The position numbers were made by a program, and so were the translations under genes. From positions 16,246,001-16,310,000 of the forward strand of contig NC_087245.1 in the NCBI RefSeq assembly GCF_037042905.1: a stretch of 64,000 nt of DNA, written 5' to 3'. Within the stretch, counting starts at the first letter, position 1, and each line of letters opens with the position of its first letter. The notes beneath the pieces are model-generated. The model searched no databases and was not told the DNA's origin. It saw only the letters and a list, made by a program, of their open reading frames with translations. The DNA comes from Lytechinus pictus. Its lineage: Eukaryota. This document shows positions 1-64,000 of the stretch, one piece after another.

Positions 1-1824
1 CTTGTGGGATAATTTATCTAATGAACTGTTTTTTCCTGGAACCATCCCCCCCCCCCTCCTCATCCACTGCCATTCCCATTTTCATATTCTGATGTGTTTG
101 TGGTAAAGTGATTTTCTATTTTGTGTATTTCATCATAGTTGTTTTTCATCCTCTTTACTATGACTTGACATGAATAGTTTATACCAATACCCTGAAACAG
201 ACTGAATCTGTTTAAATGATTAATCCACTTGATATTCTGACTAGTCAATATATAGATGATTGTGTCAACCTAATTTTTTATTTGATTAATTTCGGGGGGG
301 AAAATAGAAGTGAAAATTTGTTTCTCTGTTCACTGTCACAGATTCATTTTTTTCTCGTCAGAAATACACATACTGTGCCAAAAAGAAGTAGCTGAAATGT
401 TCTGCGGACATGGTTTTAAACTTATGTTTGAACAGAAATTTAGGAATTTGCAATTGTAACAGTACAGCATTTAACCAAAATTCAGAACCGTGTCCATTTT
501 GAACAATCATGTGAGCACCTTTTCATTGATAATCCACATGTTCATCATAGAGAAAACAATGGAGAATATGGACAAACCACTGTAAAAGACACACTGCACC
601 ATTAATTATAACAGGATTCAAAGGCGCTCTGTCTTTCTTATTGGCTTCTTGTTTTGTCAATGATGATTGTAGAATAATTAGATACGAAAAATGCTTGTGG
701 GCTTCTGAAAAGACAAGGCTCTGATTTTTTGTAAGTGTCTTGTCCAGTTTCATTGCAAATTTTATATTCTATTGTTATTTTTGTATAAATTCTACTTGTG
801 ACAGAACATTTGGTGCTGTGGATGTTTTTTGTTATGTGTTTGTTTAAAAGTTTCTGGTGTTTCAAGTTTCATAACAGAGAAATACACTATTGTCATTTCG
901 ATCAAGCTCCTAATGGTTATTGCCTGTATTTTTTTGGTTTTATACATGGGTATATGTGTTTGAAATGTTGTACACTTGAGGATAGTTAAAGGTCTTTAGG
1001 ACTTTCCGAGTTAAAATAAGTTCATGCCACAAACATGACTGGAAATAATTTTATTTTATTGGAACTCTCCATAGGAGACAAGAGATGCTGCTATCTGATA
1101 TTAAACTCAAGAGGGCGCTATGCACTGTAGGAGAATAAAGCTTCATTGGTGGTGTAATTTAATTACTAAACATGCACACAATTTATTATCAACTTATCAA
1201 TTTGCAAAGTTCAAATTGTGCATTAGTAAAATGAAATCTGGTATTAAAGCAAATTACTAGTCATGATTACATGTATTTGGCCAATTGGGGATTGTGAACT
1301 ATTTAAGACCCATTAATAATTGAACTATCATTGGTTGAAGAAGCATCTTAGAACCTGTTTCGCATTACCTTTCTTTCAGTAACAACACAGTGTTTTTATT
1401 TGCTTATGGTCCTGTTATATTCTATTGATAGAAATTTTGTGAAATTGAGAAACCTTTTCACAACAAAACAATATTTTAGACATTTTTTTTGTTTAGTTAA
1501 AATTTTACCAATTACTTCATGAATGTAGATAAGAGATTGTAGGTGACAGAATGAGCATATATATATGTTTTTGGTAAACACATATGTGTTTATTTTGCAC
1601 ATCTAGTCTTAACCTAGGGTAATTGATTTTATTATTATTATTATGTATCCTTGGAGATAACTAGAAAATAATGTAAGACTTCACTGGTGTATAAATTGAG
1701 TTCTGTGTAAAATAAACAAAAGATTACTAGTAGCATTTGTAATATGCTCATATCCATTTCAAGGAATGCTCAATGCTCCTTAGTTCAAATTTTTCAAGAA
1801 AGACATCTCTCCGTTCATTTGCAG

Positions 1825-2109
1825 GTAACCAGCCGCTCTTTGTGAAGACCACAGAGGAAGTATTTGCTGTGAAGGATGGCAAAGCCACCCTCTCCTGCAC
1901 CCTCTCCGGCGAGCCCAAACCCAAGGTAGTCTGGATGAGGGAAGAGGAGATTCTCAAGAACTCGGACAACCTCAAGGTCACGTCCCAACCCAATGGTGTG
2001 TGCTCTCTAGAGATCTCAAAGGTCAGCAGTAATGAGATAGGGGAGTACAGGTGTATAGCTACCAACGAGCATGGAGAGTCAAGCTGTAGGCTCTACTTGG
2101 ATGTGGCAG
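1825..2109 (+). CDS. Exon: I-set Ig domain
   Basis: tttgcag|GT...GCAG|gtgaga; QPLFVKT...ATLSC...GEPKPKVVW...GEYRCIATNEHG; phase 1-1. Confidence 0.93.
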
Positions 2110-5100
2110 GTGAGATTTCTTGTGTGTTCCATGGTGTATCAAGGAAATTCACAGGGCAATAGTTGAAATCATTCCCTCATTCAGCAATCAACCTGGATGC
2201 CAGTATTCTCTGATAGTTCATGAGATCAAACCTCCAATCGAATATTTTTTTCTTTCTTTTTGAATTGTGCACCACTCTGAGTATCGTTTCCTTGAAAGAT
2301 CAAACTGTACTTGTCATTAATGTTGGCTGAATATGATGTCTTGCCTGACATATCTCTTCTCAAGATAAGTACGCAACCATGTAGGTCCAATATGAAAATA
2401 TCAGCTATAATATCTTGATTGAACCGTCGGTTTCTTAATTCATAGGACAAAATTTGATGTTTTCACACCTGCCTGATGAGAAATAAAATTCCTGTTTATG
2501 GTGTGAAAGCCGAGTACTGCTAATGTCATGGGTAGTAAATAAACAACAGACTAGTAGGTTCTGTACAAAAAAAATGTGAGAAATTTCACAGTTATTGTTC
2601 TAAGCTTTTTGAAGTATTTGAAAATCAACTATGAGAATTATTGATGTGAGGCAAGAAGAATGTGCGTCCATTGTAACTGGATGGAGGAGACTTGTATCAG
2701 GCTGATAATCATGAGGACTTTATGTTGATCTACTTGTACTGTACCATGTGAATATATTAAATGATTAAAAAGTAGGGGTATCATGAGGCCTGAGCAAGAT
2801 AATGCAATTCATGGGCATTTTTTCATTTCAGGCAAATTTGAATATGCGTTAAAACTGTAATCCAGTTCACGTACAATATTATTGAATGTTTTTATCTTCA
2901 TGTTTCATCTCATAGAGGCCCCTCATTTTGTGGAGACCTACAAAGATACGGAAGCCACCATTGGTCAGTCGATTCGATTGGAATGCAGTATAGACGGTAT
3001 CCCAGAGCCAGAAGTCATATGGTCTAAAGACGGCAAGGTTATAGAAGATTTTGAGAGATACCAGTTCTACTATGAAGGAGAAGAAGGATTTGCTTTGGAG
3101 ATCAACAACTTTGACAAGGATGATTGTGGGGAGTACACCCTAGAAGCTTCTAATATAGCCGGCAGTGTCTCTCATTCAGCAGAAATCTATGTGACAAGTA
3201 AGTCACTTATTATTTCTGTCTTCATTTTTCTGTTCAATATACTTATGAATTAACCAGTTGCACATCTGGTCTAAACTTAGTAAACCAGTATTAATGTACA
3301 TGTAAGTGCCTAGTGATTGTCTGCTCTCCCTGATCATTCTGGGTTAGATCCCCGAAACGTTCAATTAGCCGAGGCTGCAGTACCTCCCTTAAATGTGCCA
3401 AAACTTCTGGTAGAAACCCGACCTATCTTACCATACATCTTCAAAGAGTTGTAAGCTAGAGTAATATTGTACATTTGTAGGATCAAGGCCACCACTTTGA
3501 ACACGGTTTAAGGGCAAACTGCCCTGGAAATAATTGTCATTAGGATAAGGTGTCCTTTGGGGAAACTTACCCATCTGTGAACTATCCTGAGAAAGAGGTT
3601 TACCCATTGGATTTTTTTTTTCATGTAGGTATATTGTGTTTGGGGGTTGTTAAGTTCTGCCTGAAACATGTATTCACTCTCAAGTCTCATCCCTGTTTTA
3701 CCTTTCTTCTATTCCTTGGTGATTATTAGGTGGACCAGATGGATACAGGAGAGTCTTTATCAAGAAAGATATCATTGTTGAAGATGAATATGAACTCCTA
3801 GCTGAACTGGGAAGGTAAGGCCACCCCCTCAAAAATAATCTTTAAAAACAGACAAAAGTAAACAAACTATAGCTTTTCTATGTGATCTCATTTGATCAAA
3901 TTCTCTTGATAGAGATCACTATAATTGGCCCTATATGAAATGACTTATATTCTACTGTCTTTGAAATCATGAATTATTTAATGTTGGTTATAACACAAGG
4001 ATGGTATGCTCTTTGCTGTTTAATATTGGGCAGGCATGTACAATTTTGCAAACTTATGTAAAGGAACCTTATTTTCACCCCCCCAAATTCACAAATTATT
4101 GTTTATGAAATTTTCCCCCTTTTTCAGAGGAGCTTACGGTGTGGTCCATAAAGGTATCTCCAAGGCTGATGGCAGCGAGTGTGCCATCAAGACAATCCGT
4201 GTCAAGGCTGGTATGTGGGAGGAAGTACGGAATGAGATAGCTGTCATGGGTATCTTGGATCATAAGAGACTCATCAAACTCTTTGATGCCTATGAGACTA
4301 AGAGAGAGGTTGTCATGGCGATGGAAATGTATCCTTTATTAATTTATATGTTTTTAACTTTCAAAGCTTATATTTTTAGAGCATGGTATTAGAGTCGACA
4401 TTATTTTGGAGGTCTGTTGCAGTTATCTCAAGTTCTAAATGAATGCATATGGAGGTATCATCAAAAGAGATATTGGGCGGTATCAGTTTTTGCCTCCCCA
4501 GCAGATCATAATTGGTCAATTAATGATCATGCAATTGTGTTCCATTTTGCCAAATTTTGGCCTATTCCAAGGTTGTAATCGATAACTGCACATCTTTTCT
4601 GTCCGTTCATTTTGATGTCACAAACGAAACAACATTTGACATCACATGCACCACCTACACAAACCAGGCTAGGAAGGATCTTATATAATAAGACTTTGAT
4701 CCAGATGTTCCTAAGATAATCAGTAAGTCACAATTTATTGTGCGATATCTAATTGAGTGAAACATCTTACTATTACAGTGGAAGGAAATTTTTAAAGGCC
4801 AGACTAGTGCAATAGCTTTGTTTTGTAAGCTTGCTCATTAGTCTGTATCTCTTTCTAGGCCATCCAATATTATCTAATTAAGGACGTTCCACAGTTATGT
4901 TTGTGCGCATCATGATCTGCGCATATTTTACACTCTGCGTGCTGACGTCACAATGATGAACTGGTGATTAATCAGCTGTAGGTATTGTGAGCTGATTTTT
5001 CTCCTTACTGTACTAACTGCAGATCCGGTGTGTTATTTTATGAAGCTAATAAACTGGAATTATTCCATAGACCATTTTTGTTTTATTCCTCTTCAATTTC

Positions 5101-8100
5101 AAAATACTTTTCTCTGTAGTGCTGCAAAGTATGATGAATATGACCCCAAGTTTGAATAAATGATAGAGTGGTTCGGAGTTTTTCCTCACAGAGATATAAA
5201 GCTTTTGGCACGTTTTGAGGTGTTTAAAGAAGAACATTTGCTCTAATATGAGTGCTGATAGTTTGAAAACAAGCACATGAACCCATATTTTTTTAATGTT
5301 TGCACCTCTTAGGTATACCTTCCTCTACAACTATGAAAATGACATGGATTTTGAATAAAGTGCAGCAGTTCTTTTTCTTCTTAAGTTTGCTATTGAAATT
5401 TGAAATTTATGAGGTTGAGTATTTGTTATCTTTCCCGCAATTTTTAAGAACTGAGAGTGCTGTTAAACTTAAATGAGCAAACGATTGAAAGCACTATATA
5501 TAGATTATCCATCTTACGGATACAATAATCATATTGCAAAATTTGATGAAATTTTCAAGGGTTTTGACTGAGTAACAGAGCTTTAAACTCATTGTTGTGA
5601 TCTCGTGAGGTCTAAAAATGCTAAATTCTTTTGAATGCGCAATTCTCAAGAACATCCATTTGGGTTAACTTTGAAGCTCTATATAAAAAAATCAAGCACA
5701 TAGACCCATATCATTTTTTGCATATTTAGAATATTCAGGTGCTAAAGTATCTATGTGCAGAGAATGATGAAAATGACATGGATTTTCAATGTTTGGGAGC
5801 AAGACTACGGAACCATTCGCATGTTAGACGGTATTAACAGACTTTTGCTTGTTTTCGGCGTATTTTGGGCTGTTTCAAGCCAACTCAAAATATTTTGGAC
5901 ACTGATAATTTGAAAACGAGCACATGGACCCCATAGTTTAAATGTCTTAACTTCTTCAGAATATATTCCTCTACAGATCTAGAGAGTATGATGAAAATGA
6001 CAAGGAATTTGAATGTTTGGGAGCAGGACTAAGGAACCATTCGTATTTTAGACATTTTAGACGGAACTATTATAGACTTTTGCATGTTTTCGGCGCATTT
6101 AGGCGATTTTCAAGCCAACTCGCAACACTTTGGACACTGATAACTAAAAAACGAGCACATGGACCCCATATTTTTAATATTTAAACGGCTTCAGAATATA
6201 TTCCTCTACAAATTTAGAGATTATGATGAAAATGACATGGATTTTGAATGCTTGGGAGCAAAATTTCGGAACCATTCGCATTATAGATGGTATTATTAGA
6301 CTTTTGCACGTTTTCGGCGCACTTTAGGAGGATTTCAATATTTTCAAGCCAACTTGCAACACTTTGGACACTGATAACTATAATACGAGCACATGGACCC
6401 CATATTTTTAATATTCTAACGCCTTCAGAATATATTCCTCTACAAATCTAGAGAGTATGATGAAAATGACATGGATTTTGAATGTTTGGGAGCAAAACTT
6501 CGGAACCGTTCGCATTTTAGACGGTATTATTAGACTTTTGCACGTTTTCGGCGCATTTTAGGAGGATTTCAATATTTTCAAGCCAACTCGCAACATTTTG
6601 GACACTGATAACTAAAAAACGAGCACATTGACCCCATGTTTCAAATATTTCAACGAATTTAGAATATATTCCTCTACAAATCTAGAGAGAATGATGACAA
6701 TGACATGGATTTTGAATGTTTGGGAGCGAAATATGGGAACCATTCACAATTTAGACGGTATTATTAGACTTTTGCATGATTTTGGCGCATTTATGCGATT
6801 TTCAAGCCAACTCGCAACACTTTGGACACCGATAACTAAAAAAACAAGCACATGGACCCTATATTTTTAATATTTTAATGGCTTTAAAATATATTCCTCT
6901 ACAAATTTAGAGAGTATGAAGAAAATGACATGGATTTTGAATGTTTGGGAGCAAAAGTACGGAACCATTCGCATTTTAGACGGTATTATTAGACTTTGGC
7001 ACGTTTTCGGCGCATTTAGGTGATTTTCAAGCCATTCGCAACAATTTAGACACTGATAACTAAAAAACAAGCACATGGACCCTATATTTTTAATATTTTA
7101 ACGGCTTTAAAATATATTCCTCTACAAATCTAGAGAGTATGATGAAAATAAAATGGATTTTGAATGTTTGGGAGCAAAAGTACGGAACCATTCGCATTTT
7201 AGACGATGTTATTAGACATCTGTACGTTTTCGGCGCATTTTAGGCGATTTTCAAGCCAACTCGCAACACTTTGGACACTGATAACTAAAAAATGAGCACA
7301 TGGACCCTATATTTTTAACTTCCCTACATCTTTCATATACATTCCTCTACAGTTTAGCCGAATTTGATGAAAATGACATGGATTTTGAATAAAGTGCAGC
7401 TTAAACTATACTTTTTTAATTATTGAGTAGATTCACTTCTTTGAAGATTTGTTTTTTTCTTCAAGTTTTTGCACCATTCTTGCCAAATGAGGGCGCTGCT
7501 GACTCCAATTAGATATAGTTTTACCAATTAAAAGACTTTCTCCTACTTTGGTATCTACTAAGTTACACATTCTGAAAGTTTGATGAAGTTTGATGGGATA
7601 TCGAGAGAGTAAAGATGATTTAAACTCATTTGGTGAATTCGTGAGGTCTAAGAGAGGCATAATTCTCATGATTGCGCAGCATTTCATATCATTCAAATAC
7701 GGCAATTTTGAAGTCCCATAGAAAAAAAATAAGCACATGAACCTATATTATTTTTTGCATTTTCATAATGCATAGATACCAAAGTAACTCTCTGCAAAAT
7801 TTGGTGAAAATGACATGGACTTCATTTTAACTGTGGAATGTCCTTAATCTTTTAAAGACTCCTACATTCAATTCACAGGGAACTTGTAATGAATTTTAAT
7901 TCTAGTATTTCTCATTTAATCTCATCTCACTTAATCATTCCTGAATTTCATGAAGTCTAAGTTTATGATCAAATATCAAGGGAAAAAAATGGCTTTGTAT
8001 TTAAGAGTTGAAACTGATCGATAAGTACCACTTATCATTGTCATTGACAGATTTACATGTATACTATTGAATGAGTTAAATAGGAAGAAAGAATAAAATG

Positions 8101-11100
8101 TCACATCTAGGTGTTTGTCAACACAGGAAGGAGGTGCATGTAAGTGGGAAACATTTTTGGACATATATGTGGAGAGAGAGGGGAATAGAGAGAGAAAGAG
8201 ACCGGAGAGAAATTAAGAGAGAGATATCGGAATGATTTTTCCTGGTATCGCATCACAATTTAAAAAAAAATAAAAACTGCTTCACAAATATTATTTTTTG
8301 TAGCAGATTATTTTCATAGAACGGTACAGAACTTTTATTATTGAGAGTTTTTTCTTGTAAATGATGAAAGGAAGTATTAGGCAAAAAAAAAGAAGATCGG
8401 ATTAAATATTTGCACTCTGTAAAGTTATATTGTGTGTCACACAACAATTACCAGTTAAGACTGACAGACTAATTGATAGATAGATGGACAGAGAGAGAGA
8501 GATAGAAAGGTAGGTAGACCGATAGATAGACATACTTATATACTTATAGAAAGACATACAGAAATACTTGTAGACAGATTAGCATATACCGTGTGAGTAA
8601 AAAAAAAAAACCTGACACCTCACAAATCCTCAACTTAAGAAAAAATATGTCATGAACGCATAATCACTATGGCTGGAAAGAGCATCTTTTCCCAAATAAT
8701 TTGATACCATATTTATATTGTATGTCTTCACGTTTGTTTGGATAATCAATAGGTATTCTTTGCAGTGATGTAAATTTTGATTTGCGCCAAGGTAAGGCAT
8801 GACTGCAATGAATGAACCCCAGATGCAAATTATGTCATAATCCTACATGTGTTAGTAAACATATTTGCAAATCCCTTTTCAATGAAATTAAATTAAGAAC
8901 TAATACTGAAAAGTGATCTGGATTCATTAATTGCAGCCATGCCTTACTTTGGCGCAAATCAAAATTTACATCACTGCAAAGAATACCACATACCACATTA
9001 ATCTGGTATCAAATTATTTGGAAGAACATACTCTTTCAGGTCATATACAATAGTTCTGTGTTCATGACATATTTTATCCTTAAATTGGGGATTTGTGAGG
9101 TGTCAATTTTTTTTTTAGTCACACAGTAGTAAGACAGATCAACAGATAAAAAAAACCCTGACAGCCATATCGATAGATGCATGGACAGACAAACAGACAT
9201 ACAAATGAATGAAGAGTAGAGTACAAAGGAACAGGCAAACAGAGAAAAAAAGCGGTAGGCAGAGATGGAAAAGTAGATCACAAAAGTGGAAGACCCAACA
9301 AAAAGGGGGAAGGATTATTCGTCTGTGATTATACTACTTAGCATGCATGAAAAGATATCACTGGATTTTAAGTAGCTTTGTGCAAAGTTTGTGATACCAC
9401 ATTACTCTCTTTGCTCTTGTGAGAGTGTTTGCTACTTAACAATTAGAACATTTGAGTGTGATACGCAATAGAAGCGAAACCTGAATAGGTAAATTTGCTA
9501 CTGATGACATGAGTGTGTGTTTTGTATTGGATCGGGTAGAAGATGAGTCTGTGCTTGATTCTCATTGCTGTTGGAATTACAACTATGTCAGGTTAGTTAC
9601 TAATATATGATATACATTTATCTTTTAATTAACAGATAAAATATTTTTTTTTTCATTGGGTATTATACATGTAACAATAATTACATTATTTGTTTTATAT
9701 ACAGATTCACTTACCCATGTCCCCACCCCATGTGGAGTATTCCAATGTTACTTATTTACTTTGGATTGCCACATAGTTTCAAAATTATATATTTCAATAC
9801 TAATATCACTATTGATATTTTCATTCACCCTTTTGAGATTTTGAGGGGGGGGGGGATGGGCAACATCATGAATTTGTGACAAATTTATAACAGTGTTGTA
9901 CTCTTTATGCTATTTGAAAACCTAGTGATATTTTGTGTGTTCACCTGACTGAATGGAGACATAAATCACTCATTTTAATTATTTTGTTAACTGAACACTG
10001 CAAAGTAAATTGAATATCTCAAACCTCGCTTAACAAAAGAGGAAATATTTCATTCTAATCAGAGTAAATACACATACTGACCTTCCGTTCACAACTTGTT
10101 TATATTTCTATTGTCTATTATCTCTTTAAAGCTAACCTTCCCTTGTGTTCCTGTATGTACCAACTTCTGTTTGGTAGTTACAATCTTAATCTGTTTTTAT
10201 ATGGTGATAATTATGGTATTATCTAAAAGCATTCAGTCCCATGTAACCTTATTTTTCAGTTTTGTATTTTTTGGTCGGTGCAAAATATAATTTGATAAAG
10301 CTTTTGACATATGAACGAATCAACCAACATTTTGATGAATGACTGACCACCTGACTGAATGCACTATGGATGCATAGATAAATGCTTAGGTGAATGACAG
10401 AATGAACCAATGAGCAAACAAATGAATGAATGAATGAATGGATGAATGGATGGATGGATGAATGAATGAATGAATGAATGAATGAATGAATGAATGAGTG
10501 AGTGAGTGAGTGAGTGAGTGAGTGAGTGAGTGAGTGAGTGAGTGAGTGAGTGAGTGAGTGAGTGAGTGAGTGAGTGAGTGAGTGAGTGAGTGAGTGAGTG
10601 AGTGAGTGAGTGAGTGAGTGAGTGAGTGAATGAATGAATGAATGAATGAATGAATGAATGAATGAATGAATGAATGAATGAATGAATGAATGAATGAATG
10701 AATGAATGAATGAATGAATGAATGAATGGATGGATGGATAGATGGATGGATGGATAAGTGAATGATTGAATGAAAGTATGATAAATAAGATAATTGATTG
10801 ATTGATTAATTGATTATCAAATAAGCCAGCAACATTAAATGAATATCTGAGTGAATGATAAATGATAATTCCCTATGCTATGTATAAAGTAAGCAAATGA
10901 ACGAATATACAAACCTAATTGCTATGAATATGCTTAAATAAAAAGCCAACCAGTAGCTGGAAAGATTGTACTAATCACTGGTGAATACCTCAATCTTCAT
11001 GAAATTTGTAGACTGAACTGAAAACCAATGTTTGATCTCAAAGTGAGTGATATGCCTATCAAATGGCCTTGTTAAACAAATGTTATCTGCTGTAGGTCAC

Positions 11101-14100
11101 AGCAACCAGGCTGTAATTGAGCAACCTAGATTATTTAAACTAAGTCAATCATTAATACAACCATTACTGGCTCCATTTCAGGAGGAAGTATAGGAACGTG
11201 GCATTCATGGTAAGTGGAGGAAATAATATGATTTTGATTCTATTTTATTTATTGATAAATTGTGAAATAATGTGTACAGCTATTTGTATTCTTTATCTGT
11301 AGGCCATATCTCTGCTGTTAAGTGTTTGCTTGGATTATGATTTTATTTACTGATGTATGTATGATCAAATATTGTGTATATTCTAGATGAGTGGATTTGA
11401 TGTTTAGAGGTGCATTGAACTGTTTTATGCAGGATATATATGTGAATATCAGTCAAGTGGATTATTGTTATGCTGTTTGGTAGTATACCCACTTACTACT
11501 TCCTCACTTTTATTCTGACAATCATTATTAGTGTCTCCTCCCAAAGTTCCTTGCACTCATGCTATGTTTCTTATTATATTAAAAAATACATGTACATTTA
11601 CTCCCATTCTCTTCTCTTTCTCTCTCCCTGTCCCTACATCTAGTTCTACCCCCCCCCCTCGTGCACTTATAATGTATCTGTTTGTGTTTTACTCTTTCCC
11701 TTTGTAAGTTGCTTTTTTGTAATCTCCCTCTCTTTCTCTCTTGCTTGCTGGCTTGTTGCTCTCTCCTCTCTCTCTCTCTCTCGCTTATTTCATCCCAGTC
11801 TTCTTTTTCTGCCTCCCCCTTTTTTATTCTCTCTGTCTGTCTCCCCCTCTTTCATTTGTTCACCTTCTACATAATTGTAATATATGTTTATGAATTTGTA
11901 TCAGTTTCTCTTTCTACCCATGTTTACACAGCTATTTTCACAGTGTACTATTTCCAAGGTAAATTTTCCTTGACCAAATCAGTTGATAAATCTATAGTCT
12001 GGTACTTCTGGGGCTGTTTATATCAAAACCAAAATTATTTTGTTTTTGCATACACACATCTCCTGTATTACTTTCCAAGCCGAATCCAATCAGTATATCA
12101 TTCAATATATCAACCACGGCACATTACATGTCAGATGTTTGTGCCATCAATTAAATCTTTCTTTGTTTTAGTACTCCAGCCGGTTTTCCTGTTGTTGTTT
12201 TAACACTCCACTTCTCGCATGACACCAACCTTTGGTTTTATGACAAATGATGCATAGGTAATGAGATACCTATTCATGAGTGGATGTACTGTAAGTGCAA
12301 TTCATTTACAGTAGGTGTGGACCTTTGCATTGGTTTACATGGTACTGAGGCTAACATTTCTATCACATCAATTGTAGGAGGTTTTGTCAAAGGAGTTTTA
12401 CAGTCATTGGATATATCTCTATAAGGTTTGTCCATGATTCCATTTTATCATTAATGCTAATTTATCATGGGCATTTCAAAAACAAATACTGGGTATACAT
12501 TGAATAATCATTCGTTTTTGTTTTGAAAGCAGATCGCTTATGCAATGTGTAGTACCAAACTGGCATTGGAATTGGCAAATCAAGATCCTGCTTTGAGTTA
12601 TTATTAACAGATAAAAATTCAACCATCCATGTTGTTAACACTTGAGCAAAGGTCATCCACATGTATGGTAATAATAAGTTCATAGATCAATACATAAAGA
12701 TATATGCTTTTCCAGATTCATAGTTCCTACAGTTTTAAAAGCTGACTGTTTTCTCACTTGGATTAATATTGACCATATTTCTTAACAGCCTGTGTGCTGA
12801 ATCAGTATTGTTGCTGCTTGTTCTTTTCATAGTTTCTGGACTCCTACTTTTTCTTACCGCACCAATAATTATCAATTATAATTGTTCATCTTAGCAAAGA
12901 ACTACAGCTAATTATTAATATCTCTGGTTTAGGATTGAATGAGGAATATATTCATTGCAATTGTTGATTTTAATCATGCAAACATGCATTTTTTATAGTC
13001 TTTGTTTATGCTTTATTTTTTCTAAATGTCAATATAACCTGATATGGGAGTAAAGTACATGTATTGAAAAAAAACTTATCATGGTTAAATTTTGTAACTA
13101 TAAGTTGCATTGTATAAAACTACGTTATTACAATGTTCTCATATCCTAGGAATTAAACTTTTATGCCTTTTCATGTAAAGACATTGCTATGGCACTTTCA
13201 TCCCTCCATAAATTGAAACAGGCATAGTGCAAATGATGCACAGGACAAAAAAAAATTATATACTGTAGAACTATTATTTTAGGAATGTTGATATGCAAAA
13301 ATACTTCCCCCCCGTCATGTTTGCTTACTCACCTTTAATGAATATTTGAAAGTTTGGATGCAGAAAGGCAGTATAACTTCCAAGTCTTAAAATAACTTCC
13401 TCGTTCTACTAACAGTTAAGGGGAACAGGAAACCTGTAGGTAGGAAGTTATTTGGTCTATGTGAGGAAACTCATTTTTAGTTCTGTTTCTGTTTGTTTCT
13501 GTTTGTGGTAACTCCCGTAGGAACTCGGCAGGACAGCATTTTTTGCTGGTGAACGCCAAGCTGGTATATAACCAATTACTTTGGAAACATTTTACGTCTA
13601 GGTTAATCAGTCATAGTGGCTGACGTAATAGACGACAGATATCACTCTTGGGCCTTTTTATCAAAGTGGAGACAATGGCAGAGTTGGGATTCGAACTCAC
13701 AACCTTGCGATTATGAGTCCAATGCTCTAACCACTGGACCACACGACCCGTATCAGTTCCTGATAACTATTCTAGAAAATCATCCCAGGGAGAGCTTTCT
13801 AATTCTACAAGACAAAAGTTCTGTCATGCCCTTTACTACAATTATTTTAACCCATTAAAAAAATTTTTTTTTGATCTCTAATATCTTCTTTATGTTTTGT
13901 AAACACTTTGAGAGCAGAATGATTTTTTCTATATTGTAAAGCACTTAGGGCATGTTCGTATGGAAAAGTGCTGTATGAATGCTAAAATGTATATATGTAA
14001 TGTAAGTAGCAAATTGATATGTTCAATCTCTTTGATCGAATTTCCTGCAGGTATCACACAATAGTCTGTAACTGTTGGATTGTAATCAACAATTATACAC

Positions 14101-17100
14101 CTTATATATTTTCAGTATTATTTTCTTTCCTTTCCATAGTGTGGTCAATAGTACCAGTTTTTTAATCCATTGTTTGTGTAATGGTAAAAGCTCTTTCTAA
14201 TCACAATTTATAATCTTTTGTGAAAGTTTTTTTGTTCATACAAAATCTATTTCTTTGAATCATTTGAATGTCCATGTTACTTAAATTTGGAATGTTAGAT
14301 ACACCTGTCTTTAATTAATGCAAGTGTGTTCTTTCCAGCAATAAAGTAAGGATTATAAAAATCATCTCTTGGATTTCATATTCCTTGACGTTTTACTAAC
14401 GTTTAGAGTAACAGGAGGAGAGTTGTTTGAACGTATCGTCCAGAGGGATTCCTTTTCGGAGAGTGAAGCTGTAGGTTTCCTGAAGCAGCTTATAGATGGC
14501 CTCATCTACATGCACGATAGGAATATCGTCCATTTAGATCTTAAAGTAAGTCAGAATTTCAAATTTTACATGGGGGGGGGGTGTTTTGTCACGTTTTTTG
14601 GTCTCAATTGGTTCTGCTTGGGCAATTCCATAAAATTTGTACGTCCGACCCCCTATATGAGGGACCTTCATGATTTTTTTTCTCTGATTTCTTGTTCGTT
14701 TGACCGTCTGTAATGTTCTCTAATTGACCATGACTTGGTCAGTTTACAAAGTGAAGTATGGCTTGAAAAAAATGGGGGTCAGATGTACAAAAAGGTTGAT
14801 CATTTTATGGTATTGCCCGTTTATAATCATAAAAATTTGACTTTTTTGGTACAAAAGGGGAATGATGTTTTTTATATATATATACATAACTCTTAAAAGC
14901 TGGTATGGGAATAAACATAAAGCCTCTATTAAGCACATCTATGTATTAGGAGCTCTTGTAGCACAGTAGTTTTAATGGTATGGGTTAATATATCCCACTT
15001 CTGCCACATGTACATGTAATATGCAGTAGGTTGTTTCACTTATCAACATAATGATGGAGTGGACACATGACTTTGTAAAGTGGTGATGTATTTCAGAGTT
15101 CATTTTGGAACATTAGACAAACCATTGTGGCATGCGCACAAGCATGTGTTAATTTTAATACGATGACCAGTGGAATGTACTTATTGGAGAGTTTCTGGAT
15201 TTTATGTAATATTTTTATGGCTTGTATGTTCTTTTTTCAATGTGGAATAGGGTTAGCTTTAATCAAATCTATTCAAATACCACCCAATGCCTTTATATTT
15301 TGTTTCCCCTCTCACCAGCCCGAGAACATTCTCCTAGTGGCACCAGACTCTGATGACATCAAACTAATTGATTTTGGTTTAGCAGCTGTGTTGAAGGAAG
15401 GGGAAGAGGTTAGATGCAAGTTCGGTACCCCAGAGTTTGTGGCTCCAGAAGTTGTCAATAAGAATCCGGTATCCACAGCAGCAGATGTTTGGGGTGTAGG
15501 TGTCATTGCATATATTCTGTAAGTATTCAAGCGAAGTTTGATTAGTGTTAATGCATTTGCTCTTTGTTTCTTGTATTTAACTGTTCTTGTAATTTCTCTT
15601 GCTTTTCCATTTTCCCTATCTTTAGAAAAACACATATATCCTTGTCTTACCTCTTCCTTTAAATCAGCTGTATGCTGTTTGCTCCTCAAGCTCTTTTTTT
15701 TAATTACCACTCTATAGTGACCCCCCCCCCCCCATGACACACATAGCCTAACTTACTTTTCTCTACACTTTTGTGTTCATGAATCTTTATCATCAGGCTA
15801 TTTTTTGTTTAACCACACTCATGCAAATGGGATAAACTAGCCTTTTTTTTTCATTAATATTGGCCCTGACTCTCTTTCTTTTAAACATTTGCATCAATAA
15901 AATCAATGTCGAGTAAAACATACACAATGGCTACAAATTGTGACCAATCTCAATTAAGTTGAGATGGATCTGAATTTTTAATCAATTGCAACATTTCATT
16001 GGTTATGACCCAGGTAGAAACCCAGAAAAATTCAAGTTCAGTATCACAAAGATTGAACAATTTAATGTCTATTTTCTATTCCAAATACAATCAAGGAATT
16101 GCAAAACAAAATCAGATTTTTCTTCCTATACTTTCTGAGTCATGGGAGCTGTTTCATAAATTGAGAACATCTTTAAAAACAACTGAAATCTGAAAAAACA
16201 TGATAATTTTTGGCACATTAGCTAATGTTGCATTGTGCAAATGCTGATTAAAGTACATTGTATAAACTCTAAACAGACTTTTTATTGCAAACCCCTAGAG
16301 ATATTTAAGCTTGCTGCATGCTATTTACTACATGTAGCTAGCGACTAGTGGGTCGATCGCGTAATAAGCAATTGCAAGCTAGTGAACAGTACGTGCTTGC
16401 TAAAAGATAGCTTAATTGTTTCTCGGCATGCCTATTACAATCTTACTAAAGCTATTCGCTTGCTAGTCACTAGCTAGCTGCTAGCTAGTTGTAGCTTGAC
16501 ATTTTGTGAGGTAAGTAATTAATGATCCATATTTTAGATAAAATAACTTGAAATAATACTTCAGTTAACATTTGGATACCTCATAGTTTAATCATTTGTA
16601 AGTTGTTAGTATCTCAGGCAAAGAGAGGGTTGGATGCAGTTGCGAAAATAGAATTAATTGTTCCAAGTATATTTGATTTCCCAGGCTCAAACTGATTTAT
16701 TGTTGTTCAAGTTGTTGTAAATGTCATTGTTTTCACCCATTTTCTCCCAGATGTTTTTGACGCCCCCATATAAATCCATATTTATGTACAAATTTGTTAT
16801 TCATTGATGAAAAAATATTACTTTTTTTCTATTTTTTTTAAAGTTCTACCAGTATATATTGTGAGTACTCCTAAACATAGAAATACTTGTCATATATTTT
16901 TGTATAGTGTTGCTCTTGAAATCTGAAGTACGAGATGACTCAATTCAAGGCGATCAAAAATAATTTCTACTGATACACATGAACTCTGCATATTTTTATA
17001 TATATTCTTTGAAAAGATTAAACTAGGCAAATTCAATTAATCACAATGAGCAGTGATGCCCATGGAAGGTCCGGTAAAATCTAGGTGAATTATTATCTTA

Positions 17101-20100
17101 ATAAATTGTGACAAAGTATTAAACCAGCTATAAAGGGTCACTAAGCAATAATTATGAACTAAAAATAAAATCACAATGATAAATTGGCAGAAATGGCTGT
17201 ATTATAGCTGAAAAACTACATTTCTACCACAGGGACTTGACAGTAAATGTAAGTATCTTCATGTATTTATAAAAAATACTTTGTTATATTTTGTTTACAA
17301 GTGATAACTACCACAACTGGGTTTTACATGTATGTTTAATTGATTGCAGATTGGGTAAACATTTTTCTTTACATTTATTTATTTCAGTCTGAGTGGTATA
17401 TCTCCGTTTGCTGGTGAAGATGATCGTCAGACCCTTCTGAATGTCCGAGGTGGTCAGTGGGACTTTGATGATGAGGTCTGGGATGACATCTCAGATGAAG
17501 CTCAGGATTTCATATGGCTCTTGTTTGAAATGAATGCAGAGTGAGTACAGTGTGTTTTCATTTAAACGACTATTGTATATCATGGAACAAAATCCTGCTC
17601 ATGTCGCTTCTCCCATTTTCTTGATTGTTTCAAATTTTCCCAGAAGTTTTCCTCTTGTTTTAAAACATGCAGTCCATGTTATTTTGTTCCTCCATTGTTT
17701 TATTTTTGTAGTTACACCAGATAGATGGTGAAATATAAATGTATTATATTTTTGCTGTTACTATCATCATGATTTTTGTACCAGTTGGGGTTTGCAAAAA
17801 AAATATATATCTTAAAATGTCTTTGATACTGTATATACAGTAATGAACTGTATGATAGAAATGCTATTAAAGTATGATTATGATACCAAAAGAAAGATTA
17901 TTTGATATCATTTGACTTATAATGAAGTGTATTTCTTTTGAAGGGGGGCCAAGATTTCAAGTGAAAAGATGTAAATGATGGAAGATTGATAGGTAACTAA
18001 CTGGCTGACCAGTTGAGAATAAAAGACTTTACTCAATTTATTGTTTTTCATCATAACTCTTGTAACTTTTTGATTAATACATTATTTTGTTCTTTAATTT
18101 TATCTATTCAAGAAGTCAAACACTCTTTCTTCTCAGTTTGTTTTCAGTGTGAATAGGTATTGGGGAAATCAACTTTGCATGTGTATTAAGGTTGAGGCAT
18201 ATGGAAATAAGTTTGTTGCTTGTACATATCCACTTCATTTGAATTCAAATTTTGCAATACATAAAATCATGTCATCACTCTGCTTTTGGATGTTGAAAAT
18301 TTATTATAAATACTAAGAATTTGCCTTGCATTCTGGAACATGATTTGATGAAGGTTAATTTGACAACAGCCATTATTTGTTTTTATAATTATAATTTTTC
18401 TAGGAAGAGGCCTGGACTAAAAGAAGTATCAGAGCATCCATGGTTGAAGGTATGAAAATGAAAAAATAAAAGGAATTACAAATTATATTTTATATCATGG
18501 GAAAGTGAAATGGGATCATAACTTTCAAATTATGCATATATATCAACCAAATTATAAATGTTTGTTTTGCTGATTAGTATTGTTGTATTATTATTATGCT
18601 TGTTTGATTTGATTATGAGATCATCTTAGACACCTAAATAGGAGTCTCTGCTGTGTTTAGTAGGTATTCCACTATAAAGATGCTAGGCATCTTCACGTCA
18701 TCTTTTCTATCCCCACTGTTTTGTCTATGCTGAAACATGAAGATAAGAGATGAAAACATGCTTGCAGGACTCCTGCAAGAATTGAAGATGCTGCTTTTAC
18801 CAGTGGCAAGGTGCTTAACCTAATTCCCCTACTACATTTGCAGTGACTGTTTGATAAAGGAAATTGATTATTAAGTAACATCTAGTGAAGCACTTCTGTT
18901 GGTGTAGTGCAGGGGATGGGGGTATAATATGATAGCTCAAGTGTTCTTAGAGTGAAAATCTATCAGTATATTACATATTATGAATCATAGAATTTATTTT
19001 TTTTGGTCAACTTTGATAAAATTTCAGATCTTGTAAATGGTCCCATGTGATTTTTTTTCTAGTGTCCACTTGATAATAATGTTCCATGTAAAACATTCCT
19101 TATTTATGAGGACATCATATCTTGAATCGGAAATTATGTATGTGTATATACCTGTACTCTTAGACAATTCAAGTTAAAAAGATTTGCTGGTACCACTAAA
19201 TTATTGTCAACATGCATTATATAATATCTACAAGACTCTCATGAAAAAACATTGTTATTTTTAACCTTACTATTTTGGCTACAATAGGAGGCTACAGAAA
19301 TTTGTTTAAAGCTGTGTCTACAGGTTTTCATAAAAAAGAGGCTCATAAAACAAAAAAAGTACAGAATTTTGTGATAAGAAAAGGGGGTGGAGTTATCACA
19401 TAAAAAGGGGCAGGCACAAGATCAAGTTTGGACGGGGAAGCTTGTGCATCCTGTACGTGCTCTCTCCTGCTTCTATCTGCCAAAGTAAGGGTTAAAAAAA
19501 AGTATAGCATTACCGTTTAGTAGAAATTTTCTGTGAATTGCGCAGACTATGAGTGAACCTACAAAATCTTCAAATCTAACTTTCTGCCTGTTTGTCTAGC
19601 TATGTATCTAGTCCAGTTGATGAATTATACATTATCTTTCCATCTCTCCGTCTTTTTGTCTCTTGATCTAATTGATCATTTGCATCTATTCATTTACTGA
19701 TCTATCAGACATTTCTTTGTGAATGTCTGTATTTCTGTATATTTCTACTCTACTTCTTTAAAAGATAACCTATGAACACTGTTCATTGATATTGCTTTGT
19801 TTTATTTTATTTGTTTCATTGTCGCTATTGTAGTTTGATGAGCGTCAGGACCTAGGTGCTAAGATTAGCTTGGACAGATTGAGGACTTTCAATTCCAGGA
19901 GGAAGTGGAGGGTGAGATATTGTTAATAATATTGTTAGATATATACTTTGTTGCCCCCCCCCCCCAACAATAAATTCTTTTTGGGGGGTAAGCTTTGAGA
20001 TGCAATTCTTGACTTCCTCAGACCTACATGTACATGTATTACACAGCTCCAAATTGTTTAATTAGAAGAATCACAAGAGGAACAATAACATTAAATTTCA

Positions 20101-23100
20101 AAATGCTGAACATTCATTTTAGCAGCCACTGAGCAGCACCAGATCGACGTTGCTCTGTCTCTAAAATCATTGAATGCCAAACAGGGTAGCAGCAACTCCC
20201 ATCTTTCAACATCTTTTGGTCTGATGTGGCAAGGGCTTGACGCTCTACCAATTGAGCCAACACACCAGTATATATGTAAAACATATTTAAAACAAAGTAA
20301 ATGTTGCAATGTCATCACTTAGTACATTTATGTGAAATATTAAATGTGTGACATATGAACATCTTTTAATGTTATTAGTTATAAAAAATTTTGCTAAATA
20401 AAAGGATTACTTTTAGTTATCCTCCCATTTTTGTAGGTGAGTACATGCATGATCATTTGTCTTTTTTTTTTCATCACAGAAAGCCTTGACAGCAGTGAAA
20501 TCAGCAATGAGATTGCGTCGCCTTTCAAGTCTCGGTAGTAACCTGAAGAAAGCAGCCATAGAACACACTTCTGGCCAGCAATCATCGACGTCCTCTTCAC
20601 CCGCCACCCCGGATTCCGCATCATCCGCTGGCAGCGACGTCTTCAGTGAGGACAACACTACCAAATACGGCAACCTGTTATCCCCAACGAGCTGCGAGAC
20701 CATCGTGGAGAGCATAAACGAGGAAGGAGCCGTCGGCGGGGAAGGGAGCGAGACAGGTAGACGGCGTGGTGCATGGAACACATACCGACATTAAAAATCA
20801 GAATCGTTTTCATCTGCCATATTTAGCATGACGTACGGAATGTTGCACACACACAGTGACATTATATCTATATCTACCTGTCTATTGTGCCTATAACTTT
20901 TGTGTTTGACTGTTTTCAAAGCTAACACTGCTCAGCGAGAAGAAAAGCATAACAAATGTGTGCATTTAAAGTGTCTTCTGTCAAAGTACATGAAATATTT
21001 CATTATATTTGTCATGTATTTTGATGAATTGTAAACCAACGAAAGCATGAGACTCTAAAGAGAGAGAGAGAGACAACCAAATCACTGCATGTTCTCTGGC
21101 TTCAATACTGTATCAAATTCTTGTGAACAAGAATTTGATATTTCTGTGCATACTAACTTTCAACTGTTGAATTATATTACATTCTCATTCATTGCTGTAA
21201 CGGATTCACATTTTAGTGACATCTTCACAGTCAAATAATCCAAATAATATTGTGCTTTCAAACAATCAGTTTGAGATATCGTTAGAATCTTTGGGAAAAG
21301 TATAGCTTCCGCACCCATTTGAATAATATTTAAAATATTCCAGGTGTATGATTATACTTCTTTTCAGACTTGAATGCCATTCATTTTCTCCATTGTGAAA
21401 TGAGTTTCTTTTCATTCAATTACCAAAGCTAAGTGCCTGAAACTAAATCTGTTTGATCTGCAATAAAAACAGCCTGTGTTTAAGTTCAGGTTCTTGGTGT
21501 ATTTGGGTTTGTTCCCATGAGTGTGCTTGGACCAGCTGTTTGGAGAATTATTATTGCCAGGTCTGCCAGGAGGTTAGCAGAAGGGGAAAGTAGCTCAAAT
21601 TTGTCCACAATTTGATCCCAGGTAGAACTGCCTGGAGATGTATTTCCGATGATTGATGAGTACACAATCCAGAAAAGACATTCTTGGGGAAGTTTTGGGT
21701 ATCAGGTTATCCATTTGTTCACCGTGTGAGCCATTGTGAAGAATATATTTTGTGACTTTGAGAGTGTGTAGTGTTCATATGAAGGATCTTTCATCTTCGC
21801 TGCATTGGTGAAAGTGCCGTTCAAGGAGTGTAATAATTGAAGCAATATTGAAGACACCAATAAGCAGACATCTCTTGGATGCACCAGTGCCTTAATTTTG
21901 TGGAAGTAATGGAATTATGTGGATTTATCCATGATCACGTTTTTTTTTTGTAGATGAGCATATGCACCAACATCATATAAAAAATTGTTCTATGACTCTT
22001 TCTGTGTGCAACCTGCAGAAATGTCATTGATATTGCCTTAAGCAGAGGACTTTGTAAGTGAATTTTGGCAATTTCTATTTGCTGGCCAGGAGGAAATTTA
22101 GAAGTATAATGCCAAAGTGGTAATACATGATTGGTGTCACAATGGAAAGGAAGAAATCAAACAGTGGTGAAAACATGGCAGATTGTTACAAATCATTGCC
22201 TAATAGAGATTTTGAGAATAATAATGGAGGCACATCAGGTCGTCCCTACCCGCTCCTGTCTCGACCATCAAAGCTGAGCTTCGCCACAAATTTGCACAGT
22301 ATTACTGAGTCAGAAGGAAGCAGAAGTGCCGAGCAAGTTAATGATGACTGGGAAATTGAGAAAGATCTGACAGAAGAGGTATTTTCACGATCAGGTAGTG
22401 ATACATCGTCACTTGTATCGACTCCACGTTCACCGTATGGTTTGAGGAACTTCTCTCAGCTCTCCTCTGAGTCAATGGAGGATATGGACATGGGTAGATC
22501 AGAGCCGATGCAACCAATGTCACAGGATCCTGACATCATGGCCGCTAGACGAAGCTCAGTGCGGAACAGACGCTCTGGATTTGCATTCCACTTCGGAGAT
22601 AAAGCGGTTCCTGCAAATGCCTTTGTCAACACTGAAGAAAATTGCCAGGCACCCAAGATGCTTTCTGTCAATGAAATGATGATGAAGATTGGTTCAGGCA
22701 AAAGTCCGAATGAGTCGAGTGCTAGTATGCCGGCAAAAGAGTCTCCACCTGTCAGCTGTGTATCCCCCACTCTAGATCCACAACGAAAGGAGAGCCTTCG
22801 TAAAGCTGGAGCAGGTCCTCAGCGTTTCAGCCTAGTAGGTCTTCGAAAAGTCTCAAGCAGCGAGATAGAAGAAGATTTAAACTTTTTGCACTGCTTAGGA
22901 GATAGTAGACTCCATCTAACTTTGTATGAGCGGATAGCTTTGCTTTGGTTTGATTCTAGAGGGCGTTTTATTGTAGGCCTCCTTGTAGGCATAGCGATTG
23001 CTGTGTTTATAAGGATTTTGCTGGCTATTACAGACTATATCTGTAGTAGATGACAGGCATAGATGAGGCCCAAATACTTGTTTTTGAATGTGTAAGGTGT

Positions 23101-26100
23101 CTGAACTCTTTATAAAGTGCTTGCCAAAGTAGTTGTAAAGCTGAAAAATACAAAATGTACTTCAAATATTTTAGTGTAACTTTCATGAAATTTCGTGAGC
23201 TATCTAATAATATTTCTGTATGCTTGATATTTTTTTAAAACATAAATTTGTTTTTTTCTTTTTATGCCTCCGCTCACTCTAGCTGGTTGCCAGGGTCATA
23301 ATGTTTTATCGGTCATCTGTCGATCTGTCCCGTTATTTTTCTGGTGAAAACTAAAGAACTGTTTGACAGATAAATTTCATTTCTTGGGCCAAGCAAGGAG
23401 GTTACTTTCAACCTGGTCCAATTATGCATGTACAGTGACAATGATATCGTTAACTTTGGGGATCTTGAGGTCAAAAAATAATTAAAGAATAGTTTAAGGG
23501 TTTAACTTCATATTTAGCTGAAGTATGCATATTGGAGGGACAATGATCTGCTTAGATTTAAGGTCACACGGTCAAAAGTCACAAAGGTAATTATTTCACG
23601 ATTATGAATTGTGAAATGTTTATCTGATAGATTTTGCATGTTTTCATGAAAATCTCAGTCTGTTGCCGATTGAAGTAAAAGTATCTGCATTCTTTGTTAT
23701 ATATTTGATATAAATGTAAACCTGAATATGTTGCATTATTTTTGGTAAGGGCAGTCATTCATCTACCAAACATATTTCCCCAAGTAAACCCAAAACAAAA
23801 ATAAACAGACACGTCACTTCTCAGGCATATATTCAGGTCAAAGGAAATGACAATATTGCTCATTCAGGATGATTTGGGGTGTTTTTTGTACGCCCGTCTC
23901 GACGTGACGTATTATGGTATCACGCTCGGTGTCCGTCCGTCTGTCTGTCCGTTAACTTTTCCTTATAAACGCGATAACTTCAGTTTACTTTAGTTTGACT
24001 TAACCTAGGCTCATATAATTTGGTGTGTATGATACTAGCATAGATCCCAGGAAGTCTTTTGATTTTGAGGTCCAAAGGTCAAGGTCACAGTGACATGTTT
24101 TCATCTTACCCTTCTGAAGTCCTTGTAAACGCGATAACTTCAGTTTAACTTAACCTAGGCTCATATAATTTGGTGTGTATGATACCGGCATAGATCCCAG
24201 CACTTGATTTTGAGGTCAGAAGAACAAAGGTGGAGTCGCCACCTTCCACTTTTCTTGCTTGACCAATAACTCCATTTTCCATGTTACAGGCGGGCGTATT
24301 ATGTGCTCACCTTAGCGACACTCTTGTTTACAATTTAAACTCCCTGGAATTACAAAGAAATTACGGAGAATTGCACTTCTGATTATGATCACTATCTATA
24401 AATCAGATGTCATGTAGGTGCTTTAGCAGTGATAAAAGTTGATTATACATGTATCATTATCTTTTTCATCTATGATATCGAGGGGTCATTTCACAAGCAT
24501 TGGCATATGACAAGCCTACTGGTTTTCTCAATCAGTTTTAAGCACATTAGCTCAATATGCTGATAAACACTTCAGATATCAATGTTTATTTTTAGTACGA
24601 AGTTTGTACCCACATTTCAAGAAATTATCAAGCAATATTTCATGGATTATTTGAAAGTGATGTCAGGCGAAATATTACAAAGCACAAACTTATGAATTAT
24701 TTGGGCTTTTTAATGCATGCTTGTTGCAAAAACCCAGAGCAAAAGACAATCTTTTCATCTGCTTGGGTATCCACACATCAGAATTCTGACCTGTTATTTC
24801 ATAATAGACAATTCAGATTACATTAATAGGTTATTATATTTATGTTGAAACAATTCAAAATGTAGTCTCACTTGTTTATTCTTCATAATTTAGTTGTCAA
24901 AGTCATATATCATGTGTATAACTTATAGTTGGGTATATACCCCATACTGTTTAAAAAAAACTATTCATTTTTTGTTTCTTAATGAAGAAATAACCATACT
25001 ATAATTAGCTTATATAACACCTGATATATGCTATCAGGTGCTTTCAAATGTCATACCTGATATTCTACATGGCATCATGATAGATAAGAGGAAATATTTC
25101 CTTTTTCTTGCTTTTAGTCAATTTGAGTAACTGGCAATGATGTTTTATCAACTTCTGTTATCATTGTCCGTGTCATTGTGTCATGGGTTTTTCTCCCTAT
25201 TAGTATTAGTTGAATTTTGTTCATACTCCTTCCTCAATGGAAGTCAAGACAAAAAAGTTTGGATGATATGTACTAATACTTGTAGATGCAACCAATCTTA
25301 TATTGAATATTTTGATATAGGATGCTTCTTACTGACTTTCAAGCTCACTTTTATCACTGTACAGTATAAAATCATTATGATTATTTATTGGAATTCAATA
25401 GAGTTATTATTGAAACAATGTGTCTGTTAAACAATCTGATCTTAACATACCAGATATTATGTTGGTACTCTTTTAAAAGAACATTAACTGTACTGTAGTT
25501 ATCTTTCATATTGTTAAAGCCTACTTATTTGAAATTTTCCTGCATTTATGGCTCTATTAAACATTTTGGTTATTTATAAGATGTGTTTCTATTTTCAGTG
25601 AAAGTGCAATTGGGTTCGTTTTTATGCAGAGTGGACTATCATAGGAAAATTTGGCATATTGTAAATGATATTTAGAAATATATTTATATCAGAAATGAAC
25701 AGTGAAGTGTGATTGACTTTTGAGCTTTAGTGAAAGGTAATAATATGTACAATGACAAGTTTATGATACAACGGTTTATGAGGTGTATCACCATTTTCAA
25801 AGCAAGTGAGAATAGATATTTTGCTATTTCTTGTCATTTTTTATGACACACTGAAATGTACCAGTGAGATATCGAGGACTGAACATGACAGAAAGCCATA
25901 CTTTATCACTCAAGCATGTTTCATTTGGTGTATTTATTTGTGTCAGGCATTGTGATTCCTCCCACACCCCTCTCCCATGTCCTTGGTCGGCACTGACCCA
26001 CTCTTGCCCGCACCCCCCCCCCCCAACCCAATGCCATAACCCCTCCCTGGAAGTCTACTTTCTCGCTGTAGTCATGTTAGTTGTTGTAGTCATTACACCC

Positions 26101-29100
26101 TATTTGAATCATTCAAAGCCATTAAATAGATCCATTTAGATAGATGTACCTCATCATCAAATTGAATGAATTGATGCATGATCATCTATTGTGATTCTGT
26201 AATGCAGTAATTACTGCATTACTTTATGAATGTTTTCATTTTTGTATACATGATCACCAAACTTGAATTATTTCATGATTTTCATTTTCCCTCATTCAAA
26301 TCCAAATCTTGTCAGTTTTGATTTGATAGTCATTTAAAAAAATTATACTTAAGATTACTTTGTAAAAATTGAAGTGCATTCAATCTGATTTCATAACATA
26401 AGGATATTTCGTTGTAGATCCTGTTTTATCTAGAAAAAATGCTAGAATATAGTTCTGTATTTATCTTATTAGCTGTTTGTATCAATTCCTTATCCAAGCC
26501 ATTAATAGACTGATATCTAAAACTGTATAGACATGTGAATTAATCATAAATATCTTATCCTGCAATTAGACAAATTAGTTTAAGACATATTGTTCTAAAG
26601 TTTATCTTTTTTATCTTAAGCTGCAAGGCAACTAAAGCAGCATTCTCAAAACTACAGTAGATTAAAATTGTCATTGGTTTTTATATTCCATCCAGTGCAA
26701 GTTTTCAAATAGTTTGTATCATCTATACCTGTACAGTTTATCCCCACGGGTATACTTCTCCATTATAGAAGTGATAGTCTTTCTCTATCTATTATCATTT
26801 CTGCTGGTTATTTGTCTGTCCCTTTAAAGACTGCTTTGTTTTCAATATGCTTAACCACGCCCCTTTCCCCTTGGCGCCAATCTATGTCCTTCCTTAAACC
26901 TCACCAACCCTCCTATCGCACAACCCTAAACTCGACACCTATCCCATATTCGACACCCATCCCATACTTCAGTTATGGATCAAGCTCCCGTGTTCGAGCT
27001 CGAGTTGAAAGACCAGATCGTCATGGAAATGAGTCAGCTGAAGTTGACGTGTACGGTGAACGCCCATCCCAAACCCACGATGACATGGTATCACGGAGAG
27101 AACAAGCTCACCAAAGCTTCTGGAGGCAGTCGAGGAATCCAGATCGGCATTGAGAAGGGCAAGGCTTATCTCACCATACCGAAGATAGGCAAGATAGATG
27201 CTGGACAGTACAAGTGTGTTGCCACAAACAAAGCAGGAACTGCCGAGTCCGTTGCTAATCTTACAGTGGCTGGTAAGTAACTTACTTTTTTAAGACCCCG
27301 TCAACCTTGCGTGATTGGAAAAATGACATCATACCATCGCCCCACCGGTGCAATACATATGAATCAACACTGTTCCAATACGATTTCGACGCAAAACAAA
27401 CGGACCGAAGACTAACTCAGTTTCCAACACTAGACCGACGCAAGACAGACGCCATACCAACGTCATGCTACGCTGTACCAATACCAGATGGACCAAAGAC
27501 TAACTCTGTTTCCAATATCTGACCGACGCAAAACAGACGCCATACCAACGTCGTACTACGCTGTACCATACCAGATGGACCAAAGACTAACTCTGTTTCC
27601 AACATCAGACCGACGCAAGACAGACGCCATACCAACGTCATGCTACGCTGTACCAGTACCAGATGGACCAAAGACTAACTCTGTTTCCAACATCAGACCG
27701 ATGCAAGACAGACGCCATACCAACGTCATACTACGCTGTACCAATACCAGATGGACCAAAGACTAATTATGTTTCCAATATCAGACCGACGCAAGACAGA
27801 CGCCATACCAACGTCAAACTACGCTGTACCAATACCAGGCGGACCAAAGACTAACTCTGTTTCCAACATCAGACCGACGCAAGACAGACGCCATATTAAC
27901 GTCATACTACGCTGTATATACAATACCAGACGGACCAAAGACTGTTTCCAATACAAGTTCGACGCAAGACAGACGCCATACCAACGTCATACTACGCCGT
28001 ACCAGATGGACGCAAGCCATGACCATTCCAACACTGTTTTAGTACCAGACCGACGTAAGACATCAGGCGCTATACCAACGCCATGCCACATGCTTATTGG
28101 CACAGTGTCAGTATGATGCTTTTACAACAGAGCTTCCTGCCTATTCACACTGTAAAAATAACATATTTTTCTGCCCGTTAAATGACAGTTGTCTTGCTAG
28201 TCACTGGGGTGAAATTTTACCAATATTTTAAAGTTTTTTTTTCATAATTGAACATTTCTTGAAATTTTCAGTAAAATATCAACATTTAACGCACTGCATG
28301 ATACTAATGGTTTTTCTCATTTGAAGAGAGCTGAATTGTATAAAATTTTAATCTAACTAATATCCGTCTCTTTCGTGTTATTTTTCTATGTCTTCCCATA
28401 TGTCTGCGAGTCGGCTCTTGAGCATTTTTGCAGTGTGATGATTTCCACTAAAATTATTGTGCTCTTCGCGATCTGCTTAATGTCACCACTACATGGTAAA
28501 ATTGCCGTTTACTGACTATCCAATCAACAAATTCAACATTCTTACTTTTAATTTTGGATTGTGTTATGTTTAGACTAATAACACAAGAATAGCGAGACTG
28601 CAGCGTTCTCAGTTTGCGATGAATATGAATTCTAAATGATAATAATTATGGGAATTACATTTAGATGTACCATGCAATAATGAGATCAAAACTATTTGGA
28701 TAATTAACTATTTTGGGAAGGTACCTTTCTAAAAGAAAATTTCAACAGTTTCAACACTGAGTCGCTTTCCAACAATTGTGGTCCACTTGAATATTGCCTA
28801 ATGAAGGTACCGTATGTATATTTTTTCCTGGTTACGGTTTTGTTATAAAGGAATCCATCCCACATACAGGAAATGTATCGGGGGGACCGAGACGCATTAT
28901 GTGAAAGTTTGGAGAGAAAAAAATCAGAAGATATTGCAGTTGTGAATTTGTTAATGTTTCATGAATAATTCATCTGATATTTTGTTTTAAAATTGGGTTC
29001 AGATTTCTTTCTACTATCTATGACTAAGTTGCCCACTTCATATCCGTTCAATTGTTGGAACGGTGAATTGATTGATTAAAGATATTTCAACGTCAATATC

Positions 29101-32100
29101 AAGGACTAATACGTTGAAAGACATTGTTAAATAATACACAAAAGTTTGATCAAAAGTGCTTTAAAAACAAGTAGTTAAAACGACTGGGGTAAATTAAAAT
29201 CATAAATACATATAAATGTAATATTCAAGTCAGAAGTTACTGTGATACGGTTTACGACTACACTGATACAGTATCTTTTTTTTTTAATGAGTATAATTCA
29301 CAAAGCTAACCCTTTTATTCATACTTTCTTAGTTGTTTTAAGAGTGATATTTTTAGTACAGAGGGACAGGAGCCACAGAACCCCTCTTTCAAGGACCTAA
29401 CCATAATCAATGCCTATTTTCATAGCTGTGCCTGAGGCTCCATCTCGTCCTAAGATCCCACTGGTGTCGGCCCACGAAGCATTCGTCTCCTGGAAGATGA
29501 ACCACCCCCCTAAGAAGGATGATCTAGAGGGTTATCTACTACAATGTAGAAAAGCAGGTAAGGTTATTAATCTATCACGGGGTGGGTGCCATATTGGGCA
29601 AGGGGTTGACAGCTCCATCCTGTATTTTTGACTAGCGATTAGCCCTGACAAGACGATAGATTTATTGCAAGAGAAGGGCTGGGCAGCCCGGAATTAACCA
29701 GAAAAATACAAGCAGAAATCCTGATTACATTCCTCCACAGCATTTTACAGGATTTTATTTAAGTTTCTTCCTAAAGAGAATTATAACAATGTTAGCAATA
29801 TAGAATACAAAATATGGCATGGATTATATGGATGGTCATACATTTCTAATGCTATTTCTAATACCTCTTGTGCTCTTTTCCTGATGTTTTAATGCTAAAT
29901 GAAAACCATTAAAGTTAACATTTCAACATAATTATTATTATTATTATTTGTTTGGCGTCACATGTGCCTGGGAGGCGAAAAGCGAACTGAATCACTATGA
30001 CCCGCAGGTCTCTCCTGATATAACTGATTGGGGGAGTGCAGGTGGACCACTACACCGGGGTTTCCCCCTACTCTTATACGAATAGTGACTCTTCTCTTCT
30101 CTACACGGGACCTCCATTAACGTCCTATCCGTTAATGGAGTTTATAACGAGTTAACACATTCTCCTCTTTCTCTCTTTTTCAGGTGATAAACAGTGGCTT
30201 GTTGTATCCAATGTAATCAAAGATTGCAACTTTCATGTGAAATCTCTGAGCCCCGAGAATGAGTATCGTTTCCGAGTGGCCTGCGGCACCCCTCATGGAT
30301 GCGGTCCTTTCAGCAAGTCTTCTGTGCAATTTAAAACACTCCCGGAAGGTAATGATAGGAGGAAGAAATTGAATATGAAGATTGTGTCTGGTGATGATGA
30401 TGATGACATTGATGATGATGATGATGTTGATGACGATGACGATGATAATGATGTCGTTGATAATGGTGGTGGTAAAGAGGAGGGGAAGAAAAGTAAGGTG
30501 ATGGTGACGATGATGATTATCATCATGAATAAGGAGAAGAGGAAGAGGAAAAACAAGAACAAGGAGAAGAGCACGAAGAAGAAGGGAGGGGAGGGTGAGG
30601 CGAATAAAAAGAAGAGGAAGTAAATTGAAAGATATACGTATGATTCTACGATAGCACACTTATTAGTAATCGGTATATGTGGCTGACTAGCAACTGTCTG
30701 ATTTTGACGTCAAACATGAATGGGGTAAAGAGACGTAATATTTCGTGAAACAATAGCAAACAAACCAACCCCTTATAAAACATTTACTTTTCATTCACAG
30801 GAGCTGATGCCTTGAACATGGAATCCATCACAAAGTTACAGCACTCGAGAACGAGATCGTTGTCGAGAGAGAGGCATAACTCCCGTGACGAGGTCCTGTC
30901 CGAGCTCATTGATGATGAGGATCTTGGTCCTTTGGACTTGTCTCTCAAATCATCCGTGATGCCTCAGAAGATTTATGAGATGCAGGAGGAAATTGGAAGG
31001 TAATAGCATACCGTTCAACTGCCTTACTGATCAACACGATCCGGGTCGATCAATTTATCTGTTTTCCTGATCTATATACATGTAGCTCAGCAACGTGATA
31101 TGGGTCACTATACCTTGATCCATACCAGTCTGCCTTGATTTGGATTTTCAGCAGTATTTTGGCTATGTTCAAAACGCTCAGAAGCCGAGCAAAGTTGATC
31201 AGTGAAGACCAACCGTCATCAAGGCAGGTTGACCATGTTGACCACGATCATGTTGTGATGCTAAATCATCCAGGCCCGACGTGCATTTGACCTAGGGCTT
31301 GATCGCATTGACAAATAGGCAGTGGACTCATATACATCTTTTTTGTTAAGATTTGTCGTGTAGCAGACCGACAAATTGTGTTACAGCAGAAGTAGGGATA
31401 AAAATGAACAGTATTTAAGTTAGCCTGCAAGCAAATATAATCTGGGATGGGGTATATGCTTAAAAGTTGACAGATCGAAGACAAAATGTAAACTGTATAG
31501 TATTTCGGAAGTGTATGGTCAAAGTTGAATTTTATGAAGAGATATTTGAAAATGGTAATAACGAAAAATGAAAAAAAAAAGTGTATTCGCGCTGAAAGGA
31601 CTGGTCTCATGACATTTCAAATAATTTGCGAATTTCTGATAATTTCTGGGTCAGATCTCTGCCTATCTGTGTAACGTCAGGCTTTATTCCTGGTGGGTGT
31701 TTCATAAAGCTGTTCGTAAGATACAAATGACTTTACGCACGACTGGTGATCCTTTCTTGTGCTTTGTGACATATAGCCCTATGTAATTGATTTTGACCTA
31801 AGAACATGTTCCATTTCCATTTTTTTCTTCATTTTTTCATTAAAGTCGTGCGTAACTTTACGAACAGCTTTTTGAAACACCCACCTGCTCATTTGTAACC
31901 CAGAACAGATTGTGACTTCAACTGACTGATTTCCAGGTCAATCTGACCAGTTTTCTTGGAAAGTGTATGAGAAACACTGAATTATTGTTGATTCATTTCA
32001 GAGGAAGATATTCGGTGGTGATGAGGTGCCGGAAGGTAGCAACCTGCAAGGAATATGCTGTCAAGATCCTAGCACACAACAAAAAGACGCAAGATAAATG

Positions 32101-32387
32101 TCTGGCAGAGTATGAGCTTCTGAGGGAACTATCCCACCCCCACATCCTACAGCTCCGAGAAGCTTTCCTAACGAACAGGCACGTCATGTTGGTCACTGAG
32201 CGCTACTACGGAGGAACAGTGCTGAAGTATCTGACCAAGGAAGATACATACACCGAGTCTACAGTGGTCAGAATAGTTGCCCAGGTGAGCCCCCACCCCC
32301 CTCTTTGATTAAAAAAGGTATGGCGTATAAAATGCTAAGAACCAATCAAAACCCCCCAAACCAAAATGTGCAATATGCCCCCCCCCC

Positions 32388-32426
<39 letters not shown>

Positions 32427-35400
32427 TGGCAAGTTGACTTTATGTCGAGCAAATCATGACACTAAGGTTGATTTTCATATCTAACTATATCTATCTTTTC
32501 CACAGGTTTTAGATGCCCTTGAACACCTTCATATGATGAACGTGGTCTATCTCGACCTCCGACACGACAACCTTCTCATGGAAAGTCGAAGAAAGGATGT
32601 CGTTAGGCTAATCGACTTCGGGTCATGTCGGGTCATCCAAAAAGATGGCGGAAACAAGATGAAAGGCATTGATGTTCTACCCGAATTCATGGGTTCGTAG
32701 TCAGACATAATATTCCCTTTTTTGTATTTTTATTCCACTTGCGTTTTCTCGTTGCTATGCTGTCTCTAATTTCCCATGTGAATTTTAAGTCAATTTTCCT
32801 TGGTATTTCCATTAATTTAAAATTAGTATACGTTTTGATATAATGTGGAGGGGCAAGGAGGGTCCTACATCTGTCGGGGGGGGGGGGGGGGCTAAAGACG
32901 ACTTCCCTATATGACTTTTCAAGTGAGTACTTAAAACGATAGGAAGAAAAGAAAATAGGAAGAAAAAGTATGGGAAATAATTTAATTAGATCTTATTTCA
33001 ACAAATGAAATTTGATAAATCTTCGGATCACCTTGCCTTCTAAATGACCTGAACGCAACTCCGGGTAATGAACACTATTATTTCATAATCATGTGATCAA
33101 TAAACTTAAAAGATCGCATGCGATGAGAGAGGAATTGCCAGATTTTGTTTAACATGTTGAAGGTTCCTTTACCAAACATTGTAGTTATCAGTAATCATCC
33201 GTGATAAGTTTTAATGAATTTTCTTACTGACGTTTTTCTCTATTTATCATAGCTCCTGAGCTAGCTGCCAAGGGAGGGTCAATAGACTATGAAACAGACA
33301 TATGGCCGTTAGGAGTCATGGTGTTTACATGGTATGTGTTCTTAGATTTTGTAAGTGAAATGACGTTGCTTGCCATTGATTTGTCATTGTTTAGCATTTC
33401 TGTATGGTATAATTGTCTGTTGGGGCGATTCGGTTCTGGATCAGGAAACGAGCTAGAAAACCTGGCTACAAATCATCAGGACCATATTCTGAATCATTTT
33501 TTTATTATTATTATTTTTTTAATATTTCGTTCGGGTTTATTGACCTGGAATAAAAGTGCCCCTCAGAGACATAATCAATCTTTCGTAGATATTTAAGATA
33601 GTGTTCTTTGCGGATTAATTTGCATAAATATATTATTCTTAGTCTTTCGAGCCAATGTCGGTGTAGTAATAATAATGGTGGATTCTTTTATAGCTCACAC
33701 ATCCGTCAGGCATGACGTTTATGGCGCTATGTACAATCATAAAAATGACATAAATAAATAGGAATGTGGTTAATTGTAGTGGCTAGGCCTCTCTGATTAA
33801 ACCAGGTGTTTAATAGATCTCTTAGAAGCCACCCTTCTTGATTAATACTGACTATCATTGTCTTCACCATCAGTCCATCCCCGTCATCATTATGATCATC
33901 ATCATCATCATAATTGCGTCATCTTGATTTCCTTTACTGTTGGTGACATGATCATAATTGAGTCACTTCATTTTTCAAAGTATTTCTCAAATACCATTGC
34001 ATGTATTATGTCACTTTAAGGCCTGCAGATCAATATCTTGTTCAAGACAATCGAACCTACAATTGGCGCTTTCAAATTGGAGTATACTTTAACCAATGAG
34101 CTACACCATATTGGCTACGGCACCATGCAAAACGACATAACATGCCTTTCTACATGAAACATCCTATATAATGTACAACATTTTTCCATGTAGGCTGAGT
34201 GGTACCTCCCCGTTCTTGGGTCGTAATCAAGAGAAGACAATCTACAACATCACAAGGATGAAATACAATATAAGCAGTCTCTTCCCGAACGTGAGTCCCG
34301 AGGCCAAGGCATTCCTTCAAGCCATCTTCAAGGAAAAGCCAATGTAAGAATTTGTATTTTACTGACTGCTAAGAAAGCATAAATGTCTTTAAGCAAATAT
34401 AAAGCAACAACAATACCGATTAAAAGGTCGGCCTGGGGTCCTGGGCATGATGATAAATGCTTGTTTTCATGGGCGGAAATCCCAGGGGGGACGTATCCCC
34501 CCTACTCAAAAATAGTAGGGGGGACACAATATCAAATGTCCCCCCTACTATTTAAGGTGTTTTATGATGGTAAGAAATACACCATTCAAAATCGAAGTAA
34601 AACATGTATTTTAGGACGAGATATCCTTACTTTTGGAATGATAATCATTTTTTTTTTTTTTTTTGCTTGTCAAATTTATTTTCGTCGAAATGACCTTAAA
34701 TTTTGGGTGATAACCTCTTTTTTTTTTTTGCTTGTCAAATTTTTCACCCCCTTTGCCCCCCACCTTTTGGGAGAGATTTCCGCCCCTGCTTGTTTTTATT
34801 CCAAATGACCACCGATTGTTAATTTAGTTTTGAACACGACTTAAAGTCATGTTGTGCTTATGAGGATAGCTGCCCGATTACCTAAGGATATAACCGCATG
34901 GACTTGGTGTCAATCCTGGCCGCCAGATAGATAGACTGCCACTCAATTGCACCTACCATCTTTTTCATTTAAAGGATCATATTGTTCGTACTGAAATCAT
35001 GCTATGATGATTATTTTGTAAAGGTAAATAGTTTAATGGCATTTGTTTTGACTTTGGGTGATACCAAAACATAAATAGCAATGTCCTCATGTGAGTCTAA
35101 ATCAGGCCTAGCAATGGCTTGTTCGGAGTTGTTAATGATATTTGTAGTTCTTTCTGTTATCATAATGAGCATTATCTTTTTAATAATTCAGTTACCCTAT
35201 CATACAAATTTTGCTAAAACATTGTTGTATCATTCGACATTGTATACTTAACTTCAAATTTTTTTGGATATGTAACCAATTTATTTGTCGTACTTGTGAA
35301 ATATGCTTTATTTTCATTATCCTACAACAAATATATATATTTTTAGACAAATTTCTTAAGTGATGCACCGTATCCATACTTGGTTGATACAATTTTCGAG

Positions 35401-35655
35401 CACATTACACTCGTATATTTATATATCTTCTAACTTTTATTTTTATTTTCTAGTGACCGGCCAACCGTAGCTGATTGTCTGGAGCACAACTGGGTGAAGA
35501 GCATTAACAAGCCAGGATCAGCCCAGTCTAGGTCTTTCCCAGTCACTAAGCTCGCCAACTACAGGACTCAATTCCTGGCTCGAATGCTACAGAACAACAC
35601 ATTGGACAACGTCTCATTGAGAACGTATGGCAGTGAAGAGTCCGACGACTCATAA
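1825..35655 (+). CDS. Obscurin/SPEG/UNC-89-like dual serine/threonine kinase (MLCK family), 5'-partial, 19 coding exons
   Basis: Exons 1825-2109, 2916-3197, 3730-3814, 4128-4328, 14407-14545, 15319-15518, 17388-17540, 18404-18449, 19834-19911, 20480-20756, 26973-27272, 29426-29557, 30184-30348, 30801-30999, 32002-32284, 32506-32692, 33253-33331, 34194-34343, 35454-35655. All have AG/GT boundaries and matching phases, and join to 3443 nt without an internal stop. The order Ig-Ig-kinase-linker-Ig-Fn3-kinase is the obscurin/SPEG/UNC-89 C-terminal architecture. The first exon starts in phase 1, so the gene begins further upstream. Confidence 0.88.
2916..3197 (+). CDS. Exon: I-set Ig domain
   Basis: catag|AG...ACAA|gtaagt; APHF...IRLEC...GIPEPEVIWSKDG...DCGEYTLEASNIAG; phase 1-1. 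Confidence 0.93.
3730..3814 (+). CDS. Exon: linker and start of kinase 1
   Basis: attag|GT...GGAAG|gtaagg; GPDGYRRVFIKKDIIVEDEYELLAELGR; too short for the ORF track. Confidence 0.88.
4128..4328 (+). CDS. Exon: kinase 1 N-lobe
   Basis: ttttcag|A...GAAAT|gtatccttt; GAYGVV, CAIK, alphaC Glu, HKRLIKLFDAYE. Confidence 0.93.
4882..7843. mobile_element. Non-autonomous DNA transposon, Kolobok-like, with internal tandem array
   Basis: TTAA|GGACGTTCCACAGTTA ... TAACTGTGGAATGTCC|TTAA: 16-bp TIR with one mismatch, flanking TTAA at 4878-4881 and 7844-7847, purine-purine terminus; no transposase ORF. Confidence 0.8.
5750..7400. repeat. Tandem repeat, unit about 225-235 bp, about 7 copies
   Basis: Marker GCACATGGACCC (or close variant) recurs near 5920, 6154, 6388, 6622, 6848, 7071 and 7295. 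Confidence 0.9.
8589..9126. mobile_element. Palindromic MITE, Tc1/mariner-like
   Basis: TA|CCGTGTGAGTAAAAAA...TTTTTAGTCACACAG|TA; the two halves are reverse complements over most of their length. Confidence 0.75.
10420..10770. repeat. Compound tetranucleotide microsatellite (GAAT)n(GAGT)n(GAAT)n(GGAT)n
   Basis: Read directly from the sequence. Confidence 0.97.
13510..13749 (-). mobile_element. tRNA-derived SINE
   Basis: Minus strand begins GGTCGTGTGGTCCAGTGGTTAGAGCATTGGACTCATAATCGCAAGGTTGTGAGTTCGAATCCC (Pol III A and B boxes) and continues into a non-tRNA body; 3' end approximate. Confidence 0.7.
14407..14545 (+). CDS. Exon: kinase 1 hinge to catalytic loop
   Basis: VTGGELFERIV...MHDRNIVHLDLK|gtaagt. 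Confidence 0.95.
15319..15518 (+). CDS. Exon: kinase 1 DFG to APE region
   Basis: caccag|PENILL...IKLIDFG...FGTPEFVAPE...DVWGVGVIAYIL|gtaagt. Confidence 0.95.
17388..17540 (+). CDS. Exon: kinase 1 C-lobe
   Basis: tttcag|LSGISPFAGEDDRQTLLNV...WDDISDEAQDFI...|gtgagt. Confidence 0.93.
18404..18449 (+). CDS. Exon: kinase 1 end
   Basis: ttctag|EKRPGLKEVSEHPWLK|gtatga. Confidence 0.88.
19834..19911 (+). CDS. Exon: autoinhibitory segment
   Basis: ttgtag|FDERQDLGAKISLDRLRTFNSRRKWR|gtgaga. Confidence 0.88.
20120..20270 (-). mobile_element. Degenerate tRNA-derived SINE fragment
   Basis: Minus strand GGTGTGTTGGCTCAATTGGTAGAGCGTC (A-box head); layout similar to the element at 51460-51590. Confidence 0.45.
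20480..20794 (+). CDS. Composite exon: CaM-binding helix and Ser-rich linker; internal donor after 20756 or stop at 20792-20794
   Basis: cacag|KALTAVKSAMRLRRLSS...; CAG|gtagac after 20756 is phase 1 and matches the acceptor at 26973; the frame otherwise ends at TAA. Confidence 0.85.
   Translation, partial: KALTAVKSAMRLRRLSSLGSNLKKAAIEHTSGQQSSTSSSPATPDSASSAGSDVFSEDNTTKYGNLLSPTSCETIVESINEEGAVGGEGSETGRRRGAWNTYRH
21462..21467 (+). terminator. Candidate intronic polyadenylation signal for the one-kinase isoform
   Basis: AATAAA followed by a GT-rich tract (TGTGTT...TTGGTGTATTTGGGTTTGTT). Confidence 0.55.
22127..23053 (+). CDS. Intronless 308-aa Ser-rich protein with a C-terminal transmembrane helix (unknown function), nested in an intron
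   Basis: 927-nt open frame, more GC-rich than its flanks and not a tandem repeat; C-terminus FIVGLLVGIAIAVFIRILLAI then TDYICSR*; in-frame TAA at 22121-22123 precedes the ATG. Confidence 0.7.
   Translation: MIGVTMERKKSNSGENMADCYKSLPNRDFENNNGGTSGRPYPLLSRPSKLSFATNLHSITESEGSRSAEQVNDDWEIEKDLTEEVFSRSGSDTSSLVSTPRSPYGLRNFSQLSSESMEDMDMGRSEPMQPMSQDPDIMAARRSSVRNRRSGFAFHFGDKAVPANAFVNTEENCQAPKMLSVNEMMMKIGSGKSPNESSASMPAKESPPVSCVSPTLDPQRKESLRKAGAGPQRFSLVGLRKVSSSEIEEDLNFLHCLGDSRLHLTLYERIALLWFDSRGRFIVGLLVGIAIAVFIRILLAITDYICSR
23885..24328 (+). mobile_element. Helentron/DINE-1-like non-autonomous element
   Basis: Subterminal inverted repeats TACGCCCG...CGGGCGTA, (GTCC/GTCT) microsatellite near the 5' end, internal duplication, 3' hairpin GTGCTCACCTTAGCGACAC then CTTGTT, T-rich flanks. 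Confidence 0.65.
26973..27272 (+). CDS. Exon: inter-kinase I-set Ig domain
   Basis: cttcag|...DQAPVFELELKD...LTC...PKPTMTWY...DAGQYKCVATNKAG...|gtaagt. Confidence 0.93.
27390..28080. repeat. Minisatellite, unit about 88 bp, about 7 copies
   Basis: GGACCAAAGACTAAC...GACCGACGCAAGACAGACGCCATACCAACGTC; unit marker at about 27487, 27574, 27662, 27750 and 27838. Confidence 0.93.
29426..29557 (+). CDS. Exon: Fn3 domain, first half
   Basis: catag|AVPEAPSRP...FVSWK...EGYLLQCRKA|gtaagg. Confidence 0.9.
30184..30348 (+). CDS. Exon: Fn3 domain, second half
   Basis: tttcag|GDKQWLVV...VKSLSPENEYRFRVAC...GPFS...KTLPE|gtaatg. Confidence 0.9.
30390..30620. repeat. (GAT)n and GA-rich low-complexity tract
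   Basis: Read directly; lies after the splice donor at 30349. Confidence 0.85.
30801..30999 (+). CDS. Exon: linker and start of kinase 2
   Basis: tcacag|GADALNME...YEMQEEIGR|gtaata; phase 1-2. Confidence 0.88.
31692..31885. mobile_element. MITE, same family as 54061-54240
   Basis: TIR GGTGGGTGTTTCATAAAGCTGTTCGTAAG ... TTACGAACAGCTTTTTGAAACACCCACC. Confidence 0.8.
32002..32284 (+). CDS. Exon: kinase 2 N-lobe
   Basis: tttcag|RGRYSVV...YAVK...EYELLRELSHPHILQL...IVAQ|gtgagc. Confidence 0.93.
32506..32692 (+). CDS. Exon: kinase 2 catalytic loop and DFG
   Basis: ccacag|VLDALEHLHMMNVVYLDLRHDNLLM...RLIDFGS...LPEFM|gttcgt. Confidence 0.9.
33253..33331 (+). CDS. Exon: kinase 2 APE to alphaF
   Basis: catag|APELAAKGGSIDYETDIWPLGVMVFTW|gtatgt. 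Confidence 0.9.
34194..34343 (+). CDS. Exon: kinase 2 C-lobe
   Basis: atgtag|LSGTSPFLGRNQEKTIYNI...VSPEAKAFLQAIF...|gtaaga. Confidence 0.9.
34468..34788. mobile_element. hAT-type MITE
   Basis: TIR CATGGGCGGAAATC...GATTTCCGCCCCTG; exact 8-bp TSD CTTGTTTT at 34460-34467 and 34789-34796. Confidence 0.88.
35454..35655 (+). CDS. Terminal exon: kinase 2 end and C-terminal tail
   Basis: ttctag|DRPTVADCLEHNWV...YGSEESDDS*. Confidence 0.9.
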
Positions 35656-35855
35656 TGGTACCTCTGACTAATACCATAAACATTCACTTGATTTATGTAA
35701 TATAAGATTTTAATTCTTAGGATTTATCAACCACGATGAGTACTCATTTTGTGTGAATATATATTTTATCGGTGTTTGAGAAGTTGAGATGACATTTTAA
35801 AGGAAAAAAGTACTCTTAAATGTTGTGCCGTGTTTTGATGAGGTTCGTGTATCTC

Positions 35856-35861
35856 AATAAA
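35856..35861 (+). terminator. Polyadenylation signal of the dual-kinase gene
   Basis: AATAAA 200 nt after the stop, followed by GT-rich TTTGTGGTTG. Confidence 0.65.
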
Positions 35862-37764
35862 GTGCAATGTGACTGATTTGTGGTTGCACGCATAGTCTTT
35901 TCAGAAGCCTCATCCATGGAGGTATATAACTCTAGAATTATTGCCTCAATAACTGAATTCAGTTTGTTGCTCTTAGTTTGGGTTATGGATATTGTTTTCC
36001 TTCATTCTAACGGCAATTTGATATTAGGATAAGGTAGTACTTTTCGGCGAAGAAAATGATATGAAGGTATGTTGTATAGATTCATGTTAGGCAAAGATGT
36101 TAGGCAAAGGAAAGATGGGCTCGTAGATAAGGAATTAGAGTATTGTGAATTGAGATTAACCTTAAAGCTTTATCCAATTTACCCATGGTATAATGAAAAG
36201 GAATTTTACCCAAATATTGCCAAAGAGCAGAATACAATAAGTCAGTGTCGTTGTTTGACCCATTTCATTATTCATTCTTGTTTTATTATTCACTACATTT
36301 ATTTCAATTCATTTTAAAAACAGCAATATTTCAATGTAGGCCTATGCAAATTATCAAAATATTATAAATATGAAACATGACAGTAAATAATAAATTGCAA
36401 TAATGAAGTGATCTTTGAACATATTTTGATACAGATTTGTGCTTTTCAAGATAGAGGAGAAGTCTAAATGAACCAAACGGAATCAAAGTGGTTTCAAAAA
36501 TTGATGATTCTTGTCTGCGAATATAACCTCACCTCCATCACATTCTTCTCTTTGAAATAATTGTAACATCCCTTCCAGTAAAAAGGATTCTTTTACATTA
36601 AACCCCAATATACTAGTATGTGGTGCTTAATGAAAAGAGACTATCTTCTGCTCTTTGAATCCACATGCTATTCCTTATATAAATCTTCCTTAGACCTACC
36701 ATACATTTTTTAAAGTAAAAAAAAATCATTTAAGTTTAGCTCTTAGAACTACCATCAAGTATCCACTGCAAATTGTAACTATTTCTTCTTTCAACATTAT
36801 GCTTTTAGATTGCCCGTGGTATTTCATTCTGCTGACTGACTAATGTTGGTATAAAAACCAAACAAATATCTTATATGTTCAAGCAATTTTGATCAAAATT
36901 ATTATGCTTATACAAAGTTAGTGTTTGAAATATGTACATTCATTTCATTTGACAACCACGGAACGTAAGTGTTCTTCTTATTTTTTAACTTGAGGACCGC
37001 CGCGGCTTTGTGCTCTTTCAAAATGAAAAGTAAATTGGTTTATATTAAGCCTGGGTGGACAATAAGAATTTCATAACGATACTTTATTGCGCTTCAATGA
37101 GATTGAATTTTCTTGTATCACATTGCAATTTCCTTTACATTTTTAATATGGCAACTTCAAACAATTTTTTTTGGGGGGGTTGTTTTCACGTGGAAGTGTG
37201 TTGAAACCTTTTCTCCAACTACCAGAACTATTCGTTCATATTGAATTTGTTTCCTGCGATTTACCTTCTCTTTTCTACAGAAAAGCTTTATACTTACTTG
37301 TGAAAACGTTATGTTAATAAAGATATCATGGGAAGTATGCCAAATGATTAAGTATATTTGTCGAATTTGCTCAAATCTTTCTTTAATTTTTTTCTGTACA
37401 ATTGTTTACTTTCACACTAAGTCATATCCTCATATTTTATATCCGTGTAAAAACAATATGGCTTCTTGAAGTGGGTTTAGCCGAAAGTTGCGGCATTTAC
37501 AATTTTTGATAGGTTTCAAATCTAGTATTCAGATTTCAAATATAGTATTTCGATTAATGCAGCTTAATGCATTTGTATTTTTCTATTCAATATGACTTCT
37601 AATGCCTGAAATAAGCTAAACGATTGCCTAAACCATATATTTAGAGTAATTCAAATTTATAGGATTTTATGCCATATTTTATTTAATGTAAATAACATGA
37701 TAGACGGTAATTGTTCTTTTTATGTAGTAGTGAAGTCTGTGAGAGCATACTAATTCTAATTATA

Positions 37765-37812
37765 ATAAGATGATGATATTGATGATGATGATGATGATGA
37801 TGAGGATGATGA

Positions 37813-37846
<34 letters not shown>

Positions 37847-37880
37847 GATGATGATGATGATGATGCCGTTGTTGTTTTTT
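37765..37880. repeat. (GAT)n/(GGT)n microsatellite
   Basis: Read directly from the sequence. Confidence 0.92.
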
Positions 37881-40800
37881 GTATTGATACCAAAATACGA
37901 GAACTTTTTATTTTCAAATTCAGTAATATGAATGAGATTTGTTTTCAGTAATTCAGTGCTGGGCTTTCTTGATGTTTTAAACTGTTTTAGAATGTCCCGT
38001 TGATTTACCACTTATACACTTCTCATTAGAAAGGTGAAAACGAGTGAATTGATATTAAAGGGGTTAAAATTTGACTTTGTGGTCACAAGCACAAGATGCA
38101 TTTAATATGATTACGTTTCAAAGTTCTTTCGAAGATTTTGATTCACAATGCGTCAAGTAATTCTACATTGGAAAGTGCCACTAGTGCTGGAAGAAATCTA
38201 TTTGATCTCAACGTTATTTTCTAATCACCAGATCACGTTGTACTGCACCTTTTTTGAAAAGTGGTTTATTACAATCAAGATATGAGAGCAATTTTTTTTA
38301 AATGCATAATTTAGGTTCAGAATCCAACATACGTTCGTAAGACTGTATCTCTTTTAATTGTATTTTAATCAACGGATTGGCGCAATGGTTGCTTCTATAT
38401 CCATTTGTTTTCTTCCCCCATGAAAGCTACTAGACAACCCTAGCCTTTTCACCACCCCCCCCCCCCCTCTCTTGCTCTCACTCTCTCTCTTCACCCCTGT
38501 CTCTTTCTCCACTTTACCCCTCTCCATCTGTCTCTTTTTCTATGCTTATATGATTACAAATCTATTCTGAAGAGGATTGGCGTTCTTGCTTAAATTCGAA
38601 TCATTTCGTATTGTTTGCCATTCATAGCAATAATGAAAGACCTTTAAGTTTCTGTACGTGCGTTTAAGCATAAAGCTCATCCTGCATGTTAATTAGCAGA
38701 ATGGACAGGTTGTCACTTTTAAGACATATATTTGAAATACTATCATGTTTCTGTTTGATTAAATGATTTTGCGTGATGTGCCTTGTAACTTTGCTACATT
38801 TTGCCAAAGTGTACGGAATAAGAGAAAGAGACGAGTATATGAATATTTTGTGTGTTTTCTTTTCATTTATGAAAGGAAACGGCAAACATGTCTTTTTGAG
38901 TATATCGATATATTTGAAATTAAATTCTGCGTGTACATTCCCTTTTACGGGATAACGATGTGACAATAAGATGGAGTATTGAAATTAATTTTTATTATTT
39001 CAAGAGGCTCCCTTATAGCTATAGGAAATTTGTTTAAGGAACAATTAATTATAAATATTATTTCATCATGTGTACAGCCCGACAATGCCCTAGAACATGT
39101 AATGTATATACTCATCTTGATGCATGGATTTAAATAGACTTGAATTAATGAGGTGCTTTCTGGTGTGCAACTTTTCTTTTTCTTGTTTAAGAAAAAAAAT
39201 CTAGTTTTTATCATTTAGGTGTCGTTATTAGAACTTTGCTGCATTTACTGGAAAAATATTTCTGACATAAAAATAGAAAAAATATCTAACTTTGTCGAAT
39301 AAAAAAAAGTCTTCAACGAAAAGAGTAAATGTGAACAAGTCGTGACTTAGACAGTGATACTCGGAATGATGTCACTTAAAAAATGTGTGAATTGTGGATG
39401 AAATACATGCAAGTTATTAAATGCAATGGTTGTTTTACTGAAACAACCAAAATGTGAATGTATTAGGCCCCATCTTCGAGGTTTTATAGTTATACTTAAA
39501 TAATTGAAAAATTGTGTAAGACCCGTCAATGTAGTGAGCTTGTTTCCAACTTTCTTGATAAGGATAATTTGTGATTAGTTTGGTCTTGTAGACCGAGTTA
39601 GACAGTGTTTTTTTTATAATCTCACTAGAGTTATACACTCTTCCAGGATAGTCCCCTACCCAAACACGGGTCAATAGCATACTTACCAGACATTAATGTG
39701 ATATATTTGAGCAAAACAAATGCAACTGGAATATGACCAGTTGATGACTCATGATTTCGGTTTTTCACCCTTAGGCTCCGAAAAGTAATGATACCTTTAT
39801 GAACATATCATCCAGATAATTAAATGCTAAATACTCATTGGTTGTTGTTGCCTTAGTAATTTTTGTTGAATGTATTTTTGCATAATCACCAGCTTTTGTA
39901 AACTATACGGAAAGAATGAAAAATACAGATTGAAATATATCTGCGCGTGTCCAGTTTCATATTTGCTTAGAACCGGACTGCGCGGATCGAATTTCATCTA
40001 ATTCTTTCCGCCATCCGTCGCATTTTTTAAAGTTCCCAATAAGGAGAAACATAACCTTAAGATATTATTTCTTCTGTGTTCATGATCAAACAAAATAGTT
40101 ATAGTTATCTCCTTTCAGCCTGTTTGTTTGTTTTTATCCCTTAAAATTATATCATTCTAAAAAAAAGGAATCTCCGTGATGGTATAATGACGGAATTTTC
40201 AGATAAAAGAAAATAATCTGCGGATTCTCAGTTGTAGAGGACTGCTCATTCGAAAATTGATTCTTGTCTGATTTTACCGTAGTATTCGCTTTCTCTCAAG
40301 ATAACCATTGAGGCTAAGTTACCTCCAATGTGATTTTAACAACGTTGTCTATTGTTCAACAAGAATGGAAGGTGTCAACAGTTATAAGGGGACAAATAAA
40401 AGCAAATGTTTAAGTGAAATCGGTCTATTATGTTGGATTTATCTTCTTTTAGAGTATAATAAACGTCTTAAGACAGAAAAACTCGGGACTTCTATGGATA
40501 TATTTCACACCCTAGGTACTAGACCCATTTCCCCCTTCAATATGCAAAATAAATCAGATATAGTCATACATAATTAAAATACCCTAAAGATGTAATTAAC
40601 AAGCATGATTGTTTGTCGAAGATGTTTGTCGGTTCAATGCAGTTGAAGAAGCAGCTGCTATAAAACATTAAATAAAACCATCCTATAAAAAATCGCTGCA
40701 TGAAACCGATTTTTAGTCCCGATGTCGGGTCGCAAAAAATATAATTATTTTGCTTCGAGTTTGTCTAATTCATCATCACATTTTCTGTTTCTTTTTTTTA

Positions 40801-41258
40801 CTAGAATTGTTTTATGGGATGTAGACATGGATAGATATTAATAAATATAATTCTTCATGATTCAAACACATTTTCGGTTTCAGTGTTTTAATTTAACAGT
40901 GGTCAGGCTATGTTCTATGAGTGAGAAAGAAAGATAAATATATAACAAATAGAGAGCTATCATTGTTTACAGGTAGTGATGTAGAGAAAGAGGGATATGG
41001 AGACGGTAGATATATGGAAAAGGGAAGATAAGATATTCTCACATTCCGCCCCCTCCCAGATCGGTCTCCCCCCCCCCCTCTCCCCTCCCCCTCTCTATCT
41101 CTCTCCCTCCATCTTCCAACCCTTCCTTCTCTCACTTTTGCCCTCTCTATTTAACCTATATTTCTTTCCCCTCTATCCCTACCCATTCCTTTAGATATAA
41201 TTGTGTGTGATTCCGCATACTACCCCCCCCCCTTATAATATTTGAAGGTTTGAATTAA

Positions 41259-41789
41259 AGGTCAACTCCACTCCAATTAAAAAAGTGGATTGGAATAAAA
41301 TAAAACATCAAACAGTAATAATACTGGAAATTTAATAAAAATCGAATGCAAATAAGAATATTATAGCATCAAAAATTTAGTTTGTGTGGTAGGGTGTGTT
41401 GGTGCGTGTGTGTGTGTTATTTTGTACTAAGCAATGCAATGCACAGCACATTGAAATGCAGATGATTCGATGTCAATACCCACTCGCTATTTCATTCGTA
41501 TAGAATATTCTTTATGAAGAACAATGGATTTCAACCGTAGCAATCCAACATTTCCAGGGAAAATAATCACTGTTTCACTTTATAATGAAGAAAAATTAAG
41601 ATATATCATTTTTTTTATGAAATTCAAAAGAAATAGTAAGTACGTGACGTCGCGAGGAGTTGTTTGTTCCTATGCATAATTTTAGAACTGTTTGTGATAT
41701 CAAGCGCAACTTAACGTCATGACATTTTCAGCGTTATGATTTTTCTCTTTTCATTCAAATATACTTTTTTGTTGGGGTTGACCTGCCCT
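41259..41789. mobile_element. Degenerate TTAA-flanked (Kolobok-like) non-autonomous element
   Basis: TTAA|AGGTCAACTCCACTCCAA ... TTGGGGTTGACCTGCCCT|TTAA; imperfect TIRs. Confidence 0.5.
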
Positions 41790-42068
41790 TTAATGCGTGG
41801 TTCCGCCTTCCCATGAATTTCGTACATTTTTAAAAACATTCCTTCAAAATTCATCAATTTACTGGTGACTTTCATTATCTACACTGCAAAAACTCCGGTG
41901 TTGATTTAACACCATATCGGAATCTATTATGTCCACACCAGAGAAGTATTGAAACGAAACCAGTTTGGAATCGAACCGATGCCGTTTCAAAACTAATTAG
42001 TGTTGTATGAACACCTCTCTGGTGTTTATACAACACTAACTGAGAGCTGCAGCAATATAGGCTTGACC

Positions 42069-42828
42069 CAGAGGCGTCGATCCTGGGGGGGGGGGGGGGG
42101 GGGCAGGGGGGCGATCGCCCCACCAATGAACATATTGGGGGGCAAACATATCGTTTTGCCCCCCCCCCCCAAATAATTCCACATGTGCAAAAAATAAAAT
42201 AAGATTGTAATGTTACACAGAAATCAGCAAGCGAGATTGAGATACACAACTCGTTCTTTAATTAAAATCGTGCTCAAAATGTCCGCTTTTCAGATTGGAA
42301 TATAAAAAAATTTCAGCTCGCGCTTCGCGCTCGCATCGTTTCTGTAGCAAAAACCCATACTTTTCATGATTAAATAGTTGAATAGAATGTCCCGTTTTCA
42401 GTTCTAAACCTCAAAAGAACTCCCGCTTCGATTTGCAATAATCTTATGTTGGATATTTATATCTTGTTCTTTATTAAAAACGTCCATTAAACTCAATTTT
42501 TTCAGATCGAAATATCAAAATTTTCAGCTCGCGCTTCGCGCTCGCATCTACTGTTTTTTTAGATAACCATCTTAGCTATTGGTACCAAAAATGCTTAGAA
42601 TATCAAGCTTTCAGGTCAGAATATAAAGAAATTTCAGCTCGCGCTTCGCGCTCGCATTAATTTGTTGGTGGGATATGTGCATGTCTCCACCTCGTGGGTC
42701 ATATATATATATATGCATATGTGTGTGTGTGTGAGTTTGTTTGTTTATGTGATCGAGCGCCTTATTTGGAAAGTTGATTCATGATTTTGCCCCCCCCCCC
42801 CCATCTGAAAAATGGATCGACGCCCCTG
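42069..42828. mobile_element. hAT-type MITE inserted in a palindromic element
   Basis: TIR CAGAGGCGTCGATCC...GGATCGACGCCCCTG; exact 8-bp TSD GCTTGACC at 42061-42068 and 42829-42836; three internal copies of TTTCAGCTCGCGCTTCGCGCTCGCAT. Confidence 0.9.
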
Positions 42829-42991
42829 GCTTGACCTTATGAATTTGGCCAAAACTGTTTTCAGAAAGGAAACAATTTTGGCCAAATTCATAAGGTCAAA
42901 CCTATATTGCTGCAGCTTACTGTTATTGTTTTGATTTTCCTTTATATTAATCGGAAGGTCAATTAGATCGGGTTTGCCCTAGCCACAAACC

Positions 42992-43064
42992 GTCTCTCTG
43001 ATCTAGTGGTTAAATCACAAGTGTTCTATAGCTGGTGACTCGGGTTCGATTCTCGGCGGTGACA
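42992..43064 (+). pseudogene. tRNA-like relic (pseudogene or solitary SINE head)
   Basis: A box TGATCTAGTGG, B box GGTTCGATTC, T6 run just downstream; acceptor and anticodon stems pair poorly. Confidence 0.45.
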
Positions 43065-46000
43065 TTTTTTGGGCGGCCATACCAAATTATTTCAAAAGGA
43101 AGGATAAGCTCTTGGGAACTTTGATTTAAGTTTCGCTTCCCAGTATTCTCTAGCCCCATATCGTTCACAACATATTTAAATCTCCAAGCATGGTACTTGT
43201 TCCTGTTTTGTGTGTGTGTGTGTGTGTTTTTATACCTACAGCAATTGCTTCTTGAACACAAACGTGCAAACTTCCATGAAAACACAAAACTAAGAGAACC
43301 CAAATATAATGTTACAAAATGTCTGTATAGACATTTATTCCAAACTTGATATATTATACACAATATTTTCAAAATTACATATCTATCTAATAAATAGGCA
43401 CATATTGAATGTATACAAGTATAAAGATGACTATACAGTTGCCAGAAAAGGGGCTTTCGTTATGGTACCTTCCAGCTGGCTTTTATCTCTTTGAAGAAAA
43501 AAATGTCAAAAAATGCACAACAAGCGCAACCTAAAAATGTGACACTAACCAAGTATCTATACTGCAAGAAAATCTAGTTTCAATCCCGTTGATAAACTGC
43601 CATTATCATTGTTTTATAGGATGCGCTTCGTCTGTTCACATGTACACGAAAACTTCAACGGAATACCTCAGTATGAAATAAACTTATTTGGGTAAGCCAG
43701 GAACCATTGCCAGTTTTTTATACAATCATTTGATACATTGCGTACAACTAGACATTGGCCGTGTCAGATGTTAGGCTTCCGTTTACAAACTGATGGCATC
43801 TGATTCGAGAAATAACTATTCAAAATAAAGATAAACATATATAATTTTCTTCTCTAATTCACTGTTAAGAAAGATATGTTATATGAAGCACAGCATACCC
43901 AAAAGCCTGATACAAGAAAGTAGAGAAGTGTGTAAATACTGGCTATTACACATAGTCATTATTTCATATTCATTACAATAGTCAGTTGGAATGAGACTCT
44001 ATAATAGTTCTATCAATAGATAATTGGCTGTGGAAAACCCCTTTATCAAACACTGTCAATTCACGTGATACAATTACCCCCACATTATAGCGACTGACAG
44101 CCAAGATGCAATGACTTGGCTCGGAACTTGCTTGACTTACCTCCGCAAAGCACTAATTTTTCAACCTTCGAAAGCCGTTTTTAGTAATAAACTGTGCTGA
44201 AAATCCTTTCTTTGTGTTGAAAACTCAAATTTTAGTCGCCCGCCAAAAGAGGGCATTCCTTAAAGTTCGCCCAACTTTGATCTGGAGTTCCCTTTATATT
44301 TTATTTTCTTCAAACAGTCCTTTATAGAGGGGCTTTCCACAGTGGCCACATCTGTAATGTACTCAATGCATTCCACTATCGTTTTCTCTACCTACGTGCA
44401 CCGGTGCAGGTCTGGGAAAATGAGACTATCTACACAGCATGTGCGTCATAATTTTATCCTCTGATTTTTTTCTCTTCCTCTCTTTATTATTTTTTTTCCA
44501 GTTTTGCAATTTTTATACATATTTTTCTTTAAAATGTCAGACAGACATTTTGTTGTTTCATTTTCACATAGAATTCTACAACATATAATGCACATGGTTA
44601 TCTATGGCACAGTATTCCCTGTTGATTATCTGTTCGGTTCAATCTGTACATTCGAGTTTCGAACCATCTAACTTGCTGCAGGTATTCAATACACACCCAG
44701 ATATGGAAGACTCCAAAAAATGTCTACAAAACCACAAATTCACATTTAAAAATCACTTTGTCCCTTAATGATTTTTATAACTTTCACGTAAAAATGATAA
44801 AATACATCACAAAATATGAAAGAAAACAAAAGAACAATGGAAAGAAGAAATTATTTCGTGCGTTTTCGGTTTTTTTTTTCTGTATCCATCCGATTGATTA
44901 CTGGAAAGAACAAAAAAGATTAAGGGGATGAAGAATTAAACAATTTCAGAAAAAAATGGGGGGATGTTGTTTTATGTTGTCATGATGAAATCCAAAGTTG
45001 TTTTGACGCGTTATGCGTTATAAATGACCTAATTAATAGAATCATTATGAAAAGGTTGTAAACTGGTTGAATAGATTGAAATAAGTTGAAATAAAATAAT
45101 GTTGTATGCCATTATTTCAGGATTGTTAGCATTTTCAGATTTAGACAGCTGTTGAATACAAATATTCAATCATAAATGCATTTTAAAAAATCTAGTCTTT
45201 CACTCAGTCTGCTTAAGAGCAATAAAATCAAAATGTCAATCAATAAATCAATTATGGAAAGTTTTGCATCTAGCAAATTCCATTATAAAAAGAGAGGTAC
45301 GTGTTTTGTGAACCATCCGCACTTCGTAATATGAACCACTAAAATACATCGGGAAAATCCACTGAACACATTTCAAAGATCATTATTATCATAACATAAC
45401 TGTTAAGACAAGCCCTCTCCTCTTTATAAACGGTTCCAATTAAATAACTGTTGGAAAGGTATTCCAAAGTTAGGCATATCTCAATTGTAAGCATCAAAAT
45501 GATGAATCGTCATTTAAGGCAGGAAATTGCCAGAAGTTTGAAAATGATACTCATCATGCTTGTCCAAATGTTAATTGGTAATTAAATATAAACCTGTTTA
45601 GGGTAGTGGATTTGAACACCAATATTGACCAATGATTAAAAATATTTGGGATATCATATATAATTGAGAATGAAAACTTTCTTTACCAGCCCTTCTCCTT
45701 TACTACCCCCCCCCCCCCTCTTTCTCCCTCTGAAAATTTCACGCTCCCTCACTATTGTACTTTAAACCGTACTCTCTTTCTCTCCAACTAAATCATTATT
45801 AACAGCTTTGTTTTTTCATTCCTCATAATTAATTTGTGTGATAATTATCGCATTTCTTATCTCCGTAATACAGTGCACCAATATTGATCGGTGATAAAAT
45901 AACTACCAATGAAATCAATCGTAAAAATCCGTCATAAATTAATTACTAAGTTTTTGGGTAACAAGGCCTTGGAATTAATGAGAGATCGATCTCTCAATCA

Positions 46001-46529
46001 AAACAAATACTCCTCATCCATCACATGATAATATTTAAATAATAAAGCTAATAACAACATCGAATCATCCTGGCAATAAGAAAATCGATTGTGCTCGACA
46101 TGTCAACTTCAAAAATAAAAACTGGCAAACATTTTCAAGTCAGGTTAGCGTGTTGGTTGAAATTGATTACATAAGTACATGGTAGGAGTTTTAGATTTGA
46201 TCTAATAGCAGAGGTCCAAAGTCACTTTTGTTTCCAAAGAAATGGAATATGTTAAATATGTTTCTCATCTCGTTTCAATCCAATTGCCGCCACCCTGACT
46301 TCAAAGTGAATGCCTCCACGTCCGTTCTAATATTGGAAGAAGGAACTCCAACAGCGGATGAAATTGTATTGTCATTGGAAGACAAGTGCAGTCAGAATCC
46401 GGCCCTTTCTGAGTAGGTGGGCGGGGTCTTGTGCCGAAGAATGTATCCTTGACAACTGATGTAATACTCATTGTACAATCTCACTCGCTTGTTCTTGTAA
46501 ACGCGTGTTGAAATCAGTGGTGATGGCAC

Positions 46530-46580
46530 TTAGATAATTCGCTTTACACGTATCATGGCTCTTACAGCATTGAAAGCTTT
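46530..46580 (-). CDS. MYLK: MLCK terminal exon: CaM-binding helix end
   Basis: ttgcag|KAFNAVRAMIRVKRII*. Confidence 0.87.
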   Translation of the reverse strand, partial: KAFNAVRAMIRVKRII

Positions 46581-49500
46581 CTGCAAGGCAAAAAGGAATA
46601 AATAAATAATAATAGGAAAACAGCAAAACAAAATTAAACGTGTTGTAAAAAATGTGCAATGACGTTAAAATGAATACAAATTTAGGGCACGAGTTTTCTT
46701 ATTTTCAACAACGTCATTATTCCCCAAAGATTATAGATGTGCCGATTAAACAATGCCGTCAAGACAGATTTCTGAACAGTAAGTGGATGAAAAAATATCC
46801 TAGTCGAATACTCTGTCCACGCATGCGTAAACGGTAAACCCTACCGGGCTTCATGTTTTGGTTTTAATGATGTTGTCCGGACAAATAGTTAAAATAATTC
46901 GTGGAAACAAATCAGTCTTCGAATGTTGAAATCAATCTTCAAGTCTTGGACTTGCCCTTTGTCAAACCTTCGCCTCAATTTCAGGTAAAATGGAGAGAAA
47001 ATCTGTGATTTTTTTTTTTCGCATTGCGGTAATATTGCCACTGTAAGCACAAGGACTGTCACATTGCGTTATGCTGACGAGATGCTTCGGTCCTTGCGAA
47101 TAATGTTACAGCTTTACTATTTTATGATATGTGTTTTTAGACGGAATAAACTTTGTTCTGATGCGTCAAGACGCAGAGAAGAAAAATGTGTTGTAAGAAA
47201 TATAATTTAGTGTCTCGGGCATGTTTGATCTACAGGGAATTATGGATTATAAATGTTAAAAATAGCCTTAAGAGTTGATCCAAGCGTTCGAATTTTCATG
47301 AGGTCTTTGATGAAATCCTAAATAAATCTTACAAAGCAAACTATGTGGTGTTAATAGAGGACCACATCAGTTATTTTACACCGGTGTTTAATTGACAGTG
47401 TTAGCTTAACACCTATAGGTGTGTTAAAACACATTTTGTTGTTACATTTACACTCTTTTGACTTATATTCAATCTCTAGGGTGTAATTTTAACACCTCAG
47501 GGTGTGGTCCTCTATTAACACCAACCGGTGTCAGTTATAACAGTGTATATTGGCGTCGGGTACATAATGTCTGCGAAATACAATTTAGTGTCCCGATGCA
47601 TGTTTGGTTGTACAAGGGATAATGAAATGACTAAAGTGTGTCACACTCACCTGCCATCTCCTCTTGATGATATATTTCTTCAACCTAGCCTTAGATAGAG
47701 CTGCACCAGTACCTACATTCTTCTTCGTTAGCCATTCAGCTTCTAAGCATTGATTAGCTGACAGTCTATCACTGAAAGTATCAGCAAGAAAGTTGAAAGA
47801 TAAGTTAAGATCAATGCAGCAAAAATAATTTTGCCATCCAGATGGTAATTCAAAATAGTCGATTTTACAATAACTGTATGATTTCATGATATCATTTTTA
47901 TATCGCTTTTGTTTCCTACACGAGTGAACATGACCAATAAACTCATGTTGAAGTCAGTCAATGTAGTTTGACATCATTAAAGGTGGATCAATGTCAGGTC
48001 CTTCCCATTTTTTTTTTTTATAAAGGGGCGAGAATACGTCAAATACTTTAATACTTATATCGCGAAGGGTTGTTTGTATTTTTTTGCATTTTGAATTTGA
48101 AAAAGATAGAATGAGTATCATGGCAGTTTAGGTCCCGTTTTATTTCTTATACTTGTAAATGATGCTGTATGCGAGTGGGATTCCAGATGGAAGTACGTTG
48201 ACGATTTAACATTGGGAGAAATAGTTAAACGTAACGGAAATTCCTCTTTACAATCGTCACTTGATTGTCTCTCAAAATGGTGTACTGATAATGATGTTCT
48301 CCCCAAACCATCTAAATGTAACCTTATGCCAATATCCTTCCTCAGAAACTCTGTACCCTGTATTGATTTCCACCTTAACTTAACCCCACTCAATGTTGTC
48401 GAAAGTATCAAACTTCTAGGAGTTACACTTCAAAACGATCTCAAATGGAACCTACACATTGAAGAAATCGTTTCCAAAGCATCACGTAGGTTGTACACCC
48501 TCTGTATTCTAAGGAGATCGAAGGCAAGTTTGGCTGATATGGTGACTGTATACACTACATGTATTAGGCCAATTCTCGAATATGCTTCCCCCGTCTGGCA
48601 CACTTCTATCACAATCAAAGAATCTGATAAACTGGAATTTGTTCAAAAGCGGGCACTCAAAATAATTGTAGGATATGACATTCATTACTCTGATGCTCTG
48701 GTATTTAGCAAACTCACTTCACTATCTTCCAGAAGGGATTCACTTTTATTAAACTTTGGACAGAAATTGATGAACTCTGATCATCAAAAACACCTACTTC
48801 CAACACCAAGGTCCATTTCTTGTACTAGACAATTACGCAACATGACTGGTTTCCCCACAATCAAATGCAATACTGAAAGATACCGTAAATCCACCATTCC
48901 TCACCTTGCAAAGATTTTGAAGTAGTTTTCCGCAATTCCTGTATTTTGATTATATAGCCATTCCTTGTCACCATTTCAGCCCACTATCCTTCTGTCTCCT
49001 TTTTTGGTAGTGTTGTTACAATGTAAACTTACTCTCTTACCATATTTTTTTTTCTCCCTCTTTCCTCTTTCTTTCCCTTTCCTATAGTACTATTTTCCTT
49101 ACCTATTTGAGTCCTATCCCTTACACTTTTCTCTTTTTATTTTCTTGTCTGTCCCTCTTTCTTTCTTTACATCCTTTCTTTAGCTTTCTATCGTTTTTTT
49201 GTAGGTAAGGCCTACGTACATGGACAATTTGAAATGATTACAGTTATTGTCTTGCTAAAATGTATTACACTACTTGTTCTTATGTTGAATCTATTTATAT
49301 ATATAAATCATTTTGTATCTCATATAGGATATTCATATTTTTATGTAGTGTCAATCATAATTGACAGTATTTTGGCTTCTATGTTCTCCATGTCACTCTC
49401 CACTTCTTCACCACTTTCTGTTTTTCTCTCTACCTCACTCAATTTTCTCTTTCTATTTGGAGGACATACTCCCTCTCTCCCTCTCTTTCTTTCCATTACT

Positions 49501-52500
49501 CTCATTTCTCTCTCTCTCTTCTTCTTCTCTCTCCCTCCTCCCCTTTGCTTATTTCTCTCTTTCTCAAACTTTTATTGATGAGATATATCTTTTAATTGGA
49601 GATAAGTTTTGACGTAGAATACTGTAATTACGTTTTTATTCATTTGCTTTGTTATATTTGTATATTCTACTTCATGAATTTTTGTAAATTGACCCTTTCA
49701 GCTTGTGCTGCTGGTCAATTTTTATGTGCATATATACCAATAAATAAAAAAATAAAAATAAACAAGAAGAACAAATTGCATCCATTTCTAATATAGAATT
49801 CAAGAGTACGCTATGGTTGTGTAGGCCTATTTGGATTGCAAAAGTACTACCGTACTTATATATTTCATGTGACAAATAAAATCATAAGTTAGTCCTTCTC
49901 TTAAAAAATAAGCATACTTACTCCTTTTCTTCTTGCAGCAGGTTCTCAATGAATTTCTTTGCAAGATCTGAAATTTCGTCGAAGCACTCGTCATCGAAAT
50001 CCCATTCAACTTTCAGGATATTACTCATCGTCTCTCCCTCATTATCACCCATGAACGGTGAAAATCCACTCAATCTGTAGTCATGGTAATGAGAACAATT
50101 ATCATTATGTTAATATATGGTGACGTAGTGGCATGGCTGTATGCAATTTTTTTTCCTGCGACGAATAATGAAAATTTCGAACAAACTCGAAAGCGAGCGA
50201 GCTTGTAATGATCATGGAAGCATTGTTGTATTTTCTAAACTGAAATCGTAGTATTTCGTTCATACTATGATGAATTTTGTGATTTTTTTTCAGTAAAAAA
50301 GATATTAATTATCTAAATTTCGGGGGAGGGGGGACAACTGCCATCCTGCCACCCCTCCCCCCCCCCCCCCCGCTGGGTGCGGCAATGCCTAGTGGGACAC
50401 AGTTTAAAAACGGTTTTAACATATGATCAAAACTTAAATTGATGTGTATGTCTGAACAAGCAAATAAATTTATGTGATGATTTTATAGAACATAATTTCA
50501 TTGGCTGAGACCCAGAGAATATTTTTCTACACAGAATCTGATTTAAGAGATACGCAAAAACTGACGATCATGTCAACGTGATGCAAACATTAAAATCTAC
50601 GCATATGAAGAAAGCCAACACCGTGAAAAGTGAGAAGAAGGTTCAATCATTTTGTGAATGTGACATAGACAAAAAAGTTACAATTTTTTCACAAATATAT
50701 TTCCAAATTCTAAATGATTTGTCATTTCGACTGTGAACAATAGTCGTCAGAGAATTTAGACAGCTTCACAAACCAAATTATTATCTACTCACAAGATATA
50801 ACAGATGACACCCACACTCCACATGTCTGTACCGTAAGCGACATCATCATATGAAACCACTTCCGGGGCAAGGAATTCCGGTGTTCCACATGATACCTGT
50901 AGTCCTTTAGTATATTTCTGGGCAAGACCGAAGTCGATGATTTTGATTTTGTTGCTGTTTTTTCTTACACAAAGGATATTCTCGGGCTGTAAAGGAAAGT
51001 TTTAAATACTGTTAAACATGTGAATCGTGACATCTTACCTACCGCATTTTCACGAAAAGTGGTAATAAGATAATAATATAATAATAATGATGATAATAAT
51101 ACTAATGATGATAATAACAATAATAATGATAATAATGATACTAATGATAATAATAACAATAACAATAATAATGATAATAATGATACTAATGATAATAATA
51201 ATAATAATAATAACAATAATAATGATACTAATGATAATAATAATAATAACAATAATAATAATAATATAAATTTTATTTACAGAGATTAGCGGCGTCAACT
51301 CTTATGATATGTTCTTCCAGCGGGTCCTGCATAACAATATATTTTTGAATGTATTTTTAATGTGTTTTTATGCTATATTACCTGGATTTTTATGAGATTG
51401 TGGAAAATAAATAAATCTAATCTAAATCTAATATGTTTTTAGTATCTTTCTTCTTTCGAATACGTCGAGCACCTGACAAGAATACAAATGGTCCATTTTA
51501 AAGTCTTTGGTATAACTCGGCTCGGGATTGAACCAAGGACCTCCCCGTTTATGAGTCGGACACTCTACCAGTGAGCCAACATGTCAGGTAATGAATGCAG
51601 TCTTCTCATTCTTTGATATTTTTTTCTTTTCGAATAGACCTTTAAACAATAGTTTTGCAGTTTGCAAAGATATTCCTGATTAAAAAATTGATTGTAAAAA
51701 TGACTACATCATGGTTTCCAGAGATTCCATCCAGTAAAAATGACGACTGCGTCACTTTAAATGTGTGCTTAACTTCTTTCTTAGGCATTACGAATACTTA
51801 CCTTCATATCTAGATGTAGAACTTTCTTTTCATGCATAAACTTGACTCCTTCACATATTTGCCTCATTAGGAAAACAACTACAGCCTCCGTCAATTCAAA
51901 TTCCTCGTCAACTACGCGATCGAATAATTCTCCTCCTGAAACACTGAGGTGAGACACGAAATATAAAGAAAATATGTGTATGCATTCCAGTTCATTAATG
52001 ATTAATCTACTTCGCTGATTACATACCTTCTCTGGTGTGTGAATGAATATTCAAAATTGCCATGGTAAGCTATATATTAGTTTTAACAATAACGTGAAAC
52101 GAATTTGCATACATCTTATCTTAACATTAAAATAATATTTTACTCTGCCACATAAATACATGAAGTTGAATCTATACAGCCTTAATGTCTTGGACTAGAA
52201 ACCTGCCATTTGATTAAAATAGAAACATAAGTACATTCTAATCACAATAATTATACCCTGGTCAAATGTCTAGAGAGTGGCATAAAATATGAACTAACGT
52301 GGCCTTTCTATTTGAAATTGTCAGAATGACTGCAGTCACACCAACGAATTCGGCTCCATACACACCGCTGTTATGTCATAGGAAATAATGTATAACAGCT
52401 GTGGTCGGTCTGAGGTCGATTTCATTAGTCTAAAAACTGTGGCGTAAGACTCACAATTCGAGAATCATAACCATGTTCGGTCCGCTTGCGAATGCATCGT

Positions 52501-55500
52501 AAAGTTGGAGTAATTTGGGATGCTGGAGAATCATCATAATTTCAATTTCATGTTCCACCTATGGACGAAAAAATATATATACATAGTGTAAATTGACGAG
52601 ATTATTATTGTACAAGGAATACGATGTGCGAAAGATTGGGTCCATCGTAATTATAGGAAATCTGTAATCTCCGAATGGTTTAGTCCATTAACACGAAGAT
52701 TTGTGGATGGAAATAATAGCATCGACAGGCGAATTTACGAATAGCGCGCGTAATCGCGTAACTCAACCTTTCATAAAATGTTTTTAATTCAGGAAGTGGT
52801 ATGCCTCTGACCCTATTATTAGTAAAGGGTTGTGTTGGTGAAAGATTTTTGTTTATCCTCCAAGTTGATAAATATGTCCAATTAAAAATTCTAAAAAAAA
52901 TTGTCGTTGGTCAGCAATGAAAATTATACAACGGAGTAAAAAGTCCACATAAAGTTAAAAATAAGCACATTGAAATAAAATTAGTTGGGAGAAATCAATA
53001 TCGCTGCTCAAACCAAGCAAGGTATCAGCGTCAATAAAACAAATATATAAAAATAAAGTTTTGTACATTCATTCGTAGATTAATTGTTATATTTTCTGAA
53101 TAGGATTAGTTTTTCATATACATGGAAAAGCCTGTTTCGTCTCAGTAATAAAATCTAATCCATATCAAAATCATTTGAATTTCATTTACCTCTTTCTTGT
53201 CTTCTGGTTTTTCAGCTTTAATGAATTTCGCTGCCCAAATCTTTTTCGTCTTCTTTTCCACGCATTTATTTACAGTACCGAATTTTCCTCTGCGGATAAA
53301 AACAACGAAAAAAAAATGTATATGTATAGATCTCAAAGGGTGAAAGAAATATCATGCGTGCACGCAGTCAAATTTCTTTACACATTCTAAATTGAATTAT
53401 GTCGATTTAAAATTATATTTTTCTCCCCTTAAATCCTGTTCGTTGTTTTTTCATCAAACCTGAACGGTAAGACGAAGACCTGGTAATAATGTTTATTTCG
53501 ATGAAATGCAAAGAATAAATCGGTCCATCATACTAACCAGTCTCTACATGTTTGAGTTATTCATACTTTTTAATCCATGTTTTCTCCCAAACATCAACGA
53601 AGTTAGTGACACTTCTAATCAAACCTATATTTTTCTTCATTCTTCCTTCTATGTATTTAATAACAGTGTGTGACATACTGATTTTATTATGTAAAGTATC
53701 TAAGATACATGATGAGCAAATTAAACAAACGGCAAATACCTACTTTCCCAATTCCTCTCTGATTTCATACGAATCTTTTACATTCTTAGCTTGAACTTTC
53801 ACGTCCCTGGGCTCGAATGCTGCTTCATCTATTGAGGAATGGGAGAGATAAACAACACTGTCAGCATGCTGAAAGCAAGTCAAGTATTGATCTGTTCACT
53901 GTTGACTTTGATTACATGTATGTCCGTTATTTTGGAAAGCTTTTGGAAACACAACGATTGTATGCAATTCTGTTGTACAACAACAGCAACAATAACAATG
54001 TTAAATCCCCAGAAAGGAAAAGTCGAGATAAAGCGAGCTTCAAATCGGATACAACTCCCGGGGGCCGTTTCATAAAGCTGTTCGTAAGTTAAGAGCGACT
54101 TTAAGAGTGACTAGTGATCCTTTCACACTCGCTAACACATCGCCAATGAATATTTTGGTGTATACCATTTACCAAAGAAAGGATCACCAGTCGTTCTTAA
54201 AGTCGCTCTTAACTTACGAACAGCTTTATGAAACACCCACCTGGGCGGAGATAAAATAAAAAGTCTTGACCACTAAGTTCCTCATCACTTCATTTCTATT
54301 TGATTTCGGGAGATATTCATCATTTAGACTAAATTTTATATTTCCATAAACTCCATAGTTGATGGATTTTCAATTACATTCTCCATGCTGGAGTCTCCAT
54401 TAGGACAAGGCTTCCTTGAGCTACGCTATACGATCGACTTCAGGTTTCGATGGTAACATGACTGTCTTCGTGGGTGATCACTTTTCTACATCCAACGGTC
54501 GTTACTATTTAATGTAATGTAATATTTGAAACAATAAAACTTATGATTAAACCAAAAGGTACGGTATTTTAATCAAGAGTGGGATGGAATAGCGTGCATT
54601 CTCAGTACTGGTGCGATTGGAGAGAATATTCTTGAAGATTAATTAGTCTTTGACGAAATAAGACCTATTCTGACACCGAGAAAAAGCGTCGTACAATCTA
54701 TCGGTCCGAGGGGGGGGGGGGGAACTCTACGCTTCGCTACAAATGCCAGTACAGCCATTACAAGTCCAGTGCAGAGTGATACAATCAAATGCGAGAATTT
54801 TCTTAGGCTAGTGACTTATGATCTCTCCCAGCATATAATTCACCAATTACACCGGCCATTTCGCCTTGTCTTCTGTTACTTTTATGTATATATTTCTTGT
54901 AATTCCCGCTCAGAAAAAAAGTAAAAACCTAGTTTTTGCACTGCAACGCAGAATCCTTTCAAGAACTTAGAACGTCTATTCCCGAATGCCCTTCATGACA
55001 AAAAGCAACCAAGAAGTCTTTGTCGAAATTTGGTGAATCAAAACAGCAGTTTCATTCTGAGCTCTGGACAAATGACGTATATGAAATTTTTTAGTGAGCT
55101 CAGAAACTTAGGGCGAAATTACTGTTCCGGTTCACCAATTTTCGACAAAGACCTCCCAGCTGTCATTTGACGGGCATTTTCAGTACATTTACTCTATTCT
55201 TGAATTCATCGTTCGCCGTGGAAGCAAACACTCCCTAATGTCAGACTGCGCAACCATTAGTGCAGGACATGCATACAGCGTACCCTCTCTCATCAATTTA
55301 TTTTCCATTCAAATCCCAAAGATTGCTGCTCGTAATTAAACATAGGCCCTCTCGCAAATGAAGGCTTCGAAAAGATCCTTGGATATAATTACATGAATAA
55401 CAGTGAAGGTCAGCAAAGCACGCAATGAAAATTCTAAAGAATATCTCTTTCTACTGCTGCTATCCTGCATGAGCTGAGTAAGTTTTAACTTTGAATTATA

Positions 55501-58500
55501 GTTAAAGCCATGCCAGTGGGTGATTTCATGGATCAGTTTTACAAACTCATAATAAGTTTTGGAGCTAGCGGAAGTAATCCAAATTCCAACACCAACACTA
55601 ACACCAAGGCAAACACTGTACTTGAAATTCACCCAGTGGCGCCTCGGCACAATGCAAATGATGTCGCTTTACCCCGACTTCACGACTGCGCATCGACTTG
55701 TCATTGAGCATTAAATATAAGAGAAAAAAGTCATTGTGATCACACAAAAACGCCATTGTTGAGTGTCTTTAAACGTTGTCAGTTAAGAATCCTGAGTGCA
55801 AAAGCCAACTTTCCTTTCAAATTCAGACAAAAGCGGCCATGGCTCGGGTGTATCACAACAATGATTATGTTCGGTTCTTTTTAGTTCACAGCACATAATT
55901 AAGCAAGTCCCCCATACACTTGTATGAACCAACCATATCACCATGACGCCACCCAACTACTCCTGTAATATGATAGGTAAGAAATTTAATTTCCTTCTTA
56001 TTATTATTATGTATATATGTGCATAATTTTTTTTCAGCTCAAACAATATTAAGACCATATCAAAATATTTTTTGCGGTGTCTACGTGTATGCTGGATTGC
56101 TTTAGTCATTCAATAGAATGCGAGCTTAAACTGAAGAATGTCTTTCTTGAAAATGTGAGGATTCTGCTTTAAAAATTCAAAGTGTATTATGGTATGGGAA
56201 TGGAATATAAATTCAACGCTATCATATTTTACTTTACTTCTACTTACCAGGCACGTTTTCTTCGTCCAGTTCATCGTCTGTGAAAATAGAAATTGGGAGA
56301 GAAATGTTAATGTATTATGTATTTTTAAACCATAATTCATTTATTTATCGCAAGCACATAGAGTTTATTTTATGATTATTCGGGCAATATATATAGGCTA
56401 ATGCTTCTTACATTAAATACGTCATCGCTTTATATCCACCATCACTGGTCCACCTCAAGTCCACATTTGCCCTTTCAACCGATATGTTATAGTGTTAATT
56501 AGATCCATTTTAGAATCCCCGTACCAGATTAATCTTAATAGAGTATTGTGACAAGGAGATAGAGTTTGACGGTTGTTTGATGAGATGTATACCAGAAGAC
56601 GGTTCCTGGAAGAGGAAAAGGCCGTGTTGTTAGAATGTCAAGCATGTAATATCACCCTGGCGGTTATCGTGTTTATGACGTATGTTCATGGGTGGTAGGG
56701 GCAGTCATTATCCCACTGATACAGGATACCGTTGGGTTATATCCATGCGTTGTAACGGCCATGATGCCGAGGAGGATGTTCGCCCCTGTTGCATGACGTC
56801 TATTCGTGTTGTTCACGTGTCCACAACCTTGGGTAATCCTTTGTTAAAGGCAATATGCCACAGTCATATAGCACCCTGGATTAGATTCCCTCGATCCTGA
56901 CTTTCTTACCCTTATGCCGTAGTATTGTAATTCATGTCTGGTAGAATTTGACTGCTATTCTTTTCAGCATCCACGTCACAGATAAGTTTCCCAGAAACAA
57001 AATGACTACATAACTCCCCAACATTCTTGTATTTTGACGAATGTGACAATTACAATGCAACTATCTGCCCATTAAACACATGAAAATTACGGTACGTTTT
57101 GAATGCATCCAAATATTGGAGCCTTACAGAACTCTGATCTTGCTAATGAAATGTGCAGTTCAATTTGAATGTTGGTTGAAATGTGCTGTTCACATTTTCT
57201 AGGAAATGGAACGGAGATTAAAAAATTTAGCATTGGAGTCTATAATCTGGTACGGCAGCCGTCTTGAAATGATTGAAATAGCAGCTATATAGTATCTGCA
57301 TTTCAAATGCGCCAAAGAGATCTTTTACAAAACAAGTATGACAGTTGAGAATCAATCTTACACATCATTTCATTCATATTTTCACCAGTACATTCTCTCT
57401 AACTCAAGGTACCTCAAGTTATTTAGAAATCAATACCACTCGATTTTATTATTTGATTATAACATTGTCTTTGTCTAATTTTGCATATTGTTAGTTTACG
57501 CTATCGGCTTATTGTTTTATGTCTATGTAGGCCTATATATTAAGCCTATGTTATAGACCATGCATCCCATTGTTGAATTGGCAACTGAGGTACACAACCG
57601 TCTCGCTATTTTGAATTAGCATATTTAAAAAAATATCCAGCTGACTAATTGATTCAATAAGTAGAGAGATAAATCATTGAAAGGACATTATGCCGATGAA
57701 CAAAAATACAGAAATGTATATTCAAAATATTTGTTGAGGAAAGTTTCCTTTATTTTTTATTACTATTATCGTGTCACTATTGCTATTGTTAGCAGTAGGA
57801 ATCTGTGCAGTCTTAATGGGTTCGTGTAATGTGCTTTGCACATTTCTTTGAACGAAAGCAATAGCAGGCCGGTTGTTTCCTATGTAACCCCACTTGTACT
57901 AAAAATGATCAGTGATTGATGATGTCATTTTACATGGTATTTGAGCTCCAGAATTCCAACCGTCTCAATCTGTCATAATTTATTCATCTTAGGTCTGCTG
58001 CTTCAGTGTGCGTTTAGTCGTGACATACTAGAATTGCAATCATCTAAACTGGGGACATTCCTTCCCCCTTGCGAGCTCCTTGAAGAGAGTGATCTCTCCT
58101 GCTAATTCTTGGTCGCAATCTTGCCTGATAGGGTCGTTATGTTGAAGTTCAAATGGCATTCCAGATATCTACTTTTAGTCCATTACCCGCCACTGTGTGA
58201 GATCTTTGCAATCAGTACGTTGTAATGATCAGATTAACATCTGACATCTTCGACATTACCATATATTGTGGAGCACGCTGTACGACACGATAAGAATAGG
58301 CCTTTGAATATAATGATATTATATCCTGGGACCTATTCTTAGACTGCAAGTGTATTACCCCTTTTCCGATTTTCAACAATAAAACATGTCCTACTTCTGG
58401 CCGGTTTAATTTAATTTGGTCCAATGCCAATTAGTCCAATTGCCAACTCGTCTCCTATCATTTGGTCTACCGTCAGTTCGTCCAATATCCACATGGTCTA

Positions 58501-60363
58501 ATTTCCATTTCGTCCACTTACCATTTCGTCTAATAACCAGTTGGTCCAATAGCCATTTAGTCCATATATCATTTGGTTTAATTAGACTAAGTGTTAATTG
58601 GGCAAAATTAATGAAAATAAGACGAATATTAGACCAACGGGTCATGAGACGAAATGGTCATAGACGAACTGGTGATTAAACGAAGTGATGATTGGACCAA
58701 GTGGTTATTGGACCAAATGGTTGTTAGACGAAATGTTGATGGACGGAATGTCATTATACTAAATGAAGGTAGACCATGTGGTGAGTGGACGAATTGGTAA
58801 TTTACCCTTCTGGCCTTTGGTTCCCAATTAATATCAGTTGCGGTACAATGATGAAACTTTCAAATATGTATATATTTTCAGTTCCTAATTTAATCTTTGA
58901 AACAATTATCTTGCAAATCATCTTGGCTTGCAAAGCATGGAGGGTAATCCAAACGCATAAGTTTTGGAAAGTAATAATAGTGTTACGTTATGGATTGTAT
59001 ATGCAGAGGATCTGTAAAACCCAGCAGGATTCTTTCCATCTCGAGAGTTCTCGGGATTATCCAGGTCAGACGTCTTCAATAAATTAGAATGACCGATCTA
59101 CAGACTGCTGGGGACAGACATTCCAACTTGGTCAGCCTTAGATTGGACACCAAAGACTGCTCTAATATGTTCCAACCTTTACAAGTAACTGCTAAGCCAG
59201 TTGTCTCTGTCCTTTGGCCTTCTTAAAGTCATCTGTTTTGTCTATCAGTGGATAATTAGCCAGCCGCCGGCTACATGCAGCTCTGGCAATGTCGTCCTTG
59301 TCATCTACCCTAGGGTACGTGAGTTCTGGTATTCTGATTCCAAACAAAATGCATCTATTTGTACACCTCTACACCCTCTGTTAAAAAGTCAATATCATCA
59401 ACCCTTGTATATATATATATATAAAAACTTTGTAGATGACAAAGATCAAGACAATCATTGATTTAGAATATGATTTTCGTGAGTCTAAGCTACAATGGGT
59501 CATAATTTTTATAGTCCCCTACTGTTACAGAGTACGGTCAAAGTAAGGTTCTGTTTAAGTGTTCGTTATTTTTGTTGAAAATTTAAAAAATGAAATTAAA
59601 CGAATCAATTAACAAACTCGTTTATCTCTATACCTTTTAATTGCGATATATTTGAAATAAGATTAAGCTTGCTTACCAGCTTCAGATGGTTGGATTGGAT
59701 CCGAGATGGCGCTGGGTTTCGACTTCCCAATGGCGTTTATACAACTGACCCGGAACTGATATTTCTTGCTCTCACTAACCCCCTTGCAGGCATAGCTAGT
59801 ACTGAATACGTTATCGGCGACATTCTTCCATTTCTTGCCGCCATCCTCGCTCATCTCCACAAGGTAACCCGTCACAATACTTCCGCCATCATAGGTGGTG
59901 CCAGCCCATACCAGGTTGATGGTGTCCTTCGTGCACTTCGCGGCAAAGGGCTTGTCTGCCGGCGGTTCAGGGGGTTCTGCAAACAAAGATAGTGGTATAA
60001 ACCTTCGTAAGATGCAGTTTTACTTTAGGATATATCCATCATAAAATTATAGACAATTTTATTTTATACATTTTTGGGTGTTCCTGTGGTTAAAAAGAAC
60101 TATTCTGATTTTCTTTATCAGATTGTTTACTTTACTCTCGCAAAACTGGCCCTGTCATGAAATAATAATTCAAGAATTATGATGGCGACTCTTAAAAGTT
60201 CAGATTACCTGATACTAACTCATAACAATCCCATCAATATGTATTTATTATTACAAAATTGTATACTGTTAAGTATAAATGGAGAGGCAGTACTTTTGAA
60301 TAGTAATCTTCTTCTGAGGTGTTAGTTACAGCATGTTATTGTAATTAACTTACCAGCAGGCAT
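46530..60363 (-). CDS. MYLK: Myosin light chain kinase (Fn3-kinase-CaM-binding helix), 11 coding exons, about 429 aa
   Basis: Exons in transcript order: 60363-60354, 59976-59677, 56277-56248, 53828-53744, 53289-53190, 52558-52455, 51943-51802, 50986-50793, 50074-49922, 47771-47651, 46580-46530; 1290 nt in frame. Motifs LGKGKFGTV, WAAKFIK, VSGGELFDRVVDEEFELTE, HLDMKPENILC, IIDFGLA, GTPEFLAPE, LSKARLKKYIIKRRWQKAFNAVRA. The start codon is the least certain part. Confidence 0.88.
47651..47771 (-). CDS. MYLK: MLCK exon: kinase end and autoinhibitory segment
   Basis: tttcag|DRLSANQCLEAEWL...KKYIIKRRWQ|gtgagt. Confidence 0.92.
48122..49765 (+). mobile_element. 5'-truncated non-LTR retrotransposon (CR1/L2-group-like), antisense in an MLCK intron
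   Basis: Open frame 48122-48925 with RT motifs GSLGPVLFLILVND and KYVDD, then KLLGV..L.W..HI and RPILEYASPVW; A-rich tail near 49740-49765; 3' end approximate. Confidence 0.85.
49922..50074 (-). CDS. MYLK: MLCK exon: C-lobe
   Basis: ctacag|LSGFSPFMGDNEGETMSNI...FDEISDLAKKFIENLL...|gtaagt. Confidence 0.93.
50793..50986 (-). CDS. MYLK: MLCK exon: DFG to APE region
   Basis: ttacag|PENILC...IKIIDFGLAQ...GTPEFLAPEVV...DMWSVGVICYIL|gtgagt. Confidence 0.95.
51062..51268. repeat. (AAT)n-based microsatellite
   Basis: Read directly from the sequence. Confidence 0.95.
51460..51590 (-). mobile_element. tRNA-derived SINE fragment
   Basis: Minus strand TGGCTCACTGGTAGAGTGTCCGACTCATAAAC...GGTTCAATCCC (A and B boxes). 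Confidence 0.6.
51802..51943 (-). CDS. MYLK: MLCK exon: hinge to catalytic loop
   Basis: cctcag|VSGGELFDRVVDEEFELTE...MRQICEGVKFMH...HLDMK|gtaagt. Confidence 0.95.
52455..52558 (-). CDS. MYLK: MLCK exon: alphaC to gatekeeper
   Basis: ccatag|VEHEIEIMMILQHPKLLQLYDAF...VMILE|gtgagt. Confidence 0.93.
53190..53289 (-). CDS. MYLK: MLCK exon: G-loop and catalytic lysine
   Basis: ccgcag|GKFGTVNKCVEKKTKKIWAAKFIK...KKE|gtaaat. Confidence 0.93.
53744..53828 (-). CDS. MYLK: MLCK exon: linker and kinase start
   Basis: caatag|DEAAFEPRDVKVQAKNVKDSYEIREELGK|gtaggt. Confidence 0.9.
54061..54240. mobile_element. Palindromic MITE, same family as 31692-31885
   Basis: GTTTCATAAAGCTGTTCGTAAGTTAAGAGCGACTTTAAG ... 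CTTAAAGTCGCTCTTAACTTACGAACAGCTTTATGAAAC. Confidence 0.85.
56248..56277 (-). CDS. MYLK: MLCK 30-nt microexon (acidic linker)
   Basis: tttcacag|AC GAT GAA CTG GAC GAA GAA AAC GTG CCT G|gtaagt; DDELDEENVP; phase 1-1. Confidence 0.75.
58400..58810. repeat. Inverted array of short GTCCAA/TTGGAC-type repeats (probable non-autonomous DNA transposon)
   Basis: Left half has many GTCCA/GTCTA units and the right half has their complements TGGAC/TAGAC. Confidence 0.6.
59677..59976 (-). CDS. MYLK: MLCK exon: Fn3 domain
   Basis: ttgcag|EPPEPPADKP...LVWAGTTYDGGSIVTGYLVE...YQFRVSCINAIGKSKPS...|gtaagc. Confidence 0.95.
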
Positions 60364-60380
60364 CTTGACTTTATCTTATC
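60354..60380 (-). CDS. MYLK: 27-nt exon carrying a candidate start codon (MPA)
   Basis: ttctgcag|GATAAGATAAAGTCAAG ATG CCT GCT G|gtaagt; ATG at 60363-60361 is in frame with the Fn3 exon, and an in-frame TAA lies upstream in the same exon. Confidence 0.6.
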
Positions 60381-62688
60381 CTGCAGAACCAAAAAATGAC
60401 AAAGGGAAGAAAAACGATGATATAAGAGAGCTGACATAATTATAACTTACGATACTGAGTCACCTTTATGTAATTTGATATTGAGCAACATACATAAATG
60501 CCAATAAACACATTATTGATGTGTAATTAGATTTAGAGTAAAGTGTTTTTTTACATTTACTGTGAACGTTTAAATACAAGCATCCTATTCTCCAATTCTG
60601 AATCACCATACAGCTGAATTCAAGATTAGCTACTATAGTTAAAGCCAATTTGTATTTACTACGGGCTGAAGGGCTAGACATTTATAAACCAATATGTCGT
60701 ATTTTTCTAGATCTTATGAAATTCCAAGACAAATTTTACATAATTTAACAAAATACAAAATGGCATTCTTTTTTAAATCATATCGCGAACCAGCTGTAAG
60801 GTGATGTTCTTTCCCTAAGATTCCTATAAAAATATTTTTCAGATAGGCAGTGTTTTCATATCTAACCCCGATAACGAGAGGCTGTTATTACTCACATCTT
60901 ACGCAAAACATGATACACAATTCCAGATCATATCAAAATATTTCTACAATCAGAAGAGAAAATCAGAATTAGAATTTTGGTCTTAAAATCATTCGAGTCA
61001 TCCTTGACATGCTCCTAGTGCAAAAGTCTATCTCCTAATATCATCTAGAGTGGCGCTCCATTGGTGACCATCAGTGGTTCCATCTGTACGCAAAGATTGA
61101 CCTATGACGTAGAGCCATCTTGTTTGACAAGGATAGAGTGGAGTGAGCGAGCACGAGAAAGTGATACAAATAACAAACACAGATGAGGAGAAGACCTCTT
61201 GTTTATCCTCACAACAAATATCACTTGGAAACTTAATGGCAAATCAAAATAATTACATTGGTAAGGTAATAAGGTTATATCCGAACTGTACTGGAATAAA
61301 GTTTTATCACCGTCAACTCTTGGAGAGGTCGTCTAAGAGGAAAAGTGTGCCAGTTGGACAACCAAAGGTGACTTTTCATAAGTTGATGTCAAAAGATCTG
61401 TTGCCAGTCTCAAAGACCTTGCGTAAATAGACTTGTGTCTTTTTAATTGAAGGAATATCACGATCTCGTTAAAACAGACATGGTAGTGTTGTTCAAATTT
61501 CACCAAGCATCTTGTATATTGGTATAAGGCAAACCCCTTTAATGCAGGGGCAGTCCTCGAAGAATGCATCAGGGTATCACATACGAACACATGAATGAAC
61601 TATGGCATTTTCCTTCACCTAACCTACTTTCATGATCACTGTATGACTTATATCCTGGAGAAACCACGTAATACGACTGAAAAGGATGAATTATAACAGT
61701 ACTGCTTTATGTAAAGGAATGTGTGAAACAGATCAGGTAAAAGAAGAACTGAAGTTGCAAGAAGATTTTCTTAACGTTGTCAGCTTGTGGAATGGGTCGA
61801 TGCTCACTTTTTTTGGAGAATAGCCGATAAAGTTGCTAGGATATAGCTTCTTAGTAATTCCAACACGGTTATGACCCATATAACATAAAACGTATAGGAA
61901 ACTAGAACGTGATATGCAAATTAAATACAATGTAAGTGTAAAAGCAAGAAAAGGTGCTCCAATATACAAAATGCATAAATTGTCAATACATTTCACCCTC
62001 ATTCACAATATAATAAGTAACAATATTGCTTGAAATCATACCTTACGTATCATTTTACACATGTCACTCAAAGATTATCAGTTTACTGTAATATTACAAG
62101 TTTGTCACATATTAGGCATCAAAGATAAGTTAATCAATAAACATTTGGGTATGCAAGATCATTATTGGCGAATTTACATTCTGAAAGAAGTTTCGAACCG
62201 GCTCCCTTCCCATATATCAAACAATAGTGAAATCTTTAAGAAAAAAGAATGCCCAACGGAAATGTCCTCAGCAATCTTAATTATTCCTTAACTTAAAAGA
62301 AACAAACCCTTAAAACTATAGACATTTGCATTATTGGCAATGTTTTTAACAATTGAAAAGCAAACAATTGATTTATAATACTACTTTACAGTTTCCGTGA
62401 TATACTTTTTAAGGATCTTACCAAAGCAGAAAGAACTCCGGAGTGCGATGAAAGTGAAGTATTCCTAGAGCAAAACACTAAACACACCCTTCAGAAAAGA
62501 CCATATACTGCACAGATCTTCACTAGAATGGGGTTAGAAAGACTCGATATCGCAGTGACAAGAAAAACGCAGAGACTCAGCTGATAAAGCAAGCAAGGCA
62601 CACAAGAACACTCCTGGTGAAATCACCAAGGCATTAAAGAAAGGGCATTGGCGACCCGTCCATCGATAAGGTCATACAAACGGAGGTG

Positions 62689-62696
62689 TGACGTCA
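62689..62696. promoter_or_regulatory. CRE palindrome TGACGTCA in the candidate MLCK promoter
   Basis: Perfect 8-mer, near a minus-strand CCAAT (about 62647-62651) and upstream of a minus-strand donor TTG|gtaaga at 62422/62421. Confidence 0.3.
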
Positions 62697-64000
62697 TTGC
62701 ATGGGAAGCATGATGGCATTTTCCGGATACTGTATACAAACATCTCAGTGGGATCTCATTAATGCATCAATAATATTTAAATCAACACATCGATATATTT
62801 CTAATACAAAAAGAATCATAATACCTTATAAATGCAATAAGCATGATTTAGCAAGGACATTAAGAAAGTTTTAGAAAAAATACGCATCTTCATTTTTTTT
62901 TTGCTTTATATTCATCTTTCAATTTGTACAATTGTATTGATCTGTTCATCAAAAATGTAATGCCACAATGAAAAAAAATTAGTTTTACAAAGTCAAAATA
63001 ATTTTTTGATATGAAAGTAAAATAGCGTCGTTAATCAACAGTGCAATAAATTCATGACTAAAATAAAGACTTTGAAAGCTCTTTTCTCATTTTTGTTTTA
63101 TTCATTTCTCTTTAGCTATAAAACTGCAGGTGAGTTCTACTTTGGTCCTTGGGATTCTATTCCTGACACATGACTTGGATTCCTGTGGTTTTTATTCTTC
63201 ACGATTTAGTACGAGTTATTTCGGATACCTAATCTGGTGTTTCCGAGTTTGGAAGATACTTGCTTACGTCACTGAAAATGGTATGAGCCCTCATAATAGA
63301 GCCTTGCACCACGCGTCAACAAGCTCCAAGGGACCAGTATCTTAAAACGAGTAGGGGCATAACAAGGCCTCTAATAGGTTCGTCTGGAAGGGGTGAGTTA
63401 TATATTCATTTTTATCTCTTAAATTTGATAATAATATGTGCACTCCAGGAGCGGATCTAGCTTTTTGCTAAAGGGGGGGGGGGGGTGGGGGCTGATTTCT
63501 CGGTTGTACTGTGTGTTGCCCAAGTTTATATCACCATTAGTGAAAATTAAGCCTACAATACGTTGCCAAGTGGTATTGTTTTATGATAATCTTCAATAGT
63601 TAGAAACTAAGAAACTGCTTGTTTTTTATTTCATTAATTTTTTTTTAACTTAAACACACATTCATCCGAATATTGATGTTTTAAGAATGATCTATACGTA
63701 TGTCAAAGTGACCATGGTGACAGCATTATATTCAGGAAACTAATTTGCTCGGGAACGATAAACTATGCTGATATTGTTTTAGTTTTGATTGTAGGCTAAA
63801 CGAATTATCTTGAAGAATACTAGTTCTAATTAAATACGAAAAGAAAATGTTTTCGATCGCAACATCATATATATATATGAAAAATACAGCAAGGTCAAAT
63901 GTACCAACATCGGATATAGATTTATAAGGAAAATGGCGATACTAAAAAGTTGTAATGAATAATTTGCTTTTAGCTAATTATGGAGATTGAGATGGGCATT

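What the first reader, a model, noticed from the sequence alone, without database searches (positions are those of the whole stretch)
4329..14406. 10-kb U12-type minor intron splitting kinase 1 at the hinge
Seen: donor GTATCCTTT, branch TTCCTTGAC at 14381-14389 close to the AG, and only a short T-rich stretch in place of a long polypyrimidine tract. Known: these are the U11 and U12 recognition consensuses, and minor introns are rare and can be rate-limiting. It is the longest intron in the window and has taken up several repeats. If retained, the frame runs on to a stop at 4390-4392, truncating the protein before any catalytic loop. Inference: a possible control point for kinase-containing isoforms.
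Basis: partly seen in the sequence, partly recalled or inferred. Interest (0 to 1): 0.72.

Follow-up and report, generated by a model that had tools for sequence, protein, structure and literature searches.

The report
Ancient minor intron in muscle kinase
A 10-kb intron with rare minor-spliceosome signals interrupts a sea-urchin muscle kinase gene at the same codon as a minor intron already catalogued in human SPEG, so it is likely an old, known intron grown long, and nothing here shows that it acts as a switch.

Summary
4329-14406 (10,078 nt) is a phase-2 GT-AG intron with a perfect U12 donor and branch site, splitting the hinge codon (AME[I]VTGGE) of kinase 1 in a sea-urchin SPEG/obscurin-like gene. 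My exon model equals a Lytechinus pictus protein at 1146 of 1146 residues. It is the only U12-like intron, and the longest, of 27 mapped. It is not new in kind. Human and mouse SPEG and OBSCN each have a catalogued minor intron; a published SPEG oligo plus my alignment put the human one at the same codon and phase, and a zebrafish spega minor intron responds to rnpc3 loss. The neighbouring MLCK gene has an ordinary U2 intron at this codon, and kinase 2 has none. The control-point idea is unproven: no retention data here, published retained minor introns are the short ones, and 10-kb minor introns are not rare. One lead remains: mouse Obscn's minor intron scores 0.995 mis-spliced in heart, and half-kinase obscurin isoforms are described. 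The RNA contigs' listed output did not show this junction.

The parts
1825..35655 (+). SPEG/obscurin-like gene, 19 exons in the window (Ig, Ig, kinase 1, interkinase region, Ig, Fn3, kinase 2); it begins upstream of the window
   Evidence: model equals P0006 at 1146 of 1146; Pfam on P0006: 2 Pkinase, 3 I-set, 1 fn3
4128..4328 (+). exon encoding the kinase 1 N-lobe, ending two bases into the hinge Ile codon
4329..14406 (+). GT-AG U12-type intron, phase 2, 10,078 nt
4329..4337 (+). U12 5' splice site GTATCCTTT, preceded by T rather than G
   Evidence: scores -0.9 as a U2 donor against 2.6-12.6 for the 26 others
4390..4392 (+). in-frame TAG met if the intron is retained
5759..7390 (.). tandem array of 7 copies of a 225-234-nt unit, with related sequence from about 5255 to 7822
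8587..9128 (.). element with long terminal inverted repeats (MITE-like; label from recall)
10421..10774 (.). (AATG/AGTG)n microsatellite, 88 units
13490..13760 (.). high-copy dispersed repeat; ends approximate; tRNA-derived SINE by eye and recall
   Evidence: contig depth 1,800-3,700 in bins 13096-14193 in 4 of 4 runs; no ARAGORN or Rfam hit here
14381..14389 (+). U12 branch site TTCCTTGAC, predicted branch A14388 at -19
14394..14400 (+). TACTAAC (U2-type branch consensus) between the U12 branch and the acceptor; role unknown
14407..14545 (+). exon from the hinge to the catalytic loop (VTGGELF...HLDLK)
32002..32284 (+). kinase 2 exon that runs through the homologous hinge codon without an intron
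51944..52454 (-). 511-nt U2-type intron (GTGAGT donor) at the homologous hinge codon, phase 2, in the neighbouring MLCK-like gene
   Evidence: model equals P0013 at 425 of 425; same alignment column

Best explanation
This is a GT-AG intron with U12 signals at the hinge codon of kinase 1 in a sea-urchin SPEG/obscurin-like gene, sitting at the same codon and phase as the human SPEG minor intron, so it is likely inherited from the last common ancestor of echinoderms and vertebrates and likely removed constitutively by the minor spliceosome. U11 is predicted to pair with the donor and U12 with the branch at 14381-14389; A14388 would attack the donor, and the first AG downstream (14406) would be used, the only nearby AG that keeps the frame. 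Its length likely reflects passive gain of repeats, which a minor intron can tolerate because only its ends are read. Any failure to splice would give a stop-bearing RNA that is likely degraded, so an effect would be on gene dose and not on isoform choice.
For: Shown: perfect donor and branch at the exon edges, unique among 27 introns; 10 of 10 urchin protein models carry the junction peptide. PMC6717393 supplements 1 and 8 list one minor intron each for human and mouse SPEG and OBSCN, 706-1,300 nt long, with donors GCT|GTATCCTG or ACT|GTATCCTG. The SPEG E1680K repair oligo printed in PMC7571691 contains the very branch 12-mer listed for human SPEG, then 10 nt ending in AG, one base, and codons for CTEELLERI. 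In my alignment mammalian SPEG kinase 1 reads VTE[L]CT-EELLER, with L in the column of the urchin's split Ile. A zebrafish spega intron is classed minor and responded in 1 of 2 rnpc3 mutants (PMC11347168 supplement). Kinase 2 of the urchin gene groups with SPEG and protostome obscurin kinase 2 (98/94). 17 of 189 human minor introns in the part of the list I read are 10 kb or longer (counted by eye, part 6 of 9).
Against: No RNA record of the 4328/14407 joint was listed (one search covered only 10900-27350 and its tables were cut). Kinase 1 sequences fall in an unresolved fork of the tree, and no vertebrate OBSCN protein was in it. The OBSCN and spega intron positions are inferred, not mapped. 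The branch A is farther from the AG (-19) than in human SPEG (-13, read). Recognised repeats explain only about a quarter of the length. 'Constitutive' is an assumption: the mouse Obscn ortholog is listed at 0.995 mis-splicing in heart.
Confidence: 0.82

Rival explanations
1. The hinge minor intron is a conserved switch point: in some tissues transcripts would start inside it, or U2 sites would bypass it, giving isoforms with half or a dead kinase 1 plus kinase 2.
For: Mouse Obscn minor intron has mis-splicing index 0.995 in heart only. Human OBSCN shows a CAT8 event, 0.376 in its third tissue column, likely heart by the tissue order of another file. A tandem-MLCK obscurin isoform with only part of the first kinase is described and its full transcript was unknown (PMC3916441). 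In the window, a U2 donor at 4211 (score 8.7, about the median of real donors), TACTAAC at 14394 and CAG at 14414 would give an in-frame loss of 42 codons. Strong U2 acceptors lie at 11182 and 14140.
Against: 0 of 252 fetched proteins have the bypass join. The 14414 acceptor scores 3.1, below all 26 real acceptors. The candidate exon 11182-11209 had no contig depth in 4 of 4 runs, and with 2 acceptors and 8 donors at or above the median score in 10 kb such a pair is expected by chance. Six ATGs precede the first in-frame Met in 14140-14512. No paper I read ties the tandem isoform's start to this intron; Speg is not among the hits in the retention tables.
Confidence: 0.1
2. Slow minor splicing is rate-limiting: regulated retention followed by decay sets how much kinase-bearing protein is made.
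For: The stop at 4390-4392 is real. Minor introns as switches under U6atac control is a published model (PMC3728624, seen as search listing and abstract start only).
Against: Retained minor introns are the shorter ones in mouse and human, and few are retained in muscle (PMC6717393). Any intron of this size holds an early stop. No retention data for this locus.
Confidence: 0.06
3. The intron is spliced by the major spliceosome and the U12 motifs are a relic or chance.
For: It has GT-AG ends and a TACTAAC near the acceptor.
Against: It scores -0.9 as a U2 donor and -5.0 as a U2 acceptor; joint chance about 2e-7; the TACTAAC A is only 8 nt from the end; the vertebrate counterpart is minor.
Confidence: 0.02

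Closest known systems
Human SPEG minor intron, chr2:219478106-219479143, 1,038 nt (PMC6717393 supplements 1 and 8)
   Same: GTATCCT donor, CCTTGA branch, GT-AG ends, phase 2, same hinge codon of kinase 1
   Different: about ten times shorter; branch A at -13 instead of -19; hinge residue Leu instead of Ile
Human and mouse OBSCN minor intron (710 and 706 nt; PMC6717393)
   Same: U12 signals; exon ends GCT and ACT fit a Glu-Leu split after two bases, as here Glu-Ile (position inferred, not mapped)
   Different: much shorter; reported mis-splicing of 0.995 in mouse heart; no such data for the urchin
Zebrafish spega minor intron (PMC11347168 Table S6)
   Same: minor intron in the orthologous gene; responds to rnpc3 mutation in 1 of 2 alleles
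   Different: 98 nt; its position in the protein was not shown in the row I saw
U12-to-U2 class conversion at orthologous positions (PMC7367187, passages)
   Same: the neighbouring MLCK gene has a U2 intron at the same codon and phase; kinase 1 and MLCK share 6 intron positions
   Different: here the contrast is between paralogous kinases; the direction of change is inferred from the published one-way model, not tested

Membership tests
U12-type (minor) intron | 5' splice site RTATCCTT at the exon edge | tested here: met
   0 mismatches; other 26 introns 3-6
U12-type (minor) intron | branch site TTCCTTRAY close to the 3' end | tested here: met
   exact match, A at -19
U12-type (minor) intron | no strong U2 polypyrimidine tract or U2 donor | tested here: met
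   matrix scores -5.0 and -0.9, below all 26 U2 sites; the raw pyrimidine count alone does not separate it
U12-type (minor) intron | junction used in mature RNA | tested here: inconclusive
   protein models of four urchin species agree; one search did not list the joint
U12-type (minor) intron | dependence on U11, U12, U4atac, U6atac | not testable with these tools
   indirect only: zebrafish spega responds to rnpc3 loss
U12-type (minor) intron | intronIC classification | not testable with these tools
   program not on hand; consensus mismatch counts and a local matrix were used instead
SPEG/OBSCN kinase-1 minor intron (orthologous position) | host gene of the obscurin/SPEG/UNC-89 tandem-kinase family | tested here: met
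   names; domain order; kinase 2 clade 98/94; kinase 1 unresolved
SPEG/OBSCN kinase-1 minor intron (orthologous position) | same codon and phase as human SPEG | tested here: met
SPEG/OBSCN kinase-1 minor intron (orthologous position) | same codon and phase as OBSCN | tested here: inconclusive
   only the three exon bases before the donor were seen
U2/U12 twintron | both sets of splice sites used in RNA | tested here: inconclusive
   in-frame U2 pair exists on paper, weak acceptor, 0 of 252 proteins show it; no RNA view of the site

The most novel reading that the evidence does not exclude
The minor intron at the kinase 1 hinge is a switch kept from sea urchins to mammals: where minor splicing is bypassed, or a transcript starts inside the intron, the obscurin/SPEG gene makes an isoform with a half or dead kinase 1 and an intact kinase 2. 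This would explain the unmapped tandem-MLCK obscurin isoform and the 0.995 heart signal in mouse.
Probability: 0.1. Interest if true: 0.6.

Novelty: new member of a known kind. Interest (0 to 1): 0.2.

Why it matters
As it stands it is a modest point: it extends the SPEG/OBSCN minor intron back to the echinoderm-chordate ancestor, and one window shows three states of one intron position (U12 in kinase 1, U2 in the neighbouring MLCK, absent in kinase 2). SPEG and OBSCN are heart and muscle disease genes, so a conserved dependence on the minor spliceosome is worth knowing, but both are already on published minor-intron lists. It would matter more only if the intron marks the start of half-kinase isoforms.

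Tried and rejected
No whole genome is held for this window, so no genome-wide intron background and no check for minor snRNA genes. One search listed 4 runs of 1 study, none on record as RNA. Laid on 10900-27350 they show the 15518/17388 joint spliced in 4 of 4 runs. Three records extend 187, 149 and 135 letters upstream of 15319, but the pieces at 14407 were not among the rows shown, so neither the U12 joint nor retention could be read. Other U12-like motifs (donors at 1645 and 46443, branches at 11967, 46446, 61001, 62285) lie at no exon edge of the two models: rejected as a second minor intron. No Rfam family or tRNA gene inside the intron (the single Rfam hit in the window is a weak tRNA match at 51513-51585). 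Candidate internal exon 11182-11209 rejected as chance-level. Literature: 'minor intron'+'U12'+'SPEG' gave 0 papers; 'obscurin'+'minor intron' gave 3 unrelated ones; 'sea urchin'+'U12-type'+'minor spliceosome'+'intron' gave 5, none on this gene by title and abstract start; one search gave nothing relevant. MYLK, DAPK and KALRN had 0 hits, and CAMK only CAMKMT, in the PMC6717393 supplements. PMC13242403 passages did not say where short UNC-89 isoforms start. The supplements and databases of PMC10639083 and PMC7367187 were not searched and may already list the urchin intron. No structure prediction was run, since it would not bear on the question.

Full report
Observation. The intron is 10,078 nt, phase 2, and splits the Ile codon in AME[I]VTGGELF. 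By the usual kinase layout (recalled) Met is the gatekeeper and Glu-Ile-Val the hinge; the closest solved relatives are twitchin, MLCK, titin and DAPK kinases. I built exon models for both genes in the window. The plus-strand gene has 19 exons and equals the L. pictus obscurin-like protein P0006 at 1146 of 1146 residues. The minus-strand gene has 10 mapped exons and equals the L. pictus MLCK-like protein P0013 at 425 of 425. These two proteins may derive from the same assembly as the window. Models from L. variegatus, S. purpuratus and Diadema give the same junction peptide (10 of 10 urchin proteins).

Is it more than chance? Among the 27 introns only this one matches the U12 donor (0 mismatches against 3-6) and branch (0 against 1 or more). 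On matrices built from the other 26 introns it scores -0.9 as a U2 donor and -5.0 as a U2 acceptor, below every one of them (their self-scores are somewhat inflated). The donor 8-mer alone occurs 3 times on the plus strand against 1.15 expected, but donor plus branch at a given intron has a chance of about 2e-7. It is the longest of the 27 (next 6,216, median 815). It holds a 234-nt tandem array, an inverted-repeat element, a tetranucleotide microsatellite and a high-copy repeat; the first three cover 25% of it.

What it is. The host is the urchin member of the obscurin/SPEG/UNC-89 family. The names, the domain order and the grouping of its kinase 2 with SPEG and protostome obscurin kinase 2 (98/94) agree. 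Kinase 1 is unresolved in that tree of 54 domains from 32 of the 252 fetched proteins, and no vertebrate OBSCN was included. PMC6717393 (seen: supplement rows, passages, section 8) lists one minor intron each in human and mouse SPEG and OBSCN. PMC7571691 (seen: passages; supplements searched) prints a repair oligo for SPEG E1680K. It contains the branch 12-mer that the first paper gives for the human SPEG minor intron, followed by 10 nt ending in AG, one base and the codons for CTEELLERI. With the listed exon end GCT this is a Leu codon split after two bases. Mammalian SPEG kinase 1 has that Leu in the same column as the urchin Ile. So the human SPEG minor intron and this one share codon and phase. 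For OBSCN only the exon ends GCT and ACT were seen, which fit but do not prove the same position. PMC11347168 (seen: one supplement row, passages) lists a 98-nt minor intron of zebrafish spega as responsive in 1 of 2 rnpc3 mutants.

Internal comparison. Kinase 1 and the neighbouring MLCK share six intron positions and phases. At the hinge the MLCK intron (52454-51944, 511 nt) has a GTGAGT donor, and kinase 2 has no intron there. Under the one-way conversion model (PMC7367187, passages) the hinge intron was U12 in the ancestor of these kinases, converted in MLCK and lost in kinase 2. That order is inferred, not tested. MYLK and DAPK are absent from the mammalian minor-intron tables, which fits.

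How it likely works. Shown: the signals and the frame. Inferred from established minor-spliceosome biology: U11 pairs with the donor, U12 with the branch, A14388 forms the lariat, and the first AG is used; the AGs at 14408 and 14414 would shift the frame with this donor. Length is not special. Minor intron length tracks major intron length across species, and minor introns can be far longer than major ones in the same genes (PMC10639083, passages). 17 of 189 human minor introns in the part of the list I read reach 10 kb (counted by eye).

The control-point idea. The stop is real, but any long intron has one. Retained minor introns in mouse and human are the shorter ones, and few are retained in muscle. 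The RNA contigs could not test it: the stretch laid was 10900-27350, the runs are only guessed to be RNA, and the rows for 14407 were not shown. Against a flat dismissal, mouse Obscn's minor intron has a mis-splicing index of 0.995 in heart only, and human OBSCN shows an alternative event there. Reviews describe a tandem-MLCK obscurin isoform with only part of the first kinase, whose full transcript was unknown (PMC3916441 and PMC12812942, passages). An internal start at this intron would join these facts, but no text I read says so. In the urchin sequence a U2 donor at 4211 with TACTAAC and CAG at 14414 would delete 42 codons in frame, but that acceptor is weak and 0 of 252 proteins show the join. 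I put this family of readings at about 10%.

Verdict. A real minor intron, the urchin counterpart of one already catalogued in SPEG and likely OBSCN. My searches found no paper on the urchin copy, but database supplements that I did not search may list it. The scan's index held no note on it by words. New member of a known kind; interest 0.2.

Noticed in passing
window 22124-23053 (+): 309-codon open frame nested in intron 10 with a C-terminal hydrophobic helix (19-residue hydropathy 2.85); no Pfam or Atlas hit and no match among the 252 fetched proteins. Already followed up elsewhere in the scan (e1-8075963).
   Followed up: partly
window 20687-25884 (+): Contigs of 4 runs cover most of this part of intron 10 at even depth, while 26272-27350 has almost none. 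This suggests a short transcript ending after kinase 1: exon 20480 reads on to a stop just after 20791, followed by a long tail that includes the nested frame. The runs are only guessed to be RNA.
   Followed up: partly
window 46530-59974 (-): A short Fn3-kinase MLCK-like gene lies tail to tail with the SPEG-like gene and shares six intron positions with kinase 1; its hinge intron is U2-type. Its first coding exon was not found in 60000-64000 by a motif search.
   Followed up: yes
window 4211 and 14394-14414 (+): Cryptic U2 donor plus TACTAAC and CAG that would bypass the U12 intron with an in-frame loss of 42 codons.
   Followed up: partly
window 11182-11215 and 14140 (+): The only two strong U2 acceptors in the minor intron; the first opens a 28-nt stretch ending ATG|GTAAGT. 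No RNA depth seen.
   Followed up: partly
window 32693 (+): Kinase 2 intron 16 has an unusual donor GTTCGT, and kinase 2 reads YLDLRHDN and PEFMAPE in place of the usual catalytic-loop and activation motifs.
   Followed up: no
window 27402-28004; 31688-31887 and 54056-54244: An 88-nt tandem array of 7 copies, and two copies of a short inverted-repeat element.
   Followed up: no
PMC6717393 supplement 4, mouse chr11:59006818-59007523: Obscn minor intron with mis-splicing index 0.995 in heart only; 'Obscn' does not occur in that paper's main text.
   Followed up: partly

Follow-up and report, generated by a model that had tools for sequence, protein, structure and literature searches.

Host gene and layout of the locus

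The window, that is, the whole stretch of 64,000 nucleotides of Lytechinus pictus that was analyzed, contained a gene of the obscurin/SPEG/UNC-89 type, in which two MLCK-family kinases were encoded on one strand with Ig domains ahead of each. The features of this host gene were the following:

1743-2159, 2861-3250 and 26930-27277, + strand: I-set domains (Pfam-type domain matches)
4024-4389, 14345-14710, 15079-15519, 31916-32305 and 32485-32697, + strand: Pkinase matches
4024-20756, + strand: exons of kinase 1, with the open reading frame (ORF) described below lying 3' of them on the same strand
14405-14545, 15319-15518, 17388-17540, 18404-18447 and 19832-19910, + strand: later kinase-1 exons, found in spliced contigs with GT..AG joints (X15 record 7, X1 record 1)
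20479-20756, + strand: post-kinase exon (KALTAVKSAMRLRRLSS...), a Ser-rich linker, with joint 19910->20479 and a candidate donor GT at 20757

Both the DFG and the APE motifs were located within the exon 15319-15518. Identity with the Patiria kinase was 59-74% for the kinase-1 exons of the window and 86% for the post-kinase exon, which was also 86-95% identical, over 20-21 residues, to the relatives P0009, P0012 and P0015. A joint 20756->26973, which would link the two kinases, has compatible phases according to our own reading; none was seen in the runs aligned, at a depth of 0-1 on the Ig exon.

An open reading frame encoding a predicted tail-anchored protein

Downstream of the kinase-1 exons, the following features were recognized:

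22127-23053, + strand: ORF of 308 aa (P0001), including the stop TGA at 23051-53
22127 and 22142, + strand: candidate starts, the first in poor context (taatacATGa), the second (Met6; gtcacaATGg) with A at -3 and G at +4
22967-23029, + strand: predicted membrane helix at the C-terminus, residues 281-301; the 7-residue tail TDYICSR comes after it

The initial annotation had reported a 308-aa ORF on the host strand with an in-frame TAA ahead of it, and both were confirmed when the ATG, the TGA and the frame were re-read (TAA at 22121-23). With 309 codons from stop to stop, it was the longest among the 55 frames of at least 90 aa found in the six frames of the window, the second-longest being a 271-aa reverse-transcriptase fragment. 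When the window was shuffled 100 times (mononucleotide), the longest frame had a mean of 131 codons and a maximum of 222. The ORF is real: it is the longest frame, occurs once in the 812-Mb assembly and is conserved (see below). Its start is probably ATG 22142, which has a good Kozak context. The homologue P0003 likewise opens with MER, as at this ATG, a weak hint in favor of this start; since predicted proteins start with Met by construction, own starts are not proven by P0002, P0003 and P0007 having short N-termini.

The description of the product as Ser/Glu/Pro-rich, disordered and carrying several basophilic motifs agreed with what was found: P0001 contains 14.3% S, 7.5% E and 5.8% P, and includes RRSS (141), RRS-G (148), RKES (220) and RKVS (240), while in the AlphaFold2 model (10-row alignment; mean pLDDT 49) 206 of the 308 residues scored below 50 and confidence was confined to the C-terminal helix (277-307, block pLDDT 85-94). 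The single C-terminal hydrophobic helix with its 7-residue tail was likewise recovered, the segment FIVGLLVGIAIAVFIRILL (281-299) having a mean Kyte-Doolittle value of 2.85 and all other 19-residue windows of P0001 values of 0.32 or less. In 9 of 9 homologs, the best 19-mer (Kyte-Doolittle 2.2-2.85) ended 0-9 residues before the C-terminus (9 residues in P0001), so that a single helix lay within the last ~30-40 residues, as is the case in tail-anchored proteins. When the last 45 residues were left aside, P0001 and its relatives (5 sequences) scored 0.32-0.64 at their best 19-mer, indicating neither a signal peptide nor a second hydrophobic segment by Kyte-Doolittle. The topology of P0001 fits the tail-anchored class, and residence in a membrane is predicted. 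In an alignment of 10 sequences, the helix contained an invariant G284xxxG288 and was flanked by conserved R280 and R296. Arg on either side of the 15-residue core is, we assume, compatible with the ER or with the mitochondrial outer membrane, and the anchor could be targeted to the ER/SR or, equally well, to the mitochondrial outer membrane. LIR-like (DDWEIE) and FFAT-like (NFLH) motifs of P0001 were dropped as candidates, their conservation being absent across the alignment.

A conserved module that closes kinase proteins in a sea star and a feather star

Two conserved blocks were delimited ahead of the helix:

22532-22687, + strand: most conserved block of the putatively cytosolic part, residues 136-187 (DPDIMAARRSSVRNRRSGFAFHFGDKAVPANAFVNTEE..PKMLSVNEMMMK)
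22823-22888, + strand: second conserved block, residues 233-254 (RFSLVGLRKVSSSEIEEDLNFL)

Searched with a profile, 1.84 billion representatives yielded 7 proteins at E <= 0.001, and word-index searches retrieved 4; the profile E-values ranged from 2e-149 to 1e-17, those of the homologues of P0001 in these searches from 1e-144 to 1e-17. P0003 showed 41% identity over 92% of P0001, clustered in motif blocks common to all relatives, and P0007 showed 39-42% identity. In the first block, R148, R149, P176, K177, L179 and M185 were invariant among 10 sequences, and G151, F152, F154, G157, D158, P162, N164, A165 and F166 nearly so; in the second, F234, L236, G238, R240, L251, F253 and L254 were invariant or near-invariant. 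The set of motifs of the module present in P0001 was thus RRSGFAF..GD..P.NAF, PKMLSV.EMMMK, RFSL.G.R...E...L.FL and the GxxxG helix. ORFs of the module with stand-alone size numbered at least four, in separate clusters. Among the ORF SNPs listed (at least 9), 5 were synonymous and 4 non-synonymous, against 22% synonymous expected (P = 0.03), and one listed indel was an in-frame AGA restoring a Lys present in P0002; this synonymous excess and the in-frame indel point to constraint on the ORF within the species.

The earlier statement that no family could be recognized still holds. No Pfam family matched P0001 at E <= 10, and the module was unmatched in 6 relatives too; a PDB profile search gave a best E of 0.024 (serpin) and a next of 0.72, both taken as chance, and the ESM Atlas returned no usable match for the full P0001 or for residues 125-308. 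Longer relatives were absent from the 2915-5000 aa band, a band that leaves out fused forms of 600-1900 aa.

In 4 of the 7 profile matches (P0009-P0012), as well as in the cluster members P0013, P0014 and P0015, the module was fused to a kinase. The domain order was Ig-Ig-Pkinase...module in P0011 (XP_033098287.1, Anneissia japonica) and Ig x5-fn3-Pkinase...module in P0012 (XP_038047068.1, Patiria miniata), and the isoforms P0014 and P0015 of these two species carried the same C-terminal module. The RefSeq isoforms listed for both species, two each (XP_038047068.1 and XP_038047067.1, named 'myosin light chain kinase, smooth muscle-like', in Patiria; XP_033098287.1 and XP_033098286.1 in Anneissia), all terminated at the anchor. 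These models shared with P0001 the blocks RRSGF.F..G...P.NAF, PK.LS, L.FL and the GxxxG helix (26-29% identity to P0001) and, ahead of the module, an orthologous Ig-Ig-kinase with a QKALTAVKSA.R..RLSS tail; the records, as displayed, bore kinase names only and no annotation of the module. In P0009 and P0010 an open frame ran from KALTAVKSAMRLRRLSS or MRLRRL into the anchor, whereas P0013 and P0008, members of one 90% cluster, diverged exactly upstream of VNGGSS, a point that may be read as a splice junction ahead of an anchor exon. The module being the in-frame C-terminus of kinase-1 proteins elsewhere, the fused state would be ancestral, and the module appears to be an alternative ending of ancestral origin through which kinase 1 would be tail-anchored. 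A complex prediction between the crinoid kinase domain (P0011, 200-465) and its own module (915-1035) gave a score of 0.00, that is, no answer was returned.

Transcription of the locus

Transcription was evaluated on contigs X1 and X15, which were taken as cDNA because they are spliced, no sequencing run being recorded as RNA, and on raw reads. The region 3' of the ORF comprised:

23054-25841, + strand: transcribed 3' region (contigs 22358-23370, 23446-23699, 24293-25254 and 25310-25841)
23481 (ATTAAA), 23800 (AATAAA) and 25556 (ATTAAA), + strand: poly(A)-type signals

Record 7 of X15 joined spliced kinase exons to unspliced 20479-22296 with 0 differences, and the DNA between kinase and ORF was covered by this record and by records 2 and 3 of X1. 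In X1, contig depth was 17.6 on kinase exons, 17.5 at 20687-21073 and 20.6 at 21368-22760, and 0 on other introns. Transcript coverage over the ORF, the lack of which would have spoken against the initial annotation, was found in these RNA-derived contigs; raw-read depth over the ORF was at most ~3, from ~6% of each run. In the stranded raw reads of X20 over 21599-22939, first mates mapped to the minus strand, the orientation that most stranded libraries give for + strand RNA. The sole hint of a separate transcript start consisted of 5 molecules starting at 22140 in one run (depth 6). An expressed repeat was also observed at ~23834-24727, 3' of the ORF.

The ORF had been placed inside an intron, 20757-26972, yet the corresponding joint was absent from reads and contigs, and the stretch was transcribed as a long terminal exon, depth falling to 0 at 26069-26962. 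As to its 3' ends, the AATAAA proposed at 21462 as an intronic poly(A) site was present in the sequence but its use was not supported, since the contigs continue through it, while the ATTAAA at 25556, in UTR-like DNA after the ORF, was found as claimed, with contigs extending to 25841.

The break between kinase 1 and the anchor

In the window, kinase 1 and the module were separated by the following features:

20757-20794, + strand: read-through of the donor, 12 codons closed by TAA 20792-20794, which ends the kinase-1 frame
20795-22126, + strand: spacer of 1,332 nt without coding capacity (21, 27 and 25 stops per frame; longest open run 59 codons)
21953-22126, + strand: strong-looking acceptors at 21953, 22018 and 22089, and GTAAGT at 22054

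The module is in frame with the kinase in the Patiria and Anneissia models; in the window the two are kept apart by a stop and by a spacer of 1.33 kb that is closed in all frames. The claim that fusion through the upstream acceptors is blocked was sustained, the AGs at 21953, 22018 and 22089 being present and each leading into stops. The stretch from 21953 has the frame and phase of the ORF, yet its translation, which begins DEHMHQHHIKNCSMTLSVCNLQKCH, is interrupted by 3 stops, and fusion via this acceptor was rejected; 21953-22126 is possibly the 5' portion of an ancestral anchor exon, now decayed. Fusion via 22018, 22089 or a mini-exon ending at GTAAGT 22054 was also rejected, because of stops (own reading). 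Comparison by tblastn of the linkers of fused relatives with the spacer gave no similarity, so that a decayed linker as the origin of 20795-22126 was unsupported. The only match of the spacer in the 812-Mb assembly was itself, and on account of this single copy the idea that a transposon had split kinase and anchor was rejected. That the ORF itself is a transposon or virus insert in the kinase gene is scarcely conceivable: expressed repeats do lie nearby (23834-24727), but ORF and spacer are both single-copy, Pfam provided no match, and the module was found behind the orthologous kinase in all relatives of known context. The transposon or viral match that the initial annotation had named as refuting evidence was not encountered.

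The kinase-1 frame stops at 20792, and none of 4 runs, at low depth, showed a joint leading into the ORF. Only two options are left here: either the ORF stands apart, or it is entered through a weak acceptor of its own. According to the second, donor 20757 (phase 1) would be spliced, rarely or only in certain tissues, to an acceptor within the ORF, best at AG 22207-08, and the anchor would still be fused to kinase 1, giving a tail-anchored isoform with the sequence ...EGSET-D-FENNNGG..., the unspliced contig representing another isoform. Such a splice would reproduce the fused state of the relatives listed above, its donor sits at a position homologous to the P0013 junction, and donor and acceptor match in phase by our own reading. 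Moreover, homology to distant relatives begins at 22193-22253, near this AG (22193-22211 in tblastn with P0003, P0007 and P0010), and rare joints would be invisible at this read depth. Against it, the joint was seen in 0 of 4 runs, and depth in X1 at 20687-21073, inside the would-be intron 20757-22208, and at 21368-22760, mostly inside it, was about that of the spliced kinase exons, so that the unspliced form is the major one there. The pyrimidine tract of the acceptor is poor, another AG lies 2 nt ahead of it, and the first 26 residues of P0001 and P0002 are 69% identical without indels, compared with ~50% (by eye), with an indel, near residues 189-215, the least constrained coding part. We therefore consider this fusion unlikely, though a serious competitor.

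The spacer contains 25 ATGs ahead of 22127. Lying 1.33 kb past the kinase stop and behind these ATGs, the ORF is out of reach for ordinary scanning or re-initiation. This position on the observed transcript would also suit a relic, i.e. an anchor exon that mutation has severed from the kinase and that is now untranslated 3' UTR; such a fate is quite improbable in view of the 309 open codons (shuffle maximum 222), the identities to P0003 and P0007 (41% and 39-42%), invariant motifs that are the same as in fused forms, the excess of synonymous SNPs, the in-frame indel and the at least four stand-alone-sized ORFs from separate clusters.

Interpretation

We favor, with a probability of roughly 55%, a lineage-specific fission of kinase and anchor, in which the anchor would be made as a separate tail-anchored protein. 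The initial annotation had hesitated between a nested gene and an alternative last exon, and each proved half right: the last exon would be the ancestral state, retained elsewhere, and the ORF is separate here, where fusion is blocked. Under the favored fission, the ORF is the orthologue of the membrane-anchor module that closes a short obscurin/SPEG-like kinase isoform in fused relatives, the ancestral isoform consisting of Ig-Ig-kinase 1, a regulatory tail, a disordered linker, a conserved phospho-motif region and a C-terminal membrane helix. The linker would have been broken in this lineage, the kinase-1 frame ending at 20792 and being followed by a 1.33-kb untranslatable spacer and then by an independent anchor ORF, which is transcribed (+ strand) inside the long terminal exon of the kinase-1 transcript, from 20479 to ~25841. 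The anchor may be translated separately and then enter an internal membrane, that of the ER/SR or the outer one of mitochondria, by post-translational insertion, its disordered part, rich in basophilic sites, presumably facing the cytosol. There it might still serve kinase 1 as a partner or substrate fixed to the membrane, a covalent tether having become non-covalent. As to the route of expression, a genuine second cistron seems less probable than transcription starting internally. The boldest formulation, that an echinoderm obscurin/SPEG-like kinase 1 is natively membrane-integral and tail-anchored through an undescribed conserved module, that one lineage split both within a single terminal exon, and that a conserved 308-codon cistron in the kinase 3' UTR is translated non-canonically or from a hidden internal promoter, is put forward tentatively, at somewhat less than even odds.

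How obscurin-family kinases reach internal membranes is an active topic of muscle research, and SPEG reaches such membranes through junctional-complex proteins. If the proposal is true, a kinase-1 isoform with its own membrane helix would be a direct solution where vertebrates use partners, the conserved region would offer a candidate docking or phospho-motif, and the split genome would constitute a natural experiment in which a covalent membrane tether has turned into a two-protein kinase-receptor pair. Long conserved ORFs that follow the stop codon of a different protein within one transcript are rare, and the locus, as such a case, bears on downstream-ORF expression and gene fission; standard gene models would overlook such an ORF or label it intronic.

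Comparison with known systems

The host gene resembles obscurin, SPEG and UNC-89 in its order, Ig-Ig-kinase 1 ... Ig-kinase 2 on one strand. Telokin and APEG-1 are known as products of internal promoters. In the available text of the respective reports, vertebrate obscurin is linked to the SR by small ankyrin 1.5 (PMC2172649), and the inter-kinase linkers of SPEG and obscurin are phosphorylated regulatory regions (PMC7957886). The word 'transmembrane' had 0 occurrences in the accessible text of two reviews of the obscurin/SPEG/UNC-89 family, and in the literature, mostly at the level of abstracts, neither a membrane-spanning form of these proteins nor this module was found described.

The nearest functional parallels found would be the tail-anchored DMPK isoforms and alphaKAP. 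In DMPK A-D, according to the text available, alternative C-termini tail-anchor a muscle Ser/Thr kinase to the ER or the mitochondrial outer membrane (PMC2778554). DMPK is an AGC kinase with the anchor always within the kinase chain, whereas the kinase here is MLCK/obscurin-like and the anchor is split off, the two being likened by function. For alphaKAP, a non-kinase product of the CaMKII-alpha gene, the available text describes a membrane anchor by which the kinase is recruited to the SR (PMC9913510). It binds via the CaMKII association domain, whereas P0001 is without a folded domain and its binding to kinase 1 is only what we infer. The anchor of alphaKAP is N-terminal. The likeness of alphaKAP is to the split state proposed here, in which a kinase gene would also give a separate anchor product.

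Host gene layout and ORF product

Domain order was established from Pfam searches of 121 plus-strand frames of at least 58 aa. These matches indicate an obscurin/SPEG/UNC-89-like order, with the ORF (22127-23053) lying between two kinases, of which kinase 1 retained the DFG and APE motifs.

Pfam domains of the host gene
1743-2159, +, I-set
2861-3250, +, I-set
4024-4389, 14345-14710 and 15079-15519, +, Pkinase pieces (kinase 1)
26930-27277, +, I-set
31916-32305 and 32485-32697, +, Pkinase pieces (kinase 2)

The Ig exon at 26973-27277 is closely followed by 6.9 tandem copies of an 88-nt unit (89% matches; 27402-28004). The unit length is not divisible by three, and the repeat is the source of the repetitive ORFs at 27277-28113. 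On the minus strand, tblastn with sea star and feather star kinases detected seven exon-like pieces of a third MLCK-family kinase domain (47639-53814; 35-54% identity, 38-54% for the five strongest), with an fn3-like piece farther 5' (59693-59980, minus strand), which suggests an adjacent kinase gene in convergent orientation. Amid these exons, a 271-aa plus-strand frame (48110-48922) with weak RVT_1 and ALKBH8_N matches represents a retroelement fragment.

The ORF extends from ATG 22127 to TGA 23051-53 on the plus strand (308 codons), behind an in-frame TAA at 22121-23. The intronless 927-nt frame of the initial annotation, with its blocking upstream stop, is thus present, and its 309 codons between stops make it the longest among the 55 frames of at least 90 aa in the window (the second, a reverse-transcriptase fragment, has 271 aa), exceeding every one of 100 window shuffles (longest frame: mean 131 codons, maximum 222). 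The context of ATG 22142 (gtcacaATGg) is far better than that of ATG 22127. The product, described initially as Ser-rich, disordered-looking and bearing basophilic sites and a C-terminal hydrophobic helix, agreed with that description in composition (14.3% Ser; RRSS, RRS-G, RKES and RKVS sites), in hydrophobicity (C-terminal FIVGLLVGIAIAVFIRILLAI plus seven residues; elsewhere the best 19-residue window reached 0.32, none hydrophobic) and in its AlphaFold2 model (10-row alignment), confident for helix 277-307 only (pLDDT 85-94), with pLDDT < 50 in 206/308 residues. The core of the predicted helix is short and hydrophobic and lies between conserved arginines, a pattern that would suit either the ER or the mitochondrial outer membrane. 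Searches of Pfam, PDB and Atlas gave no match for the module (conserved disordered region plus C-terminal membrane helix), in line with the absence of a recognised family noted at first. The ORF and the preceding 1,332 nt each had one match in the 812-Mb assembly, at their own locus, and this single-copy state makes a mobile-element ORF practically untenable.

Homologs and the fused form

Word-index searches retrieved four stand-alone-sized homologs (P0002, P0003, P0007 and P0008), all without name or Pfam domain, and a five-sequence profile searched against 1.84 billion representatives matched seven proteins (E ≤ 0.001), of which four (P0009-P0012) are longer and end with the module.

Homologs of the ORF product (P0001)
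P0002: 311 aa, 77% identical to P0001
P0003: 319 aa, 41% identical to P0001
P0007: 301 aa, stand-alone-sized
P0008: 363 aa, stand-alone-sized
P0009: 620 aa, fused
P0010: 758 aa, fused
P0011: 1083 aa, fused; Ig-Ig-Pkinase, long linker, module; RefSeq model XP_033098287.1, Anneissia japonica (feather star)
P0012: 1665 aa, fused; five I-set stretches, fn3, Pkinase, linker, module; RefSeq model XP_038047068.1, Patiria miniata (sea star)

The fused form is already present, unremarked, in two RefSeq models. The listed isoforms of XP_033098287.1 and XP_038047068.1 (P0014 and P0015) carry a C-terminal tail identical in kind, both RefSeq isoforms listed for each of Patiria and Anneissia terminating at the anchor. 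The N-termini of P0009 (...QKALTAVKSAMRLRRLSS) and P0010 (MRLRRL) are the counterpart of the window exon at 20479, and in both proteins the frame is open all the way to the anchor. P0008 and P0013, members of one 90% cluster, are identical from VNGGSS on and diverge upstream (one has MYLFL there, the other ...LDLEAVPPGLAEKELSTM), which we read as the probable unspliced and spliced versions of an intron ahead of the anchor exon. One hydrophobic stretch, 0-9 residues from the C-terminus, was found in 9/9 homologs scanned. In tblastn comparisons with the Patiria kinase, the kinase-1 exons of the window showed 59-74% identity per exon, and the post-kinase exon 86%, so the window kinase 1 is orthologous to the kinase of the fused relatives. 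Together with the fused proteins, this orthology points to the module being an alternative C-terminus of a kinase-1 isoform in those relatives.

The alternative last exon anchoring kinase 1, as initially proposed, therefore holds for the fused relatives, where the module is the in-frame C-terminus, but probably not for the window, where stops block fusion. Translation of the exon that starts at 20479 gives KALTAVKSAMRLRRLSS...EGSET before the GT at 20757; if this donor is not used, the kinase-1 frame closes 12 codons on, at TAA 20792-94. The 1,332-nt spacer that follows contains 21, 27 and 25 stops in its three frames, and 25 ATGs. Acceptors 21953, 22018 and 22089, all good-looking, each lead into stops, as had been argued from the outset. 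The stretch from 21953 shares the ORF frame and the donor-20757 phase but contains three stops, and may be the decayed front of an old anchor exon. Within the ORF, the only correct-phase AG with any pyrimidines upstream is the weak 22207-08.

Transcription across the ORF

Four runs with the same species label were aligned to positions 14000-27400, approximately 6% of each run being sampled as raw reads. A 2,559-nt contig of run X15 (record 7) covered 14405-14545, 15319-15518, 17388-17540, 18404-18447, 19832-19910 and 20479-22296; every joint was GT..AG, identifying the material as cDNA, and the final 1,818 nt showed 0 differences. The contig passes donor 20757 unspliced and continues across the stop and the AATAAA at 21462 into the ORF, contrary to the initial placement of the ORF inside an intron (20757-26972) and of a candidate poly(A) site at 21462. 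Other contigs covered 22358-23370, 23446-23699, 24293-25254 and 25310-25841, while the Ig exon had a depth of 0-1 and the stretch 26069-26962 a depth of 0. In run X1, depth was 17.6 on spliced kinase exons, 17.5 at 20687-21073, 20.6 at 21368-22760 and 15.9 at 22763-23173, and 0 in true introns (e.g. 15788-17128 and 18470-19363); given this similar depth, the unspliced form is the main one in these samples, and not leftover pre-mRNA. A single continuous molecule is likely, although a contig may also chain overlapping transcripts. Summed contig depth was very high (up to 11,719) at 23834-24727, 14447-14893 and 19811-20257, where loose ends and unusual joints were frequent. These three stretches are dispersed repeats that are expressed, the first of them within the transcribed region behind the ORF.

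Stranded raw reads of run X20 (depth 1-3 across 21599-22939) had first mates mapping to the minus strand, which in most stranded libraries indicates plus-strand RNA. Five X20 molecules start at 22140 (depth 6), two bases ahead of ATG 22142, hinting at a transcript 5' end or arising by chance. Neither the joint 20756 to 26973, which would link kinase 1 in compatible phase to the Ig exon ahead of kinase 2, nor any joint into the ORF was seen in the four runs, an absence that proves little at this shallow raw-read depth. For the same reason the missing joint says little against a splice to approximately 22209 still fusing kinase and anchor; yet with so weak an AG, and an unspliced main form, such a splice is doubtful.

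Conservation and selection

Conserved blocks, defined by the alignment columns of 10 sequences
RPSKL..NL
SSLVS.P
DPD(I/V)MA
RRSGFAF..GD..P.NAF
PKMLSV.EMMMK
RFSL.G.R...E...L.FL
Helix with invariant G284xxxG288, flanked by R280 and R296

P0001 and P0003, 41% identical, both retain the invariant blocks found in the fused forms, which argues against the ORF being a relic. Among the within-species SNPs listed in the ORF, 5/9 were synonymous and 4/9 were not, against an expected synonymous share of 22% of all possible changes (P = 0.03), and the only indel listed was an in-frame AGA restoring the extra Lys of P0002. This pattern among listed variants is suggestive of constraint and speaks in the same direction, leaving a relic very improbable. 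Between P0001 and P0002, residues 1-26 were 69% identical with zero indels, and in residues ~189-215, the least constrained coding stretch, identity estimated by eye was approximately 50% and an indel was present, a difference that favours coding from the ORF start.

Interpretation and comparison with known systems

We consider it somewhat better than even (probability approximately 0.55) that an ancestral kinase-1 anchor module was severed from its kinase in this lineage and persists within the kinase-1 terminal exon as an independent ORF, whose product is a distinct tail-anchored protein, disordered and with many phospho-sites. At the membrane, that protein would still be a partner or substrate of kinase 1. 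Since the 25 ATGs rule out ribosome scanning from the kinase stop, an internal transcript start would be the most likely route to the ORF, and internal ribosome entry a less likely one. The initial suggestion of a nested gene for a tail-anchored adaptor survives as regards a separate ORF with a predicted anchor, but the ORF sits on the kinase-1 terminal exon and is kin to the fused kinase-1 tail.

The finding is real and more than a stray ORF, and membrane anchoring of a muscle kinase is a kind of system already known; unusual here are the kinase/anchor fission and a long conserved ORF behind the stop of another protein on the same transcript. In the portions of the literature searched, the word "transmembrane" was absent from two reviews of obscurin and SPEG, and no description of a membrane-spanning member of this family was found. 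Telokin and APEG-1 are gene-within-gene products of MLCK-family loci; as far as compared, neither these nor DMPK or alphaKAP are sequence relatives of the module. The likeness to the latter two is functional. The fused kinase-1-anchor state resembles DMPK, whose alternative C-termini direct tail-anchored isoforms to the ER or the mitochondrial outer membrane (PMC2778554). The split state, kinase plus separate anchor, resembles alphaKAP, a membrane-anchored protein without kinase activity that is encoded by the CaMKII-alpha gene and recruits the kinase to the SR (PMC9913510).

What the first reader, a model, noticed from the sequence alone, without database searches (positions are those of the whole stretch)
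51944..52454. Three states of one intron position in one window: U12, U2 and absent
Seen: kinase 1 has the U12 intron after ME+2 nt (GAA AT|A GTA ACA GGA GGA GAG). The minus-strand MLCK has an intron at the identical codon and phase (GAA TT|T GTT TCA GGA GGA GAA) but with a U2 donor GTGAGT, a pyrimidine-rich acceptor and no TCCTTRAC branch. Kinase 2 (LVTERYYGG) has no intron there. Known: U12-to-U2 conversion and loss are the usual directions of change. Inference: an ancestral minor intron was kept, converted and lost in three paralogous domains.
Basis: partly seen in the sequence, partly recalled or inferred. Interest (0 to 1): 0.7.

Follow-up and report, generated by a model that had tools for sequence, protein, structure and literature searches.

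The report
Ancient minor intron site in kinases
At one codon shared by a large family of calcium-regulated kinases, this sea urchin's obscurin/SPEG-like gene has a rare minor-class (U12) intron, as do human SPEG and a soil fungus's kinase, while eleven sister kinases have an ordinary intron there and one has none, which likely records an intron older than animals that was converted several times.

Summary
The SPEG/obscurin-like kinase 1 has a 10,078-nt GT-AG U12-type intron (4329-14406) in phase 2 of the codon after the hinge Glu. The MLCK has a 511-nt U2 intron at the same codon and phase (52454-51944; RNA contigs join it). Kinase 2 has none.

The site is much wider than three domains. In this genome 12 CaMK-group kinase domains have an intron there: 1 U12 and 11 U2. 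Human SPEG has a listed U12 intron at the same codon, and OBSCN probably does too. A metagenome scan found a full U12 intron at this site in a glomeromycete CaMK (L089). The two U12 bearers are not one clade (AU p=0.00025).

Best reading: a U12 intron older than the animal-fungus split, converted about three or more times. The conversion is probably not MLCK-specific, and kinase 2 probably lost an intron that was already U2. Unweighted parsimony prefers two U2-to-U12 gains, so that rival stays open. This is a good new example of a known process.

The parts
4128..4328 (+). SPEG/obscurin-like kinase 1 exon ending at the hinge Glu plus 2 nt (…VMAME + AT)
4329..14406 (+). U12-type GT-AG intron, phase 2, 10,078 nt; donor GTATCCTTT
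14381..14389 (+). U12-type branch site TTCCTTGAC, A 19 nt from the 3' end; complementary to the GUAAGGAA of this genome's U12 snRNA with the A bulged (pairing read by eye)
14407..14545 (+). kinase 1 exon after the site (A + VTGGELF…HLDLK)
32002..32284 (+). kinase 2 exon that spans the site without an intron (site would lie between 32202 and 32203, LVTERYYGG)
52455..52558 (-). MLCK exon ending at the hinge Glu plus 2 nt (…MVMILE + TT)
51944..52454 (-). U2-type intron, phase 2, 511 nt; donor GTGAGT, pyrimidine tract 13 of 17, no U12 branch motif
51802..51943 (-). MLCK exon after the site (T + VSGGELF…HLDMK)

Best explanation
One intron position, phase 2 of the codon after the kinase hinge Glu/Asp, is U12-type in the obscurin/SPEG-like kinase 1, U2-type in MLCK and ten other paralogs and empty in kinase 2, and it likely descends from a single U12 intron in a CaMK-group kinase older than the animal-fungus split. 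Shown: the three states, 1 U12 and 11 U2 among 12 domains of this genome, U12 at the same codon in human SPEG and in a glomeromycete CaMK. Inferred: after gene duplications the intron switched to U2 at least about three times (animal CaMKI, the stem of the DAPK/DRAK/Trio/MLCK/titin group, and further branches depending on the root), by point changes of the donor from GTATCC to GTRAGT and replacement of the strict branch site by a pyrimidine tract. The exon cannot supply the AG that U2 donors favour, because the interrupted codon encodes a hydrophobic hinge residue; this may be why 9 of 11 converted donors are perfect GTRAGT. Inferred: kinase 2 lost the intron, probably after conversion and perhaps by cDNA recombination, since it also lacks the next shared intron (after HLDLK) but keeps the two flanking ones. 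Inferred: kinase 1 is still spliced by U11/U12.
For: All 12 junctions translate as xx[E/D]-X-X-X-[G/D]G in the same phase. Human SPEG: donor GCT|GTATCCTGG and branch TTCTCCTTGATC (PMC6717393 suppl. file 1); the oligo printed in PMC7571691 shows that branch, then AG|C TGC ACA GAG GAG, with c.5038 as the first base of E1680, so the exon starts at the third base of codon 1676, i.e. phase 2 after E-L. Human and mouse OBSCN donors GCT|GTATCC and ACT|GTATCC fit GAR CT|. A zebrafish spega minor intron is listed as responsive in an rnpc3 mutant. L089: GAA CT|GTATCCTTC … ATCCTTAAT … AG|T GCG ACA GGG GGT; its exon is 91-94% identical to Funneliformis, Glomus and Rhizophagus Cmk2-like proteins. Kinase 1 plus fungal CaMKs as one clade is rejected (AU p=0.00025), so U12 sits at this site in two distant paralogs. 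Neighbouring intron positions (after HLDLK, after YIL) are shared by kinase 1, MLCK and microbial L077, so the positions are inherited as a set. Conversion is held to run almost only from minor to major (passages of PMC10639083, PMC7367187, PMC2831892). The base before the donor is T in 9 of 12, the U12 GT-AG bias, though the protein constrains this.
Against: Unweighted parsimony needs only 2 changes with a U2 ancestor, against a median of 3 conversions (range 1-8 over 1000 bootstrap trees) plus the origin for a U12 ancestor. Only one non-animal U12 case was found, on a single 1001-nt metagenome contig, by a scan designed to find U12. The other 4 of 5 kinase hits in that scan had U2 donors, which implies many hundreds of unseen U2 copies in the collection (inference from about 0.4% chance for the motif). 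None of the 11 U2 paralogs keeps an exact U12 branch or donor (best 8/9 in DRAK). MYLK, DAPK, KALRN, TRIO, TTN, STK17, CAMK1/2, MAPKAPK and PHKG are absent from the human/mouse list, so no animal paralog besides OBSCN/SPEG shows U12. Deep branches of the tree are weak (10 of 26 forks under 80; 5 rows under half filled). The kinase-1 acceptor was not seen in RNA.
Confidence: 0.78

Rival explanations
1. The ancestral intron was U2; it switched to U12 twice independently, in the obscurin/SPEG kinase 1 lineage and in a fungal CaMK lineage.
For: Fewest changes on the tree (2). 11 of 12 paralogs here and 4 of 5 metagenome kinases are U2. PMC11347168 argues that minor-like introns can be intermediates in both directions, and PMC2831892 reports one U2-to-U12 case.
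Against: It needs two events of a kind documented about once, at the same codon. The major-to-minor candidates described in PMC11347168 keep A-2G-1 at the donor, which no domain here has.
Confidence: 0.14
2. The positions coincide by parallel insertion and are not one intron: a U12 intron and U2 introns entered the same codon separately.
For: About 40 other kinase domains read in this genome (counted by eye) lack an intron at this codon, and several have one a few codons away, so the hinge region does gain introns. A TESK/LIMK-like exon (L016/L027) has an acceptor in the same register.
Against: The site (xT|x) is not a MAG|R proto-splice site. The bearers form a related set (CaMKI, CaMKII, MAPKAPK2, DMT group) and share other intron positions.
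Confidence: 0.06
3. The kinase-1 intron only looks U12 and is spliced by the major spliceosome (it has a U2-like TACTAAC near the 3' end), or the true acceptor lies elsewhere in the 10-kb intron.
For: TACTAAC lies between the branch site and the AG; two other TCCTTRAY occur inside the intron at 7841 and 11967; the acceptor was not covered by the RNA laid.
Against: Donor 9/9 and branch 9/9 to U12 consensus, only 3/6 to the U2 donor; annotated proteins read through this junction; a zebrafish spega minor intron responds to rnpc3 loss.
Confidence: 0.02

Closest known systems
U12 introns of vertebrate SPEG and OBSCN (MIDB list, PMC6717393; zebrafish spega in PMC11347168)
   Same: GT-AG U12 type, same codon and phase in kinase 1 (shown for human SPEG from two papers; inferred for OBSCN from the donor's exon bases)
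   Different: Here in an echinoderm and 10 kb long against 0.7-1.3 kb in mammals; those lists do not relate it to the U2 introns of paralogous kinases
U12-to-U2 conversion and intron loss (Burge 1998, recalled and cited in the papers read; PMC2831892, PMC7367187, PMC10639083)
   Same: Same three outcomes at one position; GT-AG subtype, which converts most often
   Different: Those surveys compare orthologs between species; this case runs across at least 12 paralogous domains within one genome and back to a fungal paralog
Intron positions shared between ancient paralogs (PMC9120149)
   Same: One position inherited through old duplications
   Different: The main text has no occurrence of 'kinase' or 'CAMK'; its supplements were not seen
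Drosophila CG3294/ZRSR2 U2-to-U12 twintron (PMC2831892)
   Same: The precedent for the rival reading
   Different: Arose by activation of cryptic U12 sites; here the U12 and U2 introns use exactly the same junction

Membership tests
U12-type intron (kinase 1, 4329-14406) | Donor RTATCCTTT | tested here: met
   GTATCCTTT 9/9; +4 to +9 complementary to the 5' end of this genome's U11, read by eye
U12-type intron (kinase 1, 4329-14406) | Branch TTCCTTRAY close to the 3' end | tested here: met
   TTCCTTGAC, A at -19
U12-type intron (kinase 1, 4329-14406) | Donor is used in RNA | tested here: met
   contigs of X14 and X24 leave the genome at 4328; the runs are RNA by guess or unlabelled
U12-type intron (kinase 1, 4329-14406) | Acceptor at 14406 is used in RNA | tested here: inconclusive
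   not in the stretch laid; supported by NCBI proteins P0001, P0003
U12-type intron (kinase 1, 4329-14406) | Splicing depends on the minor spliceosome | not testable with these tools
   U11 and U12 genes present; a zebrafish spega minor intron is responsive
U2-type intron (MLCK, 52454-51944) | GTRAGT donor, pyrimidine tract, no U12 branch; spliced | tested here: met
Obscurin/SPEG/UNC-89 tandem-kinase family (plus-strand gene) | Ig/Fn3 domains with two kinases in tandem; nearest named proteins | tested here: met
   exon 91-100% identical to proteins named SPEG-like or obscurin-like; Ig and Fn3-like exons between the kinases
MLCK family (minus-strand gene) | Nearest named proteins and tree position | tested here: met
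   MYLK4 best PDB hit, E 2.7e-22 against 4.8e-14 for DAPK3; 429-aa 'MLCK smooth muscle-like' proteins; clade 94/90
U12-to-U2 conversion series | Same codon and phase in all members | tested here: met
   12 of 12 junctions in this genome and 5 of 5 metagenome kinases (the L076 donor was mis-indexed by one base and is read)
U12-to-U2 conversion series | U12 state in an outgroup | tested here: met
   L089, one contig only
U12-to-U2 conversion series | Direction shown by dense sampling on a resolved tree | tested here: inconclusive
   2 unweighted changes against a median of 3 conversions; deep forks weak

The most novel reading that the evidence does not exclude
The CaMK-group ancestor had an ordinary U2 intron here, and obscurin/SPEG kinase 1 (and separately a fungal CaMK) turned it into a U12 intron at exactly the same junction: a clean major-to-minor conversion, kept from sea urchin to human, of a kind reported about once. 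It is the reading with the fewest steps on my tree.
Probability: 0.14. Interest if true: 0.75.

Novelty: new member of a known kind. Interest (0 to 1): 0.42.

Why it matters
It gives one position with many replicate histories: a dozen paralogs per animal genome, each traceable across species, with U12 alive in two distant branches. That makes the direction and rate of intron class switching testable at a single site, which ortholog-only surveys miss. It also suggests that many U2 introns of well-known kinases (CaMKI, CaMKII, DAPK, MLCK, MAPKAPK2) began as minor introns, which bears on how many minor introns early eukaryotes had. The process itself is established and the vertebrate SPEG/OBSCN U12 intron is already catalogued.

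Tried and rejected
Offset positions: rejected.

Another U12 copy of the site in this genome. A branch-plus-GG pattern gave 87 matches against 38 in the reversed control; by eye only kinase 1 looked like a kinase exon, and the others were not translated. A donor pattern gave 148 matches; 100 were listed and 47 were translated (30 supplied, 17 fetched), none with a kinase-like upstream exon; 48 were not listed, and the pattern would not match kinase 1 itself.

PhK-gamma, CASK, CaMKIV, PKD and CHK2 were not recognised among the hits, so the census is incomplete. The TESK/LIMK-like locus L027 has an acceptor in register, but no donor was found; it is left out of all counts.

Control scan of prokaryote genomes: 27 matches, 0 of 27 with an in-register U12 donor within 400 nt, none kinase-like by eye. 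Viral contigs held no relative of the fungal kinase. No listed run is on record as RNA.

OBSCN and SPEG are not among the 'younger MIG' gain candidates in the supplements of PMC6865273. Table S8 of PMC11347168 has columns for both genes (ids recalled), but only its header could be seen, so invertebrate states published there are unknown to me. The supplement of PMC10639083 had no hit for six terms.

Literature searches for this shared site found nothing relevant: searches returned 0 papers; some searches returned listings on other topics. No earlier scan finding matched.

Tree rows: three of the fungal proteins were dropped before the second tree (32 to 29 rows), and misassigned columns of the MK2 and CaMKII rows were blanked.

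Full report
What the window holds. The plus strand carries the 3' part of a tandem-kinase gene whose kinase-1 exon is 91-100% identical to sea urchin proteins named SPEG-like or obscurin-like. The minus strand carries an MLCK. The window lies at G000:C1:16246001-16310000.

The observation. Kinase 1 has an intron from 4329 to 14406: GAA AT|GTATCCTTT … TTCCTTGAC … AG|A GTA ACA GGA GGA GAG. Donor and branch both match the U12 consensus at 9 of 9 positions (consensus recalled), and the joint chance in this window is about 7e-7. The genome has U12 and U11 snRNA genes whose recognition sequences are complementary to these sites (read by eye). Contigs from 2 of 4 runs leave the genome at 4328. The acceptor was not in the stretch laid, but NCBI proteins read MAMEIVTGGELF. 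The MLCK intron is 52454-51944, GAA TT|GTGAGT … CAG|T GTT TCA GGA GGA, with no U12 motif, and RNA-type contigs join it. Kinase 2 reads GAG CGC TAC TAC GGA GGA without a break. All three states are real, at the same codon and phase.

The site across this genome. Searches with kinase exons and a fungal kinase, followed by fetching the flanks, gave 12 domains with an intron at this codon and both splice sites readable: kinase 1, the window MLCK, two more MLCK-like (L021, L022), two twitchin/titin-like (L020, L028), DRAK (L023), DAPK (L025), Trio (L029), CaMKI (L024/L060), CaMKII (L026) and MAPKAPK2 (L135/L201). These family names are mine, from recalled motifs and tree position, not from a call. 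One is U12; 11 are U2, 9 of them with a perfect GTRAGT. Acceptors were paired with donors by locus and protein alignment, not by RNA. About 40 other kinase domains (counted by eye) lack an intron at this codon. The census is not complete.

Vertebrates. In the supplements of PMC6717393 (rows found by search; main text not read), human and mouse SPEG and OBSCN are minor-intron genes with donors GCT|GTATCC or ACT|GTATCC. MYLK, DAPK, KALRN, TRIO, TTN, STK17, CAMK1/2, PHKG and MAPKAPK do not occur in the list. A repair oligo printed in PMC7571691 (passages seen) contains the listed SPEG branch site followed by AG|C TGC ACA GAG GAG, and c.5038 is the first base of E1680. The exon therefore starts at the third base of codon 1676, so the human intron is phase 2 after E-L, the same site; the human hinge is one residue shorter after it. 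For OBSCN the position is inferred from the donor only. A zebrafish spega minor intron is listed as responsive in an rnpc3 mutant (PMC11347168 supplement row); I did not check its position.

An outgroup. One scan of metagenome contigs for a U12 branch motif before a GGELF[D/E] exon gave 21 matches. Five are kinase genes with an intron at the site; 16 show no kinase match. L089 has a complete U12 intron: GAA CT|GTATCCTTC … ATCCTTAAT … AG|T GCG ACA GGG GGT. Its exon is 91-94% identical to glomeromycete Cmk2-like proteins. L070 (MAPKAPK2-like), L073 (DAPK-like), L076 (MLCK-like) and L077 (a GC-rich microbial eukaryote, not identified) have U2 donors at the same site. The same pattern in prokaryote genomes gave 27 matches, none with an in-register U12 donor. 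The scan was built to find U12, and four chance-like hits with U2 donors imply a large unseen pool of U2 copies; many organisms in such collections lack the minor spliceosome (own knowledge), so no frequency can be drawn.

Tree. A 29-row kinase tree (LG+C20; an LG+G4 tree of 32 rows gave the same main groups) has a firm DAPK/DRAK/Trio/MLCK/titin/obscurin clade (100/99). Kinase 1 branches first within it in 654 of 1000 bootstrap trees, and kinase 2 joins Trio in 944. Fungal CaMKs go with animal CaMKI (90/88). Kinase 1 with the fungal CaMKs as one clade is rejected (AU p=0.00025); kinase 1 with kinase 2 is never seen in bootstraps but is not rejected (p=0.076). Unweighted parsimony needs 2 changes. 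A single U12 origin needs a median of 3 conversions below the common ancestor of the two U12 bearers (range 1-8), and within the DMT group 1 conversion in 654 trees and 4-5 in 295. Deep forks are weak and five rows are under half filled.

How it most likely arose. Shown: one position, three states, U12 in two distant paralogs. Inferred: the intron was U12 in a CaMK-group kinase before animals and fungi split, and it converted to U2 several times after duplications. This rests on the accepted view that conversion runs almost only from minor to major (passages of PMC10639083, PMC7367187, PMC2831892); two reverse changes at one codon are less likely than three forward ones. The interrupted codon encodes a hydrophobic hinge residue, so no domain has AG before the donor and 9 of 12 end in T. 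That fits the -1U bias of GT-AG U12 introns and not the A-2G-1 mark proposed for major-to-minor candidates, but the protein constraint makes this weak evidence. The MLCK state was probably inherited from an older conversion. Kinase 2 keeps the shared introns in the G-loop and before LSG, lacks those at the hinge and after HLDLK, and has two of its own; loss of adjacent introns would fit cDNA recombination, probably of an already converted intron.

Comparison with what is known. Conversion and loss of U12 introns are established, and the vertebrate SPEG/OBSCN intron is catalogued. I found no paper linking it to U2 introns in paralogous kinases or to a fungal U12 intron (searches; the library lacks most subscription papers). 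PMC9120149 treats introns shared between ancient paralogs but does not mention kinases in its main text (passages; supplements not seen). PMC6865273 (passages, section 16, supplement search) does not list these genes as gain candidates. PMC7957886 (passages) notes that kinase 1 domains of obscurin and SPEG are closer to each other than to kinase 2. Table S8 of PMC11347168 could be seen only in its header and may already hold invertebrate states for the orthologs.

Verdict. It is a new member of a known kind, useful as a many-replicate test site for the direction of intron class switching. Interest 0.42. The reverse reading (major-to-minor, probability about 0.14) would deserve about 0.75.

Noticed in passing
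G000:C1 14.28, 16.25, 16.30, 17.10, 17.19, 19.34 and 31.05 Mb (L029, window, L021, L022, L020, L028): Seven genes of the Trio/obscurin/MLCK/twitchin-titin group lie on one contig, five within about 3 Mb, and the SPEG-like and MLCK genes are tail to tail; this suggests an old cluster of local duplicates.
   Followed up: no
L151/L178 (G000:C10 about 3.787 Mb, -) and L154/L179 (C10 about 0.738 Mb, +): A PDK1-like exon occurs twice on C10, each followed by a U12-type donor (phase 1, four codons before the hinge): a different U12 site in another kinase; the duplicate may be real or an assembly artefact.
   Followed up: no
window 4329-14406: The U12 intron is 10 kb long and holds a tandem array of about 250-nt units (about 5650-7400), a GAAT/GAGT microsatellite (about 10420-10780) and two decoy TCCTTRAY motifs at 7841 and 11967.
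   Followed up: partly
window 14394-14400: A U2-like TACTAAC lies between the U12 branch site and the acceptor AG of kinase 1, followed by a tandem AGAG.
   Followed up: no
L023 acceptor (DRAK); L076 and L077 acceptors: Branch-like motifs at 8 of 9 in U2-donor introns: TTCCTTTAT in DRAK (A at -8), and motifs at -20 with weak pyrimidine tracts in L076 and L077. They may be relics of U12; the last two were selected by the search pattern.
   Followed up: partly
L028 acceptor (G000:C1 about 31.047 Mb, -): A U12-donor-like GTATCCTTTT sits 16 nt before the U2 acceptor; probably chance within the pyrimidine tract.
   Followed up: no
window 22124-23050 (+) and 20453-20791 (+): A 309-codon open stretch ending in a hydrophobic segment, absent from NCBI isoform P0001, after the exon that follows kinase 1: possibly an alternative terminal exon giving a membrane-anchored, kinase-1-only isoform.
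   Followed up: no
window 48110-48922 (+): A reverse-transcriptase-like open frame of a non-LTR element type (recognised from recalled motifs) inside an MLCK intron.
   Followed up: no
L016/L027 (G000:C15 about 18.616 Mb, +): A TESK/LIMK-like kinase has an acceptor in the same register as the site (AG|T ATA TCC GGT GGG); its donor was not found.
   Followed up: partly
window about 51580-51510 (-): A tRNA-like or SINE-like piece inside the MLCK intron after HLDMK.
   Followed up: no
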